From positions 101,868 to 145,058 of the forward strand of contig JAMCSX010000017.1 in the NCBI GenBank assembly GCA_023379055.1: 43,191 nt of DNA. Reading direction: 5' to 3'. The notes under the pieces are model-generated. The model had not been told where the DNA came from. It saw nothing but the letters and a program-made list of their open reading frames with translations, and made no database searches. Of the stretch, positions 1 through 43,191 are shown piece by piece (positions within the stretch are counted from its first letter, which is position 1; every line of letters starts with the position of its first letter). Source of the stretch: Candidatus Marsarchaeota archaeon. GTDB taxonomy: Archaea > Micrarchaeota > Micrarchaeia > Micrarchaeales > CABMGC01. The position numbers and the translations under genes are program-made.

Positions 1-853
1 CGGGGAACATGAGGGTTGTATTCTCAAGATTCCTTGAGAACATCGCGACCTTATTGTTTTTCCTGTCAAGATGCACCTGCACCCTGAATCCGTCATACTT
101 GCTCTCCACTGCGCACCTGCCATTCATCTTTTCAAGGATCTGTTCCGATGTCGGCAATCTCTCTGCCAGTGCGGGCCGGATAGGGCTGAACAGAGTGACC
201 TTGAGGCGACTTATGCCTGCCATGCCCTTCTCGCTGATTATCTCCCCGACTTTTCCAAGATCGCTGCATATGTTGTATGCGTTCTCAAGCTCTGGCTTTG
301 CCTTTCTGTCTCCGGTAAATGCCTTTGACAGCGCCTCAAGTATTGTTGCGTCTCCTGCGCCGAGACGAAGTCTTCCGAGTGCAAACCGTATTATGTATCT
401 TGCCTCAAGCGCTGACGACGAGGCAAGAAGCTCCACAAGTATCTTTATCTTCGTATCCTGGCTTCCCGTGCCCGAGGTCTTTGCTATCTTGTGCATAGAC
501 TCGAATACGTAGTTTGACTCGAAATGCCTCTTTGAGAGGGTCTTCAGCTTCCCTTTCTTTACGAACTCCTCTGAGGTAAGGCCAAGGTCGCCCGTCTTCC
601 TGAAGCTTGCCACAACATCCTCCTTAGAGTATCCGCTGGACATTGCAATTGCAGACTCGGCGAATTTCTCAGCTATGCCAATCTGCAATCCTTCGAATGG
701 CGGGGCGAGGACTCCCTGGGTCAGATAGATCAGGTCCTTTATCTCGTTCGGCTTTGCATGTGAGAGCATCTCCGAAAGTATGTCGACCATGCCGAGTCTT
801 GAGGATGTGTTCTCAAGTCTCTCGTAGTATTTAGCAGCTTCTTCGAAGAGCAT
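1..853 (-). CDS. lig: ATP-dependent DNA ligase, N-terminal part (gene continues past the left edge)
   Basis: My minus-strand translation from the ATG (complement of 851-853) reads MLFEEAAKYYERLENTSSRLGMVDILSEML... Near the window edge it reads CAVESKYDGFRVQVH, the KxDGxR adenylation motif. It is not in the ORF track because no stop lies inside the window. The + ORFs 9..512 and 71..328 are antisense shadows. Confidence 0.85.
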   Translation of the reverse strand, partial: MLFEEAAKYYERLENTSSRLGMVDILSEMLSHAKPNEIKDLIYLTQGVLAPPFEGLQIGIAEKFAESAIAMSSGYSKEDVVASFRKTGDLGLTSEEFVKKGKLKTLSKRHFESNYVFESMHKIAKTSGTGSQDTKIKILVELLASSSALEARYIIRFALGRLRLGAGDATILEALSKAFTGDRKAKPELENAYNICSDLGKVGEIISEKGMAGISRLKVTLFSPIRPALAERLPTSEQILEKMNGRCAVESKYDGFRVQVHLDRKNNKVAMFSRNLENTTLMFP

Positions 854-911
854 GCAACCAGTATACAATCAGCGCAAATGCTTAAAACAATGTTCTTTCC
901 TCTTATATTAT

Positions 912-1520
912 ATGTCAATAAGCTATCACGGACTTGAGATAAAAAGTGCCGAACAGGTATATGATCCTGCGGAGGATTCCATGCTTGCAGCCGGGATTGT
1001 TGAGGCTGCGGTAAGGGATGCGGATAGGGGCATTGACGTGCTTGACATGGGATGCGGCACTGGAATACTCGGTCTTGTTGCTGCTATATCAGAGAATACG
1101 CGCAGCGTAACATTTGCCGACATAAACGCTGACGCGGTCAAGCTGTGCGAAGAGAATATAGAAAGAAACAAGGAATTCCTGTGCGCCAAGTGCATTGCCG
1201 TAAATAGCAACCTGTTCTCCAATATTAAAGGAAGGTTTGACCTGATGATATTCAACGCACCGTATCTTCCTGACAACGACAATATATGGTTGTCAGAGTC
1301 ATGGTATGGGGGCAGGGAAGGCATTGAGATAACCAATAGATTCCTTGATGAGGCAGTATCACGCCTAAATCCTGGGGGCCAGATAATACTTGTTGAGAGT
1401 TCTTTCGGGAATATTGAAGTGCTTCGCAGCAGGATGGCTGAACTGGGATTCAGAGTCCTTAAAGAGGAGAAGAAGCATATGGCATTTGAGGAGATAGTGG
1501 CAATGCTTATTTCAGCCTGA
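912..1520 (+). CDS. SAM-dependent methyltransferase, HemK/PrmC (Mtq2)-like
   Basis: VLDMGCGTGILGLVAA is SAM motif I and FNAPYLP is an NPPY-type motif IV. The ORF opens at 852, but that ATG overlaps the divergent ligase start codon. The internal ATG at 912 (MSISYHGLEI...) lies about 27 nt from a TTAAAA box and is preferred. Confidence 0.7.
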   Translation: MSISYHGLEIKSAEQVYDPAEDSMLAAGIVEAAVRDADRGIDVLDMGCGTGILGLVAAISENTRSVTFADINADAVKLCEENIERNKEFLCAKCIAVNSNLFSNIKGRFDLMIFNAPYLPDNDNIWLSESWYGGREGIEITNRFLDEAVSRLNPGGQIILVESSFGNIEVLRSRMAELGFRVLKEEKKHMAFEEIVAMLISA

Positions 1521-2760
1521 GCACCCGCCGTACTTTGTCTATCGCATCTATTGCCTTGTCTACCTCTTCCTGCTTGTTGTACAAATAAAAGCTCATTCTT
1601 GATACTGCATCCTCTTCCAATACCCCGTTAACCAGGGGCATTGCGCAGTGATGCCCTGCCCTTATCGCTATACCCTCACTGTCGAATATTGTGGATACAT
1701 CGTGCGGATGAGCGCCTTTTATATCGAATGAAATTGCCCCTCCGCGTGAATTTATACTGTCATATCCTGGCCCATGTATAGTTATGCCACTTGGCTCTGA
1801 GAGTCTCTTCAATGCATACTTAAGCAGCCCAACCTCATGATCCCTTATCTTTTCTATCCCTATCTTATTGATGTACTCTATTGCAGCACCAAACCCTATT
1901 GCGCCCTCAATGTTAGGCGTTCCTGATTCAAATTTCCACGGAAGCTCGTTCCATTCGACGGTGTTGAAAGAGACACTCCGTATCATGTCGCTGCCCACTA
2001 TTGCAGGCGTAGTCTCCTCGAGTCTCTCCTCCTTTCCGTACAACACGCCTATGCCAGAGGGACCAAGCATCTTGTGGCTCGAGAAGGCCATGAAGTCGCA
2101 GTCCATGTCCCTTACATCCACTTTCATATGCGGAGCGGACTGCGCGCAGTCCACTATGACCGTGGCTCCTGCTTCATGCGCAAGCCTTGTCATAAGCTTT
2201 ACATCGTTTATGGTGCCAAGCACATTCGATGCGTGGGTGAATGCAACTATCTTTGGCTTCATTGCAAGTTTTGACTTGAAGTCATCAATGTCTATGAAAG
2301 ATTTATCTTTCAGCGAGACATGATCGAGGAATGCCTTCTTCCTCTTTGCAAGCATAAGCCAGGGGACTATGTTGCTGTGATGCTCCATGTCAGTTATCAG
2401 TATCCTGTCCCCTGACTTTATCCTCGGCTCTGCATATGAAAGTGATATTATGTTTATTGCGTCAGTGGTGTTTCTGCAGTAGACTATATTCTTGTAAGAT
2501 TCGGCATTTATGAACTTTGCAGCCAGCTCTTTGGATCTTATGTACGCATCCGTGGATTTTGCAGATATGTAATACAGGCCGCGATGTATGTTTGAGTTAT
2601 AGTTCTCGTAATAATCATTTACGGCGTCTATGACCTGGCGTGGCTTCTGCGAAGTGGACGCGCTGTCCAGAAATACGAGTTCTTTCCCATTCACCTTTTT
2701 GTTGAATATGGGAAAGTCCTTTCTTATTCCTTCTACGTTTATTGCAGGCATTTGAAACAT
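1507..2760 (-). CDS. sufS: Cysteine desulfurase SufS (class II aminotransferase V)
   Basis: 417 aa with HHSNIVPW, the PLP-lysine region SSHKMLGPSGIGVLYG and the catalytic loop RAGHHCA. It is the last gene of the suf cluster. Its 3' end overlaps the convergent methyltransferase by 14 nt. Confidence 0.9.
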   Translation of the reverse strand: MFQMPAINVEGIRKDFPIFNKKVNGKELVFLDSASTSQKPRQVIDAVNDYYENYNSNIHRGLYYISAKSTDAYIRSKELAAKFINAESYKNIVYCRNTTDAINIISLSYAEPRIKSGDRILITDMEHHSNIVPWLMLAKRKKAFLDHVSLKDKSFIDIDDFKSKLAMKPKIVAFTHASNVLGTINDVKLMTRLAHEAGATVIVDCAQSAPHMKVDVRDMDCDFMAFSSHKMLGPSGIGVLYGKEERLEETTPAIVGSDMIRSVSFNTVEWNELPWKFESGTPNIEGAIGFGAAIEYINKIGIEKIRDHEVGLLKYALKRLSEPSGITIHGPGYDSINSRGGAISFDIKGAHPHDVSTIFDSEGIAIRAGHHCAMPLVNGVLEEDAVSRMSFYLYNKQEEVDKAIDAIDKVRRVLRLK

Positions 2761-2761
2761 C

Positions 2762-3497
2762 CTACCCTTCGTTTGGGCTATATCCTCCTTCCTCTATCTC
2801 CTTAATAAGCTCCTTGCCGCCCTCCTTTACCATCCTGCCGTCCACCATCACGTGGATGAGTTGTGGATCCATGTAGTTCAATATCCTGCTGTAATGGGTT
2901 ATAAGCAGTATGCCCGACTTTGTCTTCTTTCTGAAATCGTTTATGTTTTCGGCTACAACCCTGACAGCGTCCACGTCAAGCCCGGAATCTGGCTCGTCAA
3001 GTATTGCAAGGCTTGGCTTTAGCACCGACATCTGCAATATCTCCATCTTCTTCTTTTCCCCTCCGGAGAATCCGTAGTTCAGGGACCTTCCAAGCAGGTC
3101 CTCCCTCAGCCTGAGGCTCTCGCCGCTGGACTTTATCTCGTTCATAAATTCCCTGTAAGCTTATCTTCTCCTTGTTCAAAGAGCTCATGGCTGAGTTAAG
3201 GAAGCTCATAAGGCCGAGCCCCTCTATCTCCACCGGATTCTGGAACTCCAGAAACAATCCAAGCTTTGCGCGCTCATTTACCGGAAGGTCATTGATTAAA
3301 ATGCCATTGGCAGATATGGTGCCTTTTGTTATCCTTATCTGCGGATGTCCCATTATCGTCTTGGCAAGAGTAGTTTTTCCTGATCCATTCGGCCCCATAA
3401 GCACATGCAACTCACCATCGCCTATCTTCAGATTAAGTCCTTTTATCACGTTTCTCTGCTCTGCATCAGCATGCAGGTCCTTTATTTCCAATATCAT
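2762..3497 (-). pseudogene. sufC: SufC Fe-S assembly ATPase, reading frame broken by a 1-nt insertion (ORFs 2997..3521 and 2762..3145)
   Basis: The N-terminal ORF has Walker A GPNGSGKTT. The C-terminal ORF has the ABC signature FSGGEKKK, Walker B ILDEPDSGLD and H-loop LLITHY. The frames join if one G of the GGG at 3151-3153 (minus strand) is removed. The likely start is MILEIKDLH at 3497. Confidence 0.85.
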
Positions 3498-3502
3498 ATA
3501 TT

Positions 3503-4747
3503 TCACCCATAGGCCGCCCATACGCCTTTTGGAGTTATTTCGGGCATGGCCCCAAACAGACCACTTTCAAGCTTTTCAAGCATGATTGACATTGCAACCT
3601 CGTTTGCAACGCCGTCTGACATCTTTGACAGATACTTCGATATAAATGCGGTTATAAACGCTTTCCTTGCCGAAGTCTCCGATAATCCGCGTGACTGCAG
3701 GTAAAACAGGGCTTCTTCGTCCATCGGGGACGACGCCGCAGAGTGTGTTGCTTTTACATCGTTGCTGTAATCTATTGACATGTCCGGAAGCGCATCGAGA
3801 TGTGCATCCTTGCTAAGAAGGATGCCGCGTTCGGTAATCTTTGATACGCATCCTTTTGTGCATCTGCCAATTTTTGCAAATCCCTTCAGCATACATTGCG
3901 ATCTTCCGTCAAGAAGCACTCCGGAATCCAGCATGGCCACGCTCTTTGGACTTGCATTTGTTATGATTGAAGATATGTCGAATTTCTGGTCCCCGGATCC
4001 GTATGCAACCTCTGTCACCTCGATTTTGCTGTCAGTACCGTTTGATTCGAAGAAATTTCTTGTCTTTGACCTGATGCCCCCGACATATACGAAGTTTGCG
4101 GATAGCTTCGATCCGCTTTGCGCAATGGATTTCGAGACGCCCATTACGTCAGTATATTGATTCTCGTTATGGATGACTGTTAGCTCAACACTTGAGGATT
4201 CTCCGATTTTTACTTCGTGGAGCGAGGATACGGTAGCAGGATCATCCGATCCGGACAAGTATATCTCCACCATGTCGAGCCTTGATTCCTTCCCTGCATT
4301 TGCAATTACCTGTACAGAGAGTCTGCTGGTTCCTATGAACAGAAGGTTTACGTGCTTTGACTCGCCATCCTTTGAGTCTATAAACAGGAAGTGGTCTGTG
4401 CTCGCATTTGCAAACGCCGAAAGCCTGTCATCACTGCTTTTTAGCATCTTGTGCCCCATAAATCCGGAATCAAGATCCTTTGGGCTCACTATTCTGACCT
4501 TTCCATTGAATGACTTGGCAGCATGCGCAGAAAGTATTGCATCAAACTTCAGATGGACCTTTTCAGATACCTCTTTTGATACTTTCTCAAGTGATAACTC
4601 CTCCAGATTTATATCGATTAACATTGCGGGTTCTTTCTCTAATTGGGGCAATTCCAGCGTATATTTTTTGTAAAGATCGTTAGGCTCACTGGGCAGACTG
4701 CCAAAGTTCGAGATGGCATCTTCTACAAATTCTTCGTATGTACGCAC
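3503..4747 (-). CDS. sufD: Fe-S cluster assembly protein SufD
   Basis: 414 aa with a SufB/SufD-family C-terminus (ATHSAASSPMDEEALFYLQSRGLSETSARKAFI). It lies between sufB and sufC. Confidence 0.8.
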   Translation of the reverse strand: MRTYEEFVEDAISNFGSLPSEPNDLYKKYTLELPQLEKEPAMLIDINLEELSLEKVSKEVSEKVHLKFDAILSAHAAKSFNGKVRIVSPKDLDSGFMGHKMLKSSDDRLSAFANASTDHFLFIDSKDGESKHVNLLFIGTSRLSVQVIANAGKESRLDMVEIYLSGSDDPATVSSLHEVKIGESSSVELTVIHNENQYTDVMGVSKSIAQSGSKLSANFVYVGGIRSKTRNFFESNGTDSKIEVTEVAYGSGDQKFDISSIITNASPKSVAMLDSGVLLDGRSQCMLKGFAKIGRCTKGCVSKITERGILLSKDAHLDALPDMSIDYSNDVKATHSAASSPMDEEALFYLQSRGLSETSARKAFITAFISKYLSKMSDGVANEVAMSIMLEKLESGLFGAMPEITPKGVWAAYG

Positions 4748-4758
4748 AAAGTCACCAG

Positions 4759-6210
4759 TTATCCTATCCCCTTGCTTGTATCAAGTTTTATCAGACGTTT
4801 AAGCTCAAGTGAATATTCTACAGGAAGCACCTTCGCAAGGTCGTCTATAAACCCAAGCACGATCATGGCTACTGCGTCGTCTTCTGAGATTCCCCTTGAC
4901 ATGAGGTAGAATATCTGATCATCATTTATCTTTCCTACCTTAGCCTCATGACTTATGATCGCATCGCTTCTGTTGATCTGGTTATACGGATAGGTATTTG
5001 TCTTTGCGTTGTCGTCGAGCAGAAGGGCATCGCATGAAACATGTGACTTCGACTTCTCGGCATTCTTCGCAATGTGCATCAAGCCCCTGAAAGTGGTGAC
5101 CCCGCTTCCCTTTGACACGCTCTTCGATATTATCTTTGATGTGGTGTTCGGCGCAAGGTGGTATATCTTGCCTCCCGAATCCTGCACCTGGCCGTCTCCG
5201 GCTATTGCGATCGAGAGCACCTCGCCGCTGGCACCTGCGCCTTGGAGCATTATTGAAGGATACTTCATGTTCACCTTACTGCCTATATTCGCGTCGATCC
5301 AATCAACCTTTGCGCCCTTCGCGGCATGCGCCCTCTGCGTCACGAGATTGTATACGTTCTTAGACCAGTTCTGTATAGTTACATACCTTATGTGTGCGCC
5401 TTCGAGGGCAACAAGCTCAACAACTGCGGCATGAAGCGCGTTGCTTGCATAGGTTGGGGCAGTGCAACCCTCAATGTAGACAACGTCTGCGCCTTCGTCA
5501 GCGATGATAAGCGTCCTTTCGAACTGACCCGAATTCTTTGCGTTTATCCTGAAATAGGCATTGAGAGGCATTGGCACTTTCACGCCCTTTGGAACATAAA
5601 CGAAGCTGCCGCCTGACCATGTGGCAGTGTTTAGCGCGGCGAACTTATTGTCATTTGCTGGTATTATCTTGCCCCAGTATTTTTTCATTAGATCAGGATA
5701 TTTCTTCAGTGCAGTATCAGTATCAGTGAATATTATTCCCAGCTTTTCCAACTCCTTGTTTACATGCGAATAGACTACGGAGCTGTCGAACTGTGCCTCT
5801 GAGCCTCCAAAGAATTTTCTTTCTGCTTCTGGCACGCCGAGCTTGTCGAACGTCTGCTTTATGTCATCTGGTACGTTCTCCCATTTGTTTGCCTCGGTTG
5901 CGTTGGGATTTCTGTAGTAATAGTAGTCATCGAAATTTATGGAGCTAAGGTCAGCGCCCCATGAGGGCATTGGCTTGCTCTTGAATATTCTCAGCGCTGT
6001 CAGCCTCTTCTCAAGCATCCACCCTGGCTCACCTTTAAGACCAGAGATTTTCCTTACCACGTCTTCAGAAAGTCCTTTTGGAAACTCATCATAGAGTACG
6101 TCCTGATAGAATCCGTATTTCTCTTCGTACTCCTTCCTTTCTACTACCTCCTCTAGACCTTCATTCGCCACTGTATCACTTAGAATTGAACTTGGAAAAC
6201 CTGCAATCAA
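4759..6210 (-). CDS. sufB: Fe-S cluster assembly protein SufB
   Basis: 483 aa with the typical SufB C-terminus ISHEAKVGKINDDQIFYLMSRGISEDDAVAMIVLGF. It is followed by sufD, sufC and sufS. Confidence 0.9.
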   Translation of the reverse strand: MIAGFPSSILSDTVANEGLEEVVERKEYEEKYGFYQDVLYDEFPKGLSEDVVRKISGLKGEPGWMLEKRLTALRIFKSKPMPSWGADLSSINFDDYYYYRNPNATEANKWENVPDDIKQTFDKLGVPEAERKFFGGSEAQFDSSVVYSHVNKELEKLGIIFTDTDTALKKYPDLMKKYWGKIIPANDNKFAALNTATWSGGSFVYVPKGVKVPMPLNAYFRINAKNSGQFERTLIIADEGADVVYIEGCTAPTYASNALHAAVVELVALEGAHIRYVTIQNWSKNVYNLVTQRAHAAKGAKVDWIDANIGSKVNMKYPSIMLQGAGASGEVLSIAIAGDGQVQDSGGKIYHLAPNTTSKIISKSVSKGSGVTTFRGLMHIAKNAEKSKSHVSCDALLLDDNAKTNTYPYNQINRSDAIISHEAKVGKINDDQIFYLMSRGISEDDAVAMIVLGFIDDLAKVLPVEYSLELKRLIKLDTSKGIG

Positions 6211-6514
6211 ACTTGTTTGCAGAAGCGCATATAGAGCATATGCATTTTTTTAGATCGCTATCGCGACCTTCTGCAATCCCGCGTATATAGCAGTTTATTT
6301 TTGACGAATCTATCTGATTTGCAAGATTATCCACTGATTTTGAATAACTGCCATTAAGGTACTTGCTGACTGCGGCCTGAGCTACCCCCAGTATGGATGC
6401 TATCCTGCTTTCAGTAAGATTGTACTTTACCTTGAGTTCCCTTGCAAGTCTCAACCTTGCAGCAGGTATTATTGTATTAGCGGCCTTTTCGTATCCTTCT
6501 ATCATCTTGAACAT
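6176..6514 (-). CDS. Small HTH transcriptional regulator with a C-terminal Cys cluster, first gene of the suf operon
   Basis: The helix-turn-helix is LTESRIASILGVAQAAVSKYLNG. The C-terminal motif is C-x15-C-x-C-x2-C-x7-C (NCYIRG...KKCICSICASANKFDC). Its 3' end overlaps the sufB start by 35 nt. It is a paralogue of 31478..31873. Confidence 0.7.
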   Translation of the reverse strand: MFKMIEGYEKAANTIIPAARLRLARELKVKYNLTESRIASILGVAQAAVSKYLNGSYSKSVDNLANQIDSSKINCYIRGIAEGRDSDLKKCICSICASANKFDCRFSKFNSK

Positions 6515-6756
6515 CGTTATATAACCCAGTTATATAATGTAATATATTTATAGGTATCTTGGGAGATAGTAAAGGCAAATAAACGTACATTTTTTGGTTA
6601 CGTCGCCAATAGTCGTGGATAAGGCGCTTCCCGTGGTGCTTTCCCGGTGGCATTGGAAGATTGAGGTTCTTTACCATGTCCCAAATATTGGGTATTTACG
6701 CTGCAAATTGGGCATTTGAACAAAAAGGTAATAAATCAGATATCAGAGATAATCGT

Positions 6757-7302
6757 ATGGAGGTATGGACCGTTGCAGTAATTGGTAGCGATTCTGGTCT
6801 AGAAAAAGCACTGCCTATTGCAGCGCGACTTGGAAAGGTTCTTGCAAAGAGGAAGCTCAACATAGTTATAGGGGCAGGGGGTGGAAGAGAAGGGCTGCCT
6901 CTGCATGCAGCAAGAGCCGCGAAGGCTGATGGAGGAAGTGTGTTCGGTGTGTCGCCATGGTCAAGCGCTCGTGAGCATAGATTAAAGCGCAAGAACAAGT
7001 CAGACATATTTGATTTCATTACGTATACAGGATTTGGAATAAAAGGGAGAAATGTAGTCCTTGTAAGAAGTGCAGACGCGGTTATCATGGTTGGGGGCGC
7101 GATGGGCACGCTGAACGAATTTAGCATAGCGTTTGATGAAGGAAAGATAATAGGGATTGTCGAGGGAAGCGGAGGGACCAGTGACAGGATACGCGGAATT
7201 GCACCGCTTGGCAGAAACAAGGGAGCGCGCATAGTGTATTCGAGCAATCCTTCTGGACTTGTAGATGCAGTATTGAAGCTCCTGAATAAATACGGAAGTT
7301 GA
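6757..7302 (+). CDS. LOG / TIGR00725-family Rossmann-fold nucleotide-binding protein
   Basis: VAVIGSDSG..., IVIGAGGG and the VGGAMGTLNEF motif (PGGxGTxxE-like). The ORF opens at 6661, but the ATG at 6757 (MEVWTVAVIGS) fits the family N-terminus. Confidence 0.65.
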   Translation: MEVWTVAVIGSDSGLEKALPIAARLGKVLAKRKLNIVIGAGGGREGLPLHAARAAKADGGSVFGVSPWSSAREHRLKRKNKSDIFDFITYTGFGIKGRNVVLVRSADAVIMVGGAMGTLNEFSIAFDEGKIIGIVEGSGGTSDRIRGIAPLGRNKGARIVYSSNPSGLVDAVLKLLNKYGS

Positions 7303-7359
7303 CACGCCGATCCTGTGCTACATATAAATAATAATGCCTAATATTACAATATTGATGCA

Positions 7360-7956
7360 ATGCCAGGTTCTTCTGATTTTTTCATATTGTCAATAGTAAC
7401 CCATGATAGCAGGGCCATCGCAAAGAGCGTAGTAGATCTGAAGATAGTTTCGGAGGTACTTGGAAGGCACTTCGTACTTAATGTCCAATCGGGCACGGGC
7501 ATAACCAATGCGCGGACAAAGTGCCTAAAAGCGATAAAAGACCAGTTCCCTGACGAGGACATGGCATATACATTCTGGCTTGATTCTGACATAATACTTA
7601 ACGAATCCCCACAGAATATAGCAGGATATGTGAAGGAGGCTGAGAGGCTAGGCGTTTCGTTCACTGGCAATTACCGTGTCATTGACAATGTCACAAACAG
7701 GAAGTGGAATGTGGTAGCCCCAAGCCTGTCAAGCTCTGCACACTATACTGACGAGCAGCTTTCTGCGGCGAGGCCATTCGAACTGAGGTGTGCATTCTCG
7801 GGACTTGGACTGTGCTACATGAAGATGCCGTTGGACTACAAATTCAGGCAAGAGGGCCATGAGCTTGAGGACTACTTCTTCTTCAGGGACAACCAGAACA
7901 TAGATCTCAGGTACGTGCCCATATCAAACTATCATATGAAGCCAGTGCTTCTCTGA
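7360..7956 (+). CDS. Small GT-A-fold (family 2-like) glycosyltransferase candidate
   Basis: The pattern GTGITNARTKCLKAI...AYTFWLDSDIIL resembles the GT2 G-x-ARN...LDSD (DxD) region. Homology was judged by eye only. Confidence 0.4.
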   Translation: MPGSSDFFILSIVTHDSRAIAKSVVDLKIVSEVLGRHFVLNVQSGTGITNARTKCLKAIKDQFPDEDMAYTFWLDSDIILNESPQNIAGYVKEAERLGVSFTGNYRVIDNVTNRKWNVVAPSLSSSAHYTDEQLSAARPFELRCAFSGLGLCYMKMPLDYKFRQEGHELEDYFFFRDNQNIDLRYVPISNYHMKPVLL

Positions 7957-8018
7957 CCACACGAGTCGATGGGCAGCAGATATGTTAACTTATAGCGCTA
8001 GATATATTCGAGGATATT

Positions 8019-8195
8019 ATGGCAGGTGTAGAATTTGAGTTTATGAAGGATGGCCCAATGATTGTGAAAAAGAACGGGAAGATGGAGTTTGCACTGTGCA
8101 GGTGTGGCCACTCGATGAAGAAGCCTTTCTGCAGCGGGGCACACGCAGAGAATGGGTTCAAGGCGGATTCAGGCAAATTGGAGCTCAAGGATTAG
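8019..8195 (+). CDS. CDGSH-type iron-sulfur domain protein (58 aa)
   Basis: My translation is MAGVEFEFMKDGPMIVKKNGKMEFALCRCGHSMKKPFCSGAHAENGFKADSGKLELKD. CRCGHSMKKPFCSGAH matches the C-x-C-x2-S-x3-P-x-C-x-G-x-H signature of CDGSH domains. It falls below the 60-aa cutoff of the ORF track. Confidence 0.75.
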   Translation: MAGVEFEFMKDGPMIVKKNGKMEFALCRCGHSMKKPFCSGAHAENGFKADSGKLELKD

Positions 8196-8373
8196 AAATA
8201 AGCTCGGACACGGCTGCACAGGTGAGGCGCACTACGCGCAATGGCATCTCGGATATCCAGCGCCTGTCACTCATTACGACAAATGCGATTGGCCTTTTCA
8301 TATAGCCACTTGCGAAGTGTGGCTGTTGTAGCTGAGATAATTAGTATAATAAAATTAAATTGTAGATAGATTT

Positions 8374-8637
8374 ATGGACCCGAGTATAATTGGAATAGTG
8401 GCAGGTACGCTCACGGTAATCTCATTCATTCCGCAGATATCCAGAGTGCGCAAGAACAGATCTGCGCGTGACTTGTCATGGAAGTGGATGGCGGGATTTT
8501 CTGCAGGGATATTTCTATGGGTAGTGTATGGTGTTATTTATGCATCAATGCCGATAATATTGTCAAATGTAGTAATGCTTGCGCTTATCGCCGCGCTGAT
8601 TGCACTCAAATGGAGGTATGGGAAGCAGCGAACTTGA
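8374..8637 (+). CDS. SemiSWEET / PQ-loop sugar transporter (3 TM)
   Basis: 87 aa with three hydrophobic helices and the PQ motif in SFIPQISRV. The overall pattern (...LWVVYGV...MPIILSNVV...) matches bacterial SemiSWEETs. Confidence 0.8.
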   Translation: MDPSIIGIVAGTLTVISFIPQISRVRKNRSARDLSWKWMAGFSAGIFLWVVYGVIYASMPIILSNVVMLALIAALIALKWRYGKQRT

Positions 8638-8723
8638 ATGCCAATAAACATCCGCATGTAGGCAGCTAGTGAATGAAACGTCGACTTTTTATATTAAGGC
8701 AAGCCTACATTTACATGATTCTG

Positions 8724-9401
8724 ATGAGAATAATTGCGCATAGGGGTGCGAGCAAGCTGACTCCGGAAAATACGCTCATGAGCTTTGGAATTGCAATTAG
8801 GGAAGGCGTATACGGAATTGAGACAGACGTGCAGGTTACCAGAGATGGAGAGGGAGTCTTGTTTCATGACAGGAAGCTTTCCAGAACAACAAATGGGCAT
8901 GGCAGGATAGATGAGGTGCCGATAGAATATGTACGCAGCCTGGATGCGGGGCTTGGACAGCAGGTGCCACTTCTGCACGAGGGCCTGTCGTTTATGAAGG
9001 AAGAGTCTGCAGGTAAGATACACGTGTACCTTGAGCTAAAGGAGACAGTATACAGACATCTGAATGCAGTACTTGGGGAGGTTGTAAAACTGAATATGCT
9101 TGGTAATGTGACCTTTATATCATTCCACCACGACATGCTTAATTCGTTAATAGATGCAGATCCAAGCGCACATGTAGGATACCTCCATTATTTGCACATA
9201 TCCATGCATTCGGGCAGATTGGCGGTTGTCAATCATAGGCTGCTCACAGAAAGAAAGATGCAACTGGCAAGAAGTAAGGGAATGGGCATTCTCGCATATA
9301 CGGTAGACAGACAGGATAGAATAAGAAGGCTATCGGAGATAGGCGTAGATGGAGTAATAACCAATGATGTCCTAGCTGCGAAGGCAGCGCTGCGGCACTA
9401 G
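8724..9401 (+). CDS. Glycerophosphodiester phosphodiesterase (GDPD family)
   Basis: MRIIAHRGAS...ENTL...GIETDVQVTRDGEGVLFHD is the canonical GDPD N-terminal signature. The ORF opens at 8673. ATGs at 8715 and 8724 fit the family start better. Confidence 0.8.
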   Translation: MRIIAHRGASKLTPENTLMSFGIAIREGVYGIETDVQVTRDGEGVLFHDRKLSRTTNGHGRIDEVPIEYVRSLDAGLGQQVPLLHEGLSFMKEESAGKIHVYLELKETVYRHLNAVLGEVVKLNMLGNVTFISFHHDMLNSLIDADPSAHVGYLHYLHISMHSGRLAVVNHRLLTERKMQLARSKGMGILAYTVDRQDRIRRLSEIGVDGVITNDVLAAKAALRH

Positions 9402-9502
9402 TAGTGCATTAGTCTGAAAATCATATTTTTATAAAGAACCAGACTTCTGAAACGATGAAGTAACGTCTTGCTCTTTGTTGATAAAGCTTCTCTGGCGTAG
9501 CG

Positions 9503-10075
9503 TCAGAATCTCTGTGGCGGTCTTGTGAGTATGTAGAATCTGCTGTCTCCCTTCAGCTCAAGGACAACCCTATCCGCAAGCAGCTTTACAGGATCCTGGA
9601 GCAGCGACACCCTACTGGATATATCCTCAAAGCTTTCGAACTGTTTCTCGTCCCTTGCATCAAGTATCGCGCTGAGGTGTTTCTTGCCTATGCCAGGCAG
9701 CAGCTCAAGCGAGTGTATCCTTATGTTCAGCGGTCCTGCACTGTTGAATATCCCTACGAATTTTTTCTCATTGGACTTTATTACTCCAGATATTGCAACA
9801 GGCAGCTCGTTCTTTGCCACTTCGGTAAGCTCTGCATATGAAAGCCGCCCCTTTATCACAGATATCTTGTCTCTTTCCCCCTTCCCTATGTATACGCGTT
9901 CGCCTATCTTTATGTCAGGTTTCTTCGGTACTGCCTCAAGCATGGTAAATTTTTCCTCGCCTAAAAGCTGGACTACCGGCTCTGACCTTGCTGATGACGA
10001 CCTACCCGTAGGAAGATAATCAAGCACTATCGCATATTCTTCAAGATTCTCCCTTCTCTGCTCTAGCTCTGACAC
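9503..10075 (-). CDS. DUF655-family protein (OB + helix-hairpin-helix), conserved partner of rpoF
   Basis: YAIVLDYLPTGR... and LELLPGIGKKHL (HhH). It lies immediately downstream of rpoF, as in most archaea. Confidence 0.7.
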   Translation of the reverse strand: MSELEQRRENLEEYAIVLDYLPTGRSSSARSEPVVQLLGEEKFTMLEAVPKKPDIKIGERVYIGKGERDKISVIKGRLSYAELTEVAKNELPVAISGVIKSNEKKFVGIFNSAGPLNIRIHSLELLPGIGKKHLSAILDARDEKQFESFEDISSRVSLLQDPVKLLADRVVLELKGDSRFYILTRPPQRF

Positions 10076-10093
10076 ATATATTACCTGTTAAAA

Positions 10094-10444
10094 TTATATA
10101 GAATAGCTCTTTACTACTCCGAGTATCTTGTTTATGGTCTCGTCATCAGTGGGCTGCCTGTTTCTGTCCATCGCAAGAATTAGTTTTAGCAGATTAGGCT
10201 CCCCGGGCATTATCTCTATTACCTTCAGTGCAAGAGTCTCCGTCAGTCCAAGATCTTCAAGGTCTTTCTCCATCTTCCTGGATTCCGATTCCTTAAGCTT
10301 AGAGAACTTTCCAGCATATTCAAGCGTGAGTGTCTGCTCGTAGCCTAGCTCGCCGCCTTTTTTCCTGTCCTCAAGGATCTCCATTACTTCAGCAACAGAC
10401 GCAAGTCTACTGTCAATTCTCTTCTTTCCAGCCATAACACTCAC
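10094..10444 (-). CDS. rpoF: DNA-directed RNA polymerase subunit Rpo4 (RpoF, Rpb4 homologue)
   Basis: 116 aa. VAEVMEILEDRKKGGELGYEQTLTLEYAGKFSKL...ALKVIEIMPGEPNLL matches the archaeal RpoF pattern. Confidence 0.75.
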   Translation of the reverse strand: MSVMAGKKRIDSRLASVAEVMEILEDRKKGGELGYEQTLTLEYAGKFSKLKESESRKMEKDLEDLGLTETLALKVIEIMPGEPNLLKLILAMDRNRQPTDDETINKILGVVKSYSI

Positions 10445-10650
10445 CTAATGCATTCCCTGCTACATATAATGGCAGGCAACTTAATTAAAAGCTTTCCTTC
10501 AGTATGCATCTAGAGCGGACGCCAGAAAATTCTTGCAGGGCTAGCCGCCCCCACAAGAATCCAACGTTGCTGAACCTAAAAGCTTTCTGTCAACAAAAGG
10601 ATAACATAGGTATTTTTTAACCTGAACTCCTAAAAAGTATCAGTGTTCTG

Positions 10651-11562
10651 GTGGAGGTAAAGGAGGCATATCAGGAGATAGAGAATGAGCTTAAGAAGCA
10701 TATAGCAGGAAAGTCCGATGTAATAAAGCTCCTTTTCATAAGCCTTGTTGCAAATGGACATGTGCTGCTAGAGGGAGTTCCTGGAGTCGCAAAGACTACA
10801 ATGTCAAAGGCGCTTGCAGACGTTATAGATGCAGACTTCAAGAGGATACAGTGCCTTCCTGACCTGTCCACAAGCGACGTGCTTGGCGAGGTATTGATAA
10901 ACGAGAAGAACGAGCTGGAATTGAAAAAGGGGCCAATATTCACAAACATACTGCTTATGGATGAGCTTAACAGGGCGCCGCCAAAAACAATGGGCGCATT
11001 CCTCGAAGCGCTTGAGGAAAGGCAAGTCACAATAAGCGGACAAGATCTCAAGCTTCCAGTGCCGTTCATGGCAATAGCAACGCAGAATCCCCTGCGAATA
11101 GAAGGCACAGAACCACTTCCAAAGGTGCTTGCAGACAGGTTCATAATTAAGGTTGAGGTAACCTATCCCACTATGCAGGAAGAGGAGGAGATGCTTAGCC
11201 TAAAGGAGAGCGAGGAGAAGGTTGAGACAAAGAAGATACTGACCATACCAGAGATATTAGACATGCAGGGGCGGATAAAATCGGTGTCGCTTCCAGAGGA
11301 TATAAAGCAGTATATAACACAGATAGTGAATGCGTCGAGGACAGAGATGCATGTCGTGATGGGCGCAAGCCCAAGGGCAGACCTTGCATTTATGTCGTGC
11401 GGAAAGGCAAAGGCACTTATAGAGGGAAGAAATACGGTGACAAAAGACGACATACATTTTCTTGCACGTCCTGTCTTAAGCCACAGGATAGCGGTAAGGT
11501 CCACGGGAGGCATAGGCGTAAACGGGATAATCGACGGCATACTCGCTTCACTCCCGCAATAG
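10651..11562 (+). CDS. MoxR-class AAA+ ATPase
   Basis: Walker A GVPGVAKTT, Walker B LLMDELNRAPPK and ATQNP sensor-1. It has a GTG start. No DUF58 or VWA partner follows it. Confidence 0.9.
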   Translation: MEVKEAYQEIENELKKHIAGKSDVIKLLFISLVANGHVLLEGVPGVAKTTMSKALADVIDADFKRIQCLPDLSTSDVLGEVLINEKNELELKKGPIFTNILLMDELNRAPPKTMGAFLEALEERQVTISGQDLKLPVPFMAIATQNPLRIEGTEPLPKVLADRFIIKVEVTYPTMQEEEEMLSLKESEEKVETKKILTIPEILDMQGRIKSVSLPEDIKQYITQIVNASRTEMHVVMGASPRADLAFMSCGKAKALIEGRNTVTKDDIHFLARPVLSHRIAVRSTGGIGVNGIIDGILASLPQ

Positions 11563-11566
11563 AAGA

Positions 11567-12163
11567 TCAATCAGCGCCAATCATGTTCATAAGCAGCTCA
11601 TGGCTCTTCAGCGCATCTGCCCTGCTCACAACAAGCAATGTTTCTGTGTAGCAGGATATGAACTCCAGTATGTTTATGTTCTGTTCCGCAAGCAGCGAGG
11701 CTATGAATGCCACAAATCCGGGAAGCGCCTCAAGCCTCTCCTCAGAGTGTATTATTATTGCAGAGGCATTCTCCTGGATCTTAATCAGGCCTCTTGACTT
11801 CTTGAGTGACTTAAGAACTGCAGCATCCTGCACAAGGTACACATAATAGTCACTCAGCTTTATCTTTCCTATATTTCCGGCATTAACGTCTGCATAGGAT
11901 ATCACTACAGACATGCCGCTCTGTATGGTTATTTTGCTATATTTAAGTATGGACATTGCGTGCCTCTCTATGCTCACATCCATTTTCTTCAGCTCCTCGG
12001 CATATCTCCTCAGCGCCGCCTTTATCGCGTGGTAGTTCTTTATCCTAAGATCACGCTGTATTATCCTGGCAAGCGCGCTGAAATTCACTATGCCCCTGTC
12101 AAGGGCCTCTATGGTGTAAGGCTTATTCTTGAGATAAACGCGGACAATCTCCGATATTGACAT
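11567..12163 (-). CDS. ACT-domain regulatory protein (COG2150-like predicted regulator of amino-acid metabolism)
   Basis: The C-terminal ACT-like segment is LPGFVAFIASLLAEQNINILEFISCYTETLLVVSRADALKSHELL. The preferred start is MSISEIVRVYL at 12163 (ORF opens at 12244). Confidence 0.5.
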   Translation of the reverse strand: MSISEIVRVYLKNKPYTIEALDRGIVNFSALARIIQRDLRIKNYHAIKAALRRYAEELKKMDVSIERHAMSILKYSKITIQSGMSVVISYADVNAGNIGKIKLSDYYVYLVQDAAVLKSLKKSRGLIKIQENASAIIIHSEERLEALPGFVAFIASLLAEQNINILEFISCYTETLLVVSRADALKSHELLMNMIGAD

Positions 12164-12357
12164 TGTATCACATGATGCATTATATGCAAGAATTTTCAAT
12201 GTCAATGTTAATATATTGGGCAGATACCATTCACGCGACATCACGCCGCATGCATTTGGCGTAGCATCCGTATCATATGATGCATTTTATGCTATTTTTG
12301 TATTAGGCGTGCCACAATATTGATATATGATAAAGCACCAAGGACATACCAATTAAC

Positions 12358-12933
12358 ATGAAAAATCCTTACAGAAAGAGAGAGGTTGGTGTGGATATTT
12401 TAAAATCTGAAGCCCGTTCTGCGCGTATAGTTGCTGCTACACGGGATGATGTGCACAAGATAGTGGCAATGATAAACGACGAGGCTGGGCGATCCGGTGC
12501 CGTATTAAAAGTTACTGCAGATGAGGTCGAAGAGTGGATAAATGGCAGGCGTTCGTTCATTGCAAAGACCACATATGGCAAGATAGTAGGCCATTCTGCA
12601 GCAAAAATATGGCCGGAATCAGGATGGGCAGAGCACCGCGCAGTAGTTGTACTTCAAGAATACCGCTGCAACGGCATAAACGCAAGGCTTACCCAAGCAA
12701 TCGTACAGTCGCTTGAGGAGGTACATCCAGGCATAACAATACTCTCGCTTAAGAATGGCGCTGGCATAGGCACTGTCGTGTCATTCGGATTCAAGAAGAT
12801 TCCAGTATCTGAGATACCAGACGAAATCCTGAGAGCCAAAGGAAAGGCGGAATATGAAGCGTATGTTTTCAAGACACTCGCGCGATCCCGGGATTCCGAA
12901 TTTATCGTCCTGCCAGACAGCTGCGATAAGTAG
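12358..12933 (+). CDS. GNAT acetyltransferase, short ArgA-like (copy 1)
   Basis: The acetyl-CoA region is VVVLQEYRCNGINARL (Q/RxxGxG/A-like). It is a paralogue of the next gene. A conserved AT-box lies about 30 nt upstream of the ATG. Confidence 0.7.
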   Translation: MKNPYRKREVGVDILKSEARSARIVAATRDDVHKIVAMINDEAGRSGAVLKVTADEVEEWINGRRSFIAKTTYGKIVGHSAAKIWPESGWAEHRAVVVLQEYRCNGINARLTQAIVQSLEEVHPGITILSLKNGAGIGTVVSFGFKKIPVSEIPDEILRAKGKAEYEAYVFKTLARSRDSEFIVLPDSCDK

Positions 12934-13036
12934 TTTTGATTGCAGTATGTATCAAATAATACATTTTACCACAGTTTTGTATTAAATGTCTCACAATATT
13001 AATATACATAATTTAGCTTAATAAATTGGATCGAAC

Positions 13037-13591
13037 ATGAACAAAATCGCATACTCTGGAGGCATTGCTAATTCCGTGTCACTGAAGGTCTCCATAATGC
13101 CTTCTACAGAAAAGGACATACCTAAGATAGTTGAGATAATAAATGGCGAATCCAAAAAGACGGGTTCGGTACTTCCAGTAACCACCGAGGAGGTGCGGGG
13201 GTGGATAAACAGCGGGCTTTCTTTTGTTGCAAAGACAGACGAAGGAAGAATAATCGGACATCATGCGGCATACATATGGCCGGAATCAGGATGGGCAGAG
13301 CTGCGCGCTGTAGTAGTGCTTCCGGAATACCGTGGCAACGGCATAAATGCACTGTTAATGGAATCAATAATAAATGTAATTCTTGACAAAGATCCCTTTA
13401 CAACTGTAGTATCTGTAAAGAACAGGTCAAGCAACGGAAGGCAGATACTCCGCGATCTTGGCTTTAAGGAGATAGATCCTTCAGACGCGCCGCATGAACT
13501 CTTTGGTATAGGGCCTAAAGAGGAGGTATACAATATCTATGTGTATATACCAGGGGAGATACCTATAACAAAAGAGCTTATTCGCTCGTAG
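13037..13591 (+). CDS. GNAT acetyltransferase, short ArgA-like (copy 2)
   Basis: VVVLPEYRGNGINALL. It shares IWPESGWAE(L/H)RAVVVL with copy 1, including a 28-nt identical DNA block. Confidence 0.7.
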   Translation: MNKIAYSGGIANSVSLKVSIMPSTEKDIPKIVEIINGESKKTGSVLPVTTEEVRGWINSGLSFVAKTDEGRIIGHHAAYIWPESGWAELRAVVVLPEYRGNGINALLMESIINVILDKDPFTTVVSVKNRSSNGRQILRDLGFKEIDPSDAPHELFGIGPKEEVYNIYVYIPGEIPITKELIRS

Positions 13592-13604
13592 ATTGGCAGA
13601 TGGC

Positions 13605-14732
13605 ATGCCCAAAGATATAAGCTCCCTATTCTGCAATCTGGTAAAGATACCGTCCCCGAGCGGCAAGGAACTTGAAGTTGCAAGATTCATATCCAACTAC
13701 CTAAGAAAAAGCGGAATATACCATTATACCGACAGGGTTGGGAAAACGATAGGATCAAATTCTGGCAATCTGATAGCAGAGCTGAAGGGAGAGGGTCCGA
13801 CAATCATGTTCATTGCACACATAGATACTGTAGAAACTGGCAATACTCCAATAAAGCCCGTAATAAGCGATGGCACAATAACCAGTGACGGGAACACGAT
13901 ACTTGGCGTTGACAACAAGGCAGCGGTTGCAGCACTCATGGAGGCGCTTGCAGAAATAAAAAGGAAAAAAACGAGACCAAATATCATTGCAGTATTCTCC
14001 GTAAGGGAGGAAGACGGCGAAATGGGAGTCAAATACCTGAAGCCACGGACCATGCCCGACCAGGTATTTGTAATTGATGGATCATCACCTCTGGGCACAT
14101 TCATATCCTGTGCTTTGGGCGACACGTTATTTGAAATACGGCTGCATGGACGGTCTGTGCACGTCGCATATGCCGAGAAGGGCATAAACGCAATGAAAGC
14201 AGCAGGCATAATAATGGCTAGTCAGAGGCTTGGAAAACTGGATGATGGAAGTTATGTTAACATCTCGAAGGTTGTCAGCGAAGGCAAGAATAACGTAATA
14301 CCTGGAGAGGTGCTGCTGTCAGGGGAAGTGCGCGCATTCAATAAAAGTAAGATAGTCCGCCGGATTAAGGAGCTTAAGTCGAAAGCAAGAGATGCGTGTA
14401 GGATTACCGGCTGCACTTACGATCTTTTAATAAATCGCAAGGAGTCTATCCAGCCATTCAATTCGATTGCAAAAGAGGGGATTGCGAGCATTGCCAGAAT
14501 GGCGTCGAAGCAGGCAGGTCTCAAATTCGGGATGGTTCGCGTCAAAGGCACAATGGAGACAAACGTGATGCAGGGCAGATATAGATATATGATAGGCATA
14601 TCTAGAGGTGGCAAAATGCCTCACTCGAAAAGCGAGAGCATAACCGTGAAGGAGCTTGAAAGTCTGAAAGGGCTTATAGTTGCAATTGCAGATTCCGTGC
14701 AGAAAATGCGCGTATCAAAGAGAGTACCGTAA
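13605..14732 (+). CDS. M20-family metallopeptidase (ArgE/LysK/PepT-like deacylase)
   Basis: The metal-binding motifs are FIAHIDTV and VFSVREEDGEMG. The ORF opens at TTG 13593. The ATG at 13605 is in frame. Confidence 0.75.
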   Translation: MPKDISSLFCNLVKIPSPSGKELEVARFISNYLRKSGIYHYTDRVGKTIGSNSGNLIAELKGEGPTIMFIAHIDTVETGNTPIKPVISDGTITSDGNTILGVDNKAAVAALMEALAEIKRKKTRPNIIAVFSVREEDGEMGVKYLKPRTMPDQVFVIDGSSPLGTFISCALGDTLFEIRLHGRSVHVAYAEKGINAMKAAGIIMASQRLGKLDDGSYVNISKVVSEGKNNVIPGEVLLSGEVRAFNKSKIVRRIKELKSKARDACRITGCTYDLLINRKESIQPFNSIAKEGIASIARMASKQAGLKFGMVRVKGTMETNVMQGRYRYMIGISRGGKMPHSKSESITVKELESLKGLIVAIADSVQKMRVSKRVP

Positions 14733-14736
14733 GCGT

Positions 14737-14988
14737 ATGTATAACCTAAGGAACAAGGAACTATTTACAAAGGAGTTAGAGATAATTGTGAGGCCAAGTC
14801 AGGGGCTATCCACAACAAATGACAGATATGCCATTGAGGGGATAGATATACCGATTCGGGGAAATGGAATATTCACAATCGTGGATAGCAAACTTGTTCC
14901 AGTTAGACCCATAGGATGTCCACTATCCGTACAACAGATTGATGATCAGGTGGACAGTATCGTTAGCAGAAGGTTTGGGCCCTATTAA
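14737..14988 (+). CDS. Hypothetical small protein (83 aa)
   Basis: The ORF runs from ATG 14737 (MYNLRNKELFTKELEII...) and I recognise no motif. The 3' neighbourhood (14989-15270) holds only short overlapping ORFs. Confidence 0.25.
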   Translation: MYNLRNKELFTKELEIIVRPSQGLSTTNDRYAIEGIDIPIRGNGIFTIVDSKLVPVRPIGCPLSVQQIDDQVDSIVSRRFGPY

Positions 14989-15278
14989 ACAAAGGAGAGG
15001 TTTGGAATGCAACGGAGTTCACAGCGAAGGAGCAGATTCCAGCGAGCAGCTTCATGAAGCAAGGCGCGCGGTAAAACAGATCAATGCAGTAAGCACATAT
15101 CCCCATTTACAGAATGATATACGAGAAGGAAGCATTCGGCTTTTACAGGAGGAGAATACGGAGAATAACTGAGCTTATGGCCGAACTGAAGGGCCAAAGC
15201 GCATAAATCAGCTCCAATAAGACAAGCGCAGCAGCCACAACCTAATGTTAAATATCTATCTAGATAATAGCTATCCGC

Positions 15279-15353
15279 GGGCTCGTAGCTCAGCTTGGAT
15301 AGAGCGGAACCGTCCTAAGGTTAAGGTCGCGGGTTCGAATCCCGTCGAGCCCG
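15279..15353 (+). tRNA. tRNA-Arg (anticodon CCT)
   Basis: Hand-folded cloverleaf with acceptor GGGCTCG/CGAGCCC, D arm GCTC...GAGC and anticodon loop GTCCTAA (U33, CCT, A37). The T arm is GCGGG-TTCGAAT-CCCGT and the discriminator is G. No CCA is encoded. A TTAAATAT box lies about 27 nt upstream. Confidence 0.85.
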
Positions 15354-15482
15354 TATGCATCTCCAGTACAATGCCAGGGTAGATTACAGTAATGTCCCAT
15401 ATAATGCAATAATGTGCCAGGCTGCACAAGGCGCATCAGAAATCTTATATATATTCGCAGACAAAAAGACACTATTGATTGC

Positions 15483-16763
15483 ATGGCAAAGGAGAAGGTT
15501 ATACTCGCCTACAGCGGCGGTCTCGACACATCAGTGATACTCAAGTGGCTAGTCAGTAAGGGATATGATGTGGTCTGTTTTGTCGGCAATGTGGGTCAGA
15601 ATGAGGATCTCAATGCAGTGACAAAGAAAGCTATGGCAATAGGAGCGTCCAAGGTTTATGTAGAAGATCTGCGCGAGGAGTTCGTCACGGACTTTATATT
15701 CTCTGCAATGCGATGCAATGCCTTATACGAGGGAAGGTACCTTCTCGGAACGGCGCTTGCGAGGCCGCTTCTTGCAAAGAAGCAGATAGAGATAGCAAGG
15801 AAGGAGAAAGCTGCCTATGTTGCACATGGTGCCACTGGAAAGGGGAACGATCAAGTCAGATTTGAGCTAGGCTACTACGCACTCAAACCGGAGATAAAGG
15901 TAATATCACCATGGAAGGATCCGGAATTTCTTTCAGAGTTCAAAGGCAGAAGCGATCTCATAGCATATTCGGAGAAGTGGGGCATACTCGTAAAGGCAAC
16001 CAAGGCAAAGCCTTACAGCGAAGATGACAATCTCATGCACATCAGCCACGAAGCAGGCATCCTTGAAGACCCTGAACTAAGGCCTCCAGAGCACGTATTC
16101 AGCAGAACAGCATCGCTTGACAAGGCACCAGCAAAGGAGACCATAATAGAAATACACTTCAAGGACGGAAACCCGGTAAAACTAGTAGACAAGTCGTCAA
16201 ATGTCACGCTGACAAAGCCCCTTGACATCTTCATGCATCTCAACAAGCTGGGCACAGAGAATGGGATAGGTAGGGTCGACATGGTAGAAAACAGGTTCAT
16301 AGGAATAAAGTCCAGGGGCATATACGAAACCCCTGGCGCTACAATCCTGTGGGCAGCGCACAGGGATCTCGAGGGTATTGCAATGGACAAGGAGGTCATG
16401 CACATACGCGACATGCTGATGCCGAAGTTCTCCGAGATTGTATACAATGGGTTCTGGTTCTCTCCTGAGATGGACTTCCTGCTCAATGCGTTCAACAAGA
16501 GCCAGGAGGCCATAGACGGGAAGGTTACGCTTTCGCTACTTAAGGGCAACGTTCAGACCATAGGCAGGGAGTCGCCCACAGCCTTGTACAACCAGAAACA
16601 GTCGAGCATGGATGTCGAGGGTGGATTCAATGCATCGGACTCTAAGGGCTTTATAAACGTAAACGCAATAAGACTCAAGGCACACAACATAGCGATGAGG
16701 GGAAGAATTCCCTACGACACTCTGAAAAAGGGCAAGGATAATGACAAAAAAGCTGTGGGATAA
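15483..16763 (+). CDS. argG: Argininosuccinate synthase
   Basis: [17 protein letters not shown] (N-type ATP pyrophosphatase P-loop), [13 protein letters not shown] and [17 protein letters not shown]. The ORF opens at 15414, but the ATG at 15483 matches the family start. Confidence 0.92.
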
Positions 16764-17934
16764 GGGATACGAAGTAAACAAAGAGGTCGAGGATTTCATA
16801 GTCGGAAACGACTATGCCCTTGACATGCAGCTCGTTAAATACGACTGCATAGCTTCCATAGCGCACGCCAGAATGCTAGGCAGGATAGGCATACTGAATA
16901 AGAAAGAGGTAAAGATGCTTGTCAGCGAGCTCAATTCCATAATAGTGCTCTGGGAGAACGGCGATTTCAAAATATCAAAGGAACAAGAGGATATGCACAC
17001 GGCGATAGAGAATCGACTTACAGAAAAGCTCGGCGGTCCAGGTAAGAAGATACATACTGGGAGGTCGCGCAATGATCAGGTACTTACTGCACTAAGGCTA
17101 TATTACAAGGACAGTCTCAAGGAATGTATATCGCTGTCGGAGCAGCTAATTACAAGTATGAAGGCATTTTCCTCAAAGTATGGCGAGATAGCGCTCCCAG
17201 GCTACACCCACACCCGGAAGGCCATGCCCTCCTCGGTCGGACTCTGGACCGGGGCATTCATAGACTCCATGAAGGATAATATCAAGTTGCTCAACGGCGT
17301 CTTTGAGATCGTTGATCAATCTCCGCTCGGCACGGCTGCAGGGTATGGCTCCCCAATAACGCTTGACCGGGAGTTCACCGCCAGGGAGCTGGGCTTTGCA
17401 AGGGTGCAGGAGAATCCGATATACGTGCAGATGAGCAGGGGGAAGTTTGAGGCAAGCATACTCCATGCCATAAGCCAGATAATGCTAGACTTCAATAAGA
17501 TAGCTTCGGATCTGATAGTGTTCAGCATGCCAGAGTTAGGCTACTACGAACTGCCAGTAAACTTCACTACGGGTAGCTCGATGATGCCTAACAAGAAGAA
17601 TCCTGACATACTAGAGCGCATGCGCGCAAACTATCACGTTATGATGGCTTACGAGAGCGAGGTCAAGGGAATATCAGGAAATCTCATGACCGGCTACAAC
17701 GGCGACATACAGCTGACAAAAGAGCCGATGCTCAACGGCTTTTCCCTCGCAAAGAGAAGCATAAGGATTGGGTCGCTTCTCTTCATGAACCTCAGGGTCA
17801 ATAGGAAAAATTGTAAACGGGGCCTCACTGAAGACGTTTATGCAACCCATAGCGAGTACAATCTTGTGCATCAGGGCATGCCATTCCGCGACGCGTACAC
17901 GCAGGTTGGTAGGAAGTATTCTGGCAAGGAATGA
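16741..17934 (+). CDS. argH: Argininosuccinate lyase (short C-terminus form)
   Basis: [19 protein letters not shown] and the fumarate-lyase signature [12 protein letters not shown]. It overlaps argG by 23 nt. At 397 aa it ends soon after the PFRDAY segment. Confidence 0.9.
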
Positions 17935-18055
17935 CAGTTGTCTCAAACAGGACATTAAGTGTTCATTTTGTGCCAAACACACCGTAAGTTTAATATATGA
18001 CAGATTGCCTAATAACAGCTACTACTCGGTGAATCTTGTGCAACAAAGCATCAAT

Positions 18056-18949
18056 ATGGCAGATCATCAGAAGGAGCCATTGATAATTGCCACAATGGCC
18101 ATCATGAGAGAGATACCAAAGTCGTTCTCAAATGGGCTTACGACACAGAACCTAGGAAAGCCAGACTACGACCTCATAAAGGAACAACAGAGATCTGCAA
18201 TCAGTGCGTTTTCGCAGCTTGGGGTAAAAACGCTTCTTCTCCCAGCAGATGAGAAGAATCCGGACAGCCAGTTCCCAAGAGATACAGTTTTCTCCTACAA
18301 TGGAGTTATGTTCAATCTTAATCCAGGATCTCCAAGACGTAACAAGGAGGTTCAGATCAATACATCCGACATAAGATCCGCAGGATTCCAAGTTGAAACG
18401 GTAAAATACGGTGATTCGGCTTTCATAGAGGGAGGGGACATACTTGCATTTGATAGCCAGCATCTTGTGATAGTAGGCATGTCTGGGCGATACCAGGATG
18501 TAAGAACTAACAAGGCTGGAGTGGATGTGCTTGCGAATGTACTGCGCAGCATAGATCCAGATGTCACTGTTATTGCCGTACCACACAAAGGGCAGAACGG
18601 GCAGCCATACGGAGTCCTGCATCTAGAGACAGGCATGACCCCGCTAACATGGCAACAGGCACTGTGCGATCCACAATGCCATGTTGAATGGGAGAGGGCT
18701 TATTATCCACTCCAAAACAGCGAAAGACTAATACTACCCCCATGGCATGTAAACACATTGACAAGAGATGCAGGATATGCTGCACATGTGCTCCCAATAA
18801 ATGGCGGAGTGATGATAGCAAAGGGCTATCCCACAGTGAAACAGCTGGCAGATGCAAGCTACTCGACGGTCATAGAAGTGGACATGAGCGAAGCCAGAAA
18901 GATGGACGGCAGCATGAGATGCTGGACCATACTTCACAATGAGAAATGA
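18056..18949 (+). CDS. Dimethylarginine dimethylaminohydrolase (DDAH)-like amidinotransferase-fold enzyme
   Basis: LGKPDY, PDSQFPRDT, GVLHLETG and the C-terminal EVDMSEARKMDGSMRCWTI (catalytic Cys) parallel bacterial DDAH (LGKPDY...LHLKTG...EVDTSEYRKIDGGVSCMSL). The ORF opens at 17840 inside argH. The start is taken at MADHQKEP. Confidence 0.8.
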   Translation: MADHQKEPLIIATMAIMREIPKSFSNGLTTQNLGKPDYDLIKEQQRSAISAFSQLGVKTLLLPADEKNPDSQFPRDTVFSYNGVMFNLNPGSPRRNKEVQINTSDIRSAGFQVETVKYGDSAFIEGGDILAFDSQHLVIVGMSGRYQDVRTNKAGVDVLANVLRSIDPDVTVIAVPHKGQNGQPYGVLHLETGMTPLTWQQALCDPQCHVEWERAYYPLQNSERLILPPWHVNTLTRDAGYAAHVLPINGGVMIAKGYPTVKQLADASYSTVIEVDMSEARKMDGSMRCWTILHNEK

Positions 18950-18952
18950 TAA

Positions 18953-19063
18953 ACGGGACTTACAAAGGAGGTATATGCAACGCAGAGGGCATATGATCTT
19001 GTAATGGAAGGCACGTCTTTCAGGGATGCATGCAAGGAGATCTCCAGGAGATATGTGCAGTGA
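18953..19063 (+). pseudogene. Relic second copy of the argH 3' end (37 codons)
   Basis: It reads TGLTKEVYATQRAYDLVMEGTSFRDACKEISRRYVQ*. The functional argH end (17821-17934) reads [37 protein letters not shown]. The frame is closed immediately upstream by TGA TAA (18947-18952). Confidence 0.7.
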
Positions 19064-19183
19064 ATAGCCCAGACGGAACAGATTATGCGTATTTTGCAGC
19101 AAATATCACACAAGGTTTGGACCCATGCATGCAAGTGCAGCCCTCTTCTCCCGGTCAACTACTGTATTTTGCTGCGCAGGCAT

Positions 19184-20224
19184 TCAGCAGAGCGTGGAGT
19201 TTGCATAGCATATTGCCTGTTGCGCGGTCTCGGGAATGGAAAGATACTGGCAATCCGTTACCACTGAAGATGAGGATGTGATATTGTAGTATTTTGCAAC
19301 AACTACCTGGTTGTTTATCACCTCCTGCGACGATGAGATGCACGATGCCAGAGAAGGCATATTGAATCCTGACTGCTCCGCGATGCCTTTTATTATATAA
19401 GCTGGCATGTACGTGCCAGAGTATGAGGCATTTACGGAGTGTATGAATCCTGAGAAATTCTTCTGGTTTTCGCCGCACAGTAGGTACTTTTCAAGTGCTA
19501 GCGTATTGTTTAGACCGTAGGTATTTGCCACTGCAGACGAGTACTGCGTGAACAGCGGCTTTATTGTTATATTGATCCTGCCGCCAAACCTGTTTTGGAG
19601 GTTTTCAGCGGTGACTAATGACGGAATGCCCCCTGGCGCATAAGGATCAACAAACCAATATACCTGTAATGGCTTGCCGAAGCTGCAGCTTGTCTGATGT
19701 GCTATTTTTATCACACCCGGTGATATCACATAGTCCTGTCCAACAGACGGAGGAGTTATGCCCTGCGAGAATACGCCCGCAAGGCTCAGATTTGAATCCC
19801 TTACCATGAATGAATATAGATATGACTTAGATTTGTTTGCAGGCAATGCGTACGGGAATGTAACATACCACTCCTTAAGCGATGGAACATAGGATATGTT
19901 CATATCCGACACGTTAGATATGAAAGGGAGCAGGGATATCGAACTGTTGAGGTCGGAAAATCCTGCAAGCACCCTCTCCGCATATAGCCTTACCTGGCTG
20001 GCATTATGTATTGTATTTGTGATAGCAGGCGTCATTGCAGCAGTGCCATTTGTAGTGGCATTAATCACTGTGATTTTGGTGTTATATGACATCACTACAA
20101 GCAGAAGTATGAGTATCACTACAAGTATCATCAGTGCAATGTGGATGTTGTCCAGCCCACCGAACCTTGATACAGGTTTTACAAGTATGCTGGGTTCACT
20201 TATGTTCTTGCTGAGCCTTGTCAT
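19184..20224 (-). CDS. Membrane-anchored extracellular glycoprotein with a degenerate DsbA/thioredoxin-like domain
   Basis: It has one N-terminal TM helix (IALMILVVILILLLVVM) and about 15 N-x-S/T sequons. FVDPYAPGG sits where DsbA-like proteins have F-x-D-P-x-C-P-x-C. The fold assignment is by eye only. Confidence 0.45.
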   Translation of the reverse strand: MTRLSKNISEPSILVKPVSRFGGLDNIHIALMILVVILILLLVVMSYNTKITVINATTNGTAAMTPAITNTIHNASQVRLYAERVLAGFSDLNSSISLLPFISNVSDMNISYVPSLKEWYVTFPYALPANKSKSYLYSFMVRDSNLSLAGVFSQGITPPSVGQDYVISPGVIKIAHQTSCSFGKPLQVYWFVDPYAPGGIPSLVTAENLQNRFGGRINITIKPLFTQYSSAVANTYGLNNTLALEKYLLCGENQKNFSGFIHSVNASYSGTYMPAYIIKGIAEQSGFNMPSLASCISSSQEVINNQVVVAKYYNITSSSSVVTDCQYLSIPETAQQAICYANSTLC

Positions 20225-20377
20225 TTATGCACCTGTACAGCAATCATGCAGCAAAAAGATATAAAAATAGACCTATCGCTTTTCCTTTAGGACACTACTA
20301 TATTGATTTCTCCGGCCTAGCTCCGACCTAGCGGCAAGAGCCGCAAGGCCAGAATAATATTTTCGGTTAATCATTTA

Positions 20378-20578
20378 TCACCATTCATCTTTTAATACTT
20401 TCAATTCGTATAATGTATTCTGCAGAGAAGAAACATCAATAATATTTCCAGGCAGAAGCCTGAAAAATAACGGCAGATGTTCGTCCCTATCTACAGCAAG
20501 AAGAAATCTTACTTGCTTGTCAATCTCTTCTCCGCCCCCTGCTCCTCTAGCAGTCATAGCTTTTTTGGCATGGACCAT
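20378..20578 (-). mobile_element. Internal fragment of a DDE transposase (IS4/IS1634-like), IS remnant
   Basis: The 66-aa ORF ...KQVRFLLAVDRDEHLPLFFRLLPGNIIDVSSLQNTLYELKVL resembles the conserved xQVxLxLLVDxxGxPLxxxxxPGNxxDxxTL block of IS4-superfamily transposases. No intact flanking ORF or inverted repeats were seen. Confidence 0.55.
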
Positions 20579-20673
20579 CTCAAACAGACAACGGACCCAT
20601 TAGCGCCGTCGGTTTCAGGGTTTAGCAAGCCCATTACCTTATCTGCCACATGCCATAGCTCGTTACCTAGCAG

Positions 20674-20748
20674 CGGGCATGACGGGATTTGAACCCGCAA
20701 CTTACGGCTCCGCAAGCCGCTGTGCTGTCCAAGTTACACCACATGCCC
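20674..20748 (-). tRNA. tRNA-Arg (anticodon GCG)
   Basis: The reverse complement folds with acceptor GGGCATG/CATGCCC and anticodon stem GCGGC/GCCGT. The loop is TTGCGGA (U33, GCG, G37), the T arm is GCGGG-TTCAAAT-CCCGT and the discriminator is G. No CCA is encoded. Confidence 0.85.
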
Positions 20749-20772
20749 ACAAAATACTTTATATAGGTTTCT

Positions 20773-20782
20773 CTTTATAAAG
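20773..20782. promoter_or_regulatory. Palindromic TATA-like box CTTTATAAAG shared by divergent tRNA-Arg(GCG) and the Zn-ribbon/aEF-1beta operon
   Basis: Its centre lies about 30 nt from the tRNA 5' end (20748) and about 31 nt from the ATG at 20809. That spacing is typical of archaeal TATA-to-start distances. Confidence 0.45.
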
Positions 20783-20808
20783 ACTAGTAATTATATTAAC
20801 GTGAGCCG

Positions 20809-20976
20809 ATGTCAGAACTTCGTGGCAAAATTTGCTCTTCATGCGGCAGGCTTAGCGGGCAGTATGTGGAATTCAAGTGCCCAAAATGCCTGGAAGAGAT
20901 AATAATACGCTGTTATGGATGCAGGGAGAAGCATACTACATACAGATGCCTAAAATGTGGAACGGAGGGTCCTTGA
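20809..20976 (+). CDS. Zn-ribbon protein (COG2888-like, 55 aa), usual upstream partner of aEF-1beta
   Basis: My translation is MSELRGKICSSCGRLSGQYVEFKCPKCLEEIIIRCYGCREKHTTYRCLKCGTEGP, with four CxxC pairs. Its stop overlaps the next start (TGATG). It falls below the ORF-track cutoff. Confidence 0.7.
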   Translation: MSELRGKICSSCGRLSGQYVEFKCPKCLEEIIIRCYGCREKHTTYRCLKCGTEGP

Positions 20977-21215
20977 TGGGAAAGGTTGCCACCCTTTTTA
21001 AGGTATATGCTGACAATGCAGACACCGTAAGTCAGCTAATAGTGAGCACCCTTAAGCCGACGAGCGTGCAGGTCGAGGAGATAGGATTCGGGATAAAGGT
21101 TATAAAAGTCATGTTTGTACATGAGGATAATGAAGGAAGCACGAAATATGAGGAGGGACTGAGGAAGATAGCCGGAGTAAGGGACGTCGAAGTAGCAGAA
21201 GAAAGCCTCCTCTAA
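20976..21215 (+). CDS. ef1b: Translation elongation factor aEF-1 beta
   Basis: MGKVATLFKVYADNADTV...VEEIGFGIKVIKVMFVHEDNEGSTKYEEGLRKIAGVRDVEVAEESLL has the length (about 79 aa) and pattern typical of archaeal EF-1beta. The ORF 20877 opens in the upstream gene. Confidence 0.8.
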   Translation: MGKVATLFKVYADNADTVSQLIVSTLKPTSVQVEEIGFGIKVIKVMFVHEDNEGSTKYEEGLRKIAGVRDVEVAEESLL

Positions 21216-21274
21216 ATAAATAATATGCTGTTCCTAAGATAGACTGGCAGACAAAGCCGCTTACCTGTGGTTCT

Positions 21275-23581
21275 GTGATAAAGTCAATAGAGCTTAGGAA
21301 CTGGAAAACACACAAAGATACCACGCTTGAGTTTGCAAGTGGCACAAACATACTTATAGGCCAGATGGGGTCTGGAAAAAGCTCGATAATGGATGCAATA
21401 TCCTTTTCATTGTTTGGAGTATTCCCTGCAATACAGCACAGGCGAGTAAACATAAGCAAACTCATACGCAACAAGCCGGGCCAGGAGCGCAGCGCGTATG
21501 TGAGGCTTGTAATGTCGCTTGATGGCAATGAGTACAGAATAACACGCGAACTGAGCCTTGACGGAAAATCTACCGCGACGATAGAGCGGAACGGAGAGTA
21601 CCTACAGTCCCAGCCGCAGAGAGTCAGTGAGGAGATAGCGCGCATACTCAAGGTTGATTATGACATGTTCTCAAGGGTGGTGTACTCAGAACAGAACGGA
21701 CTTGATTATTTCCTTAACTTGCGCTCATCAGACAGAAAGAAGCAGATAGACGGATTGCTCGGCCTTGATCGGTTCGCAATTGCGCAGGACAATTCAACCA
21801 CGCTTGTGAACAGGATACATGACATGATAGCGGACAGCGAGAGGATAATCAGGGAATTTAACATCGATAGAGCCAACTCAGAGCTTGATGCAATAAAGAT
21901 TGAAATAGGTAGGCTAAAGGAAGAAAAGGAGACTGCGGAAGCAGGCATTAAGAAACAGTCTGCAGAGAGATCAAGGCTTGAATCTGAATCGGATAGAATG
22001 AAGGCGCAGAATAACCTGCGCAATGCCTTATCAAAAGAGATAGAGGGGATAGGTGCCAGGATGGGTCTGCTGGAGTCAGAGATAGCGAAGATAGATGCGT
22101 CTAAACTTCCGGACAAGGATATTGCAGCCTCTGAGAAGTCGTTGCTGAAGAAGAGGCTCGAGGCACTTAAACTACAGGACAGGGACAATGATGCTGCAAT
22201 GAGCACTGCAGACTCGGATCGGCACAGGATAGAGTCAGAGATATCCGGCATAAAAAGGGATATAGAGAAGAAACTGCGCAAGGAGAAGGAGCTTGGATCA
22301 AATGGGAGGCATCATGTGGAGAAGGAGCTTGCTGAGCTTGACGATGCCATTGACAAAATGTCCGCAGACCTTGCCCATTCAAAGTCCCTGATGTCTGATA
22401 CCGAGGCCCAACTCAAGGAACTGATGGGACATGTTGGTAAATGCCCGGTATGCGAGCGTGATCTTTCACCAGACCTGAAGGAAAAAATAAGTGCATCAAA
22501 GAAGGACCTGATTGCAGAGCATAAACATAAATCCCAGACTCTTGATAAGGATCTTCTGCAAAAGAAGGTAAGACAGAAAGAGCTTAATGCGCTGCTCGCC
22601 TCGCTTGACAAGGTAGAAGAAGATCTTAAGGAATACGCAGGCATAGAGGGCAAGCTTAGATCCCTTGAATCCGAACATGCAAAGGCCGTGGCTGCTTATG
22701 ACAAGTTCAAGGTAGACAAGAGAACCACATCAAAAGGGCTGGCCGATGCCACAGAGAATATGCAGAAGATAGATTCCATGATAGAGATGATAGAGAGGCG
22801 GGAAAGATATGTCTATGAGAGATCAAAGCTCTCCGAATCACTGCTGGAGAAGTCAGGAGAGCTTGATGCCATACACGTCGATGAAAAGATGCTGGACAAA
22901 GTGCAGTCAGAACTCGTGAGAGCAAATGCAGAGATAAGCAGGCACTGCGCCAATCTTGAGTCCGCTACAAAATACCTGAGGGATAAGGAGATCCAGGCCA
23001 GGCAGAAGGAGGCCGAGATAGGTAGGATAAACTCGCTTAACGAGGGCATTGCAAAAAAGAAGCTTCTTGTGGACAACCTATCGAAGTTCAAGTTGTCTCT
23101 TGCAGAAACGCAATCGATGCTTAGGTCGCAGCTCGTCACATCCATCAACGACATAATGTCGGAGATATGGGGACAGCTATATCCCTATGGGGACTACACG
23201 GGCATAATACTTGATGCGTCCGAAGATGACTACGGGCTAATGCTCAGGTCCCTTACAGATGGCAAGCACGTCTGGGAGGATGTGGAATCTGTGGCAAGCG
23301 GGGGGGAGAGAAGCACGGCGTGCCTGGCACTGAGGATTGCGTTCTCGCTTGTTCTCGTGCCTAATCTGAAATGGCTTATACTTGACGAGCCAACCCATAA
23401 CATAGACAGGGAGGGACTTTACAAGTTCGTGCAGATGTTCAGTGAAACGCTCCCTTCAATAATAGACCAAGTGTTTATCGTAACACATGACGACCTGCTC
23501 AAGCAGGTTGCAAATGCGCGCATATACGTGCTGAGCAGAAACAAGAACGAGAACAAAGGGACAGAGATAGCTGTCGCGTAG
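21275..23581 (+). CDS. rad50: Rad50-type SMC-like ATPase with zinc hook
   Basis: N-terminal Walker A GQMGSGKSS, long Lys/Glu-rich coiled coil and a central hook GKCPVCERDL. The C-terminal signature is SGGERSTA and Walker B is LILDEPTHNID. It has a GTG start. Confidence 0.85.
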   Translation: MIKSIELRNWKTHKDTTLEFASGTNILIGQMGSGKSSIMDAISFSLFGVFPAIQHRRVNISKLIRNKPGQERSAYVRLVMSLDGNEYRITRELSLDGKSTATIERNGEYLQSQPQRVSEEIARILKVDYDMFSRVVYSEQNGLDYFLNLRSSDRKKQIDGLLGLDRFAIAQDNSTTLVNRIHDMIADSERIIREFNIDRANSELDAIKIEIGRLKEEKETAEAGIKKQSAERSRLESESDRMKAQNNLRNALSKEIEGIGARMGLLESEIAKIDASKLPDKDIAASEKSLLKKRLEALKLQDRDNDAAMSTADSDRHRIESEISGIKRDIEKKLRKEKELGSNGRHHVEKELAELDDAIDKMSADLAHSKSLMSDTEAQLKELMGHVGKCPVCERDLSPDLKEKISASKKDLIAEHKHKSQTLDKDLLQKKVRQKELNALLASLDKVEEDLKEYAGIEGKLRSLESEHAKAVAAYDKFKVDKRTTSKGLADATENMQKIDSMIEMIERRERYVYERSKLSESLLEKSGELDAIHVDEKMLDKVQSELVRANAEISRHCANLESATKYLRDKEIQARQKEAEIGRINSLNEGIAKKKLLVDNLSKFKLSLAETQSMLRSQLVTSINDIMSEIWGQLYPYGDYTGIILDASEDDYGLMLRSLTDGKHVWEDVESVASGGERSTACLALRIAFSLVLVPNLKWLILDEPTHNIDREGLYKFVQMFSETLPSIIDQVFIVTHDDLLKQVANARIYVLSRNKNENKGTEIAVA

Positions 23582-23811
23582 AGTATCTCTATTGACATGT
23601 CCGGCCTCGACTTTGTGCAATAAATAACCAAAAATCTTACTTTTTACACAGAAATAGCTTGCTTCTTAAAACGTCCTGCCGGGTAGGGTTGTAGCCTCTA
23701 CGAAAGCATTAAAATGCTTGATTGTATTAATATTTATAGGGTTTTAATATAGAGGAATATTACAGTACCTACGAGGAAAAGGCCAAAAAGATACTTGCGG
23801 ATTGCACTTAC

Positions 23812-24228
23812 ATGGTTGTAGGGACAAGCACAAAGGATGGCAACCCTTGGGTTGCCCCTGTCCTATTTGTATATGACAAGGATTATACTATCTACTTCTT
23901 ATCAGCAGTAGATGCCCGCCATTCTAAGAATCTACTTGAAAATGCAAACGTATCAATATCGATCTTTGATTCGGGCCAGAAAATGGGTACGGATAATGGG
24001 ATACAAGCTGTGGGCAAAGTAAGCCTTGTTGAGAAAGAAGAGATAAGGAAAGTCATAACTCTCTATTGCAAAAAGTTATTCCCAGATTCAGAAATGGAAC
24101 CGACAAAGAGATATGTTCCAGAGGAATATCTCGGCGCTTCCGAGTTTAGATTCTTCAGAATAAAGTTGACGGACACCTACGTTACTGGCGAAGACAGGCA
24201 CGTAAAAGTTGAACTTGGAGGCAAATAA
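23812..24228 (+). CDS. Pyridoxamine 5'-phosphate oxidase-like FMN-binding (split-barrel) protein
   Basis: The pattern is GTSTKDGNPWVAPVLFVYDKDYTIYFLSAVDARHSKNLLENANVSISIFD. The upstream in-frame 63 nt also look protein-like but lack a canonical start (see rejected items). Confidence 0.65.
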   Translation: MVVGTSTKDGNPWVAPVLFVYDKDYTIYFLSAVDARHSKNLLENANVSISIFDSGQKMGTDNGIQAVGKVSLVEKEEIRKVITLYCKKLFPDSEMEPTKRYVPEEYLGASEFRFFRIKLTDTYVTGEDRHVKVELGGK

Positions 24229-24231
24229 TCT

Positions 24232-24384
24232 GTGAACGTCTTAGATTCATTCACGCTAAACGGTAAAGTAGGGGTCATTACTGGCGTTTCAAGAGGATTA
24301 GGCGTATCCTTTGCTACTGCTCTTGCAGAAGCGGATACTGTAATATGTGCAAGAAGAGAAGACAAACTCAAAGCGGATGCATAA
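24232..24384 (+). pseudogene. N-terminal stub (50 codons) of a short-chain dehydrogenase/reductase
   Basis: It starts at a GTG and reads VNVLDSFTLNGKVGVITGVSRGLGVSFATALAEADTVICARREDKLKADA*. It contains the SDR TGxxxGxG cofactor motif and then stops where about 200 more residues are expected. Confidence 0.6.
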
Positions 24385-24457
24385 CAAATGCAACGGGCAA
24401 GTCGATACCGTGCTCCCGGAGATGATCCCTCCGCTGCCAGCCGTAATATTGCGGATA

Positions 24458-25498
24458 TTATATAGTCTCTATTCCGAACCTGTCCGGTCTCTCCTCTGTT
24501 CTTCCCAGAACTGACGATCCGCTTACCCCAGTGAATATTGCAATTACTTCCACATTATCGCCAAAGTCCGGATCAAGCCTTGCGCCCCAGATAACATTCG
24601 CGTTTGGTGCGCTCTTTTCAGTAAGCTTGCTGCCTATCTGGTTTGCATCTCCAAGCGTAAGCCCCGGACCTCCGGTTATGTGCAGGAGAACCCCGGTTGC
24701 GTTGGAATAGTCAACGTCAAGAAGCTTGTTCTTTAGCGTGTTTTTAACTACGTCTTCGACCCTGTTCTGTCCATTCGCATTTCCGACGCTTATCATTGCA
24801 AGGCCTCCAGCAGACATTATCGACCTCACATCAGCAAAATCAAGGTTTATCAGGCTTGGTTGCGTTATCGCCTCGGTTATGCCTCTCACTGCCTTTACGG
24901 TTATGTCATCAGCTATGGCAAACGTCTTCTCTATCGGAAGATTCGGATAAAGCTCAACAAGCTTCTGGTTGTCTATGACTATAAGTGTGTCGAGATTCTG
25001 CCTGAGCCTATATATGCCCTTCCTTGCAGTCTCCAATCTTACCCGCTCAAGCGCGAATGGAATGGTTACTATGCCTATCACTATCGAGCCGTTGTCCTTG
25101 AGCACCCTGCCCACTACTGGCGCAGCGCCAGTGCCAGTGCCGCCGCCCATTCCCGCAGTAAGGAATACTAAATTCATGTCTCTTGTAAGGACATCGACTT
25201 CGTTCCTTGAAAGGTCGGCAGCTTTTTCTCCAATCTCAGGATATCCACCAGCTCCAAGCCCATGTGTAAGTGAACCACCGAGCATAAGCTTGGTTATGTT
25301 TGGGTTCATCATGTTGAGTTGCTTTGAATCCGTATTGAACGCGTACAATGCAGCACCATGAACGTCCATTGTGCTCAGTCTTTGTATCGTGTTATTCCCC
25401 CCTCCACCAATTCCGACAACGCCTATCCTCGGCTTGAACAGATCAATATCTCCAGAATCGTTTCCCGTATTTTTATTTCCGTACATTTGTATACCCAT
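24458..25498 (-). CDS. ftsZ: Cell division GTPase FtsZ
   Basis: GVVGIGGGGNN and the tubulin signature GMGGGTGTGAAPVV. The start is taken at ATG 25498 (MGIQMYGNK...), which has an ATATTTAT box about 27 nt upstream. The ORF opens at 25564. Confidence 0.9.
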   Translation of the reverse strand: MGIQMYGNKNTGNDSGDIDLFKPRIGVVGIGGGGNNTIQRLSTMDVHGAALYAFNTDSKQLNMMNPNITKLMLGGSLTHGLGAGGYPEIGEKAADLSRNEVDVLTRDMNLVFLTAGMGGGTGTGAAPVVGRVLKDNGSIVIGIVTIPFALERVRLETARKGIYRLRQNLDTLIVIDNQKLVELYPNLPIEKTFAIADDITVKAVRGITEAITQPSLINLDFADVRSIMSAGGLAMISVGNANGQNRVEDVVKNTLKNKLLDVDYSNATGVLLHITGGPGLTLGDANQIGSKLTEKSAPNANVIWGARLDPDFGDNVEVIAIFTGVSGSSVLGRTEERPDRFGIETI

Positions 25499-25647
25499 CC
25501 CTATCTTGCAGATACCAGAATAAATATCTTTCTGAGGATTTTGGCTAGTCCTTTTACACTGCAAGACCTTCTCTGCACCGAAGTGTATCAGTTCCTGGAC
25601 CCTGCCCGCACCATAATCTTCTTTAATTTGTTAAGCAATCCAATATC

Positions 25648-27375
25648 ATGTATAACTCGCAGGTTGCCGGGCTGTTTGACGAGATTGCAGACATGCTCTC
25701 GCTTGACGAGAGAAAGGACAGAAAATTCGAAGTGCTCGCATACAGGAAGGCAGCAATGACAATAAGTTCACTTCAGGAGGATGTTGGGGATATCTATAGG
25801 AAGAAGGGCATGTATGGGCTGATGGAACTTCCCGGAGTTGGGAAAGGCATATCCGGGGCCATAAGGGAGTTCATAGAAACCGGAAGAATGCGGAAGTACG
25901 AGGACCTCAAGAAGAGGTATCCAATAGACTTCAAAAACCTTACAAGGATACGGGGACTTGGGTCAAAGCGTGCATTCAGGCTTTACAAAGAGCTCAGGAT
26001 AAAGAGCATAGATGACCTGAAGAGGGCCCTAGCAAAACACAGGATAAAGGAGCTTCCTGGATTCGGAGCGAAGAGTGAAAGTGAGCTATCGAAAGGAATG
26101 GAGACGCTTGAGTTGAGCAGGAACCGCATGGCTCTAGGACTTGCGCTTCCAGAAGCAGAGTTGCTCGTGAACAGGCTAAAGGGATCGGGGCTTGTTGACA
26201 GGGTGGCAATAGCCGGATCAACGCGAAGGATGAAGGAGACTGTTGGAGACCTGGACATACTTGTTACATCCAGTCACAATGAAAAGGTGATGGACTTCAT
26301 CTCAAGGCTTAATGAAGTGCAGGGCGTAACATTAAAAGGGCCTACCAAAATCACAGTGCGCCTTAAGATAGGGCTAAGCTGCGACGTCAGGGTTGTTGAT
26401 GATGCAAGTTTTGGAGCTGCGCTTCAGTATTTTACTGGAAATAAGGATCACAATGTGAAAGTAAGGCAGATAGCTGTAAAGAAAGGCTACAAGTTAAATG
26501 AATATGGGCTCTTTGACAGAAAAAACAGAAATCTTGCAGGTCCTGACGAGGAGAGCGTCTACAAGAAGCTGGGAATGGATATAATGGATCCTGAGATGAG
26601 GGAAGACCGCGGCGAGGTAGAGCTCTCCCTGCAGCACAGGTTGCCAAGACTTGTAAGCCTTGGTGACATAAGAGGAGATTTGCATGTGCATACAAACCAC
26701 AGCGACGGAGCAAATACCATAATTGAGATGGCCGAGGCTGCGAAGAAGATAGGGAGAGAGTATATAGGCATAACAGACCACACAAAAAGCGAGTACGTTG
26801 CAGGTGGCATGGACGACAAGAAGTTCGTGAAGCACCTGCATGAAATAGACTACGCAAATGATAAGCTTGATGGAATAAGGATACTGAAGAGCGCAGAGAT
26901 AGACATACTAAAGGACGGAAGCCTTGACCTTCAGGATAAGACTCTTGACATGATGGACTATCGGCTTGCAAGCATCCATACCAACCTCAATATGCAAAAG
27001 GAAGAGATGACAAGGAGGGTAGTAAAAGCAATGGAGAGCGGATATGTGGACATACTTGCACACCCAACTGACCGCATAATAAACGTAAGGAATCCCATAA
27101 ACATGGACCTTGATCGTGTGTTTCAGGCAGCTGCAGACAGCAAAGTTGTTCTTGAGATAGACGGATATCCAGAAAGGCTCGACCTGAACGATGAGAACAT
27201 AATCAAGGCAAGGGGCTACAAGGCAAAGTTCTCGATAGACACAGATTCGCACAGGGACTCACACTACATGCTCATGAAATACGGAATAAGTACAGCGAAG
27301 AGGGGCTGGGTTACCCCAGACCTGGTAGTAAATGCACTTCCTCTGGATAAGCTAATGAAGCAATTCAGAAAGTAG
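25648..27375 (+). CDS. polX: Family X DNA polymerase with C-terminal PHP phosphoesterase domain
   Basis: N-terminal HhH motifs (LPGVGKGISGAI, IRGLGSKRAF), the nucleotidyltransferase core GSTRRMKETVGDLDILV, and PHP histidines (DLHVHTNHSDG ... GITDH ... ILAHP). Confidence 0.9.
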   Translation: MYNSQVAGLFDEIADMLSLDERKDRKFEVLAYRKAAMTISSLQEDVGDIYRKKGMYGLMELPGVGKGISGAIREFIETGRMRKYEDLKKRYPIDFKNLTRIRGLGSKRAFRLYKELRIKSIDDLKRALAKHRIKELPGFGAKSESELSKGMETLELSRNRMALGLALPEAELLVNRLKGSGLVDRVAIAGSTRRMKETVGDLDILVTSSHNEKVMDFISRLNEVQGVTLKGPTKITVRLKIGLSCDVRVVDDASFGAALQYFTGNKDHNVKVRQIAVKKGYKLNEYGLFDRKNRNLAGPDEESVYKKLGMDIMDPEMREDRGEVELSLQHRLPRLVSLGDIRGDLHVHTNHSDGANTIIEMAEAAKKIGREYIGITDHTKSEYVAGGMDDKKFVKHLHEIDYANDKLDGIRILKSAEIDILKDGSLDLQDKTLDMMDYRLASIHTNLNMQKEEMTRRVVKAMESGYVDILAHPTDRIINVRNPINMDLDRVFQAAADSKVVLEIDGYPERLDLNDENIIKARGYKAKFSIDTDSHRDSHYMLMKYGISTAKRGWVTPDLVVNALPLDKLMKQFRK

Positions 27376-27408
27376 GCTCAAAAATTTGAAGTAAACGCTT
27401 AAATATGC

Positions 27409-28755
27409 TTGACTCTACCCACTACTATCGGATTGATAGAATTGGAAGTTAAAGAGGTCGCAAATAGTACAGTTTCTGTGCAGCCGAATGCTGAACTTGG
27501 TACTGCTGCAAAAGCTACTGTCAGGGGTGGCGAGCCCAGTCTGCGATTTCGCAGAGCTGCAGACAGGCGCCTAATCGCAAAACTAGAAGAATTCTATAAT
27601 CAGCTCTGTGCGCCTTATGTGAATGTTGAAGAGCAGTCCAGAGCAATAGCGCTAGCTTTCATAGCAAAAGAGCATGTGCTGTTTGTAGGTGAGACTGGAG
27701 ACGCGAAGTCCTCGCTCGCGGAACGTGCTGTCAACCTGGTTGATGCAACAGTATTCAAGATTCAGCTCAACCAGTTTTCACTTCCAGAGCAGCTTCTGGG
27801 CCCTCACAATGCAAAAAAACTACTGGAAGAAGGCGTACTGGAAAGGGTGGCCGATGGAAAGATACAACTGTCTAATTTTGCGTATATAGACGAGCTTTTC
27901 AGGGCAGACGCAATACTCGACCTCCTACTTGAGATACTTAACGAAAGAAAGGCCGAAGGCGTGCCGCTTATGCTGAGGTCAGTTATAAGCGCCTCAAACT
28001 TCATATCCTATGATGATCACCATCAGGCATTGTACGACAGATATGCCCTGAGGTATTTCATACCGTGGCTTCCACTTGAGCATACGTCAAAGCTCCTTGA
28101 CGATTCATGGGACATAGAGTTTAAGGATGTGGCCAATGTGACAAAACCTGTGCTGAACCTTGAAGATCTTGACCATGCATACGAGCTGCTCAGGTCGGTT
28201 GACCGTACAGTAGTGCGCAGTTCGCTTTTAAAATTCTATTCGGACCTGGAGACAAATGACCACATACACATATCGAACAGGAGAAAGCACTTGGGAGAGA
28301 AAATTGTCGCTGCAAATGCGCTGCTCAACGGAAGGACAAAGGCAACAATGGAGGACCTTTTGGCTCTAAAATATGTAATACCGTATGACGAAAACGCCGC
28401 CATGCTTATAAAAGACAGGCTTGTGGCAATGATAACCCCGCTGAATCATATAGAGGAGCTCAAGAGGTATCTCAATAATTTAGCGGTAGCTACGGCTAGT
28501 CTCAAGGCAGACATACACAACTTAAAGAATATTGAAGACATTGAGCAGATAAGGATAACCAAGTCAAAGGCAAGTGCAATGCTCGAGGAGTATGCGGATC
28601 CAGAGCTTAAGAAGATCGCCAAAGTCACGCTTGTTGCTGCAGACAAGCTGCTTACCAAGATGGAAGAGGCAGCAAAGGTAATTGCCGCAGAAGAGAAGGC
28701 AATGGCAGAACCGCTTGTAGCTACGGTAAGAAATGCTGACCACGAGGTGTCTTAA
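27409..28755 (+). CDS. RavA-like MoxR-class AAA+ ATPase with long helical C-terminal region
   Basis: Walker A VGETGDAKSS (the GxxGxAK[ST] variant of the MoxR/RavA class) and Walker B AYIDELFRA. LNERK...ISASN and ALYDRYALRYFIPWL resemble the RavA ALYDRMLIRLWLD segment. The start is uncertain (TTG at 27409, 27433 or 27442). Confidence 0.7.
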   Translation: MTLPTTIGLIELEVKEVANSTVSVQPNAELGTAAKATVRGGEPSLRFRRAADRRLIAKLEEFYNQLCAPYVNVEEQSRAIALAFIAKEHVLFVGETGDAKSSLAERAVNLVDATVFKIQLNQFSLPEQLLGPHNAKKLLEEGVLERVADGKIQLSNFAYIDELFRADAILDLLLEILNERKAEGVPLMLRSVISASNFISYDDHHQALYDRYALRYFIPWLPLEHTSKLLDDSWDIEFKDVANVTKPVLNLEDLDHAYELLRSVDRTVVRSSLLKFYSDLETNDHIHISNRRKHLGEKIVAANALLNGRTKATMEDLLALKYVIPYDENAAMLIKDRLVAMITPLNHIEELKRYLNNLAVATASLKADIHNLKNIEDIEQIRITKSKASAMLEEYADPELKKIAKVTLVAADKLLTKMEEAAKVIAAEEKAMAEPLVATVRNADHEVS

Positions 28756-28759
28756 TCAG

Positions 28760-30208
28760 ATGCTACAGGTTCGAAGAAGGGCCGAAGACGCTGTAAAAAA
28801 GAAGATTGAGCCTGCGCTTAAGTCAGTGACTCCTGAAGATGCGATAAACCTGCACAAAACCAACGATATAAGGCATATCCTTGAACTGCTGATGGGTGAT
28901 AGCGTATCAAAAACGCTTATATCTGACATATTCAACATGCTTTTTTTGCCAGTGCCAGTGCTCAGGGATGATTATCCAGAGAAGGATAACGATCATTATC
29001 AGGCAATGCAAAATCTCCTAGCAGAGTTGAGCAAGATGCAATTAAGGGAGCAGACAGTTTCCAATATAGATAATAGCACTGTCGCAACAGTCAACATCAT
29101 AACTAACCTTATAAACAGCATGAAGCAGATGCAGGGAAATGGAGATTCAAATCAGCAGCAGGCAGCAGCAGGCGCTTCACTTCTTGACAAGTGGCTTGAC
29201 GGCAAGAATGGTAAGGCAGATCAGCTTCAGCAGATGCTATTCCAGTCGCAGGGCAATAAGAGCGATGATACGGGTAAAATAAGCCCAGGACTCCAGCAGC
29301 AGATAAATGATAAGGCAAGGCGCGCAGCACACGATGCAGAGCAATCCGAAGAGGGACTTGATGAGCTTATGGAAAGGGCGGAGAATCGAGACCAAGCACA
29401 GGGAACACTGAAGTTCGACATCCCAGATCCGCGTGCAAAGAAGCTTGCCGATAACACTGCAATAGAAAGGCTCCTCAGCATAATAAGCGGGAGCAGGGGC
29501 ATGTCCTCGTCCTCTTCTGAAAAGACGAAATATGGACGTGGCGAGTACAGCGGCTATGGGCTTGGCGGTGACTTAATGTCCATTGCGCCACCAGCGTATA
29601 TATATCCGAGGGAGTTTCTTATTGCGCTTTATGCACAGAATAAGATGCCACAATACAGGCATCAAATCAAGCAGAGAATAAAGGACAAATATGTGCTATT
29701 CGACAAATCCGCAAGCATGATTGGAAATAAACTAACCTTTGCCAAATCCCTGACACTTGCACTCTACAACGACTCGCTTAGCAAATCCTCGGACTTTACG
29801 ATCACTTATTTCGATGAAAACCCGTACGGAGCAGTAGAGGTGCTTCACAATGCAAAAAGGGACAGGAAGGAGGCAATGTCGGATCTTATTGACATGGTCC
29901 GCTCGGACGGCTGCACAGATATAAACAGTGCAATATATGCTGCATGCGCAGATATATCCGACAAGAATAAGAGCAGGAGATCAAAAGACCCAACACAGAT
30001 AATATTGATATCTGATGGCGAGTCGTGCATAAATGAATCACACATAAGGGAGAGACTTGATGATGCAAACGCCGAGCTGATAGTGGTTTATGTGAACTCT
30101 AGCGGCAAAAGCTCCTACGTTGAATCGCTTCTTAGGGTGTCCTCGCACTTCTTTGCAGTTAACACCGATAGTTCGGACGTCACTCTGAGTGAGTTCAAGA
30201 GTAACTGA
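28760..30208 (+). CDS. ViaA/CoxE-like protein with C-terminal von Willebrand factor A domain
   Basis: The MIDAS motif is YVLFDKSASM (DxSxS), followed later by GCTDI and ILISDGES. It has a Gln-rich N-terminal half. The ORF opens at 28733, overlapping the ATPase by 23 nt. The ATG at 28760 follows the ATPase stop directly. Confidence 0.7.
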   Translation: MLQVRRRAEDAVKKKIEPALKSVTPEDAINLHKTNDIRHILELLMGDSVSKTLISDIFNMLFLPVPVLRDDYPEKDNDHYQAMQNLLAELSKMQLREQTVSNIDNSTVATVNIITNLINSMKQMQGNGDSNQQQAAAGASLLDKWLDGKNGKADQLQQMLFQSQGNKSDDTGKISPGLQQQINDKARRAAHDAEQSEEGLDELMERAENRDQAQGTLKFDIPDPRAKKLADNTAIERLLSIISGSRGMSSSSSEKTKYGRGEYSGYGLGGDLMSIAPPAYIYPREFLIALYAQNKMPQYRHQIKQRIKDKYVLFDKSASMIGNKLTFAKSLTLALYNDSLSKSSDFTITYFDENPYGAVEVLHNAKRDRKEAMSDLIDMVRSDGCTDINSAIYAACADISDKNKSRRSKDPTQIILISDGESCINESHIRERLDDANAELIVVYVNSSGKSSYVESLLRVSSHFFAVNTDSSDVTLSEFKSN

Positions 30209-30215
30209 ATCGAGG

Positions 30216-31481
30216 TCAGTACCATCCGCGTGATTTCATTGCCTTTGCAACCCTGCCAACTGCCACTATATAAGCGGCGGTCCTCGGACTTATCTTCCTT
30301 CCCTCCTTAGCATACTGCTTTTGCGTCTCTATAAGATCATTGAACGAGCGCGTTATTATCGTATCAAGGCGCTTGTATACGTCATCCTGCGTCCAGTAAT
30401 ATCCATCTATGTCTTGCACCCATTCAAAATATGACACTATAACCCCGCCCGAGTTTACCAGGAAGTCTGGCATGTCCAGCACACCGCGCTCGAAGAGTAT
30501 CCTGTCTGCTTCCAGCGTAACGGGTCCGTTTGCAAGCTCAAGCACGATCTTTGCCTTTACATTTCCAGCATTCTGCCCGGTTATCTGGTTCTCAAGTGCA
30601 GCAGGTATGAGAATATCTACATCAAGCTCAATAAGCTGGTCGTTTGTTATTTTCTGCCCTTTCCCGTATCCCTGCACCGTGCCTGTGGACTTCTTTGCCT
30701 CAAGAAGCTTATTGTAGTCCAACCCGTCCGGATCATAGATTCCGCCTCTTGAATCGCTTACGGCCACTACTTTCGCGCCATGTATGCCCGTAGCTATCTC
30801 AAATGCAAACATACCAGCATTTCCGAATCCCTGTATGGCTATGCTCGACTTGCCCAGATCGATACCTGAAAGCTTTGCAGCCTCTCTGAGTACGTACATG
30901 CCTCCCATCGCAGTTGAGTCAAATCTTCCTTCGGATCCGCCAAGCCCCACAGGCTTCCCGGTTATCACGCCAAACTCGTCATATCCGACTATCCTGCTGT
31001 ATTCATCCATCATCCAGGCCATCATTTGCGGATTCGTATATACATCAGGTGCAGGTATGTCCACCCTTGGCCCTATGTTTCTTCCAAGTGCCCTTATGTA
31101 TCCTCTTGACAGATCTTCAAGCTCTGCCTCATCCATTGATTTAGGATCGCAGATTACTCCGCCCTTTGCGCCTCCAAATGGGATATTGGCAAGCGCGCAT
31201 TTCCATGTCATCCAAGCAGAAAGCGCCTTTACTGTATCCACGCTTTCCTCTGGGTGATATCTTATGCCTCCCTTCCCTGGTCCGCGCGCATCATTGTACA
31301 ATACCCTGAATCCGGTAAACATCTTGACATTTCCGTCATGCATACGTACGGGTATATTGACTGTTATTATTCTCTTCGGCTCCATCAGTATCTGGAGTGC
31401 GGCCTTATCAAGGCCCATTATCTCGGCAGCAGATGCAAGCTCAGCCTGCGCTATCTTAAAAGGGTTTAGTTCTTCTGTCAT
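30216..31481 (-). CDS. gdhA: Glutamate dehydrogenase
   Basis: KGGIRYHP, the catalytic-lysine region IPFGGAKGG and the dinucleotide fold IQGFGNAG. 421 aa. Confidence 0.92.
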   Translation of the reverse strand: MTEELNPFKIAQAELASAAEIMGLDKAALQILMEPKRIITVNIPVRMHDGNVKMFTGFRVLYNDARGPGKGGIRYHPEESVDTVKALSAWMTWKCALANIPFGGAKGGVICDPKSMDEAELEDLSRGYIRALGRNIGPRVDIPAPDVYTNPQMMAWMMDEYSRIVGYDEFGVITGKPVGLGGSEGRFDSTAMGGMYVLREAAKLSGIDLGKSSIAIQGFGNAGMFAFEIATGIHGAKVVAVSDSRGGIYDPDGLDYNKLLEAKKSTGTVQGYGKGQKITNDQLIELDVDILIPAALENQITGQNAGNVKAKIVLELANGPVTLEADRILFERGVLDMPDFLVNSGGVIVSYFEWVQDIDGYYWTQDDVYKRLDTIITRSFNDLIETQKQYAKEGRKISPRTAAYIVAVGRVAKAMKSRGWY

Positions 31482-31873
31482 AAACTCATCTTACCATCAA
31501 AGGCTATCGACGTGCAGAGTTCATTTATCATGTTGCGTACATCGCTTGCCTTGCCATTCTCTGCAGCCTTCCTTGCAATCTTATTTGCTAGCTTGTTATC
31601 CTTTATATAATCCCTCATTCTTTTCACAGTACCGGAGTACTTGCCATTTAGATACTTGCTAACTGCAACCTGCGCTATCCCCAACTTATCGGCAATCTCT
31701 TGCTGGCTCAGATTATATTCTGACTGCATCTCCTCTGCAATGCTTATCCTTACTGCAGGAAGCACCACCTTGGCTATTTTGTCGCATTCCAGTTTCGTGA
31801 CATCCTCCAACGACTGAGAGTCGTTGGCTTCCAATGGTTCTCTTCGATTGGTCATCATAACAGTCTCAGTCAT
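31478..31873 (-). CDS. Small HTH transcriptional regulator (paralogue of the suf-linked one, lacking the Cys cluster)
   Basis: LSQQEIADKLGIAQVAVSKYLNGKYSGTV aligns with LTESRIASILGVAQAAVSKYLNGSYSKSV in 6176..6514. It overlaps both neighbours by 4 nt (the gdhA start and the upstream gene's stop). Confidence 0.7.
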   Translation of the reverse strand: MTETVMMTNRREPLEANDSQSLEDVTKLECDKIAKVVLPAVRISIAEEMQSEYNLSQQEIADKLGIAQVAVSKYLNGKYSGTVKRMRDYIKDNKLANKIARKAAENGKASDVRNMINELCTSIAFDGKMSL

Positions 31874-32571
31874 CTTTTCTTTTCCTTCTTTTTATCTTTT
31901 TCCAATGCGCTGCCTTCCGCAGGTTTATCCTGTTTTTCGGTGTCTATTATCCCAAGTGAATCTTTTATCCATCCTGAAATCCCAGGCCTCTTCGGTACCT
32001 GGTCTTCAACAGGCGCTTCCATGATGCTGTGTGAGAACTTTTTAAGCTGTAAAGGCGATTTTTTCTGTTCGGGAGTTTCGGCCTGTTGAATCTGCTGTTG
32101 CACCTTTTGCTGCAGCTGCTGTACCTGCGGTTTCATCTCATCCAGTGTAATGGTTGGCAGTTTTATCTTCATGGAGCCGAATCCGCCTCCCTTCACAAAT
32201 GCAGATATCATCCGTCCCATATCTCCACCCGGACTCTTAACTATCATAACATTTGAATTCTCTTCCCTTGCGCTTTTTACGTCTGAAAGGTCGTGGCATA
32301 CCGCGGAAGTTATTCCTTCATATTTATTGAAGGTCAGATTGGCTACTATTGGATTTGTTGGCAGGGCTATTATGAACCCAAACCTCCCTGAGGATAACAA
32401 GTCACATGCCTGTTTAGCGAGTGTCTTGGAGTCACCGGCCACCTCCTTTGTCATTACGGTAATCCCTTCAAGATCAAGGGAATTCACCACCGAGTCTATG
32501 GCTCCCTCTATATTGCTTATGATGAGTATCTTTATGCCAACACCACTTACGTGTGTTATGTTTATAAACAC
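31870..32571 (-). CDS. RpiB/LacAB-fold protein lacking catalytic residues, with Gln/Lys-rich disordered tail
   Basis: KILIISNIEGAIDSVV...GRFGFIIALPTNPIVANLTFNKYEGITSAVCHDLSDVKSAREENSNVMIV aligns by eye with E. coli RpiB KIAFGCDHVG...[47 protein letters not shown]. The catalytic CGTG is replaced by LPTN. GTG 32571 is chosen as the start because the longer ORF (to 32757) runs across the eS26 gene. Confidence 0.55.
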   Translation of the reverse strand: MFINITHVSGVGIKILIISNIEGAIDSVVNSLDLEGITVMTKEVAGDSKTLAKQACDLLSSGRFGFIIALPTNPIVANLTFNKYEGITSAVCHDLSDVKSAREENSNVMIVKSPGGDMGRMISAFVKGGGFGSMKIKLPTITLDEMKPQVQQLQQKVQQQIQQAETPEQKKSPLQLKKFSHSIMEAPVEDQVPKRPGISGWIKDSLGIIDTEKQDKPAEGSALEKDKKKEKKR

Positions 32572-32593
32572 ATCATATTTATATATATTCGAG

Positions 32594-32601
32594 ATAATAT
32601 A
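32594..32601. promoter_or_regulatory. Shared AT-box (ATAATATA) between the divergent RpiB-like operon and the eS26 gene
   Basis: Its centre lies about 27 nt from GTG 32571 (minus strand) and about 27 nt from TTG 32625 (plus strand). Confidence 0.35.
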
Positions 32602-32624
32602 GTACTGACAGAAACGGTGGTTTA

Positions 32625-32867
32625 TTGAGAGGAAGCGAAACGCTAGTAAGGTGCAATAACTGCGGTAGAACGGTATCAAGGAACAAGGCCGTAGCCGACG
32701 AAAAGATGATACGCTATGGTCTGGATGCAAATAATAAGGACATACGCTTCCAGACAAGCAGGAAAGTTTATTACTGCATTAGCTGTGCGAAACATAAAGG
32801 AATATTCCTGAGAAAGGCCGAACAGGCAGCAAGGCATGCGGCAAGACAGCGTAGCGGAATGTATTGA
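32625..32867 (+). CDS. rps26e: Ribosomal protein eS26 (S26e), N-terminally short, TTG start
   Basis: LVRCNNCGRTVSRNKAV and YYCISCAKHKGI match the two conserved Cys pairs of eS26 (VRCxNCxxxVPKDKA ... YCVSCAIH). Confidence 0.75.
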   Translation: MRGSETLVRCNNCGRTVSRNKAVADEKMIRYGLDANNKDIRFQTSRKVYYCISCAKHKGIFLRKAEQAARHAARQRSGMY

Positions 32868-32909
32868 TCTTTAATAAAGGTGTGATTGTTGGGTTCTGAA
32901 GGGTCTGAC

Positions 32910-33683
32910 ATGCTTATATTCAGCGAGAGGGGGTACGAATCACCTAGATCAAAGGCTGTCAAAAACCCCAAGATGCAGAGGCCAGATCCCAGGGCGGAGA
33001 TGCAGAATGAGGCCCGAAGCCCCGCATCTGCAAATACTGCCCCACAGCCAGATATCAAGAAACTTTATTGCACTAATCATCCGTGGAGACAGGCCTACGC
33101 AATCTGCGACAAATGCGGACTTCCGTATTGCTACGTTGACATGATAGGTTATAATAACAAGATGTACTGCCTGCAGGACATAGACTTTGCAACCAAACAA
33201 CATGGGCTGGAGCACGAAGAGACAAGGATAAACAGCTTCGCTGTACTTGCATCTATGCTGTTCCTTGTGAATTCCATGCTGCTTCTCTATTTTACATATC
33301 CCCAGGCAATATTCCTTCTCTCAAACGCGGCAAATAAGGGCATCACAGGGGCAATATCATTCTTCTTGAACTTTAATCCCCAGTACTTTGCGCCCTTTGC
33401 GAATACACTTATAATAATATTTGGATTCATATCCGCAATTACAATACTCAGGAAATCAGTAGTGTCATTCGGCGTCAGTTTCTTCATTGCGTTCATATCT
33501 TTGTTTATAGTCTCATACGAGTATCTGAATAGTAGTGTAACTTACCTTCTGTTATCGAGCTTGGTGCTTCTAATTGCAATATCCCTGACAATGTACAGCA
33601 GAATGAGCGCTATCGGACAGCACTCCGAAGAGAACTACAATGTGCTTCCTTCGGTGGAATGGCCAAAGCCGGAATCGTTCTAG
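32910..33683 (+). CDS. Membrane protein with N-terminal B-box-like zinc finger and 4 TM helices
   Basis: The Cys/His pattern is CTNHPWRQAYAICDKCGLPYCYVDMIGYNNKMYCLQDI. It is followed by four hydrophobic segments. Confidence 0.5.
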   Translation: MLIFSERGYESPRSKAVKNPKMQRPDPRAEMQNEARSPASANTAPQPDIKKLYCTNHPWRQAYAICDKCGLPYCYVDMIGYNNKMYCLQDIDFATKQHGLEHEETRINSFAVLASMLFLVNSMLLLYFTYPQAIFLLSNAANKGITGAISFFLNFNPQYFAPFANTLIIIFGFISAITILRKSVVSFGVSFFIAFISLFIVSYEYLNSSVTYLLLSSLVLLIAISLTMYSRMSAIGQHSEENYNVLPSVEWPKPESF

Positions 33684-33806
33684 GATCCCAGGCAGACCTA
33701 TGACTACTGCAAGATCTATCTAGTGGCACCATGATCCCTGCATGTTTCTAGTCATGGTCGCTCAGCAGAAAGGATAACATGTTCTCTCCTGAATTACATC
33801 TGCATC

Positions 33807-34490
33807 TTACTTCGTGCGTGATGATGACGAGATCAACATAAGCGAATCCCCTATGGCATTTATGAATGATATCTCGCTATCTCCCCCTCCAGTGTGGTCT
33901 GACCATAAGCTTAGGAAGCTGTTGTTGACATAATTGGCATTTATCCTGTAGAAACATACGGTATTTGCAGGACCTGCTTCCTCCCCGATTATTGTCCTGC
34001 CACTATTGCCATTGCCGTTCTCCAAAGCACTCTGAAGAAACTGCGCAAGATCGCCATGCTCCGCGGAGAACCGTATTATCTCGCTAAGCTGGTCCCCAGA
34101 CATATGGATTGAATAGCTGTAATTTCCGCCAGAATAATATCCTGTTCTTTTGCCGTCAACTGTTATTTTCGGATTCCCGACTCCTTCATCAAGTTTGAAG
34201 CTTGGCACATATTCTGCGCCATTCAGCACCTTTATGGATCCCATTGCAATCTCAAATGAGAGTGCATGGTCATCTGACCTGACTGCACTTCTAAGGGCTT
34301 TTTCGAGTATGCGTAGTTCGCTGTCTGTTCTGTCCTTAAGTCCTACTGCCCGATGGACATACTTTCTTGCCGAGTCCCTGAAAAGGTTGCGCGCAGCAAC
34401 AATGTTCCCATTTCTAAGCCTGTCCTCACCAGCTGTTGCAGAAAGAAGTCCAAGGGCATACAATGTCTCTCCTTTGTTCATAAAAAACAC
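33807..34490 (-). CDS. Hypothetical protein (227 aa), no recognisable motif
   Basis: A long ORF with ordinary composition lying between two well-supported genes. Function is unknown. Confidence 0.4.
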   Translation of the reverse strand: MFFMNKGETLYALGLLSATAGEDRLRNGNIVAARNLFRDSARKYVHRAVGLKDRTDSELRILEKALRSAVRSDDHALSFEIAMGSIKVLNGAEYVPSFKLDEGVGNPKITVDGKRTGYYSGGNYSYSIHMSGDQLSEIIRFSAEHGDLAQFLQSALENGNGNSGRTIIGEEAGPANTVCFYRINANYVNNSFLSLWSDHTGGGDSEISFINAIGDSLMLISSSSRTK

Positions 34491-34558
34491 AAACCATTCC
34501 TATTGCTAAACTGTTTGCAATCTGGAATTATAAAGCTTACCTGCAAGATAAGCAGAAC

Positions 34559-36433
34559 TTACATCCTGTCGAGTGCATCTATACCAAGTATTCCCAACGA
34601 GGTCCTCATTGCGCTTCTAAATGCGAATACAAGAGCAAGTCGTGCCTTCTTCTCTTCGGGCGAGCTGCCCTTAAGTATTGGCATGGTCTCGTAGAACCTG
34701 CTAAATGCGAATGCAAGATCCTTGGCATACTCCGTTACCAGGTTTGGCCTGTATTCCACACACGCCTTCTCAATAACATCCTTTAGCCTGGCGATTGCCT
34801 TGACAAGATTGAACTCGGTGTCCGATGACAGCAGTGCTATATTGGAATTTAGCATGTCCTTTACGTTTATTCCTGAATCTTCGATGAGCCTCGTTGACCT
34901 GGCGTTCATGTACTGGCAGTAGGGGCCGGAGTCGCCTTCAAATGTAAGTACCCGTTTCCATGAAAATGTTATCCACTTCTCTGTTGCAATCTTAAGGAAG
35001 GCGAACTTAATTGCAGAAAGTGCAACGCTCCTTGCAACTGACTCCTGTTCCTCCTCTCCAAGCTTCAGCCTGTCGCGTATCAGTCCCCTCGCCCGTTCAA
35101 ACGACTCTTGAAGAAGCCCGTCTGCAGTATTCTCCATGGATATGCCCTTCCTTGCAGCAAGCGTACCCTTTTCAAGCTCGACCCTCCCGTATGACAGATG
35201 CCTTATCCCATTCGCTATATCATCTCTTCCCATTTGCCTGAACGCAAGCCTAAGCAGGGCCTGGGGATAGTTCTGGCTTACATCTATTATGTTTATTGCC
35301 TCTGAGACGTGGCCAAAGTCCATATGCATCCCACTCTTTCCTGATGCATATGCCGGCTTTCCGTTAATTTGCTTGTCTATAAACGCCGAGTACTTGAATG
35401 CATCCTCAAGCATTCCGAACTTCCACATATGGAAGGCTATGTCCTTTGCAACATATGTAGGTGTGCCGTCCTTTCTTATTATCACCTTTACCTTCTCCTT
35501 CAAGCCTGCAAATTCGCTTGGCAGATCCTTTACAGATTTTAGGTCTATTATAGTACATCCTTTGTATTCTCCGTCGTTTGGCCTCAAGACGAACCCTTTG
35601 TCCGTAAGCATGTCCATAGCCTTCTCAACAAGCCTTTCACGAACTATATCACTTTCCCATATAAGCACATCATGATAGCACCCATAGCTGGCTGCAGTCT
35701 CATATTGTGCCCTGACGCACTTTTCCGCAAGCTCCCTTGCAATTACTGTCTCTACAGTGTCGCCTTGCTCAATTTTCTTGGCTAATTCGGATATCTTATC
35801 ACGGAATCCAGGCTCTTCTACCATGCCATTGGTTGTAGCATATATATCCCCGAGCCAATGGTCAAACTTCTTGTCTGGCTTGTTATTCTGACCCAGGTAT
35901 CCCCATATCGCAATAACCATCTGAAGCCCAAGATCCTCTATGTAATCCCCCCGTTCCACATTATACCCACAAATGTCGTGGAGCGCAGCCACACTATTCC
36001 CTATAAGCATGTTGCGCAGATGTCCAACGTGTATCGGATGCATGGGATTTGCACTTGGATACTCTATTAGGATTTTCTTGTTTCCACCAATATCCGACAC
36101 TTTAGCCATGTCAGCATTTATTATATTCCTGATCACAAATTCTGAGAACGCAGACCTGTCAAGATGAAAATTGAGGTAGCCATTCTCTGTTGAGACTGAC
36201 TTCACGTAAGCGACATTTCCCATTGCTTTCGCAATCTTATCCGCAACCTCATCCGGTTTCTCCCCTTTTGACTTTGATATCTTGAATGCCACTGAGCAGG
36301 ACATGTCACCTGATGCTTTCGATATGGCCATCATGTCTATAGATCCAGCAGCATCATAGCCAAGCGACTTGGCGGCAGACTCCACATATGAAGCAATCTT
36401 CCTACTTACTGACAGATACGGTGATTCCATCAT
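34559..36433 (-). CDS. argS: Arginine--tRNA ligase
   Basis: 624 aa with the class I HIGH motif as PMHPIHVGHLRN. It has an anticodon-binding (DALR) C-terminus ending ...LGILGIDALDRM, which is typical of ArgRS. Confidence 0.9.
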   Translation of the reverse strand: MMESPYLSVSRKIASYVESAAKSLGYDAAGSIDMMAISKASGDMSCSVAFKISKSKGEKPDEVADKIAKAMGNVAYVKSVSTENGYLNFHLDRSAFSEFVIRNIINADMAKVSDIGGNKKILIEYPSANPMHPIHVGHLRNMLIGNSVAALHDICGYNVERGDYIEDLGLQMVIAIWGYLGQNNKPDKKFDHWLGDIYATTNGMVEEPGFRDKISELAKKIEQGDTVETVIARELAEKCVRAQYETAASYGCYHDVLIWESDIVRERLVEKAMDMLTDKGFVLRPNDGEYKGCTIIDLKSVKDLPSEFAGLKEKVKVIIRKDGTPTYVAKDIAFHMWKFGMLEDAFKYSAFIDKQINGKPAYASGKSGMHMDFGHVSEAINIIDVSQNYPQALLRLAFRQMGRDDIANGIRHLSYGRVELEKGTLAARKGISMENTADGLLQESFERARGLIRDRLKLGEEEQESVARSVALSAIKFAFLKIATEKWITFSWKRVLTFEGDSGPYCQYMNARSTRLIEDSGINVKDMLNSNIALLSSDTEFNLVKAIARLKDVIEKACVEYRPNLVTEYAKDLAFAFSRFYETMPILKGSSPEEKKARLALVFAFRSAMRTSLGILGIDALDRM

Positions 36434-36563
36434 CCAGATCCACTTACAAACGCTTTTATAGTTTATATTCCTAATAATACCGTCTAATGACTATAAATGC
36501 GTATCGCAGATACATGGCGGTGTTTATATAGTAAAAATATACAAATCAAGCAAGGGAAAGCTC

Positions 36564-37388
36564 GTGCTTTACCTTCCTTTCGACGTGATAAGTGCACTGA
36601 AGCTAAGGGAGAATGATGAGGTAGACTTCTTCAGGATGCAGGACAGCGCATTCCTGTTCGCCAAGAAATCCGATGTTGCAGGACTTCTTATGGGCTCTAC
36701 GCAAAAGGAGCAGAAACAGACTGCACAGGGGTATGGCCTCGGGCATTCCGGCACTGACCCATTAAAACAGGAACCGTCTTCAGAGGAGATATCAGTACTG
36801 AAGAAGATAGATACGGTAAGATATGCAAATAGGACGCAGGAGAACACGCTCAGGATACTTGATGAAAGCGAGAAAAAGGTCCTTCAGGCTCTTATGTCTG
36901 AAGGATTCCTTGCAAAATTCAAGGGAAAGGACGGCAGGGAGCACTTCAGCATACCAAAGGCCATATACGACAAATTCCTGATGAGGAAGAAGCCAGTTGC
37001 AAAAGGCGAGCCCTACAATTTCGTTGTGCCTGCGTCGTCAAGGCAACCTGAGGATGAAGGCGCAGCATTGCTGGAAAAGAATGGATTCGTGGTGGTTCAG
37101 ACTGAGGCTGAGGCCGGAAAGGTATCGCTTGCCCTCGAACAGAGCATAAGGCGTGGGCAGGTACTTGGCACCAGGGCATTCAATAAGAAGTTCTATATCG
37201 TCCTAAGACAGTACCTTGACAGGTACAGTCCGCAGATACTCAAGAGGCTAAGAGACAGAGATTATAAGGTAGCGGATCTTGCAAAAGAGCTGCAGACCGA
37301 AGAAGAAGGAATACGAGCAATACTATACCTGCTCTCCGAGAACGGTGACGTGAGCGAAAAGAGGAGAGACATATTCACAATTGCATAA
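36564..37388 (+). CDS. Hypothetical protein with AbrB/SpoVT-like N-terminus and winged-helix-like C-terminus
   Basis: LYLPFDVISALKLRENDEVDFF resembles the SpoVT/AbrB swapped-hairpin motif. The C-terminal EEGIRAILYLLSENGDVSEKRRDIFTI looks like a wHTH. It has a GTG start. Confidence 0.4.
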   Translation: MLYLPFDVISALKLRENDEVDFFRMQDSAFLFAKKSDVAGLLMGSTQKEQKQTAQGYGLGHSGTDPLKQEPSSEEISVLKKIDTVRYANRTQENTLRILDESEKKVLQALMSEGFLAKFKGKDGREHFSIPKAIYDKFLMRKKPVAKGEPYNFVVPASSRQPEDEGAALLEKNGFVVVQTEAEAGKVSLALEQSIRRGQVLGTRAFNKKFYIVLRQYLDRYSPQILKRLRDRDYKVADLAKELQTEEEGIRAILYLLSENGDVSEKRRDIFTIA

Positions 37389-37394
37389 TGGCCA

Positions 37395-37547
37395 TCACAT
37401 AAGTGCCACATGGTCAAATATGAGTACCGCAATCACAAATACTGCTATTACAACAAGCACTACCCGCGCATTCAATACTGGACCGTGTTCAGGAGCATCA
37501 TAGAAACTTAGGACTCCTGCCTGCTGTTGCGGCGTTGATATTGGCAT
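37395..37547 (-). CDS. secG: Preprotein translocase subunit Sec61 beta (archaeal SecG), 50 aa
   Basis: My translation is MPISTPQQQAGVLSFYDAPEHGPVLNARVVLVVIAVFVIAVLIFDHVALM. It has the conserved GL-x-FYD-x-...-P motif followed by a single C-terminal TM helix. It falls below the ORF-track cutoff. Confidence 0.7.
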   Translation of the reverse strand: MPISTPQQQAGVLSFYDAPEHGPVLNARVVLVVIAVFVIAVLIFDHVALM

Positions 37548-37648
37548 GTTACCAGAAATTTATAACTTCGGAATATTAAAAAGTGTTCTGTTTTTAAACA
37601 TGTATCTTGCAGGCGCATCTTTTTAAACTTGAAGCCAGATTATCTAGC

Positions 37649-38146
37649 ATGCCACGTGATGAGGACGAAGAGACTGCAATAAAGCCCCAGTCAAATGGAC
37701 GCGTAAGCATAATTGGGCCAATGATACTCTGGACAATCCTGCTTCTTGTTGCAATATCTATAAACATAACAATTGCCAACTTCAATGCAATGCCTGCCAC
37801 TTCGACAATATACGCCGTTGCGAGTGCTTATTCAAAATTTGTGCTTAGCATGCCAGGCATTACAATACTCCCATTGATAATAGGCGCAATAATTGGCGCT
37901 GAGATAGGGTCAAGGTCACGGAGCCTTAAGCGCACAGCGAAAATCGGATTCCTGAATGGGATATATCTGTCTGTTATATATGCCATAACAATAATAGTCC
38001 TGTATATAGTTCTAGACTATGGCACTTCGCAGGCCCTTGCATTATCTGCGATACTGCTAAACAGCATAATACTCCCGATCATAGTGCTTCTGATATCAAT
38101 AGAGATATTTGCGATTCTCTCCTTTTCAAGGAAGGTAGATCTGTAG
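37649..38146 (+). CDS. Hypothetical integral membrane protein (4-5 TM)
   Basis: It is hydrophobic throughout. The ATG at 37649 (MPRDEDEE...) has a CTTTTTAAAC box about 25 nt upstream. The ORF opens at TTG 37607. Confidence 0.5.
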   Translation: MPRDEDEETAIKPQSNGRVSIIGPMILWTILLLVAISINITIANFNAMPATSTIYAVASAYSKFVLSMPGITILPLIIGAIIGAEIGSRSRSLKRTAKIGFLNGIYLSVIYAITIIVLYIVLDYGTSQALALSAILLNSIILPIIVLLISIEIFAILSFSRKVDL

Positions 38147-39319
38147 TCAGTGCGTAACTATTTTTATCACGTCGCCGTCCTTCAGCACGTATTCCTTTTG
38201 AAGCCTCATTTTTGTCTTTGCATCTATTGCGTACTTCATGCCTTTTGCTATGTCTGTATGTATTTTTGCAGCAAGATCGTACGCTGTACTTCCTTTTCTC
38301 ATCAGTATGGCATCCGGAAGTATGTTTCCTGAATGATCCGCATAATGTGATTCATCCTCAACAGGGTATACCACCAGGTTATCCAGAGTTCCAAATACTG
38401 CTTTATCTAAGAGCGCCTGTATTCCTGTTCCTCCGTGATCCTTTATGTAGCCCTGCATGTAACTTAATGCGCTCTTCTGCTCAGAATTCGCCTCCTTTAC
38501 TATATTGAAGCTATTCATACCGCTTACATAGTCTATTATTCCCTTGTTTGCTGCCTTCACAAGTGCAAGCTCTATTGCACCGGAGCAAGGTATCACTTCG
38601 ACTCCGTCAAGTTTCTTTCTAAGTCCTTCGAGATCCTCCTCCCTTCCCCTATCCATTTTGTTTGCAGCAATTATCAGCGGTTTGTTCTCCTTCAAAAGTG
38701 ATTTTGCAAATGCGCGAGCCTTATCCGGCTTCCAACTTATTCCAGAAAGCGGAAGGGAGTTAGCCGAAGCAGCTCTCCTTATCTGATTGATGTCAGACTT
38801 TAATCCGGACAGGATCTCAAGAAGTGCAACATCGCCATCACTTCTATTAGATAGGCTGGATATGTGGCTGGTTATTATTCCTCCAAGCCATGCAGCCATC
38901 TCATTCCTTATCATCTCGATTTCAACTGCGGGATCACTGCCCTCGCAGCCGGCTCCATTCATGTCCGTCTTTCCGCTTATGTCCACAACCTGTATGATTA
39001 CCTCTGCATTTATCAGATCGTTGAGGAACTGGTTGCCCATCCCCTTACCAAGGTGCGCTCCGGGAACTAGTCCTGCAACATCTATTATGTTTATGGGAAT
39101 CTGCCTGAATCCGTTCTTGCATACCGAGTTTCTAGGTTTGCACTTTATCCCAAGATCTATCTCTGCGCATCTTCTGCTTGCATATGCAACCCCAAGATTC
39201 GGCTTTATCGTTGTAAAAGCATAGTCCGAGATCTGCACTTCGTTAGCAGTCATAGCTGAGAATATGGTGCTTTTTCCCTTGTTAGGCGCGCCTACTAGTC
39301 CTATGAGCAACAAAATCAC
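38147..39319 (-). CDS. OBG-HflX-like GTPase of the YchF/Ygr210 type with C-terminal TGS domain
   Basis: G1 is GLVGAPNKGKST, G3 is DVAGLV and G4 is ANKMD. The C-terminal beta-grasp reads LKDGDVIKIVTH. Confidence 0.8.
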   Translation of the reverse strand: MILLLIGLVGAPNKGKSTIFSAMTANEVQISDYAFTTIKPNLGVAYASRRCAEIDLGIKCKPRNSVCKNGFRQIPINIIDVAGLVPGAHLGKGMGNQFLNDLINAEVIIQVVDISGKTDMNGAGCEGSDPAVEIEMIRNEMAAWLGGIITSHISSLSNRSDGDVALLEILSGLKSDINQIRRAASANSLPLSGISWKPDKARAFAKSLLKENKPLIIAANKMDRGREEDLEGLRKKLDGVEVIPCSGAIELALVKAANKGIIDYVSGMNSFNIVKEANSEQKSALSYMQGYIKDHGGTGIQALLDKAVFGTLDNLVVYPVEDESHYADHSGNILPDAILMRKGSTAYDLAAKIHTDIAKGMKYAIDAKTKMRLQKEYVLKDGDVIKIVTH

Positions 39320-39378
39320 GCATATGTAGATTGGAAAGCAGAGTTATAAAGATTATTTGTAAGTAATAGCCTTATAAT

Positions 39379-39465
39379 GCAGGGATGGCGGAGCATGGTC
39401 AAACGCGACGGGTTCAGGGCCCGCTTCCTTTAGTGGATGCGAGAGTTCAAATCTCTCTCCCTGCA
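39379..39465 (+). tRNA. tRNA-Leu (anticodon CAG), class II with long variable arm; integration target
   Basis: Acceptor GCAGGGA/TCCCTGC, anticodon loop TTCAGGG (CAG, G37) and a variable stem-loop TCC-TTTAGT-GGA. The T arm is GAGAG-TTCAAAT-CTCTC and the discriminator is A. There is one A-C mismatch at the top of the anticodon stem. A TTATAAAG box lies about 32 nt upstream. Confidence 0.85.
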
Positions 39466-39468
39466 AAT
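39427..39468 (+). repeat. attL: 42-bp direct repeat (3' part of tRNA-Leu plus 3 nt)
   Basis: CCTTTAGTGGATGCGAGAGTTCAAATCTCTCTCCCTGCAAAT is identical to 43137..43178. Confidence 0.9.
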
Positions 39469-40276
39469 CCAATTTACGGCGACAAGCTAGGGTTCGGAAA
39501 TCCGAAAGGTAAATCTTCAAAGACCGAAGATTTCGAGGATTTCTCCGAAACCCTCAAGCAGGTGTCCATGAACAGATCATGGCACCAATTACAAAAGCTA
39601 CAATCAGTTTTACATAAAACTCAGACCAAGAGGTTTGCAGGTAAGAGGAAGACGCCGAAATATGGCTCAATCTCAAAGGCGTTTTCCGATTCGCAGCTTC
39701 AGAGATTCCTTCACGTAATAGACTCTGACAAGTTTCGCTTGCTATTCAGCTACCAAGCGCAGCTTGGGCTTAGAATAGGAGAAGCGGTCAGAGTCAATAT
39801 CAACTCAATAGACCTAGAAACGAGGGAACTTACCTTGAAGACCGAGAAGGCTCGGGTAATGGACTCGTTATTGATACCAATGCCGCTGTTCAAGGATACC
39901 ATAATCTTCATCTCGAAGCACAAGTCCAAGATCGAGAATGCGCAGGGGTATCTGTTCTATGCAGACAAGCTACGAACCAAGCGGCCTGAGCCGTTCCTAG
40001 AGCAAAACTACGTGCGCAACAGGTTCAGGCACTATGTGCGACTGGCGGGGTTGGACGAGGTATACGATACCTCAGACGAAACCAACCCTAACAGGAGCGT
40101 AAGGCAGGCACCTTCATAGGCTCACTACCCACAGCCTACGGCACTATGCCATAACCAGCTTCGCCAGGCAGACAAATGGCAATTTGGTGCTAACAAGCCG
40201 GTTCGCTAGGCATAGCGACCCTAGCACCACGATGATCTACATAAGCACTAGGAAAGAGGAGCTTTACAAGGGATAG
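39427..40276 (+). pseudogene. int: Tyrosine recombinase (integrase), Int(C) portion reading out of attL; also frameshifted near 40103-40116
   Basis: Frame 1 (to the TAG at 40117-40119) carries the first catalytic Arg region QLGLRIGEAVRV. The +2 frame from 40103 to 40276 reads RHLHRLTTHSLRHYAITSFARQTNGNLVLTSRFARHSDPSTTMIYISTRKEELYKG (HxLRH box, second His, catalytic Tyr). Confidence 0.8.
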
Positions 40277-40341
40277 ACAACGCCTTTGGCCTATCTCAAG
40301 CCCTAAGCCTGAAAGCTCGACTTTCCGGCACCTAAGCAAGC

Positions 40342-40491
40342 TTTCTCTACATGACTTGGGTTTCTCTACATGCCCAAGCCATTCCATGTAGAGAAAACCT
40401 CCCTCGTAAGCCCTCAAAATAGGGCTATTTTCTCTCTACATGACTGCACATCAATATTAGAGCCGTCCATGTAGAGTTTCATGTAGAGAAA
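40342..40491. repeat. Iteron-like cluster: six copies of (TTT)CTCTACATG in both orientations
   Basis: Forward copies lie at 40342-40353, 40361-40372 and 40428-40442 (the last is a variant, TTTTCTCTCTACATG). Reverse copies (CATGTAGAG(AAA)) lie at 40385-40396, 40468-40476 and 40480-40491. Confidence 0.8.
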
Positions 40492-40499
40492 CTCCCGCC

Positions 40500-40755
40500 T
40501 TGCAGCCTCCGCCCGCCTTTAAGACACCTTCGGTGTCGCACGGTGGGCTACGGCTGCTGCGGCTACTTTGTAGTACATGGCGGCGTTAAGGCTGATTTTG
40601 ACCCCCACGCAAAATCAGCCGCTTGCTAGGTGGCTAGCTTGCAGACCGTTGGGTCGTTAGCCCACGTGAGGAGCGTAGCTCTGAACGTGCTGGCGTAGCT
40701 AAAGGGTATGGGGTTTCCTTGAAGAAAAAGTCAGATGCTTAATACAGGAAGTCCA
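40500..40755. other. GC-rich non-coding block with stable hairpins (candidate ncRNA or origin-associated structure)
   Basis: No ORF is listed between 40418 and 40755. One sampled line (40501-40560) is about 67% GC. Hairpin 1 is GACACC-TTCG-GGTGTC (40523-40537). Hairpin 2 is GGCTGATTTTG-ACCCCCACG-CAAAATCAGCC (40590-40620). Confidence 0.5.
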
Positions 40756-41568
40756 TCACTTTACCGACTTCTTAGTAAGCGCTATGTAGTTTATTTTGCC
40801 CCATTCAAAATAGTAGTCTTTGCCCGATTCTCCATCTGAAATGCGAAGAGACTTACCTATAGAAGAGAGATAACCCTCTTTATCATCGACTTCGACAAGA
40901 ATCTTATTTTGTTTTTTAGATGCGAAGAGATCAAATATCTTATCCTGTATAGCCAGTTTGTCCGGAAGTATTCCCCTATAAATAATAACCTGTAGGAAAA
41001 TTAGATAAAAAGCTGAGACTACAGTACCAAGTATATCTTTAACTGCTTGAGGCGTCAGGTTGGCAAGCCCATTCGACAATAGTGCTATACCTGCACCTTG
41101 CATGTCTCCGAAATAAAGGAACATTAGAAAGCAGATGTAGAATATTGCTAATAGTAAGTTGTAGCTTTCCCTGAACCTGTACACAATAGTTTTTTCACTT
41201 TTTAGACTTTCGACCTTCATGTCCATTAATTTTGCTTCGATTAAAAGTACAAATAGCGAGCCGAATGTAGCCAAGAGTAAATAGTTATAGTCGCTGCTCT
41301 GAAAGAACTGTAACAGAATTAAAGCCAAAACTATGTAAATTCCTGCATTTACTAAGAACGGAATGTTCTCACTAGTGTAAATCTTATTGAATCTTTCGAA
41401 CTTTGATAGAAGAGTATCAAATTGTTTTGATGACTTTCTGATGGTATCAAGAGTTGCTTTACGCTGCCTTCCTTTTAAGAAGTAAACAAAATAAAAACTT
41501 AGAAGCGTAGCAACTAGCGGTATTCCAAAAATGCCTACCAATTCTAATACGGTTATCAAATCAACCAT
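40756..41568 (-). CDS. Element cargo: 5-TM membrane protein with about 70-aa soluble C-terminal domain
   Basis: Five hydrophobic helices, then KILVEVDDKEGYLSSIGKSLRISDGESGKDYYFEWGKINYIAL. It is AT-rich. The start is taken at ATG 41568 (MVDLITV...). The ORF opens at 41634. Confidence 0.6.
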   Translation of the reverse strand: MVDLITVLELVGIFGIPLVATLLSFYFVYFLKGRQRKATLDTIRKSSKQFDTLLSKFERFNKIYTSENIPFLVNAGIYIVLALILLQFFQSSDYNYLLLATFGSLFVLLIEAKLMDMKVESLKSEKTIVYRFRESYNLLLAIFYICFLMFLYFGDMQGAGIALLSNGLANLTPQAVKDILGTVVSAFYLIFLQVIIYRGILPDKLAIQDKIFDLFASKKQNKILVEVDDKEGYLSSIGKSLRISDGESGKDYYFEWGKINYIALTKKSVK

Positions 41569-41682
41569 GTGTATAATATCCACGTAAAAGTATATAACAT
41601 TTTTGAGGAGATGGAACACAGAGTTTAACAACAATCAAACTGAGCGCCAAAAGTTAAATATTAGTTTATTGTAGAATAAATC

Positions 41683-42969
41683 ATGTCAAATAATATCTTT
41701 GATTTTGCACCGCATGAATTAAATCACTCTGCTTTCTGGGCTTGGATATTAGCTAGTTTAAGCAAAGACAATCACAAGAATAAACAAAATGAAATAGGAA
41801 GAAGGATTGCAAGTAAGTTCTTAAAGAAAGTTGGGATTGACAAATCTGCAATAAAAAATATTAGTGTCGAACACCAAGCCTCCCCACTAACAAGTAAAAA
41901 CAGCGAAGGATCAACGTATGACATAAAAGCTGTGATTGAAGTAAAAAATGGTAAAAGTGTGTTTCTTGTTATAGAAACAAAAGTAAAAGCAAAAGCGGGG
42001 AGTGGGCAGCTAGAAAAGTACATCGGATATATCCAAAGAGAGTGTAAGGAAAAGCGACGTAAGGGTTATTTAATCTTACTAGATATTCAAGGCAAATCTC
42101 CACTTAAAGATAAAGAAAAAGAGGTACTCTATAAAGAAGCGAACAAGAAAGGAGTTGAATTCAAGATTTTTACTCCTGCTGACGTAATAGAAATCATAAA
42201 AGGGAATAAAAAAATTGATACGAAATATGATGGTTACCTTGTAAACAATTATATTGAATGGATTGAAGGTAACAAGGACTTTTGGGAGTATATATGCAAA
42301 GGCATAGTTTATGGAATTAGTGAAAAAGGAAATAAAAACATAAATGTAATTCGACCAAAGCGACACAAAGGGTGGGGATGGAAAGTAGAATCAAAAAAAG
42401 TTGGGATTGGAGAAGTTGGACTTATTTTTAAAGAGAATTCAAAGAAAGTGAAGATTGAATGTTGGTTTGGAGATGATTATACCCAGATAGAAGAGGTTTT
42501 CGAAAATCGGGAAACTATAAGAAGAAATCTTAAAAAATTAGAAGATAAAGGATGGAAAATCAAACCAAATCTATATTTCTGCACCTCTATAAATAAAAGA
42601 CATTATCCAGAGCAAATAGATTCGAATAATTGGGAAATGTATTTTGATATTTTATATGATTCAAAGGATGTTAAAAAAATAAAGTATTCTGCTGATGAAA
42701 TGGAAAAGAAGTTTCTGGAACTGGTAAGACGTGGTGCAATCAAAAATGTAGATGCTGAGGATGACACAAAGAGAAATGGCACTAGAAGTATACTAAAAGG
42801 CGATATTAAAAAAATTAGAAAACACCGAGCTACGCTGAAGCGAGGTATTGGAGCCATCTATGGCTATAAGACCCGTGATTTGTTAAACCCCAAAGAATTA
42901 AAGAAACTAAATTCAACGATAGCTAATAAAATCAATGAAGCTTTGGGCGACTTGCCAGATAAAAGCTAA
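41683..42969 (+). CDS. Element cargo: PD-(D/E)xK (RecB/Cas4-like) nuclease-domain protein with Lys-rich C-terminal extension
   Basis: STYDIKAVIEV...FLVIETKVKAKAGSGQLEKY gives D, E-x-K and QxxxY motifs in the canonical order. The protein is 428 aa and about 30-35% GC on sampled lines. Confidence 0.55.
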   Translation: MSNNIFDFAPHELNHSAFWAWILASLSKDNHKNKQNEIGRRIASKFLKKVGIDKSAIKNISVEHQASPLTSKNSEGSTYDIKAVIEVKNGKSVFLVIETKVKAKAGSGQLEKYIGYIQRECKEKRRKGYLILLDIQGKSPLKDKEKEVLYKEANKKGVEFKIFTPADVIEIIKGNKKIDTKYDGYLVNNYIEWIEGNKDFWEYICKGIVYGISEKGNKNINVIRPKRHKGWGWKVESKKVGIGEVGLIFKENSKKVKIECWFGDDYTQIEEVFENRETIRRNLKKLEDKGWKIKPNLYFCTSINKRHYPEQIDSNNWEMYFDILYDSKDVKKIKYSADEMEKKFLELVRRGAIKNVDAEDDTKRNGTRSILKGDIKKIRKHRATLKRGIGAIYGYKTRDLLNPKELKKLNSTIANKINEALGDLPDKS

Positions 42970-42975
42970 TTTAGG

Positions 42976-43000
42976 GTTCAGATTTAATGGAAATCTGAAC
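42976..43000 (+). terminator. Perfect 10-bp inverted repeat GTTCAGATTT-AATGG-AAATCTGAAC just after the nuclease-gene stop
   Basis: It was seen directly. A third half-site, GGTTCAGATT, lies at 43039-43048. It could act as a hairpin terminator or as an operator upstream of the Int(N) start. Confidence 0.4.
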
Positions 43001-43091
43001 GCTAGCTGCTTAAATAGATTGCTTGGCCATAATTTATGGTTCAGATTAACCTGCTTGGGCTTAGAATTTTATGTTGTTTTTGGTGTGAAAT

Positions 43092-43178
43092 ATGGTTAGG
43101 AATATAGGCGTGAAACAGCTAGGAAACACTCTCAAACCTTTAGTGGATGCGAGAGTTCAAATCTCTCTCCCTGCAAAT
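43092..43178 (+). CDS. Putative Int(N) fragment: ATG plus 15 codons reading in frame into attR
   Basis: ATG 43092 is preceded by an in-frame TGA at 43086. It reads MVRNIGVKQLGNTLK then PLVDARVQISLPAN, the same frame in which attL reads into the integrase body. Confidence 0.45.
43137..43178 (+). repeat. attR: second copy of the 42-bp repeat
   Basis: It is identical to 39427..39468. The sequence upstream (43100-43136) has no tRNA 5' half, so this is a duplicated tRNA 3' end and not a second gene. Confidence 0.9.
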
Positions 43179-43191
43179 TTAACAGAAGATA

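Follow-up and report, generated by a model that had tools for sequence, protein, structure and literature searches.

The intact argH in the window, the 43,191-nt stretch of Candidatus Marsarchaeota DNA analysed here, appears to be a foreign copy that displaced the resident gene, and the last codons of the latter seem to survive as an orphan fragment behind a downstream DDAH-like gene (Table 1). According to the reading preferred here, a foreign argH block displaced the native argH by a one-sided join, and inversion and deletion followed later; this is regarded as an evenly balanced proposition. Slightly more tentative still is the wider view that the locus preserves, at the nucleotide level, the footprint that foreign DNA left in a DPANN archaeon on its homology-anchored, microhomology-joined and one-sided integration.

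Table 1. Features of the argG–tRNA-Arg region, with positions counted from the first nucleotide of the window.
Feature	Position	Strand	Remarks
argG (argininosuccinate synthase)	15480..16763	+	Pfam Arginosuc_synth and C-terminal domain; vertical flank
Intact argH (argH_A, 397 aa)	16741..17934	+	Pfam Lyase_1; xenologous copy
Spacer_A with DDAH promoter	17935..18028	+	TATA-like tttaatatat at 17989-17998
DDAH-like gene	18029..18949	+	Start probably GTG 18029 (alternative ATG 18056); ends HNEK and stop
Left junction	18938..18955	+	DDAH tail AAT GAG AAA TGA TAA ACG abuts the relic
Relic_B	18953..19063	+	Putative last ~37 codons and stop of the displaced native argH
Spacer_B	19064..19168	+	Putative decayed native argH-to-DDAH spacer; may extend a few codons into the lost native DDAH
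p346 surface-protein gene (a p35x gene)	19169..20224 (ORF 19184-20224)	-	Homologous to p351 of the sister lineage
p346 promoter region	20225..20272	-	Conserved with L081, L084 and L085; in relatives directly after the DDAH stop
DDAH 3'-end fragment	20273..20287	-	Reverse complement aag GAA AAG CGA TAG, on the p346 promoter
Window-specific filler	20288..20672		Replaces an unrelated 143 nt of the sister lineage; no homology to L081
tRNA-Arg(GCG)	20673..20748	-	ARAGORN; right border of the variable region, where L081/L084 homology resumes

The structure of the locus is not an assembly artefact. A single 22.7-kb contig of metagenome run X1 spans 17700-20350 with no differences, both junctions are spanned by separate contigs of run X2, and an NCBI MAG contig is identical to the window over their common stretch (16807-23224). 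Contigs from four mine-tailings metagenome runs (X1-X4) contain neither an alternative orientation nor alternative joints, though contigs are a type of data that can miss rare forms. Scanning metagenome contigs with DDAH yielded a single short contig.

The orphan frame, TGLTKEVYATQRAYDLVMEGTSFRDACKEISRRYVQ followed by a stop, lies directly 3' of the two stop codons TGA TAA (18947-18952) and is in frame with the DDAH-like gene; its pattern is GGNCTTACAAAGGANGTNTANGCAACGCAG. It is identical to the end of the live argH (17821-17919) at 17 of 33 residues (E 8e-13 in a single BLASTP comparison), and whole argH proteins recover it by tblastn from about 0.9 Mb of collected DNA, with E 1.7e-5 for the window's own protein and 7e-9 for that of the syntenic relative L084. 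At the DNA level (blastn), the identity is 71% to the window's own argH end and 72% to that of L084. These similarities put the match far beyond chance, which is thereby ruled out, and the sequence-only reading was right to see a second argH 3' end here, alignable in DNA as well as in protein. Its limits were also given correctly, but the feature is longer than was then supposed, as 19064-19168 belongs to it too. The family-conserved ArgH residues GLT..VYAT..Y.LV..G..FRDAY are retained, and identity to real ArgH ends of relatives reaches 70–79%, the closest being those of L084 (70%) and P0076 (26–28 of 33 positions). Homology to argH starts at about codon 357–361, with no start codon and no upstream part, and it extends no further on either side of either junction, save for a match of 8–9 nt (reconstructed pre-inversion junction and the 143-nt flank of the sister lineage L081). 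The relic copies of the window and L081 are 79.6% identical with no indel, which is the intergenic level, and dN/dS is about 0.25 from only 21 differences, so the relic is treated as evolving near neutrality. To judge by its sequence it is a pseudogene fragment of the Lyase_1 (argininosuccinate lyase) family, neither complete nor expressible, and it is proposed to have no function. In one sister assembly the frame, at ~36 codons, is annotated as a gene.

The argG–argH pair is patchily present in Micrarchaeota. In the argH tree, the window groups with L001, L094 and L095 at full support (100/100), and the argH loci of these three have no DDAH or p35x gene downstream. AU tests rejected a grouping of the window with L084 (p 1.4e-4) or with the syntenic group (p 5e-4), and columns 101-398 gave p 2.7e-11 against the former. 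The first 100 columns are already L001-like (support 94/87), and neither sliding windows nor split trees showed a recombination breakpoint inside argH; the phylogenetic signal switches between argG (vertical) and argH (foreign), and the crossover is placed no more finely than that. The argG tree makes the window the sister of L084 (87/89), the p35x tree returns the window and L081 joined by L084 (100/100), and the identities of Rad50, EF-1beta and FtsZ also put L084 closest. These trees show the live argH to be a xenologue, discordant with its flanks argG and p346/p35x, which group with L084. Among 5.8 billion proteins, no p35x or DDAH homologue is closer than that of L084, the sister's own copies aside, so the match to the L001 group does not merely reflect closer kinship. 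A tree of the terminal region nests the ends of the live type in the L001 clade (90/89) and puts the relics outside it. Comparison of both termini with those of relatives thus points to the relic as the native, L084-like type, and the earlier suggestion of a displaced argH terminus holds; since the live gene looks foreign while the relic and its spacer are L084-like, recombination of an incoming argH would have left the resident terminus behind.

The spacers on either side of the DDAH-like gene carry the same signal. Spacer_B is collinear with the argH–DDAH spacer of L084 (3362-3404), at 84% identity over 43 nt (E 5e-9), and in the multiple alignment its TATA position is degraded (~19113-19126). 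Spacer_A aligns with the argH–DDAH spacers of L081, L084, L085 and L097, and is 72% identical to that of L084 over 64 nt. The relic and spacer_B are therefore nearer to L084 than the live end and spacer_A are (84% against 72% for the spacers), sharing the motifs ATTATG and TTTTGCAGCAAATATC, and they appear, with moderate statistical support, to be of the allele type of this closest syntenic relative. It had been thought that relatives lacking DDAH might have argH followed directly by 19064-19183; the opposite was found, as in L084 this sequence is the normal argH–DDAH spacer.

The DDAH-like protein matches Pfam ADI (PF02274, E 4e-8), with PF19420 (DDAH_eukar) detected on homologues, and the C-terminal catalytic Cys motif, MDGS.RCWT.LHNE, is kept in all relatives; it is predicted to be an enzyme. 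At this backbone position, 10 lineages among the sampled relatives (L084, L085/86, L088/89, L090, L091, L092/93, L097/98, L002, L003 and L011) carry a DDAH-like gene and, behind it, the p35x surface-protein gene, and this, together with the dead DDAH promoter spacer on the relic, indicates that a native DDAH was already present. Contrary to the sequence-only reading, which dated the gene as an acquisition, DDAH would then be an old resident of the locus, and at most a replaced allele. The window's protein is 94% identical to that of L081 and 62–64% to that of L084, and in the DDAH tree the window copy lies outside the other sampled family members (84/82). The tree path from the window to L084 is 0.82 for DDAH versus 0.31 for p35x, even though DDAH is the slower of the two between the window and L081 (94% versus 90%). 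Given this anomalous divergence, and a spacer_A that belongs to the argH–DDAH spacer family, DDAH may well have arrived on the same fragment as argH_A, and probably did, although the test of co-transfer is not significant (AU p 0.12).

The junctions bear traces of further rearrangement. On the left, homology between the window and L081 begins at 18950-18955. A codon-by-codon comparison with 12 argH genes found the DDAH tail to resemble argH codons N-(K)-E-(N/K)-C-K, a possible microhomology; AAT GAG AAA (TG.) is common to the tail and argH codons 355-358, a similarity that the lost native allele may have shared, at a joint that is possibly secondary to inversion. Behind the relic, spacer_B and p346 meet tail to tail at 19168/19169 (junction J1), where 19169-19183 is homologous to the last five codons of the sister's p351 and is cut off in the window by a CGA-to-TGA change. 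The 1.33-kb block of relic, spacer, p346 and promoter is inverted in L081, a sister lineage of about 90% identity that carries the relic past p351, on the opposite strand. A DDAH tail of 12–15 nt stands at both block ends in inverted orientation, these repeats matching at 10 of 15 positions. The copy at the right end (20273-20287, of which 20273-20284 are the 12 nt of DDAH) is identical at 14 of 15 positions to L081 1574-1588, the end of the L081 DDAH. It differs from the left DDAH tail at four of 12 positions, which fits the divergence expected between two alleles; a different allele at the sister's DDAH 3' end, where L081 equals L084 at three adjacent sites, was not significant. The 8-mer CCTAAAGG at the right junction matches L084 argH codons 350-353 (p about 0.006, post hoc). 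The adjoining filler holds a multi-copy repeat (~20321-20403), with raised depth and many different flanks in runs X1-X4, and a 66-aa ORF (20378-20578, minus strand) that has no Pfam match. No lineage between the window and L084 was found via p346 homologues. A programmed invertible switch was also considered and rejected, since the contigs show one orientation only, the inverted repeats are poor and there is no recombinase. At least one inversion, as well as deletions, followed the argH replacement. The order live end–DDAH–orphan end, which had been read as the direct product of recombination within argH, is absent even from the sister lineage, and the adjacency of DDAH and relic is possibly secondary.

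Under the preferred reading, the orphan frame would be the 3' end of the original argH (argH_B), with its spacer toward the native DDAH still attached. The foreign block would have come from another Micrarchaeota lineage with the same argH–DDAH synteny, bringing argH_A for certain and spacer_A and DDAH_A probably. Its left crossover would have been homologous, near the argG/argH boundary, and its right end would have been joined illegitimately to the native argH at about codon 357, by way of a brief resemblance of the DDAH tail AAT GAG AAA to argH codons N-E-K-C; the join would have been in frame, and DDAH now ends at TGA TAA, immediately 5' of the relic. Being redundant, what remained of the native genes would have entered neutral decay. 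The native block of DDAH, promoter and p35x could then have been inverted, creating the tail-to-tail junction at 19168/19169, and the body of the native DDAH deleted beside a repeat or IS remnant, with 12 nt of its 3' end remaining on the p346 promoter. Relic, spacer, p35x and promoter would have been flipped back in the sister lineage, with a further deletion. The data show what relic and spacer are, that argH_A is of foreign origin, that DDAH–p35x synteny is conserved, and where the inversion that sets window and sister apart has its junctions; we infer this order of events, as we do the microhomology join and the co-transfer of DDAH; given a second copy, every step along the path is neutral. 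Against the preferred reading, the sister shares with all outgroups a co-oriented series of DDAH, promoter and p35x, so that by simple parsimony the window layout is derived, and relic and DDAH became neighbours secondarily. The CCTAAAGG match is in keeping with a relic that was once longer and was truncated by a later inversion, and the sister's junction beside the relic is without trace of a reciprocal DDAH tail, which calls for one more deletion, with an endpoint no more than about 10 nt from the relic boundary.

These objections lend a real, if lesser, chance to an explanation in which the same native terminus was displaced but the sister layout, argH_A-DDAH-p35x(+)-spacer_B(-)-relic_B(-), is the older and the adjacency seen in the window came later. 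Two overlapping inversions would have carried the native argH end and its spacer past p35x, breaking argH, and a foreign argH(-DDAH) block would then have repaired the locus by homologous recombination; a later 1.33-kb inversion, possibly guided by inverted GA(A/G)AA(G/A) microhomology, would have broken the DNA at the relic's 5' edge and, at its other end, 12 nt short of the DDAH stop. The contiguity of DDAH stop, promoter and p35x, common to L084 and L085 in sequence and to all other relatives in gene order, agrees with this, as do the 12–15 nt of DDAH tail that the window retains on the p346 promoter, the CCTAAAGG match placed exactly at the right junction, and the repeat- or IS-like filler found at that junction in the window alone. 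It has to pass, however, through states in which argH and DDAH are both disrupted, and if the left tail is orthologous to that of the sister, four transitions must have occurred in 12 nt (p about 0.01–0.02). The inversion breakpoint must also coincide, within a few nucleotides, with the 5' edge of the relic in the sister, and the number of events equals that of the preferred model.

It is improbable that the relic, rather than the live gene, is the foreign piece, that is, an abortive L084-like insertion near p35x beside a native argH–DDAH that is fast-evolving or belongs to a lineage for which the L001 group is truly closest. The species tree does rest on a few neighbouring flanking genes only, and argG does not reject a grouping of the window with L095 (AU p 0.094); but the p35x and argG trees, the flanking-protein identities and the p35x and DDAH homologue searches described above all favour L084, and the relic diverges from L084 (72–84% nucleotide identity) just as the flanking vertical genes do (74–75%), as would be expected of a native allele. 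Still less credence is given to an intragenomic duplication, with the relic an old drifting copy of the resident argH end. The two ends do share an orientation and 52% identity at a distance of no more than 1.1 kb, but L084, P0076 and L092 all resemble the relic and its spacer more than the resident end does; a recent duplication is rejected, and joining the relic with the live ends, which nest in the L001 clade as the relics do not, costs 11.3 lnL (AU p 0.054). The conserved residues that it retains suggest that the relic left a working gene of the other allele type not long before the window and L081 split. An integrative element that carried its own argH 3' end into argH by site-specific integration, the analogy first drawn, is rejected as scarcely conceivable, since it shares with the locus only the formal layout of a gene with a new end, cargo and the old end, while there is no integrase or recombinase between 17935 and 20748 (the ORFs with a family signal between the live argH end and the tRNA are only the DDAH-like gene and p346), the longest exact match of the two ends is 8 nt and gives no att core, the supposed cargo sits at the same place in relatives, and the whole argH is foreign, not its end alone.

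As a rule, discordant trees are the only sign that a foreign allele has replaced a gene, but here the native end, its spacer, in which the promoter is dead, and 12 nt of the native neighbouring gene can be read as well. With a sister of about 90% identity that holds the same pieces in another order, the locus gives a rare stepwise view of the exchange of an arginine-biosynthesis module in Micrarchaeota. The annotation is also corrected: the DDAH-like gene appears to be a long-standing partner of the p35x gene, and the frame of ~36 codons a pseudogene remnant. If the one-sided integration is true, the locus shows how reduced symbionts exchange argH–DDAH between lineages and dismantle the native copy by inversion and deletion.

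Several known systems may be compared. In E. coli, e14 and phage 21 integrate into icd and replace the 3' end of the target gene, which gives the same order of a gene with a substitute end, inserted DNA and an orphan original end; unlike these, the present locus has no integrase and no identical att core, its insert is small (1 kb), and argH is foreign throughout, not just in the part behind a crossover core. It is closer to xenologous gene displacement, in which the resident copy of a biosynthetic gene gives way, in place, to a homologue of another lineage, with argG and p35x keeping the vertical signal and argH not. Such replacement is normally traceless, whereas here the native 3' end, the spacer and 12 nt of the neighbour survive, and these remnants argue against a clean double crossover and for an insertion with one non-homologous end. 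Homology-facilitated illegitimate recombination (HFIR) with microhomologies of 3–10 bp is documented in the bacteria Acinetobacter baylyi, Streptococcus pneumoniae and Pseudomonas stutzeri, according to the account in PMC6382021 (citing de Vries and Wackernagel 2002). As in HFIR, there would be one homologous anchor, the argG/argH 5' region, with foreign DNA added beside it, and a stretch of similarity no longer than 9 nt (AATGAGAAA-like) would have served to join the other end. The experiments that established HFIR used bacteria capable of natural transformation, and we know of no demonstration in archaea; here the evidence would be a footprint, in an uncultured DPANN archaeon, whose joint is blurred by later inversions and not fixable to the nucleotide. 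The later changes resemble inversions mediated by staggered breaks or microhomology, in that the 1.33-kb segment is opposite in two lineages of ~90% identity and 12–15 nt of DDAH tail stand inverted at both its ends. Overall, the process is one of ordinary recombination with a well-preserved footprint.

The orphan frame behind the DDAH-like gene is the 3' end of a second argH, as the sequence-only reading had held (locus layout in the table below). It shares 17 of 33 residues with the C-terminus of the live argH (BLASTP, single comparison, E 8e-13), retains the family-conserved residues GLT..VYAT..Y.LV..G..FRDA, and is recovered by whole ArgH queries from about 0.9 Mb of collected DNA (tblastn; E 1.7e-5 with the window ArgH, 7e-9 with that of the relative L084). 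Its best matches are real Micrarchaeota ArgH ends (L084, 70%; L092, 67%; P0076, 26–28 of 33 residues), the window's own ArgH end reaching only 17–20 of 33. In a search of genome contigs the window argH had a top match of 77% identity, and the source is Micrarchaeota (DPANN). Mine-tailings metagenomes contain the same sequence as the window, and the assembly across the locus is sound, since one 22.7-kb contig of run X1 equals window 17700–20350 with 0 differences, separate contigs of run X2 cross both junctions, and two further contigs, one from an NCBI MAG and one from Logan, show no difference from the window wherever they overlap it.

Features of the argH locus in window coordinates
Feature	Position or length	Strand	Remark
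tRNA-Arg(CCU)			first in local gene order, then argG
argG	15480–16763		
argH (argH_A)	16741–17934		intact
Spacer, argH to DDAH-like gene	94–121 nt		
DDAH/amidinotransferase-like gene	18029 or 18056 to 18949		
Orphan frame (relic)	18953–19063		
p346	19184–20224	minus	surface-protein gene, 346 aa
Filler	~380 nt		between p346 side and tRNA-Arg(GCG)
tRNA-Arg(GCG)	20673–20748	minus	
aS21-like, EF-1beta and Rad50 genes			beyond tRNA-Arg(GCG)

The remnant extends past the relic stop. The following 105 nt (19064–19168, spacer_B) are collinear with the argH-to-DDAH spacer of L084 (84% over 43 nt, E 5e-9) and share with it the motifs ATTATG and TTTTGCAGCAAATATC, so that the remnant comprises an argH end plus an argH-to-DDAH spacer, and may also include the first few codons of a DDAH since lost. 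The working spacer_A is more distant from L084 (72%) than is spacer_B. In a six-sequence alignment the promoter block of the argH-to-DDAH spacer is conserved in all relatives, and the relic copy has a degraded TATA position. The remnant ends at 19168/19169, in tail-to-tail contact with the 3' end of p346. At 19169–19186, p346 is five codons shorter than its sister orthologue (CGA to TGA), and the old last codons remain recognisable 3' of the new stop.

The nearest lineage, here the sister, comprises three ENA assemblies (L081, L082 and L083) with about 90% DNA identity to the window. Its relic is 79.6% identical to that of the window with zero indels, about the level of the argH-DDAH spacer (79%) and well below that of the neighbouring genes (88–91%). 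Between the two relic copies dN/dS is ~0.25, a value based on only 21 differences, and the relic can be read as decaying near-neutrally since the two lineages split. In the sister (L081:2714–2962, minus strand; L082:2591–2701) the relic starts with ATG, the L084 argH likewise having M at that codon, lies ~55 nt downstream of a TATA-like ttaatatata, and is annotated in L082 as a 36-aa gene; no evidence was found for anything beyond a pseudogene.

Loci of relatives were collected via argH and via homologues of DDAH, ArgH and p346. In 10 sampled lineages (L084, L085/86, L088/89, L090, L091, L092/93, L097/98, L002, L003 and L011) the gene next downstream of a DDAH-like gene, in the same orientation, belongs to the surface-protein family of p346 (p35x); most of these lineages have argG-argH just upstream of the pair. 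DDAH is therefore an old resident, and its dating as a new acquisition was wrong. In L081, L084 and L085 the p35x promoter lies directly 3' of the DDAH stop. L091 has no argG-argH at all between M20 and DDAH, and L088 effectively lacks it too, carrying only an argH fragment (residues ~290–396, 57% identity) although DDAH-p35x is present; loss or decay of the arginine module is thus patchy across this family. Some 500 nt separate the L088 fragment from a truncated ORF of the Phage_integrase family (Pfam E 1.9e-8), the two lying within L088:152–460 and 953–1396. L097/L098 have at the DDAH position a gene (L097:7293–8498) that is called as 401 aa and whose branch in the DDAH tree is extremely long (length 10); it may belong elsewhere in the ADI family, or its frame or start may be wrong. 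For the window DDAH-like gene the probable start is GTG 18029 rather than ATG 18056; the sister has the GTG and no ATG at the later position. The GTG lies ~31 nt past a TATA-like tttaatatat (17989–17998), which suggests a leaderless mRNA.

Gene trees across the locus conflict. The p35x tree places the window and L081 with L084 (100/100), and argG places the window with L084 (87/89), also its nearest relative by Rad50, EF-1beta and FtsZ identities; the argH tree groups the window with L001, L094 and L095 (100/100), in which argH has no DDAH or p35x downstream. AU tests on argH reject the window with L084 (p 1.4e-4) and within the syntenic group (p 5e-4); columns 101–398 give p 2.7e-11, and columns 1–100 already favour the L001 group (94/87). 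That the L001 group is simply a closer relative is rejected, since among 5.8 billion proteins no p35x or DDAH homologue was nearer to the window than those of L084, the sister's own copies aside. In a terminal-region DNA tree the resident argH ends nest inside the L001 clade (90/89), and the relics form a separate branch, to which L084 is nearest. A constraint uniting the relics with the resident ends lowers the likelihood by 11.3 lnL (AU p 0.054), and one uniting them with L084 is not rejected. The relic being short, support for its placement is moderate, and species relationships are taken from neighbouring genes only. From the discordance of argH with p35x and argG, and the separation of the relics from the L001 clade, the intact argH is identified as xenologous and the relic as the lineage's own allele. 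The cassette-insertion reading thus stands in its core: another argH arrived by recombination, and the native terminus was left stranded. Since spacer_A belongs to the argH-DDAH spacer family, the donor would have had the same synteny. DDAH was likely transferred together with argH_A, being oddly distant from the L084 copy (path length 0.82 versus 0.31 for p35x, yet the slower gene between window and L081) and branching outside the rest of the sampled family (84/82), although the AU test falls short of significance (p 0.12).

In the sister, argH-DDAH-p351 (plus strand; p351 is its p35x gene) is followed on the minus strand by 18 nt of spacer_B and the relic, then by 143 unrelated nt and tRNA-Arg(GCG), and window 18955–20287 is inverted relative to L081 1574–2819. 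At the right junction the p346 promoter still bears a 12-nt piece of a DDAH 3' end (reverse complement of 20273–20284, GAAAAGCGATAG); window 20273–20287 matches the sister DDAH end at 14 of 15 positions, and the two DDAH tails within the window differ at 4 of 12, which would fit two alleles. The filler behind this junction is window-specific and holds a short multi-copy repeat (~20321–20403), within which a GC-rich stretch resembles a hairpin (ggcc...cggcaagagccg...ggcc). In four metagenome runs the contig depth of this repeat is 2–3x that of its surroundings, and its flanks on either side are of many kinds. The repeat extends over the start of a 66-aa ORF that has no Pfam match. The interval from p35x to aS21/EF-1beta (window 20288–20808) is variable across L084, L085, L088, L090, L091 and L097, holding by lineage a chorismate-mutase-domain gene, an MFS transporter, DUF460 plus dihydroorotate dehydrogenase, or nothing; tRNA-Arg(GCG) forms its border in the window, L081 and L084.

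The junction of spacer_B with the p35x 3' end is common to both layouts and requires that the native DDAH-promoter-p35x block was flipped with respect to the native argH end. The present layout is not the simple one-step product that had been proposed. A four-step history is preferred, with evenly balanced confidence. A foreign argH_A-spacer_A-DDAH_A fragment would have integrated through homology on its left side, with a crossover near argG/argH, and its right end would have been joined to native argH at ~codon 357, where argH codons N-(K)-E-(N/K)-C resemble the DDAH tail AAT GAG AAA. The native DDAH-p35x block, by then redundant, would have inverted; the native DDAH body would have been deleted beside the repeat, so that just the final 12 nt of the gene survived; and the sister would have re-inverted the middle segment and lost further sequence. 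All steps after the first are neutral in this history. In the main rival history, which is more doubtful, the sister layout is older and the window adjacency arose via a later 1.33-kb inversion: outgroup gene order points to that polarity, and the right-junction 8-mer matches L084 argH codons 350–353 (post hoc, p ~0.006), but the route goes through states with both argH and DDAH broken. Both histories cost about six events plus one breakpoint coincidence.

An integrative element, to whose 3' end replacement the locus had been likened, is ruled out, there being no integrase and a longest exact match of 8 nt between the two argH ends. A programmed switch is likewise ruled out by the lack of a recombinase, the poor repeats and the single orientation seen in the contigs of four metagenome runs. 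The locus records a xenologous gene displacement whose footprint is unusually complete, together with inversions and deletions of an ordinary kind. The first step of the preferred four-step history, a homologous left crossover with a right join at short similarity, resembles homology-facilitated illegitimate recombination (HFIR; PMC6382021). The underlying process is already known, and the locus offers a clean teaching example of gene displacement and may be the first case in which an HFIR-like footprint can be read in a DPANN archaeon.

Follow-up and report, generated by a model that had tools for sequence, protein, structure and literature searches.

The CIE of Thaumarchaeota, the smallest of which has a size of 2.6 kb, are small archaeal elements whose defining features are a tyrosine integrase and att repeats; they carry a few cargo genes, while replication and virion genes are not recognisable (Krupovic et al., 2019; PMC6563490). 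The same features characterize a 3.7-kb segment in the genome of a tiny symbiotic archaeon of the Micrarchaeota (DPANN), which is very probably an integrated small site-specific integrative element, including the history and the backbone that are proposed for it below. Compared with the portion of the CIE report considered here, several differences were apparent. The host belongs to the Micrarchaeota/DPANN instead of the Thaumarchaeota, the integrase is XerA-like and is encoded directly 3′ of the tRNA gene and in the same orientation, the att is long (42 bp), and different integrase subfamilies share a conserved repeat-plus-RNA module and palindromic right end. A shared non-coding backbone of that kind is not described for CIE in that portion (PMC6563490).

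SSV-type (type I) elements, including the integrative satellite plasmid pSSVi, are likewise small and use tRNA genes as targets, and integrated copies may need an integrase in trans (PMC8371274). As in the element described here, their att and the 5′-end of the integrase frame overlap, and therefore integration parts a short upstream piece from the rest (PMC8371274). However, in the Micrarchaeota element only a disordered, weakly constrained tail is split off, and unlike SSV1 Int its integrase has no PF16795 and is similar to XerA or IntI. The plasmid pSSVi has replication-related genes of its own and is packaged by fuselloviruses. In Prochlorococcus, cargo-carrying tycheposons use a handful of tRNA genes as sites of excision and integration and build variable islands in a streamlined genome without conventional transfer systems, and some of them resemble phage parasites (Hackl et al., 10.1101/2020.12.28.424599). 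The tandem arrays and the cargo swapping of the Micrarchaeota elements match this behavior, but the likeness is only functional: tycheposons are bacterial, and in the part of that source considered here no relationship of the recombinases is shown and a structured-RNA or repeat module is not mentioned. The nearest solved relative of the integrase is the archaeal chromosome-dimer resolvase XerA (PDB 4a8e, 5hxy); in contrast to XerA, the integrase gene is element-borne, lies beside att and tRNA, and encodes a shorter N-terminal domain. Replicons of the ColE1 type are Rep-less and RNA-primed, and have a promoter-driven, highly structured non-coding RNA at the maintenance region. The RNA module alone might be compared with them, as the element is small, has no replication protein, and combines a putative promoter with a structured RNA. 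However, sequence or structural similarity is missing and the host is archaeal, and the ColE1 parallel is a lead, not a finding.

The insertion site, composition and cargo

The window, i.e., the whole stretch of 43,191 nt that was analyzed, stops 13 nt past the element, and the parent contig has a listed length of 145,058 bp. An earlier note had proposed that an element is integrated in tRNA-Leu(CAG) between perfect 42-bp repeats. It was verified that CCTTTAGTGGATGCGAGAGTTCAAATCTCTCTCCCTGCAAAT (42 bp) occurs in exactly two copies, attL (39427-39468) and attR (43137-43178), both on the + strand, and that their identity ends at 42 bp on both sides. A chance match of the 42-mer was found in 0 of 100 shuffles, with up to three mismatches tolerated. 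ARAGORN detected only one tRNA-Leu(CAG), the intact host gene at 39378-39466 (+ strand), and the Rfam tRNA model yielded 47.3 bits for 39379-39465. According to these bounds, the repeat begins in the variable arm and ends 3 nt beyond the discriminator (39465), as had been claimed, and the 3′-part of the gene is attL. Ahead of attR ARAGORN found no tRNA 5′-half, also in agreement with the note; the conserved right end of the element is located there instead.

The GTPase gene that flanks the tRNA-Leu gene identifies the host, as it has its top matches exclusively in Micrarchaeota, with identities of at most 65%, and this neighborhood is kept in dozens of Micrarchaeota loci. In relatives with up to 65% identity to the host the GTPase and tRNA-Leu genes lie side by side without any integrase, and in other relatives different cargo or tandem arrays are present at the tRNA-Leu site. 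Therefore, neither of the two findings that the earlier note had named as refuting, i.e., a genuine second tRNA-Leu at the second repeat or identical content in all relatives without repeats, was encountered: attR lacks the tRNA 5′-half and the relatives differ.

The mosaic base composition was reproduced by a recount, with GC contents of 66.7% at 40501-40560, 35.0% at 41683-41742 and 28.3% at 42301-42360, and of 48.2% in argG. Host windows of 800 nt ranged from 40.7 to 50.9%, and thus the cargo genes (33–36%) are below the host range. A GC-rich block of 233 nt (58.4% GC) is above all host windows of 233 nt (maximum 57.1%). The element is indeed a patchwork: its backbone, which comprises integrase, repeats, RNA and right end, is 75–94% identical to that of elements in other Micrarchaeota, and the AT-rich cargo varies.

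Cargo gene 1 (40756-41568, - strand, 35.8% GC) encodes a multi-pass membrane protein of 270 amino acids when ATG 41568 is taken as the start; the mechanical ORF runs on to TTG 41634. It is an ORFan that has no match in Pfam, NCBIfam, PADLOC or PHROG and no relative but itself in 1.84 billion representative proteins. Cargo gene 2 (41683-42969, + strand, 33% GC) encodes a PD-(D/E)XK nuclease-family protein of 428 amino acids (Pfam PDDEXK_4, E = 8e-12; PADLOC PDC-S26, E = 4e-9). The AlphaFold model has a mean pLDDT of 80, and the top Foldseek match, which is weak, is the restriction endonuclease EcoT38I. The family is rare, with only six relatives in 5.8 billion proteins, one of them encoded at tRNA-Leu(UAA) by a related element that lacks an integrase. 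Cargo gene 2 is a candidate defence gene.

The repeat cluster and the putative structured RNA module

The iteron-like cluster noticed earlier is real. It comprises six 10-bp copies of TCTCTACATG in 146 bp (40344-40489), three on the + strand (starting at 40344, 40363 and 40433) and three on the - strand (40385, 40468 and 40480), and no second cluster was found in the window. The copies surround an AT box (AATATTA, 40453-40459), and two of them lie between this box and the start of the adjacent structured block. Order and spacing of the repeats are alike in five related elements (L081, L094, L105, L108 and L109), and in 1.6 Mb of archaeal loci examined such clusters were found only beside the RNA module.

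The GC-rich block of about 230 nt (40485-40717, + strand) is predicted to form eight helices with UUCG/UACG and GNRA-type loops. Its minimum free energy is -106 kcal/mol on the + strand (z = -4.85) and -90.8 kcal/mol on the - strand (z = -2.9). The block is thus structured, as had been supposed, and moreover the RNA-like structure is conserved, with strong covariation. Across 12 homologues, both sides have changed in 17 of the 53 pairs, and pairing is kept in 94% of the cells, values that were reached by 0 of 500 shuffles, and slid controls gave 0–2. The covariance-model match was 274 bits. No Rfam family matched the block, and no oligo-T terminator was found 3′ of it. The predicted structured RNA is the novel part of the element, and its promoter may be represented by the single AT box. 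Sequence comparison indicates that the repeat-plus-RNA module is better conserved than the integrase, as it retains about 85–90% nucleotide identity in elements with integrases that are only about 55% identical. The repeat/RNA module is absent from at least one otherwise complete element, L092, whose integrase looks intact, and therefore the module is not needed for integration. The best guess is that it is a cis-acting maintenance or replication-control module, the replication role being pure inference.

Genes for replication, capsid, packaging or transfer were found in no family member and not among the cargo. Because replication and packaging genes are missing from every member, the element may be a minimal integrative plasmid or a satellite, the two options named in the earlier note. 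As a satellite, its repeats and structured block would be mimics of an origin or packaging signal that belongs to a Micrarchaeota helper virus or plasmid, which would supply replication and transfer, and the integrase would only park the element in the chromosome. The lack of replication, capsid and transfer genes throughout the family would fit, as would a non-coding module that is more conserved than the integrase and a size of 3–7 kb, comparable to pSSVi and pSSVx, which are stated to be the sole satellites previously described in Archaea (10.1101/2025.02.15.638363). Nevertheless, dependence on a helper is considered unlikely: IMG/VR contained no virus or plasmid contig bearing the same repeats or RNA, the clusters are confined to these elements in the archaeal loci examined, and the integrase of L092 looks intact without the module.

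A DNA-level replication origin that lacks a functional RNA has a similarly low probability. The inverted repeats would be initiator boxes around an AT-rich unwinding site, with the hairpins as single-strand initiation signals that are fired by host initiators. Inverted repeats do lie on both sides of an invariant AT-rich 25-mer, and the high conservation, whatever the integrase subfamily, suggests a host-protein partner. In addition, the loop of hairpin 5 exists in two reverse-complement versions among close copies, which is a DNA-level event. However, G-U wobble pairs and the energy difference favor one strand as RNA, the UUCG and GNRA-type loops are RNA-typical, and no such cluster was present in 1.1 Mb of Micrarchaeota chromosomal loci, a set that knowingly included no chromosomal origin.

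The integrase gene and the probable attP arms

The tyrosine recombinase that had been reported between the repeats is a tyrosine integrase (39568-40335, + strand; Pfam PF00589, E = 5e-12), but it is not intact: this copy is a frameshifted pseudogene. Alignment to L053, L049 and L045 and three-frame translation revealed a 4-nt tandem duplication (AGGC/AGGC, 40102-40109), followed by a stop at 40117-40119, and a 1-nt deletion near 40271, followed by a stop at 40274-40276; the ancestral stop is at 40333-40335. The codons for the catalytic HxxR, H and Y are located 3′ of the frameshift. Owing to the two frame-breaking indels the copy cannot excise alone and could move only with an integrase in trans, for which, if it is related, the perfect att sites would still be substrates. 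The indels could in principle be assembly errors, but other large ORFs of the window that were checked correspond to full-length protein families. Intact homologues have 255–327 amino acids and up to 94% identity; 556 homologues were collected, and the named ones are annotated as Micrarchaeota or Micrarchaeaceae site-specific integrases. XerA was the top match both in the sequence-profile search (E = 3e-7) and in the fold comparison (E = 3.5e-8, TM about 0.5), and the XerA equivalog model gave 51 bits against a cut-off of 220.

The leader between att and the integrase core (39469-39567, + strand) is conserved among 11 homologous leaders that were aligned. Within it are the palindrome TTCGGAAATCCGAA (39493-39506), a hairpin (AAATCTTC/GAAGATTT, 39511-39518/39526-39533) with compensatory changes across the alignment, and an SD-like AGGTG (39560-39564). 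The leader is in frame with the integrase, and codon-position and synonymous/nonsynonymous statistics characterize it as an N-terminal tail under weak constraint. The right end (42970-43136, + strand) bears AT boxes, the palindrome GTTCAGATTT-N5-AAATCTGAAC (42976-43000) and an extra half-site, GGTTCAGAT (43038-43046). It is 89–92% identical in L031, L081, L082 and L092, and in several integrase subfamilies the palindrome is found 140–160 nt ahead of attR. Leader and right end are probably the P′ arm and the P arm of attP, respectively.

In the circular form, an in-frame ATG at 43092 in the right end would provide a start for the integrase frame through att. This raises the question whether the integrase is of the SSV-type ("suicidal"), so that integration splits the gene into int(N) (43092-43136) and int(C) and the element is trapped by gene splitting and not by indels. 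A stop precedes ATG 43092, the frame runs from there through attR-type sequence into the integrase, and the N-terminus MARNIGVK..GNTLK is fused across att in two proteins (P0001 and P0111). Furthermore, a confident AlphaFold helix begins 17 residues upstream of the internal Met, no in-frame start codon lies between att and this helix, and the 12 codons ahead of the internal ATG vary mainly at the third position. Gene splitting is nevertheless judged improbable. Suicidal integrases are defined as a monophyletic PF16795 group (Badel et al., PMC8371274), and the integrase has PF00589 alone. XerA, IntI and XerH were the top matches by sequence and fold, and the SSV1 integrase was absent. Disorder is predicted for residues 1–45, and leader substitutions are near neutral, with a synonymous:nonsynonymous ratio of 104:185 versus 232:27 in the core. 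Frame-breaking indels occur in the leader or int(N) of L093, L047, L021, L092 and L091, and L093 keeps an intact 255-aa core despite its indel. The open frame reaches upstream through att to ATG 39385 within the tRNA, and in-frame starts at GTG 39433 (att) or ATG 39385 would preserve the folded part after integration. Taken together, the integrase is not of the SSV-type by sequence or fold, though att lies within its disordered, weakly constrained N-terminal frame.

Family and proposed history of the element

No circular or excised form was found. The attP-type junctions seen in L081 and L082-L090 are, or could be, explained by tandem integration, small contigs had no terminal overlap, and IMG/VR contained no relative. 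A non-mobile reading, with attR as the remnant of a duplicated tRNA-Leu gene and ordinary chromosomal genes in between, has one weak argument in its favor: neither an excised form nor a true empty site was seen. It is effectively refuted by a backbone that recurs, with other cargo, in elements of other genomes and at different tRNA genes, and further contradicted by the integrase adjoining attL, a cargo composition outside the host range and an attR without a tRNA 5′-half.

The integrative element proposed here would have had a circular form with a complex attP of about 300 bp, in which the 42-bp core, the same sequence as the 3′-end of tRNA-Leu(CAG), was flanked by the right end (42976-43136) and the leader (39469-39567), and both arms carried GGTTC(A/G)GA half-sites. 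The XerA-like integrase would have recombined this core with the tRNA gene, rebuilding an intact tRNA at attL and leaving a 42-bp stub at attR. The integrase gene has since gained its two indels. The repeats around the TATA-like box may form a repressible promoter for the non-coding RNA, which could act in cis or trans in episomal maintenance or replication control with the use of host proteins.

The backbone places the integrated element among other Micrarchaeota elements with a common layout: tRNA/attL, XerA-like integrase, six 10-bp repeats, RNA of about 230 nt, cargo, palindromic right end, and attR. They reside at tRNA-Leu(CAG/TAG/TAA), tRNA-Glu(TTC/CTC) and tRNA-Val(CAC), have sizes of 3.2–6.8 kb, include tandem arrays, and mostly have degenerate att copies. 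Elsewhere the cargo includes toxin-antitoxin pairs, restriction-modification systems and OLD-family nucleases, and at one locus two elements (L108 and L109) share the integrase and the RNA and have different cargo. The cargo between the RNA module and the right end is thus interchangeable, and the element is a member of a large, widespread and apparently undescribed family of integrative mini-elements with defence-type cargo in Micrarchaeota.

An integrative element in the tRNA-Leu(CAG) gene

The earlier note had described a perfect pair of 42-bp repeats around the insert, and this was verified: the copies at 39427-39468 (attL) and 43137-43178 (attR) agree at 42 of 42 positions, they are the only two copies in the window, and their identity stops at 42 bp on both sides. 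None of 100 dinucleotide shuffles matched the 42-mer by chance, even with up to three mismatches allowed. ARAGORN predicted a single tRNA-Leu(CAG) gene at 39378-39466, and the Rfam tRNA model matched 39379-39465 with 47.3 bits; the first repeat is thereby placed from the variable arm to the discriminator plus three bases. It was likewise confirmed that no tRNA 5' half precedes the second copy. The window ends 13 nt past attR, and the parent contig is listed at 145,058 bp. With the repeats and a tyrosine recombinase gene between them, the insert is a site-specific integrative element at a tRNA gene.

The tRNA-Leu gene adjoins a GTPase gene on the minus strand (38147-39319, YchF/Obg-like by Pfam), and the closest relatives of this GTPase are found in Micrarchaeota MAGs, with at most 65% identity. 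In dozens of Micrarchaeota loci tRNA-Leu adjoins the same GTPase gene or is one gene off, and therefore the tRNA gene is native. No integrase lies close by in most of these loci, a comparison made with relatives of at most 65% identity and with only 13 nt of downstream flank in the window. Integrase fragments or complete related elements were found at the same place in five comparison loci (L031, L009, L021, L047 and L053). The empty site would read as the tRNA-Leu 3' end joined straight to TTAACAGAAGATA. Because the att pair of the window is perfect, while the att copies of relatives are 74-88% identical where measured (90% in L105, a tRNA-Glu element, with 3 mismatches in 40 nt), the insertion is comparatively recent.

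The mosaic base composition reported for the element was reproduced, with 66.7% GC at 40501-40560, 35.0% and 28.3% in the two AT-rich cargo samples, and 48.2% in argG, for which about 50% had been noted. Host windows of 800 nt ranged from 40.7 to 50.9% GC, so that the cargo genes (35.8% and 33.0%) lie under the host range. A 233-nt block with 58.4% GC exceeds every host window of equal size.

The integrase and the attachment-site arms

The integrase reading frame begins about 100 nt past attL and matches the Pfam family Phage_integrase (PF00589, E = 5e-12). Comparison with the integrases of L053, L049 and L045 revealed a 4-nt tandem duplication (AGGC AGGC) at 40102-40109, which shifts the frame ahead of the catalytic HxxR, H and Y, with a stop at 40117-19, and a second lesion, a 1-nt deletion near 40271, which truncates the C-terminus. 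The integrase of the window copy is broken by these two indels, and the element is a decayed copy. Elsewhere in the window, those large ORFs that were checked correspond to protein families over their full length, and the indels are therefore probably genuine and not errors of the assembly. Intact homologues have 255-327 aa and are up to 94% identical. In total 556 relatives were found, and all named ones are annotated as Micrarchaeota or Micrarchaeaceae integrases. When a profile of 120 family members was compared with the PDB, XerA was the sole find, and the best NCBIfam model was also archaeal XerA, far under its cut-off. The AlphaFold model had XerA, IntI and XerH as its best Foldseek matches, and the SSV1 integrase was absent among the 50 matches listed. 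The likeness to IntI is generic (TIGR02249, E = 8e-4, far under the cut-off).

From an ATG within the tRNA gene (39385), the frame stays open through att into the integrase. A further ATG at 43092 lies upstream of attR, with a stop before it, and would open the same frame in the circular form; in the reconstructed junction of the window the frame runs open over att. An N-terminus of this type is fused across att in two protein clusters, P0001 (from locus L081) and P0111 (from loci L082-L090), and the junction in L082 is the middle of a two-element tandem array. From this layout an SSV-type split integrase had at first been read. Suicidal integrases form a monophyletic PF16795 group (Badel et al., PMC8371274), and at E <= 0.1 only PF00589, and not PF16795 (Phage_integr_3), was detected in the integrase.

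The codon statistics changed at an internal ATG at 39568, which is preceded by AGGTG. Downstream of it, the diversity at the three codon positions was 0.108/0.029/0.341 and synonymous to nonsynonymous changes stood at 232:27. Between att and this ATG, 0.175/0.216/0.271 and 104:185 were obtained, values close to neutral, and a coding appearance was limited to the last 12 codons before the ATG (0.135/0.136/0.344). Frame-breaking indels in the leader (39469-39567) or in the 15-codon upstream piece occur in L093, L047, L021, L092 and L091, and in L093 the 255-aa integrase core is intact despite the indel. In the AlphaFold model residues 1-45 are disordered, and a confident helix starting at residue 46 spans the internal Met; no start codon is present in frame between att and this helix. 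On the basis of Pfam, PDB, Foldseek and the codon statistics, membership in the SSV-type family was rejected, and the likeness to the type I layout appears to be architectural only. In our reading, the protein is probably a classical Xer-like integrase whose N-terminal tail, disordered and under weak constraint, is overlapped by att. Starts in att (GTG 39433) or in the tRNA gene (ATG 39385) could keep a folded integrase available after integration.

The sequences that flank the repeats inside the element are conserved as well. The 167 nt ahead of attR (right end, 42970-43136) are 89-92% identical in L031, L081, L082 and L092. The leader past attL is conserved at the nucleotide level, and it contains the palindrome TTCGGAAATCCGAA at 39493-39506 and a hairpin with compensatory changes. 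At the right end a palindrome, GTTCAGAT-N9-ATCTGAAC, is located at 42976-43000, and this palindrome recurs 140-160 nt before the attR-type sequence across several integrase subfamilies (L105, L108, L099, L082, L031 and L091); an extra half-site GGTTCAGAT lies at 43038. Taking these conserved features together, we infer a putative attP of some 300 bp with sites of the arm type. The enrichment of GGTTCAGAT in the window is not significant alone, and its meaning rests on the positional conservation across elements. A reading of the palindrome as an integron-like cassette boundary was rejected, as each element has only one, and its distance from attR is constant.

The repeat cluster and the predicted structured RNA

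Six copies of TCTCTACATG are found within 146 bp (40344-40489), on the plus strand at 40344, 40363 and 40433 and on the minus strand at 40385, 40468 and 40480. They flank an invariant AT-rich 25-mer with the box AATATTA at 40453-59, and the last two copies lie between this box and 40485, where the GC-rich block (40485-40717) starts. The order and spacing of the repeats are identical in L081, L094, L105, L108 and L109, and in 1.6 Mb of fetched archaeal loci repeat clusters were found only alongside the downstream block. The positions of the repeats fit operators over a putative promoter.

The plus strand of the block folds with -106 kcal/mol (z = -4.85), the minus strand with -90.8 kcal/mol (z = -2.9). 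A covariance model built from seven copies found more of them, including those of L105, L108 and L109, the integrases of which are about 55% identical to that of the window, and a diverged copy in L049 (69.7 bits). In an alignment of 12 sequences, which was fitted to the model, both partners vary in 17 of 53 pairs, and 94.1% of the cells are paired; no shuffle out of 500 came up to these values, and the slid controls scored 0-2. When RNAalifold was run independently on this alignment, compensatory changes were seen in 13 of 40 pairs, and a MAFFT-only alignment of five sequences yielded 9 of 53. The loops include UUCG/UACG and GNRA-type tetraloops. With Rfam, nothing was found over the block at E <= 1 (39000-43191 searched; only the tRNA and weak matches elsewhere). 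The covariation is evidence that the block encodes a structured RNA absent from Rfam.

The loop of hairpin 5 exists in two versions, which differ in closely related copies. It is bordered by 11-bp inverted arms, GGCTGATTTTG and CAAAATCAGCC (L094:6501-6530 versus L097:9468-9497; also L105 and L108). Some copies have a C-rich form (GACCCCCTGC), and others from the same study, otherwise nearly identical, have precisely its reverse complement (GCAGGGGGTC). Other subfamilies also show the G-rich form. The flip could represent either a switch or a polymorphism caused by a small inversion of the DNA. Further module variants were observed. L109 carries two modules 4.4 kb apart on one contig (7098-7357 and 11465-11727), the second preceded only by what is left of the 3' end of an integrase gene. 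In L081:340-460, upstream of a right end, there are GC-rich, rearranged RNA pieces (AAGGCTGATTCTGCCCC, and ACGACCCAACG in the opposite sense), which appear to be the scrambled remnant of another module. In the tRNA-Glu(CTC) element of L049 (19820-19985), two copies of GGTGGAGTAAAAC and the related CACGTGGAGTAAG replace TCTCTACATG upstream of the diverged RNA. A view of the repeats as integrase-specific sites that co-vary with the integrase holds for L049 only and was rejected: L105, L108 and L109 keep the repeats together with integrases of about 55% identity.

The module, i.e., the repeat cluster and the block, is missing from L092 and half-deleted in L091, and is therefore not needed for integration. 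Its conservation independently of the integrase, together with the fact that the integrase is the only conserved protein of the family, suggests that a putative host factor binds it. The favoured function, albeit a tentative one, is that of a cis-acting maintenance or replication-control RNA. A rival to the RNA reading is that the module, with its repeats around an AT-rich 25-mer, would instead be an origin acting at the DNA level. The other rival to RNA-mediated maintenance is that the element is a satellite; further IMG/VR scans for a helper virus with the same repeats gave chance matches only (L102-L104 lack an integrase, and chance appears to explain their matches to the repeats), and no relative of the element was found in IMG/VR. 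Returning to the RNA, it is conceivable, though less likely than not, that the module is an uncatalogued element-borne non-coding RNA system which defines a Rep-less DPANN family and which either enables persistence or replication as an episome by host proteins only or regulates excision, with the flipping loop as its switch.

The element family, its cargo and its meaning

The same order of parts was found beside tRNA-Leu, tRNA-Glu and tRNA-Val genes. At tRNA-Leu(TAG) there are element A of L082, with a repeat spacing of 3,898 nt, the 3,184-nt element of L092, with PIN-RHH and AbiEi/AbiEii as cargo, and the elements of L094-L098, which carry DUF2283 and zf-AN1 genes. The elements of L031, L093 and the window occupy tRNA-Leu(CAG), and L099 has an element without integrase at tRNA-Leu(UAA), with a spacing of 4,579 nt, which has the nuclease and the right end in common with the window at 75% identity. 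L049 and L105 represent tRNA-Glu (CTC and TTC), the latter with 6.8 kb including an OLD-family nuclease and a type IIG restriction-modification enzyme, and L108 and L109 represent tRNA-Val(CAC); these two are alike in locus, integrase and RNA, and their cargo is entirely different.

Several loci show compound arrangements. A tandem array at tRNA-Leu(TAG) was observed in L082:6100-13267 (also in L083-L090), in which element A contains an integrase, three unknown genes and HxlR, and an att copy joins it to element B, with a frameshifted integrase (213 + 109 aa), followed by a DUF2283 gene and an IS605-type TnpB; the tRNA-Leu site acts as a hot spot for insertions. In L099:10-118 about 20 extra nt, possibly a non-canonical intron, interrupt the D-loop region of a tRNA-Leu(UAA)-like gene that ARAGORN does not call. 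This gene forms the attL of the integrase-less 4.6-kb element, which contains two genes for transposases and a copy of the window nuclease with 65% identity. A geranylgeranyl reductase-M50 peptidase block lies within 5-9 kb of att/tRNA-Leu in L081:5779-9379, L013:1-2946 and L042:2-2097, and its orientation in L081 is inverted versus the other two, possibly by an inversion between oppositely oriented elements as in Thermococcales. Given the inverted order, the downstream genes of L081 were uninformative as synteny of the tRNA-Leu flank.

Circular forms were also searched for. In L081 and L082-L090 the attP-type junctions belong, or may belong, to tandem arrays. Module-pattern scans gave 0 and 0 matches in viral contigs and one in metagenome contigs, the fragment L091, and no terminal overlaps were found in the short contigs checked, including L092 of about 3.6 kb.

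The window element carries two divergent cargo genes, separated by a 114-nt spacer (41569-41682, 29% GC) with several TATA-like boxes. The 428-aa protein encoded on the plus strand (41683-42969) matches Pfam PDDEXK_4 with 45.8 bits (cut-off 22.3) and PADLOC PDC-S26 with E = 4e-9. Its AlphaFold model has a mean pLDDT of 80, and the best Foldseek match, the EcoT38I restriction endonuclease, is weak (E = 7e-4, TM 0.22-0.26). By domain match and model, the protein is a predicted nuclease of the PD-(D/E)XK superfamily and a candidate for a defence role; only six relatives exist in 5.8 billion proteins, and a search for sequence past attR by way of this protein found no entry for it. The minus-strand gene (40756-41568) encodes a membrane protein, for which the mechanical ORF has 292 aa (TTG 41634) and the true start is probably ATG 41568 (MVDLITVLELV...). 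The 270-aa protein from this ATG has no relative in 1.84 billion representatives. A conserved pairing of the two genes was rejected, because the neighbour of the nuclease gene in L099 is unrelated and the membrane protein has no homologue. Defence-related genes also occur in relatives: L105:7824-12527 encodes the OLD-family (AAA_15 + TOPRIM) nuclease and the 1,027-aa MmeI/Eco57I-like type IIG enzyme, L111:7174-9084 an N6/N4 methyltransferase and an HNH (MTaX1) protein, and L092 and L031 contain the toxin-antitoxin pairs PIN-RHH, AbiEi/AbiEii and DUF4258-like/DUF2283. Judged by its gene content, the family looks like a defence-gene shuttle.

Among small archaeal tRNA-integrating elements, the window element is of the same kind as the cryptic integrated elements of Thaumarchaeota, the smallest of which has 2.6 kb (PMC6563490), and it is alike in behaviour to tycheposons (bioRxiv 10.1101/2020.12.28.424599). 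In contrast to both, as far as they are described, its host belongs to another phylum, the frame of its Xer-like integrase crosses att, and it has a conserved non-coding backbone including the uncatalogued structured RNA. An assignment as a provirus was rejected, as no capsid or packaging family was matched by the cargo of the window or of six relatives (PHROG, Pfam) and IMG/VR held no relative. As to a plasmid or autonomous replicon, no Rep-like protein that could serve as an element-encoded replication initiator was found among the element ORFs (Pfam, NCBIfam, PHROGs) or in the cargo of six relatives (PHROGs, precomputed Pfam). An integron was dismissed, since there is no attC-type hairpin between the genes and only a single palindrome per element.

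In literature searches, no earlier account of integrative elements from Micrarchaeota came up. The window element itself is ordinary in its mechanism, and the interest lies in the family and in the RNA module. The genomes of DPANN archaea are tiny, these organisms rely on other archaea, and their gene exchange is poorly known. The locus leads to a family of hundreds of mini-elements, through which defence and toxin-antitoxin genes are exchanged at tRNA genes, in a manner resembling that of the Prochlorococcus tycheposons. Besides the integrase, only non-coding parts are conserved in the family, namely an attP of complex structure and a promoter-like array of repeats followed by the structured RNA, which has covariation support and no Rfam entry. 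The module RNA represents a new RNA family for annotation pipelines, and the module offers a testable handle on how an element without a replication protein is maintained in an archaeon.

Follow-up and report, generated by a model that had tools for sequence, protein, structure and literature searches.

The window (the whole 43,191-nt stretch of DNA that was analysed) contains near its right end a 42-nt direct repeat, 100% identical between its copies at positions 39427-39468 (attL) and 43137-43178 (attR); no exact repeat of this length is expected by chance within 43 kb. The copies enclose a 3.7-kb insert in tRNA-Leu(CAG). The left copy consists of the final 40 nt of the tRNA gene plus 2 nt, and the tRNA is still complete after integration, its 3' 40 nt falling within attL. 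The element is distinct in composition (GC 0.33-0.34 versus about 0.46), and neither viral genes nor a recognisable replication gene were found in its 3.7 kb. The window reaches just 13 nt beyond attR. The features of the locus are:

39378..39466, plus strand: host tRNA-Leu(CAG) (ARAGORN; Rfam tRNA, 47.3 bits)
39427..39468, plus strand: attL, left 42-bp att copy, reading PLVDARVQISLPAN in the int frame
39469..40335, plus strand: Int(C), tyrosine integrase body, pseudogene
40103..40110, plus strand: frameshift 1, 4-nt tandem duplication GGCA/GGCA (DNA alignment)
40271..40272, plus strand: frameshift 2, 1-nt deletion (DNA alignment)
40340..40495, no strand assigned: conserved non-coding module, part 1
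40496..40740, plus strand: conserved non-coding module, part 2, GC-rich
40756..41634, minus strand: cargo ORF, 292 aa, hydrophobic, membrane-like in appearance
41683..42969, plus strand: cargo ORF, 428 aa, with an N-terminal PD-(D/E)XK nuclease domain (PF14281)
42970..43091, plus strand: int upstream control region, stranded at the right end of the element (DNA-level conservation)
43092..43136, plus strand: Int(N), start codon and first 15 codons of int, MVRNIGVKQLGNTLK (conserved in related attR loci)
43137..43178, plus strand: attR, right 42-bp att copy, in frame with Int(N)

The integrase gene (int) lies in two parts at opposite ends of the element. In the attL frame, whose ORF starts at 39385, the repeat is followed by PIYGDKLGF...QLGLRIGEAVRV in the integrase body. 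At the other end, a TGA (43086-43088) precedes an ATG at 43092, from which the frame runs through the stub and then the att peptide in the same phase as at attL, and goes on into the remaining 13 nt of host flank and off the end of the window (..LTED). The att thus corresponds to codons 16-29 of the rebuilt int ORF, which places attP inside the int reading frame. An earlier sequence-only reading had described both in-frame junctions, and both were confirmed when the repeat and the frames were checked in the sequence; its view that the partition produced an artefactual ORF start at 39385, within the tRNA, was upheld.

The arrangement was compared across a related set of 80 loci, nearly all from Micrarchaeota MAGs, in which measured elements span 1.7-9 kb; several copies of the integrase family occur per Micrarchaeota genome. 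In most of the 80 loci the int start is abutted or overlapped by the 3' end of a co-oriented tRNA, and the target tRNAs across the set are Leu, Glu, Ala, Val, Pro, Gln, Asn and Asp. The phase test was restricted to the 25 related integrated loci with an identifiable downstream repeat. An ATG-started ORF ran through attR in the integrase phase at 21 of these 25 loci, compared with 2/25 and 0/25 for the other two phases, and the in-phase ATG spans at least five tRNA-specific subfamilies. In the window and about 21 related loci, int(N) at attR and int(C) at attL occupy opposite element ends. Other Micrarchaeota MAGs (Leu subfamily) have the stub peptide MARNIGVKQLGNTLK at attR too, with a matching stub at attR in seven further tRNA-Leu loci; the Glu-subfamily stub M[KE]LE[NK]DDK and the Pro-subfamily stub MELEIDDK are each conserved within their subfamily.

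Joined genes were also found. In L001, an intact ORF of 316 aa (P0001), with no tRNA nearby, joins stub, att and body; its N-terminus reads MARNIGVKQPGNTLKPLAGSRVQISPPAN and runs on into the integrase body. Further joined genes are present in L196/L197 and L200, and a remnant in L198/L199. Because the L001 gene lies 515 nt from the end of a chromosome-like contig and has host-like genes downstream, it may represent either the junction of a tandem or a join made in assembly. L196 (3046 nt) carries an int with a +1 frameshift and looks circularly permuted, though unclosed; its contig ends carry the two halves of the non-coding module, which fits a ~3-kb circle or a tandem array. No closed circular form was recovered, and scans of viral and metagenome contigs for a free element gave no match. 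The sequence-only reading had anticipated homologue N-termini that match the stub, and P0001 and the seven tRNA-Leu loci have them. Homologues that start at the internal Met and are dissimilar upstream were looked for and none was found; the 255-aa entries with such a start are gene calls on integrated copies, and the DNA upstream of them is open and homologous. Given the phase bias at attR, the recurring stub and the joined ORFs in L001, L196 and L200, the int gene appears to be split by integration (type I, "suicidal"), in agreement with the earlier placement of attP inside the gene.

The region upstream of the stub contains the following:

42972-43004: hairpin GGTTCAGATTT..AAATCTGAAC
43010-43017: TTAAATAG box
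43038-43051: near-palindrome GGTTCAGATTAACC
43053-43067: GCTTGGGCTTAGAAT
43065-43072: AATTTTAT box
43082-43085: GGTG, then the TGA at 43086-43088

Over about 170 nt preceding the ATG, the DNA sequence itself is conserved, as seen in seven attR flanks and in the joined gene of L001; relatives share both the GGTG 6 nt before the stub ATG and, about 75 nt upstream of that codon, a TTAWATA box. The AATTTTAT box, noted earlier about 24 nt upstream of the ATG and considered as a promoter box, was correctly located but is not conserved among relatives. The int promoter was probably left at attR together with the 15-codon Int(N).

The body frame remains open until a TAG at 40117-40119; the +1 frame encodes the catalytic segment (40112-40273), after which the original frame resumes to a TAA at 40333-40335. 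The HxxR, H and catalytic Tyr of the window copy are thus encoded in a shifted frame because of the 4-nt duplication and the 1-nt deletion. The duplication is missing from 12 correctly aligned homologues, and at the deletion site the homologues read AAGGAGATAGAC compared with AAGG-GATAGAC in the window copy. Both frameshifts are specific to the window copy among aligned relatives and both are also present in a second assembly (L202, 99.975% identical). Frameshifts occur in many other integrated copies, e.g. L011 and L016. The sequence-only reading had overlooked that the catalytic C-terminal part lies in another frame. Its expectation that circularisation would rebuild a continuous gene does not hold here, and no working int gene would be restored, since the two frameshifts break the body. 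Judged from its sequence, the window copy is a pseudogene and the element is dead; this copy would be incapable of self-excision and could presumably be mobilised only by a related integrase in trans.

Which type of integrase is this? The window integrase matched PF00589 (E=2e-11), as did 26 of 26 family members scanned, while PF16795 gave no match in the 26 members scanned even at E up to 10. The catalytic set (R131, K156, H249-S-L-R252, H276 and Y285, i.e. R-K-HxxR-H-Y) is invariant or nearly so in 109 relatives. A profile search of PDB sequences (E up to 1) returned XerA (two entries) and 3nkh only, the best match being XerA (4a8e, E=3e-5). The 50 best Foldseek matches listed comprised XerA, IntI, XerH, Cre, lambda, P2, HP1 and Tn1549 integrases, with XerA, IntI and XerH as the best fold matches; the SSV1 Int chain was absent both from the PDB sequence search (E up to 1) and from the 50 best fold matches listed. 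The earlier assignment to the SSV type therefore holds for the architecture (attP in the ORF, split halves) and fails for the family (PF00589, HxxR, Xer-like). Membership of the SSV family was rejected on the grounds of PF00589 instead of PF16795, HxxR instead of KxxR, and XerA/IntI/XerH as nearest structures; the pNOB8 type (type II) was rejected because of the intragenic att and the HxxR motif in place of YxxR. As far as the sequence indicates, the integrase works in an SSV-like manner (type I architecture) without belonging to the SSV family. AlphaFold modelling of P0001 gave a pLDDT below 50 for residues 1-45, helices over residues 48-84 and a score of about 90 for the catalytic domain. 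The segment encoded by Int(N), att and the ~15 codons that follow is thus predicted to be a disordered N-terminal tail, and we propose that the tail sequence tracks the target tRNA and not protein constraints.

We also considered where translation begins. It could start at the internal Met63 (39568, MNRSWHQ), with attP in the 5' leader and the ORF from 43092 untranslated; this type II-like start is, in our view, quite unlikely, and we assign the same low probability to its corollary, that integration detaches the promoter without splitting the coding sequence. Variation at the three codon positions was 0.091/0.136/0.131 from att to Met63 and 0.049/0.030/0.195 downstream of Met63; as codon positions vary equally in the former segment, protein-level selection on residues 30-62 is not visible. 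This lack of a third-position excess favours the internal start, as do the predicted disorder of residues 1-45, the AGGTG-N4-ATG at Met63, conserved in the Leu family, and the many database gene calls (255 aa) that begin there. However, the disputed segment has three gaps, each of 3 nt, and its frame is open, with zero stops, in 13 of 13 sequences, and the upstream ATG is in phase at 21 of 25 loci from at least five subfamilies and is conserved together with its GGTG. Moreover, Met63 is unconserved outside the Leu subfamily, yet the relatives there have a frame that is open and can be aligned as far as att, and a start at Met63 would delete most of the predicted helix 48-64. Another possibility is that the split is not fully "suicidal", the body being expressed via read-through from the tRNA with a start at Met63 or at a tRNA-internal ATG, which we hold to be rather unlikely; that the product, though truncated, would be an active integrase and could excise the element seems rather doubtful as well. 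The tRNA is always co-oriented and directly upstream, the frame is open back into the tRNA in many copies (e.g. MAEHGQTRRVQGPLPLVDARV in the window and P0003/P0011), Met63 has its conserved SD-like AGGTG, and the loss is limited to the predicted disordered tail. Truncated SSV-type integrases are, however, reported to be inactive (review PMC8371274), the frameshifts in integrated copies (the window, L011, L016) fit genes no longer under selection, and the catalytic part of the window copy is out of frame anyway.

Could the repeat and the short ORF be a coincidence or an assembly artefact of mis-joined tRNA-derived repeats? The window stops 13 nt past attR, and two other assemblies of the same population break here, at 39407 and 40502. 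Against this, the order tRNA-att-Int(C)...Int(N)-att is found in about 25 independently assembled loci, several of them inside contigs of 100 kb to 1 Mb, the attL side is seen again in L202, and the GC content of the element is distinct, making an artefact extremely improbable.

Positions 39427-43178 thus very probably represent a cryptic integrative element, 3.7 kb long, in the genome of a Micrarchaeota-type (DPANN) archaeon, and the integrase gene of the element was split by its own integration. In the mechanism we propose, attP, at codons 16-29 of the tyrosine integrase gene, would recombine with the matching 42 nt of the tRNA gene, so that the tRNA is restored at attL; strand exchange would most likely occur in the T-arm GAGAG-TTCAAAT-CTCTC. 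Integration would leave codons 1-15 at attR, along with the promoter and the GGTG-ATG start, cut off from the remaining gene at attL, and the duplication and the deletion would represent decay after insertion. The repeat, the frames, the partition across the family, the joined genes and the frameshifts are seen directly in the sequences; we infer the crossover position, the promoter and any activity.

Known suicidal integrases all carry Phage_integr_3 (PF16795), and SSV, pTN3 and pT26-2 are described as monophyletic (PMC8371274); the PF16795 clade was treated as the sole origin of "suicidal" integrases by this 2021 review. Self-splitting integrases are portrayed as archaeal and linked to geothermal or hyperthermophilic hosts (PMC8371274, PMC7253208). 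The element resembles SSV1/SSV2 of Sulfolobales fuselloviruses in that its attP is part of the int ORF, it inserts into the 3' part of a tRNA gene, the int(N) and int(C) halves end up at opposite element ends and the split genes decay to pseudogenes (PMC8371274, PMC7253208). In contrast to SSV1/SSV2 (PF16795, R..KxxR..Y), the Micrarchaeota family is PF00589 with R..HxxR..H..Y, the stub outside att is merely 15 codons and belongs to a tail predicted to be disordered, the host, which comes from acid-mine-type metagenomes, is a DPANN archaeon and no hyperthermophile, and the element has no viral genes. The pTN3/pT26-2 integrases (Thermococcales, Archaeoglobales) likewise split their own genes, pervade a single host lineage in which many copies have decayed, switch tRNA specificity between close relatives and show tandem or hybrid int genes (PMC7253208), all of which the Micrarchaeota set shows too; they belong to the PF16795 superfamily, outside which the Micrarchaeota family lies, and are carried by replicating plasmids/viruses of 10-20+ kb, compared with the 1.7-9 kb found here. 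NitEve-E3 (Thaumarchaeota) is also a small cryptic integrated element of a non-thermophilic archaeon with an integrase split on integration (PMC6563490), but that integrase is described as SSV1-like, which the Micrarchaeota family is not. The catalytic domain with the full R-K-HxxR-H-Y is shared with XerA and classical PF00589 enzymes (lambda-like; archaeal type II pNOB8, SNJ2), although the pNOB8 type has a YxxR motif. In those systems attP or dif lies apart from the gene, which survives, whereas here the att is intragenic, and their larger N-terminal core-binding domain contrasts with the predicted two-helix hairpin (48-84) that precedes the catalytic domain here.

No published description of a PF00589 self-splitting Micrarchaeota integrase family was found in the literature. 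We tentatively suggest, as a reading with somewhat less than an even chance, that the window holds a decayed member of an undescribed, Xer-like, self-splitting PF00589 lineage outside the PF16795 clade, pervasive in Micrarchaeota, coupled to the non-coding module and with at least eight tRNA targets. If true, gene-splitting integration evolved at least twice and without a tie to hyperthermophily; a second, unrelated-looking family in non-thermophilic DPANN would mean convergence, or at least a far wider spread. It would also define a family of minimal integrative elements, possibly helper-dependent satellites. Such a family would further be a simple test case: with no more than a 15-codon stub and a disordered tail detached, the cost of the split to the enzyme and the persistence of the element could be asked about directly. 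Annotation is affected as well, since gene calls for integrated copies currently give integrases of 255-330 aa with spurious starts in tRNA genes. The yield from the window itself, a dead 3.7-kb cryptic element, is modest.

Besides int, the element carries a ~400-nt non-coding module that recurs in the majority of the closest tRNA-Leu and tRNA-Glu loci and is conserved more strongly than the integrase. In its part 1, an invariant AT-rich stretch is surrounded by six 9-mers (CTCTACATG/CATGTAGAG) that occur in both orientations; in part 2, which had no match in an Rfam search, hairpins are maintained by compensatory changes. A family search with the 292-aa cargo ORF, which sits in the low-GC portion of the element, gave no match, and the 428-aa cargo ORF showed weak matches to the PADLOC candidate defence family PDC-S26.

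The element, 3.7 kb in length, is bounded by a perfect 42-nt direct repeat. The features that define it in the window are:

39378-39466, tRNA-Leu(CAG) gene, whose last 40 nt, together with 2 nt more, make up the left repeat copy
39427-39468, left copy of the repeat (attL)
40756-42969, cargo half of the insert
43137-43178, right copy of the repeat (attR)

Read in phase with the ORF that is listed as starting at 39385, the left copy gives PLVDARVQISLPAN and leads into the body of a tyrosine recombinase (Int(C)). Near the right copy, an ATG at 43092, preceded by a TGA at 43086, opens MVRNIGVKQLGNTLK (Int(N)) and reads into the repeat in phase with the left copy. The rebuilt attP junction would join 43092-43136, one copy of att and the body from 39469 onward, and the empty attB site would be the tRNA-Leu gene followed by TTAACAGAAGATA. 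The coordinates and peptides of the sequence-only reading were all correct when rechecked in the window, and its observation of the repeat and of frame continuity is confirmed.

Relatives were gathered by a search with the rebuilt protein, which found 616. In one of them, an intact protein of 316 aa (P0001), the N-terminus is MARNIGVKQPGNTLKPLAGSRVQISPPAN and runs unbroken into the body; the DNA that encodes it (L001) shares its upstream region with the attR flank of the window and has no tRNA nearby. In some relatives the N-terminal peptide is a translated tRNA gene (MAEPGQTRRVQGPLPLVDARV..., MCRDGGAWSNATGLGP...), which marks integrated copies that gene callers have extended too far; further relatives start at an internal Met (255 aa). 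Scanning a single genome for each species gave 80 loci, nearly all in Candidatus Micrarchaeota MAGs, where one genome often held several, and at most of them the start of the integrase homology was abutted or overlapped by a co-oriented tRNA gene (Leu-TAG/CAG/GAG, Glu, Ala, Val, Pro, Gln, Asn or Asp). We examined the reading phase at the 25 loci that had a downstream copy of the 3' part of the tRNA (elements of 1.7-9 kb). An ATG-started ORF ran through attR in the integrase phase at 21 of the 25 loci, in the second phase at 2 and in the third at 0. The peptide of Int(N), here called the stub, is kept within each subfamily (named after the tRNA targeted), as MARNIGVKQLGNTLK in the Leu, M[KE]LE[NK]DDK in the Glu and MELEIDDK in the Pro subfamily.

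When the 62-aa N-terminus was used in a protein search, only six candidates were obtained, namely three joined forms (stub, att and body in one ORF) and three fusions of the stub with host sequence. Besides L001, joined forms were present in L196/L197 and L200, and a remnant in L198/L199. A gapped DNA pattern for the joined (attP) form found none in viral contigs and none in metagenome contigs, and a looser 19-nt Int(N) pattern gave 114 loci in metagenome contigs, all of them chance matches with no att nearby. At several attR sites another Int(C) comes directly after, a sign of tandem arrays. The predicted homologues with N-termini matching MVRNIGVKQLGNTLKPLVDARV were found (P0001, the further joined forms and the conserved stubs), and the opposing case, homologues that start at the internal Met without likeness to the att-encoded peptide, was not realised. 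The comparative evidence, including the phase test, supports the reading that int is split by integration.

Tandem or nested arrays at the same tRNA were seen at L004, L005, L020, L023, L029 and L198/L199, where attR is followed directly by another Int(C) or by only its first ~18 codons, which gives rise to hybrid or remnant joined genes. At five other loci (L013, L016, L018, L019 and L024) a tRNA-Leu(TAA)-like gene lies ~100 nt upstream of int. These genes carry an extra insertion of ~20 nt in the D-arm region (ggcagagcctggtctggcttaacggccacagaaaaacgcgcagg...), ARAGORN makes no call on them, and they are integration targets like the other tRNAs. A MAG labelled bacterial, Candidatus Acidoferrum sp. 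(L077, DATJLP010000011.1), contained a family member whose layout at tRNA-Asn is of the split type. Were it indeed from a bacterium, it would be the first found outside archaea; we set it aside, as the contig is probably mis-binned because its GC is 0.43 and its tRNA-Asn is like the Micrarchaeota one.

We also asked how the part of the protein encoded between att and the internal Met at 39568 (Met63) is constrained. In the Leu subfamily, variability at the three codon positions followed the usual coding pattern from Met63 onward (0.049/0.030/0.195), and was equal across positions from att to Met63 (0.091/0.136/0.131). The latter segment contained three gaps, each of 3 nt, and its frame was open in 13/13 sequences. 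In the model of P0001, residues 1-45 are predicted to be disordered and are followed by a two-helix hairpin (48-84) and the catalytic domain. The att-encoded residues vary with the target tRNA, being PLVDARVQISLPAN in the window and PLAGSRVQISPPAN or PLAPSRVQIS elsewhere. We infer that the N-terminal tail is translated and that its sequence is set mainly by the DNA-level needs of attP, the site on the free element. The DKLGF that follows att was rejected as proof of protein conservation across subfamilies, as a T-loop-like DNA motif that is itself repeated, GGGTTCAAATC, lies at the same place. This motif occurs two or three times within the N-terminal coding stretch in the Glu subfamily (L030, L050 and L056, just after att), and in the Leu subfamily the T-loop-like GGTTCAGAT occurs three times upstream of the stub (42972-43051 in the window). 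Both repeats are candidates for accessory integrase-binding sites that would mimic the core. The shortest blocks of attL/attR identity were centred on the T-arm and 3' acceptor strand, pointing to these as the probable place of strand exchange.

The integrase had been labelled SSV-type, and as a family name this was not borne out. A 2021 review describes the suicidal integrases of the SSV, pTN3-like and pT26-2-like kinds as carriers of PF16795 that make up a single monophyletic group and are characteristic of hyperthermophiles (PMC8371274). Among the 26 family members tested, all 26 matched PF00589 and none matched PF16795. Whereas the signature is R..KxxR..Y in the SSV1 type and R..YxxR..Y in the pNOB8 type (PMC8371274), the window's integrase family has HxxR, its catalytic residues (R131, K156, H249xxR252, H276 and Y285) being invariant or nearly so in 109 sequences. 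A profile search of PDB sequences found only XerA and one bacterial integrase. The structures closest to an AlphaFold model of P0001 built with 109 sequences (pLDDT 76; a 26-sequence run with pLDDT 55 was not used) were XerA, IntI, XerH, Cre and lambda-type, and the SSV1 integrase was absent among the 50 structure matches listed. By tblastn, P0001 had no relative in sequenced phages and archaeal viruses and one marginal match only in plasmids. The element is thus SSV-type in its working, but its integrase does not belong to the SSV family. Split integrases of Micrarchaeota or other DPANN archaea were not described in the literature searched, and one SSV1-like split integrase has been reported in a thaumarchaeal cryptic element (PMC6563490). 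A self-splitting integrase element is a known kind of system; what appears new is the integrase lineage, together with its host range and its very short stub.

Circularisation had been expected to restore the gene. Its 5' end would be rebuilt but not a working gene, as the copy in the window carries two frameshifting lesions. Both were unique to the window in a DNA alignment with 12 correctly anchored relatives (L003, which was mis-anchored, was left out):

40103-40110, 4-nt tandem duplication (GGCA/GGCA)
40271/40272, 1-nt deletion

The int body meets a stop (TAG, 40117-40119), and the catalytic HSLRH...RHSD...MIY segment lies in the +1 frame; the two lesions combined regain the original frame, which ends at a TAA (40333-40335). 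Both lesions were also present in a second assembly, GCA_023484965.1 (L202), 99.975% identical over 16 kb. With two lesions and the catalytic segment out of frame, int of the window is therefore a pseudogene. Split integrase halves are expected to become pseudogenes (PMC7253208).

Three assemblies of the same population break in the element or at its edge: a Logan contig (L201) inside the tRNA (39407), the NCBI MAG contig L202 inside the 9-mer repeat module described below (40502), and the window at its end (43191), 13 nt beyond attR. Such breaks fit element sequences that occur more than once in the genome or community.

The ~170 nt ahead of the Int(N) start codon are conserved in DNA sequence among seven attR flanks and the joined gene of L001; within them lie a hairpin, a TTAWATA box (43010-43017 in the window), a palindrome, and a GGTG placed 6 nt ahead of the ATG. 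Transcription of int is predicted to begin downstream of the TTAWATA box. The AATTTTAT box singled out in the sequence-only reading was variable among relatives and is the weaker candidate for a promoter. An exact 15-nt GCTTGGGCTTAGAAT occurs twice in the window, inside int (39762-39776, within codons for LGLRIGE, catalytic Arg included) and just upstream of the ATG (43053-43067). Both copies are kept in relatives such as L001, and a chance match between the two regions is unlikely.

The cargo half has a GC of 0.33-0.34 versus ~0.46 in the surrounding host DNA and the int module. It encodes a 428-aa PD-(D/E)XK protein (PF14281) with weak matches to the PADLOC candidate system PDC-S26, and a 292-aa membrane-like protein that matched no family. 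A look-up of the cargo protein returned no record, and no replication gene was recognisable in the element. The cargo could be a defence gene of separate origin. As for the host, the arginyl-tRNA synthetase of the window was most like proteins labelled Micrarchaeota, Micrarchaeia or Micrarchaeaceae (44-50% identity), the best match (70%) being unnamed, and a GTPase near tRNA-Leu(CAG) was shared by the window and two Micrarchaeota loci.

A non-coding module directly follows int in the window (40340-40740), in L001 (1475-1786), L032 (10953-11344), L033 (11494-11853) and others. Its first part has six CTCTACATG/CATGTAGAG 9-mers around an invariant AT-rich core; the second is GC-rich, with a consensus fold of 51 pairs, 14 of them with compensatory changes. 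Nucleotide identity was 77-93% across about two dozen loci. Among these are Glu-subfamily elements with an integrase only ~55% identical at the protein level; the module is therefore more conserved than the integrase. It had no match in Rfam; its candidate roles are those of an origin, an ncRNA gene and a mobilisation site. In L196 (JGI Ga0373184_0047146, 3046 nt) and L197, int is joined and unsplit, has a +1 frameshift within a T run, and is accompanied by an HNH nuclease gene and two small ORFs. In L196 the halves of the module lie at opposite ends of the contig, with no terminal overlap closing it, and L196 is probably a circular or tandem relative of ~3 kb.

Follow-up and report, generated by a model that had tools for sequence, protein, structure and literature searches.

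A predicted PD-(D/E)xK nuclease and an orphan membrane protein on a 3.7-kb tRNA-Leu-integrated archaeal element

Introduction

Do two neighbouring AT-rich genes that are transcribed away from each other, here called gene A and gene B, form one functional module? Both lie in the 43,191-nt stretch of archaeal DNA that we analysed (the window), and the initial annotation had joined them into a defence or exclusion system in which a membrane protein is paired with a RecB/Cas4-like nuclease. The reading that we favour, with about even confidence, is a different one: a stand-alone defence or addiction nuclease (gene B) on a decayed hybrid mini-element, on which gene A is an orphan cargo gene.

Results

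An integrated element with two compositional halves

Both ends of the element, which is 3.7 kb long, are made of an exact 42-nt direct repeat of the 3' end of a tRNA-Leu gene, and the host proteins around it are of archaeal type. Judging by these proteins and by one exact tRNA match, the host is probably a DPANN or Micrarchaeota-like archaeon. A repeat search gave 42/42 matches (100% identity) between the two copies, at a spacing of 3710 nt. The element is laid out as follows.

39378–39466, + strand: host tRNA-Leu(CAG), the integration target (ARAGORN; Rfam tRNA, 47.3 bits)
39427–39468, no strand: attL, the left copy of the 42-nt repeat, consisting of the tRNA 3' part plus 2 nt
39469–40276, + strand: int(C), the catalytic part of a tyrosine recombinase, broken by a frame change (Pfam Phage_integrase on both pieces)
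40344–40489, no strand: six clustered CATGTAGAG(A/T) repeats, three per strand, iteron-like and putatively binding sites or an origin
40500–40755, no strand: GC-rich (55%), hairpin-rich spacer where the two compositional halves of the element meet
40756–41568, − strand: gene A, encoding a 270-aa membrane protein (ORF from ATG)
41569–41682, no strand: divergent intergenic region of 114 nt between gene A and gene B, 29% GC
41683–42969, + strand: gene B, ORF of 428 aa
42972–43046, + strand: conserved spacer elements between gene B and int(N), a possible terminator or operator
42972–43004: hairpin GGTTCAGATTT/AAATCTGAAC, part of the conserved spacer (repeat search)
43038–43046: third GGTTCAGAT copy, part of the conserved spacer (repeat search)
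43092–43136, + strand: int(N), a short ORF (MVRNIGVKQLGNTLK) in frame through att (frame reading, translation)
43137–43178, no strand: attR, the right copy of the 42-nt repeat

The genome has 46% GC, its host genes 45–49% and the integrase 47.5–51%. Within the element, the composition breaks at about position 40750, from 47–55% GC in the left half (integrase catalytic part, iteron cluster and GC-rich spacer) to 33–40% in the right half (gene A, gene B, spacer, int(N) and attR). With 35.8% GC for gene A and 33.0% for gene B, both genes are indeed AT-rich and foreign in composition when set against the host genes, as had been claimed. The element holds no methyltransferase or immunity gene that would account for self-protection.

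By translation, frame 1 of int(C) ends with a stop at 40117–40119 and the HxxR...Y end is read in the next frame, from ~40103 to 40276. The same break occurs in GCA_023484965.1, so two assemblies agree on the frameshift of the integrase. Its pieces match PF00589 with 27.4 and 18.2 bits, with no PF16795 match in Pfam at E <= 1. No relatives of the integrase were found in IMG/VR or in the phage or plasmid collections, and no int(C) remnant was found in the loci related to gene B (described below). As to the iteron-like repeats, all exact CATGTAGAG(A/T) copies of the 43-kb window fall within 40344–40489, and allowing up to one mismatch gave 9 matches against 3.2 expected; none of these repeats was found in any related locus. 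The GC-rich spacer has an RNA fold z-score of −3.9 on the + strand and matches no Rfam family. More generally, the left-half DNA (iterons, GC-rich spacer) is unlike the related loci and the rest of the window. The GC break together with the absence of the iterons from related loci suggests a decayed hybrid element, whose left and right halves differ in composition.

Assembly support differs along the element. The segment 40671–42800 was recovered at 100% identity in a Logan contig, that is in an independent assembly, and NCBI GCA_023484965.1 matches the window up to 40502 at 99.975% identity. Contigs of these two other assemblies thus end at 40502 or begin at 40671, on either side of the GC-rich spacer, and the join across 40503–40670 is present only in the window's own assembly.

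A proposed split-integrase layout

Starting from the ATG at 43092, one ORF stays open across attR, and its frame is also open from attL into int(C); by our estimate, an open frame across att has a probability of ~10% by chance. About 15 codons of int(N) precede att, and L002, one of the related loci, keeps 13 of these 15 residues (two synonymous changes and one V-to-A). In L001, an analogous ATG-initiated ORF runs through a different tRNA-like att. Searches for an intact circular copy or a full-length homologue of the integrase found none. Judging by the reading frames, the integrase gene appears to have been split by integration, in an SSV-like "suicidal" layout: in the excised circle, int(N) would continue across att into int(C), and gene B and int would become adjacent and co-directional. 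Elements with hybrid Int(N)/Int(C) have been documented (PMC7253208).

Gene B carries a predicted PD-(D/E)xK nuclease domain

Three features of gene B, all on the + strand, need to be distinguished.

41683–42267, + strand: N-terminal domain (aa 1–195), PD-(D/E)xK nuclease, Pfam PDDEXK_4
41920–41922 (D80), 41974–41976 (E98) and 41980–41982 (K100), + strand: catalytic codons, followed by a Q109xxxY113 helix
42268–42969, + strand: C-terminal domain (aa 196–428), basic (pI 9.6), alpha/beta, specific to the seven-member family

First, residues 4–162 of gene B match Pfam PDDEXK_4 (PF14281) with 45.8 bits (cut-off 22.3, E = 8.4e-12), and the profile is matched by 7/7 members of the gene B family. Second, D80, E98-x-K100 and Q109-x3-Y113 are invariant in the alignment of all seven. 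Third, the AF2 model (pLDDT 79.9, pTM 0.74) has a core of four strands (57–66, 79–87, 92–100 and 127–134) and a helix (107–124), in which the catalytic residues stand at the start of strand 79–87 and at the end of strand 92–100 (core strands 2 and 3). The best PDB matches of the model in Foldseek are EcoT38I (E = 7e-4), BstEII and EcoO109I, with EndoMS and the Card1 and Cap4 effectors also found, and the best structural match in the viral library is a PD-(D/E)XK protein (TMt 0.57); a search of solved structures by sequence gave none at E <= 10. Profile, alignment and model together indicate that gene B carries a genuine PD-(D/E)xK nuclease domain, so that this part of the initial annotation, including its D, ExK and QxxxY residues, holds. 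Its more specific suggestion of Cas4 affinity fails: no Cas4 or PDDEXK_1 profile of Pfam matched any family member at E <= 5, and the protein lacks the cysteine cluster of the Fe-S type, its only cysteines being at 121, 205, 260 and 300, of which only C260 is invariant.

Gene B is also under purifying selection, with a dN/dS of 0.13–0.35 in every pair with an estimable dS, and 7/7 ORFs of the family are intact.

The C-terminal domain is family-specific

The C-terminal domain is modelled mostly at pLDDT 78–92 and has the conserved motifs KGWGW, IGEVGxIF, CWFG, PxLYF, KRH and TLKR in the alignment. It matches nothing in Pfam, PDB sequences or PADLOC, and it resembles neither DUF5655/PDC-S18 nor the L006 upstream protein nor the L002 membrane protein. 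A degenerate second nuclease domain was considered and rejected, hhalign showing no similarity to the N-terminal domain. We infer that it is a DNA-recognition or sensor domain.

Four PADLOC profiles of PDC-S26 match the N-terminal domain (E = 3.9e-9 to 1.3e-6), although gene B covers only positions ~37–204 of their ~400, and the best-covered single profile is matched by 5/7 family members. A true PDC-S26, an ORF of the Methylorubrum AM1 megaplasmid, matches over profile positions 1–396 of 400 (E = 7e-131); it aligns with gene B over the nuclease domain only, with no detectable similarity to the C-terminal domain (hhalign probability 0.1%). PDC-S26 belongs to the PADLOC PDC set of 145 systems, candidates so far untested (bioRxiv 10.1101/2024.01.29.577857). 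That PDC-S26 is itself a candidate, and is matched over the nuclease domain alone, counts against the reading that we favour.

Gene B travels with int(N) and att

The gene B family consists of the window copy and six relatives (L001–L006 and L008 are named among the related loci), in only 5–6 independent genomic contexts. All related loci were found by searching with gene B, and elements without gene B are invisible to such a search. A profile re-search, a GTDB genome scan, IMG/VR and a phage collection gave no further relatives; a scan of JGI metagenomes yielded nothing beyond one fragment and two contigs already known, and a plasmid collection gave only distant matches to the N-terminal domain.

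A block made of gene B, a spacer of ~120 nt with conserved repeats, int(N) and a tRNA-like att is common to the window, L002, L001 and L003/L004, and the left-hand genes differ in all four of these elements. What else the three related elements carry is variable: IS elements, a membrane protein of an unrelated kind, a Type II RM system and a PDC-S18-like nuclease are among these genes. The earlier claim that the cargo is foreign to the integrase was therefore too simple: its composition does differ from that of int(C), but gene B travels with int(N) and att in four elements. In L005, L006 and L008, the gene B relatives stand without the spacer/int(N)/att block. Homology with L001 starts 17 nt 5' of the gene B ATG and homology with L002 at the ATG itself, limits that point to a single-gene unit; L001 also conserves the last 17–45 nt that precede gene B. 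Downstream, the spacer elements are kept in L001, L002 and L003 with one compensatory pair, and the spacer/int(N) DNA pattern was not found in IMG/VR. Relatives show decay as well, with int(C) absent in L002 and a stop within int(N) of L003. The att type has switched between close relatives, from tRNA-Leu in the window and L002 to another tRNA-like site in L001 and L003, which we take to be tRNA-Glu-like.

Several relatives lie beside nuclease genes: a Type II MTase and a BglII-like REase in L001, a GIY-YIG/DUF5655 protein with a PDC-S18 match (6.5e-35) in L003, and an HNH nuclease and a HerA-like ATPase in L006. The window copy has no recognised defence gene alongside. Taken with the PDC-S26 match of the N-terminal domain, these RM, PDC-S18-like and HNH neighbours leave the proposed role of gene B in conflict or defence plausible, and it is probably in conflicts with other mobile DNA that gene B is used.

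Gene A is an orphan, and its pairing with gene B is not supported

Both divergent ORFs are intact with the lengths first described (270 and 428 aa). Given the local base composition, open frames as long as those of gene A and gene B would occur by chance with probabilities of ~1e-10 and ~1e-16, respectively. An alternative TTG start of gene A at 41634 would give 292 aa. TATA-like boxes, found by eye, lie ~25 nt 5' of both ATGs (TTATATA for gene A, TTAAATAT for gene B), a distance that suggests leaderless archaeal transcripts.

By hydropathy, gene A has five TM segments (1–32, 67–91, 96–115, 134–157 and 176–202), and the positive-inside rule places its N-terminus outside and its 68-aa tail (203–270) in the cytoplasm. 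The tail is basic and beta-rich; its three short strands are the sole part to reach a pLDDT of ~70 in a single-sequence AF2 model that is otherwise poor (pLDDT 47). Thus, the description of gene A as a five-TM protein with a beta-rich tail stands. Its model had no Foldseek match at E <= 0.001 and its sequence no match in Pfam, NCBIfam, PADLOC or PHROGs. Homologues were found neither in 5.8 billion clusters (word-indexed search) nor among 1.84 billion representative proteins (exhaustive phmmer). By these searches, gene A is an orphan, lineage-specific membrane protein in the element's variable cargo slot. If it has a role, the likeliest guess would be membrane-level superinfection exclusion.

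The proposed pairing of the two genes did not survive. Gene A has no similarity to any neighbour of the six gene B relatives (phmmer --max, tblastn), and homologues of the two genes never co-occur; since gene A lacks relatives and is absent beside those of gene B, a two-gene module is not supported. A two-component abortive-infection or exclusion system, with gene A as membrane sensor or effector and gene B as nuclease, could appeal to the adjacency of two similarly AT-rich genes that diverge from a shared 114-nt promoter region, and to L002, where another membrane protein (295 aa, 3 TM) sits divergently at the equivalent position with an inserted IS between; but that protein differs in architecture, gene B has no membrane partner in L001, L006 and L008, and the synonymous codon usage of genes A and B correlates poorly (r = 0.24), all of which makes such a system very improbable.

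Discussion

Under the reading that we favour, gene B would encode an Mg2+-dependent DNA endonuclease that acts as a self-contained, single-gene unit, and this enzyme would cut DNA recognised by its basic family-specific C-terminal domain. Since the element has no methyltransferase, two modes seem most likely: gene B could restrict competing viruses and plasmids in a type IV-like or otherwise foreign-DNA-specific manner, or it could be an addiction gene that penalises loss of the element. Restriction or addiction would also explain why purifying selection has kept gene B whole on elements with a broken integrase. Gene A would be an unrelated occupant of the variable slot, with no sign of working with gene B.

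The constant place of gene B beside int(N) and att, while all else varies, is backbone-like rather than cargo-like, and is a point against this reading. It is also a ground for a different view, which we regard as unlikely, that gene B is a maintenance nuclease serving replication initiation, processing or excision of the circle and not immunity. In a three-gene element, gene B is indeed the sole candidate for replication or processing, and in the circle it would lie just upstream of the integrase and co-directional with it. However, PDDEXK_4-type domains are not known to us from any plasmid or virus initiator, and Pfam searches revealed no motif of a Rep protein, primase or helicase. Moreover, the iterons lie in the other, unrelated half and are missing from the other gene B elements, selection maintains gene B where the integrase is dead, three relatives do without the block, and the N-terminal domain is akin to genes embedded in defence systems.

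The locus could also be a decaying remnant or a partial assembly chimera without current function, whose ORFs are merely not yet degraded. The integrase frameshift in two assemblies and the junction of the halves seen in a single one speak for this, and the selection estimate covers gene B alone. Yet both ORFs are intact although stops should occur about once in 12 codons, gene B combines purifying selection with invariant catalytic residues, attR is a perfect copy of the host tRNA end, and the gene A–gene B segment with 85 nt of the GC-rich spacer is identical in an independent assembly. We therefore consider a functionless locus improbable.

Mobile elements and immunity are almost unexplored in DPANN-type archaea. 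Should gene B prove to be an immunity nuclease, it would give PDDEXK_4/PDC-S26, which has hitherto had bioinformatic support only, an archaeal branch and a new recognition domain. Self-splitting integrases have been described as peculiar to hyperthermophilic archaea and to one Pfam clade; the int(N)/att/int(C) layout, if confirmed, would widen this picture and illustrate the hybrid-element model with a small natural case. There is also a negative result, in that the "membrane sensor plus nuclease" module seems to be an accident of adjacency and not a conserved system. At its boldest, and only as a tentative suggestion with rather low confidence, the locus may represent a new family of tiny elements that integrate into tRNA genes of AT-rich archaea, probably members of DPANN. 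These would carry a "suicidal" integrase outside the PF16795 clade and the hyperthermophiles and act as defence-gene shuttles, with gene B as a single-protein immunity nuclease bearing a new foreign-DNA sensor domain and gene A as a new membrane exclusion factor.

Comparison with known systems

The closest likeness of gene B is to PDC-S26/PDDEXK_4 proteins, with which it shares an N-terminal ~195 aa that contains D...ExK, QxxxY and the same helix motif at its N-terminus. The whole protein is about as long as PDC-S26 (~400 aa), and both are single-gene units found on mobile DNA and beside defence genes. PDC-S26 is a bacterial candidate, whereas all seven members of the gene B subfamily lie on AT-rich contigs.

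Structurally, the neighbours of gene B are restriction endonucleases and NucS/EndoMS (EcoT38I 7e8r, BstEII 9ibq, EcoO109I 1wte, EndoMS 5gkj). Like the restriction enzymes, gene B is predicted to have an alpha-beta-beta-beta-alpha-beta core with acidic residues and a lysine on strands 2 and 3, and a nuclease fused to a separate putative recognition domain. In contrast, there is no relationship at the sequence level, whole-chain TM-scores are low (0.17–0.22), and gene B lacks a cognate methyltransferase.

By analogy, the element may be compared with P4-like satellites, PICIs and pipolins, which also join a constant integration module to a variable slot with RM or other nucleases and keep cargo after mobility genes decay. 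Those elements are bacterial and follow another integrase logic, and we recognise in the present element no gene with a helper-related, packaging or replication role.

Finally, the layout resembles that of SSV1, pTN3 and pT26-2 (PMC7253208, PMC8371274) in several respects. The host is archaeal, and integration has targeted a tRNA gene at its 3' end. By the reading frames, att may fall within the integrase gene, whose parts int(C) and int(N) would then have come to lie at opposite ends of the element. The two integrase moieties are apparently of different origin, and, as noted above, the att type has changed among close relatives. It departs from the SSV type in that the integrase matches PF00589 and not PF16795, the host is not evidently a hyperthermophile and probably belongs to DPANN, and the whole element has only 3.7 kb and three genes, with ~15 codons of int(N) before att.

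A tRNA-integrated mini-element with an apparently split integrase

Genes A and B are divergent, intact and located within a 3.7-kb insert flanked by an exact 42-nt direct repeat, which comprises the final 40 nt of a tRNA-Leu(CAG) gene, one of three tRNA genes in the window, plus 2 nt. The insert is an archaeal mini-element of a type not described before, with the following features:

39378-39466, tRNA-Leu(CAG) gene
39427-39468 and 43137-43178, 42-nt direct repeat (attL and attR)
39469-40276, int(C), catalytic part of the integrase
40344-40489, six CATGTAGAG(A/T) repeats, three per strand
40500-40755, GC-rich spacer
40756-41568, minus strand, gene A, membrane protein, 270 aa counted from its ATG
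41683-42969, plus strand, gene B, PD-(D/E)xK nuclease, 428 aa
43092-43178, putative int(N), a 15-codon ORF (MVRNIGVKQLGNTLK) starting at ATG 43092 and running on through att

The two divergent AT-rich ORFs reported by the initial annotation are real. Their GC content is 35.8% (gene A) and 33.0% (gene B), against 45-49% in six host genes and 47.5-51% in the integrase pieces, and a Logan assembly from another run is identical to the window across 40671-42800. Since a stop is expected about every 12 codons at the local composition, neither ORF is due to chance, the probability of 270 and 428 open codons being ~1e-10 and ~1e-16, respectively. The host encodes archaeal-type proteins (Rad50, an archaeal-type GdhA and a YchF-related GTPase), and the sole exact match to the 31-mer at the tRNA-Leu 3' end among 185,579 GTDB species representatives was a Candidatus Micrarchaeaceae MAG; we tentatively regard the host as DPANN or Micrarchaeota-like. 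A Logan host contig (SRR10276728, corresponding to window 30530-39407) ends within the tRNA-Leu gene, 20 nt short of att, as would be expected if the site were polymorphic in that population (occupied or empty, or holding different elements).

The MVRNIGVKQLGNTLK ORF uses the frame in which attL is read into the catalytic domain of the integrase (39427-40276). In L002, a locus with a gene B relative, 13 of its 15 residues are kept, with three nucleotide changes (two synonymous and one V-to-A). An analogous ORF reads through the different att of a second such locus, L001, and that of a third, L003, has a stop at codon 3. In SSV-type 'suicidal' integrases, int contains attP, and the integrated copy has int(C) at one end and int(N) at the other (PMC7253208, PMC8371274). 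The window appears to have the same int(N)/att/int(C) layout. However, its integrase matches PF00589 whereas the SSV-type clade is reported with PF16795, and it is therefore an SSV-like arrangement rather than a clade member. The integrase gene appears to have been split by its own integration, in a host that is probably DPANN. In addition, an exact 15-nt repeat, GCTTGGGCTTAGAAT, occurs at 39762-39776 (int(C), catalytic Arg region) and 43053-43067 (spacer upstream of int(N)), where ~0.01 such repeats would be expected by chance in 4 kb.

Gene B is predicted to be a functional nuclease gene

Gene B matches Pfam PDDEXK_4 over residues 4-162 with 45.8 bits (cut-off 22.3). Only six relatives were found among 5.8 billion protein clusters, all full length and 46-78% identical, and neither a profile re-search nor GTDB genomes, IMG/VR and JGI metagenomes returned new ones. 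D80, E98, K100, Q109, K112, Y113 and an N-terminal IFDFAPHELNHSA helix are invariant in all seven family sequences. In an AlphaFold model built on the seven-sequence alignment (pLDDT 79.9, pTM 0.74), D80 opens strand 79-87, the ExK closes strand 92-100 and helix 107-124 comes next, so that the predicted N-terminal core is a canonical restriction-endonuclease core. The top Foldseek matches in the PDB were EcoT38I (E = 7e-4), EndoMS, BstEII, EcoO109I and the nuclease effectors Card1 and Cap4, and in the viral library a PD-(D/E)XK protein (TMt 0.57); whole-chain TM-scores are low because the match is confined to the N-terminal domain. Together, these results uphold the nuclease call of the initial annotation, including the D/ExK/QxxxY residues and the restriction-endonuclease-like fold. 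Its analogy with Cas4 fails, as the cysteine cluster is absent and no Cas4/PDDEXK_1 match was obtained. Finally, pairwise dN/dS is 0.13-0.35 in all pairs with estimable dS, which argues for a conserved gene under selection, predicted from sequence to encode a functional PD-(D/E)xK nuclease.

Gene B belongs to a conserved block with variable neighbours

DNA homology between the window and L002 extends from the gene B ATG through the downstream spacer to attR (41683-43180), at 75% identity. L002 (1-4816) holds a second complete integrated element of the gene B family, of 4.6 kb. It has two att-like repeats, one at 79-112, where a tRNA-Leu(UAA) gene ends, and one at 4658-4691. The element no longer has int(C), and attR is degenerate (88%), yet its copy of gene B is intact. 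The target tRNA-Leu(UAA) gene (L002 11-117) carries a 20-nt D-loop insertion, perhaps a non-canonical intron, and was missed by ARAGORN and the Rfam tRNA model. The same spacer is found in L001 and L003/L004, but it ends there in a different tRNA-like att, which we take to be tRNA-Glu-like. Between gene B and int(N), four elements keep a hairpin (GGTTCAGATTT / AAATCTGAAC), in which one base pair has changed in a compensatory way, and a further direct copy of GGTTCAGAT, the third; these are possibly a terminator or operator controlling integrase expression. The conserved unit is the gene B promoter, gene B, the spacer (hairpin and GGTTCAGAT repeats), int(N) and att, while all DNA to the left is variable.

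Left-side genes, and position of the hairpin with the third GGTTCAGAT copy
Window: orphan gene A; 42972-43046
L001: Type II methyltransferase and BglII-like endonuclease; 2415-2500
L002: IS200-like (Y1 transposase fragment) and IS6-like (split IS6/IS240-type) transposase genes, and a membrane protein; 4491-4565
L003: GIY-YIG/DUF5655 protein matching PDC-S18 (E = 6.5e-35); 3499-3575

The block is absent around the three more distant relatives (L005, L006 and L008), and gene B has HNH, HerA-like and IS genes as neighbours in L006 and L008. In these two most distant loci, a soluble protein of 239-251 aa (L006 247-966, L008 101-856), with weak sub-threshold matches to DUF6308 and to an amino acid:DNA transferase, either overlaps the beginning of the nuclease gene or lies directly against it. 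The two possibly form a two-gene unit, unlike the one proposed for the window.

The window element is probably a decayed hybrid

The frame of int(C) changes near 40100-40120, just ahead of the HxxR...Y region, and the identical break is found in GCA_023484965.1 (JAMCZS010000040.1), an assembly with 99.975% identity to the window across 15.9 kb. Just past the integrase stop, the six CATGTAGAG(A/T) repeats lie within 146 nt, with no exact copy elsewhere in the window or in related loci; they look like iterons, either a putative origin or protein-binding sites of the left-half element. The spacer that follows has 55% GC and contains a series of perfect hairpins (RNA fold z = -3.9, plus strand); Rfam gave no match. 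At ~40750, GC falls to 33-36% and stays low throughout gene A, gene B and the int(N) side. The tandem integration and homologous recombination model for SSV-type integrases predicts halves of different origin (PMC7253208), and the window element appears to be such a decayed hybrid. Only the window's assembly spans the joint, however, since one of two other assemblies has a contig that stops at 40502 and the other a contig that starts at 40671, which flank the GC-rich spacer.

Over the 1.25 kb aligned base by base with GCA_023484965.1 (window 39260-40502), the sole multi-base difference lies at 39641-39652, inside int(C). There, that assembly has TTTGCAGGGAGAGAGAT, which is the att/tRNA 3' end in inverted orientation without a mismatch; the window differs from it at five positions. 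Population variation, a recombination scar and an assembly artefact are all possible causes.

Gene A is an orphan membrane gene

Hydropathy gives the five TM segments first described for gene A, and the positive-inside rule places the basic tail (68 residues) in the cytoplasm. No family library gave a match, and both a word-indexed search and exhaustive phmmer against 1.84 billion representatives returned gene A alone. Its single-sequence structure model is unreliable (pLDDT 47), and a fold search with it had no matches. Gene A is a true orphan.

Mechanism and ALTERNATIVES

With about even confidence, we propose that gene B recognises and cleaves target DNA, either restricting foreign or modified DNA or acting as an addiction factor. 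The C-terminal domain would recognise the DNA that the N-terminal domain cuts. Because the element has no methyltransferase, type IV-like restriction of DNA that is modified or foreign would be probable, unless gene B is an addiction factor. Gene B travels as a unit of one gene; the small integrated elements that carry it also have RM genes and genes for other nucleases, and it is intact where the integrase has decayed.

The main rival reading, in which gene B serves to maintain the element family, would fit the fixed place of the gene beside int(N). We consider it unlikely, however, as gene B persists in immobilised elements, has no replication motifs and is unrelated to the half that holds the iterons, and as distant relatives lack the conserved block. 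A functionless remnant or an assembly chimera is more doubtful still. Least probable is the divergent A+B defence or exclusion module of the initial annotation: a membrane protein (295 aa, 3 TM) does occupy the equivalent divergent position in L002, beyond the inserted IS, but this single positional analogue is unrelated in sequence to gene A, and neither phmmer --max on called genes nor a comparison with six-frame translations found a gene A-like neighbour around any gene B relative, so that homologues never co-occur and the two genes are no conserved module.

A probably modular nuclease family

Residues 196-428 of gene B are predicted with good confidence to fold as a basic alpha/beta domain (pI 9.6). 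Its motifs are specific to the family, searches of Pfam, PADLOC and PDB sequences gave no match, and a duplication of the N-terminal domain was rejected. PADLOC PDC-S26 profiles match gene B with E = 3.9e-9, over only positions ~37-204 of ~400. PDC systems are 145 candidates obtained by 'guilt-by-embedding' inside BREX, DISARM and Type I RM loci (bioRxiv 10.1101/2024.01.29.577857). A true PDC-S26 on the Methylorubrum extorquens AM1 megaplasmid matches over positions 1-396 of 400 (E = 7e-131), and profile alignment relates it to the gene B family in the nuclease domain alone (probability 88%), whereas at this sensitivity the two C-terminal domains show no relationship (0.1%); gene B is not a PDC-S26 member. 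Plasmid proteins of Burkholderia vietnamiensis (pBVIE01, L015 4001-5074) and Paraburkholderia (L010 6001-6765) carry a gene B-like NLFDFAPSELSxDAF helix and nuclease core. Their C-terminal region is a third one, unrelated to those of gene B and PDC-S26. Three unrelated C-termini on one N-terminal nuclease suggest that PDDEXK_4 is a module with swappable partner domains, and gene B is a new domain combination, a new architectural variant of an already known but uncharacterised nuclease family.
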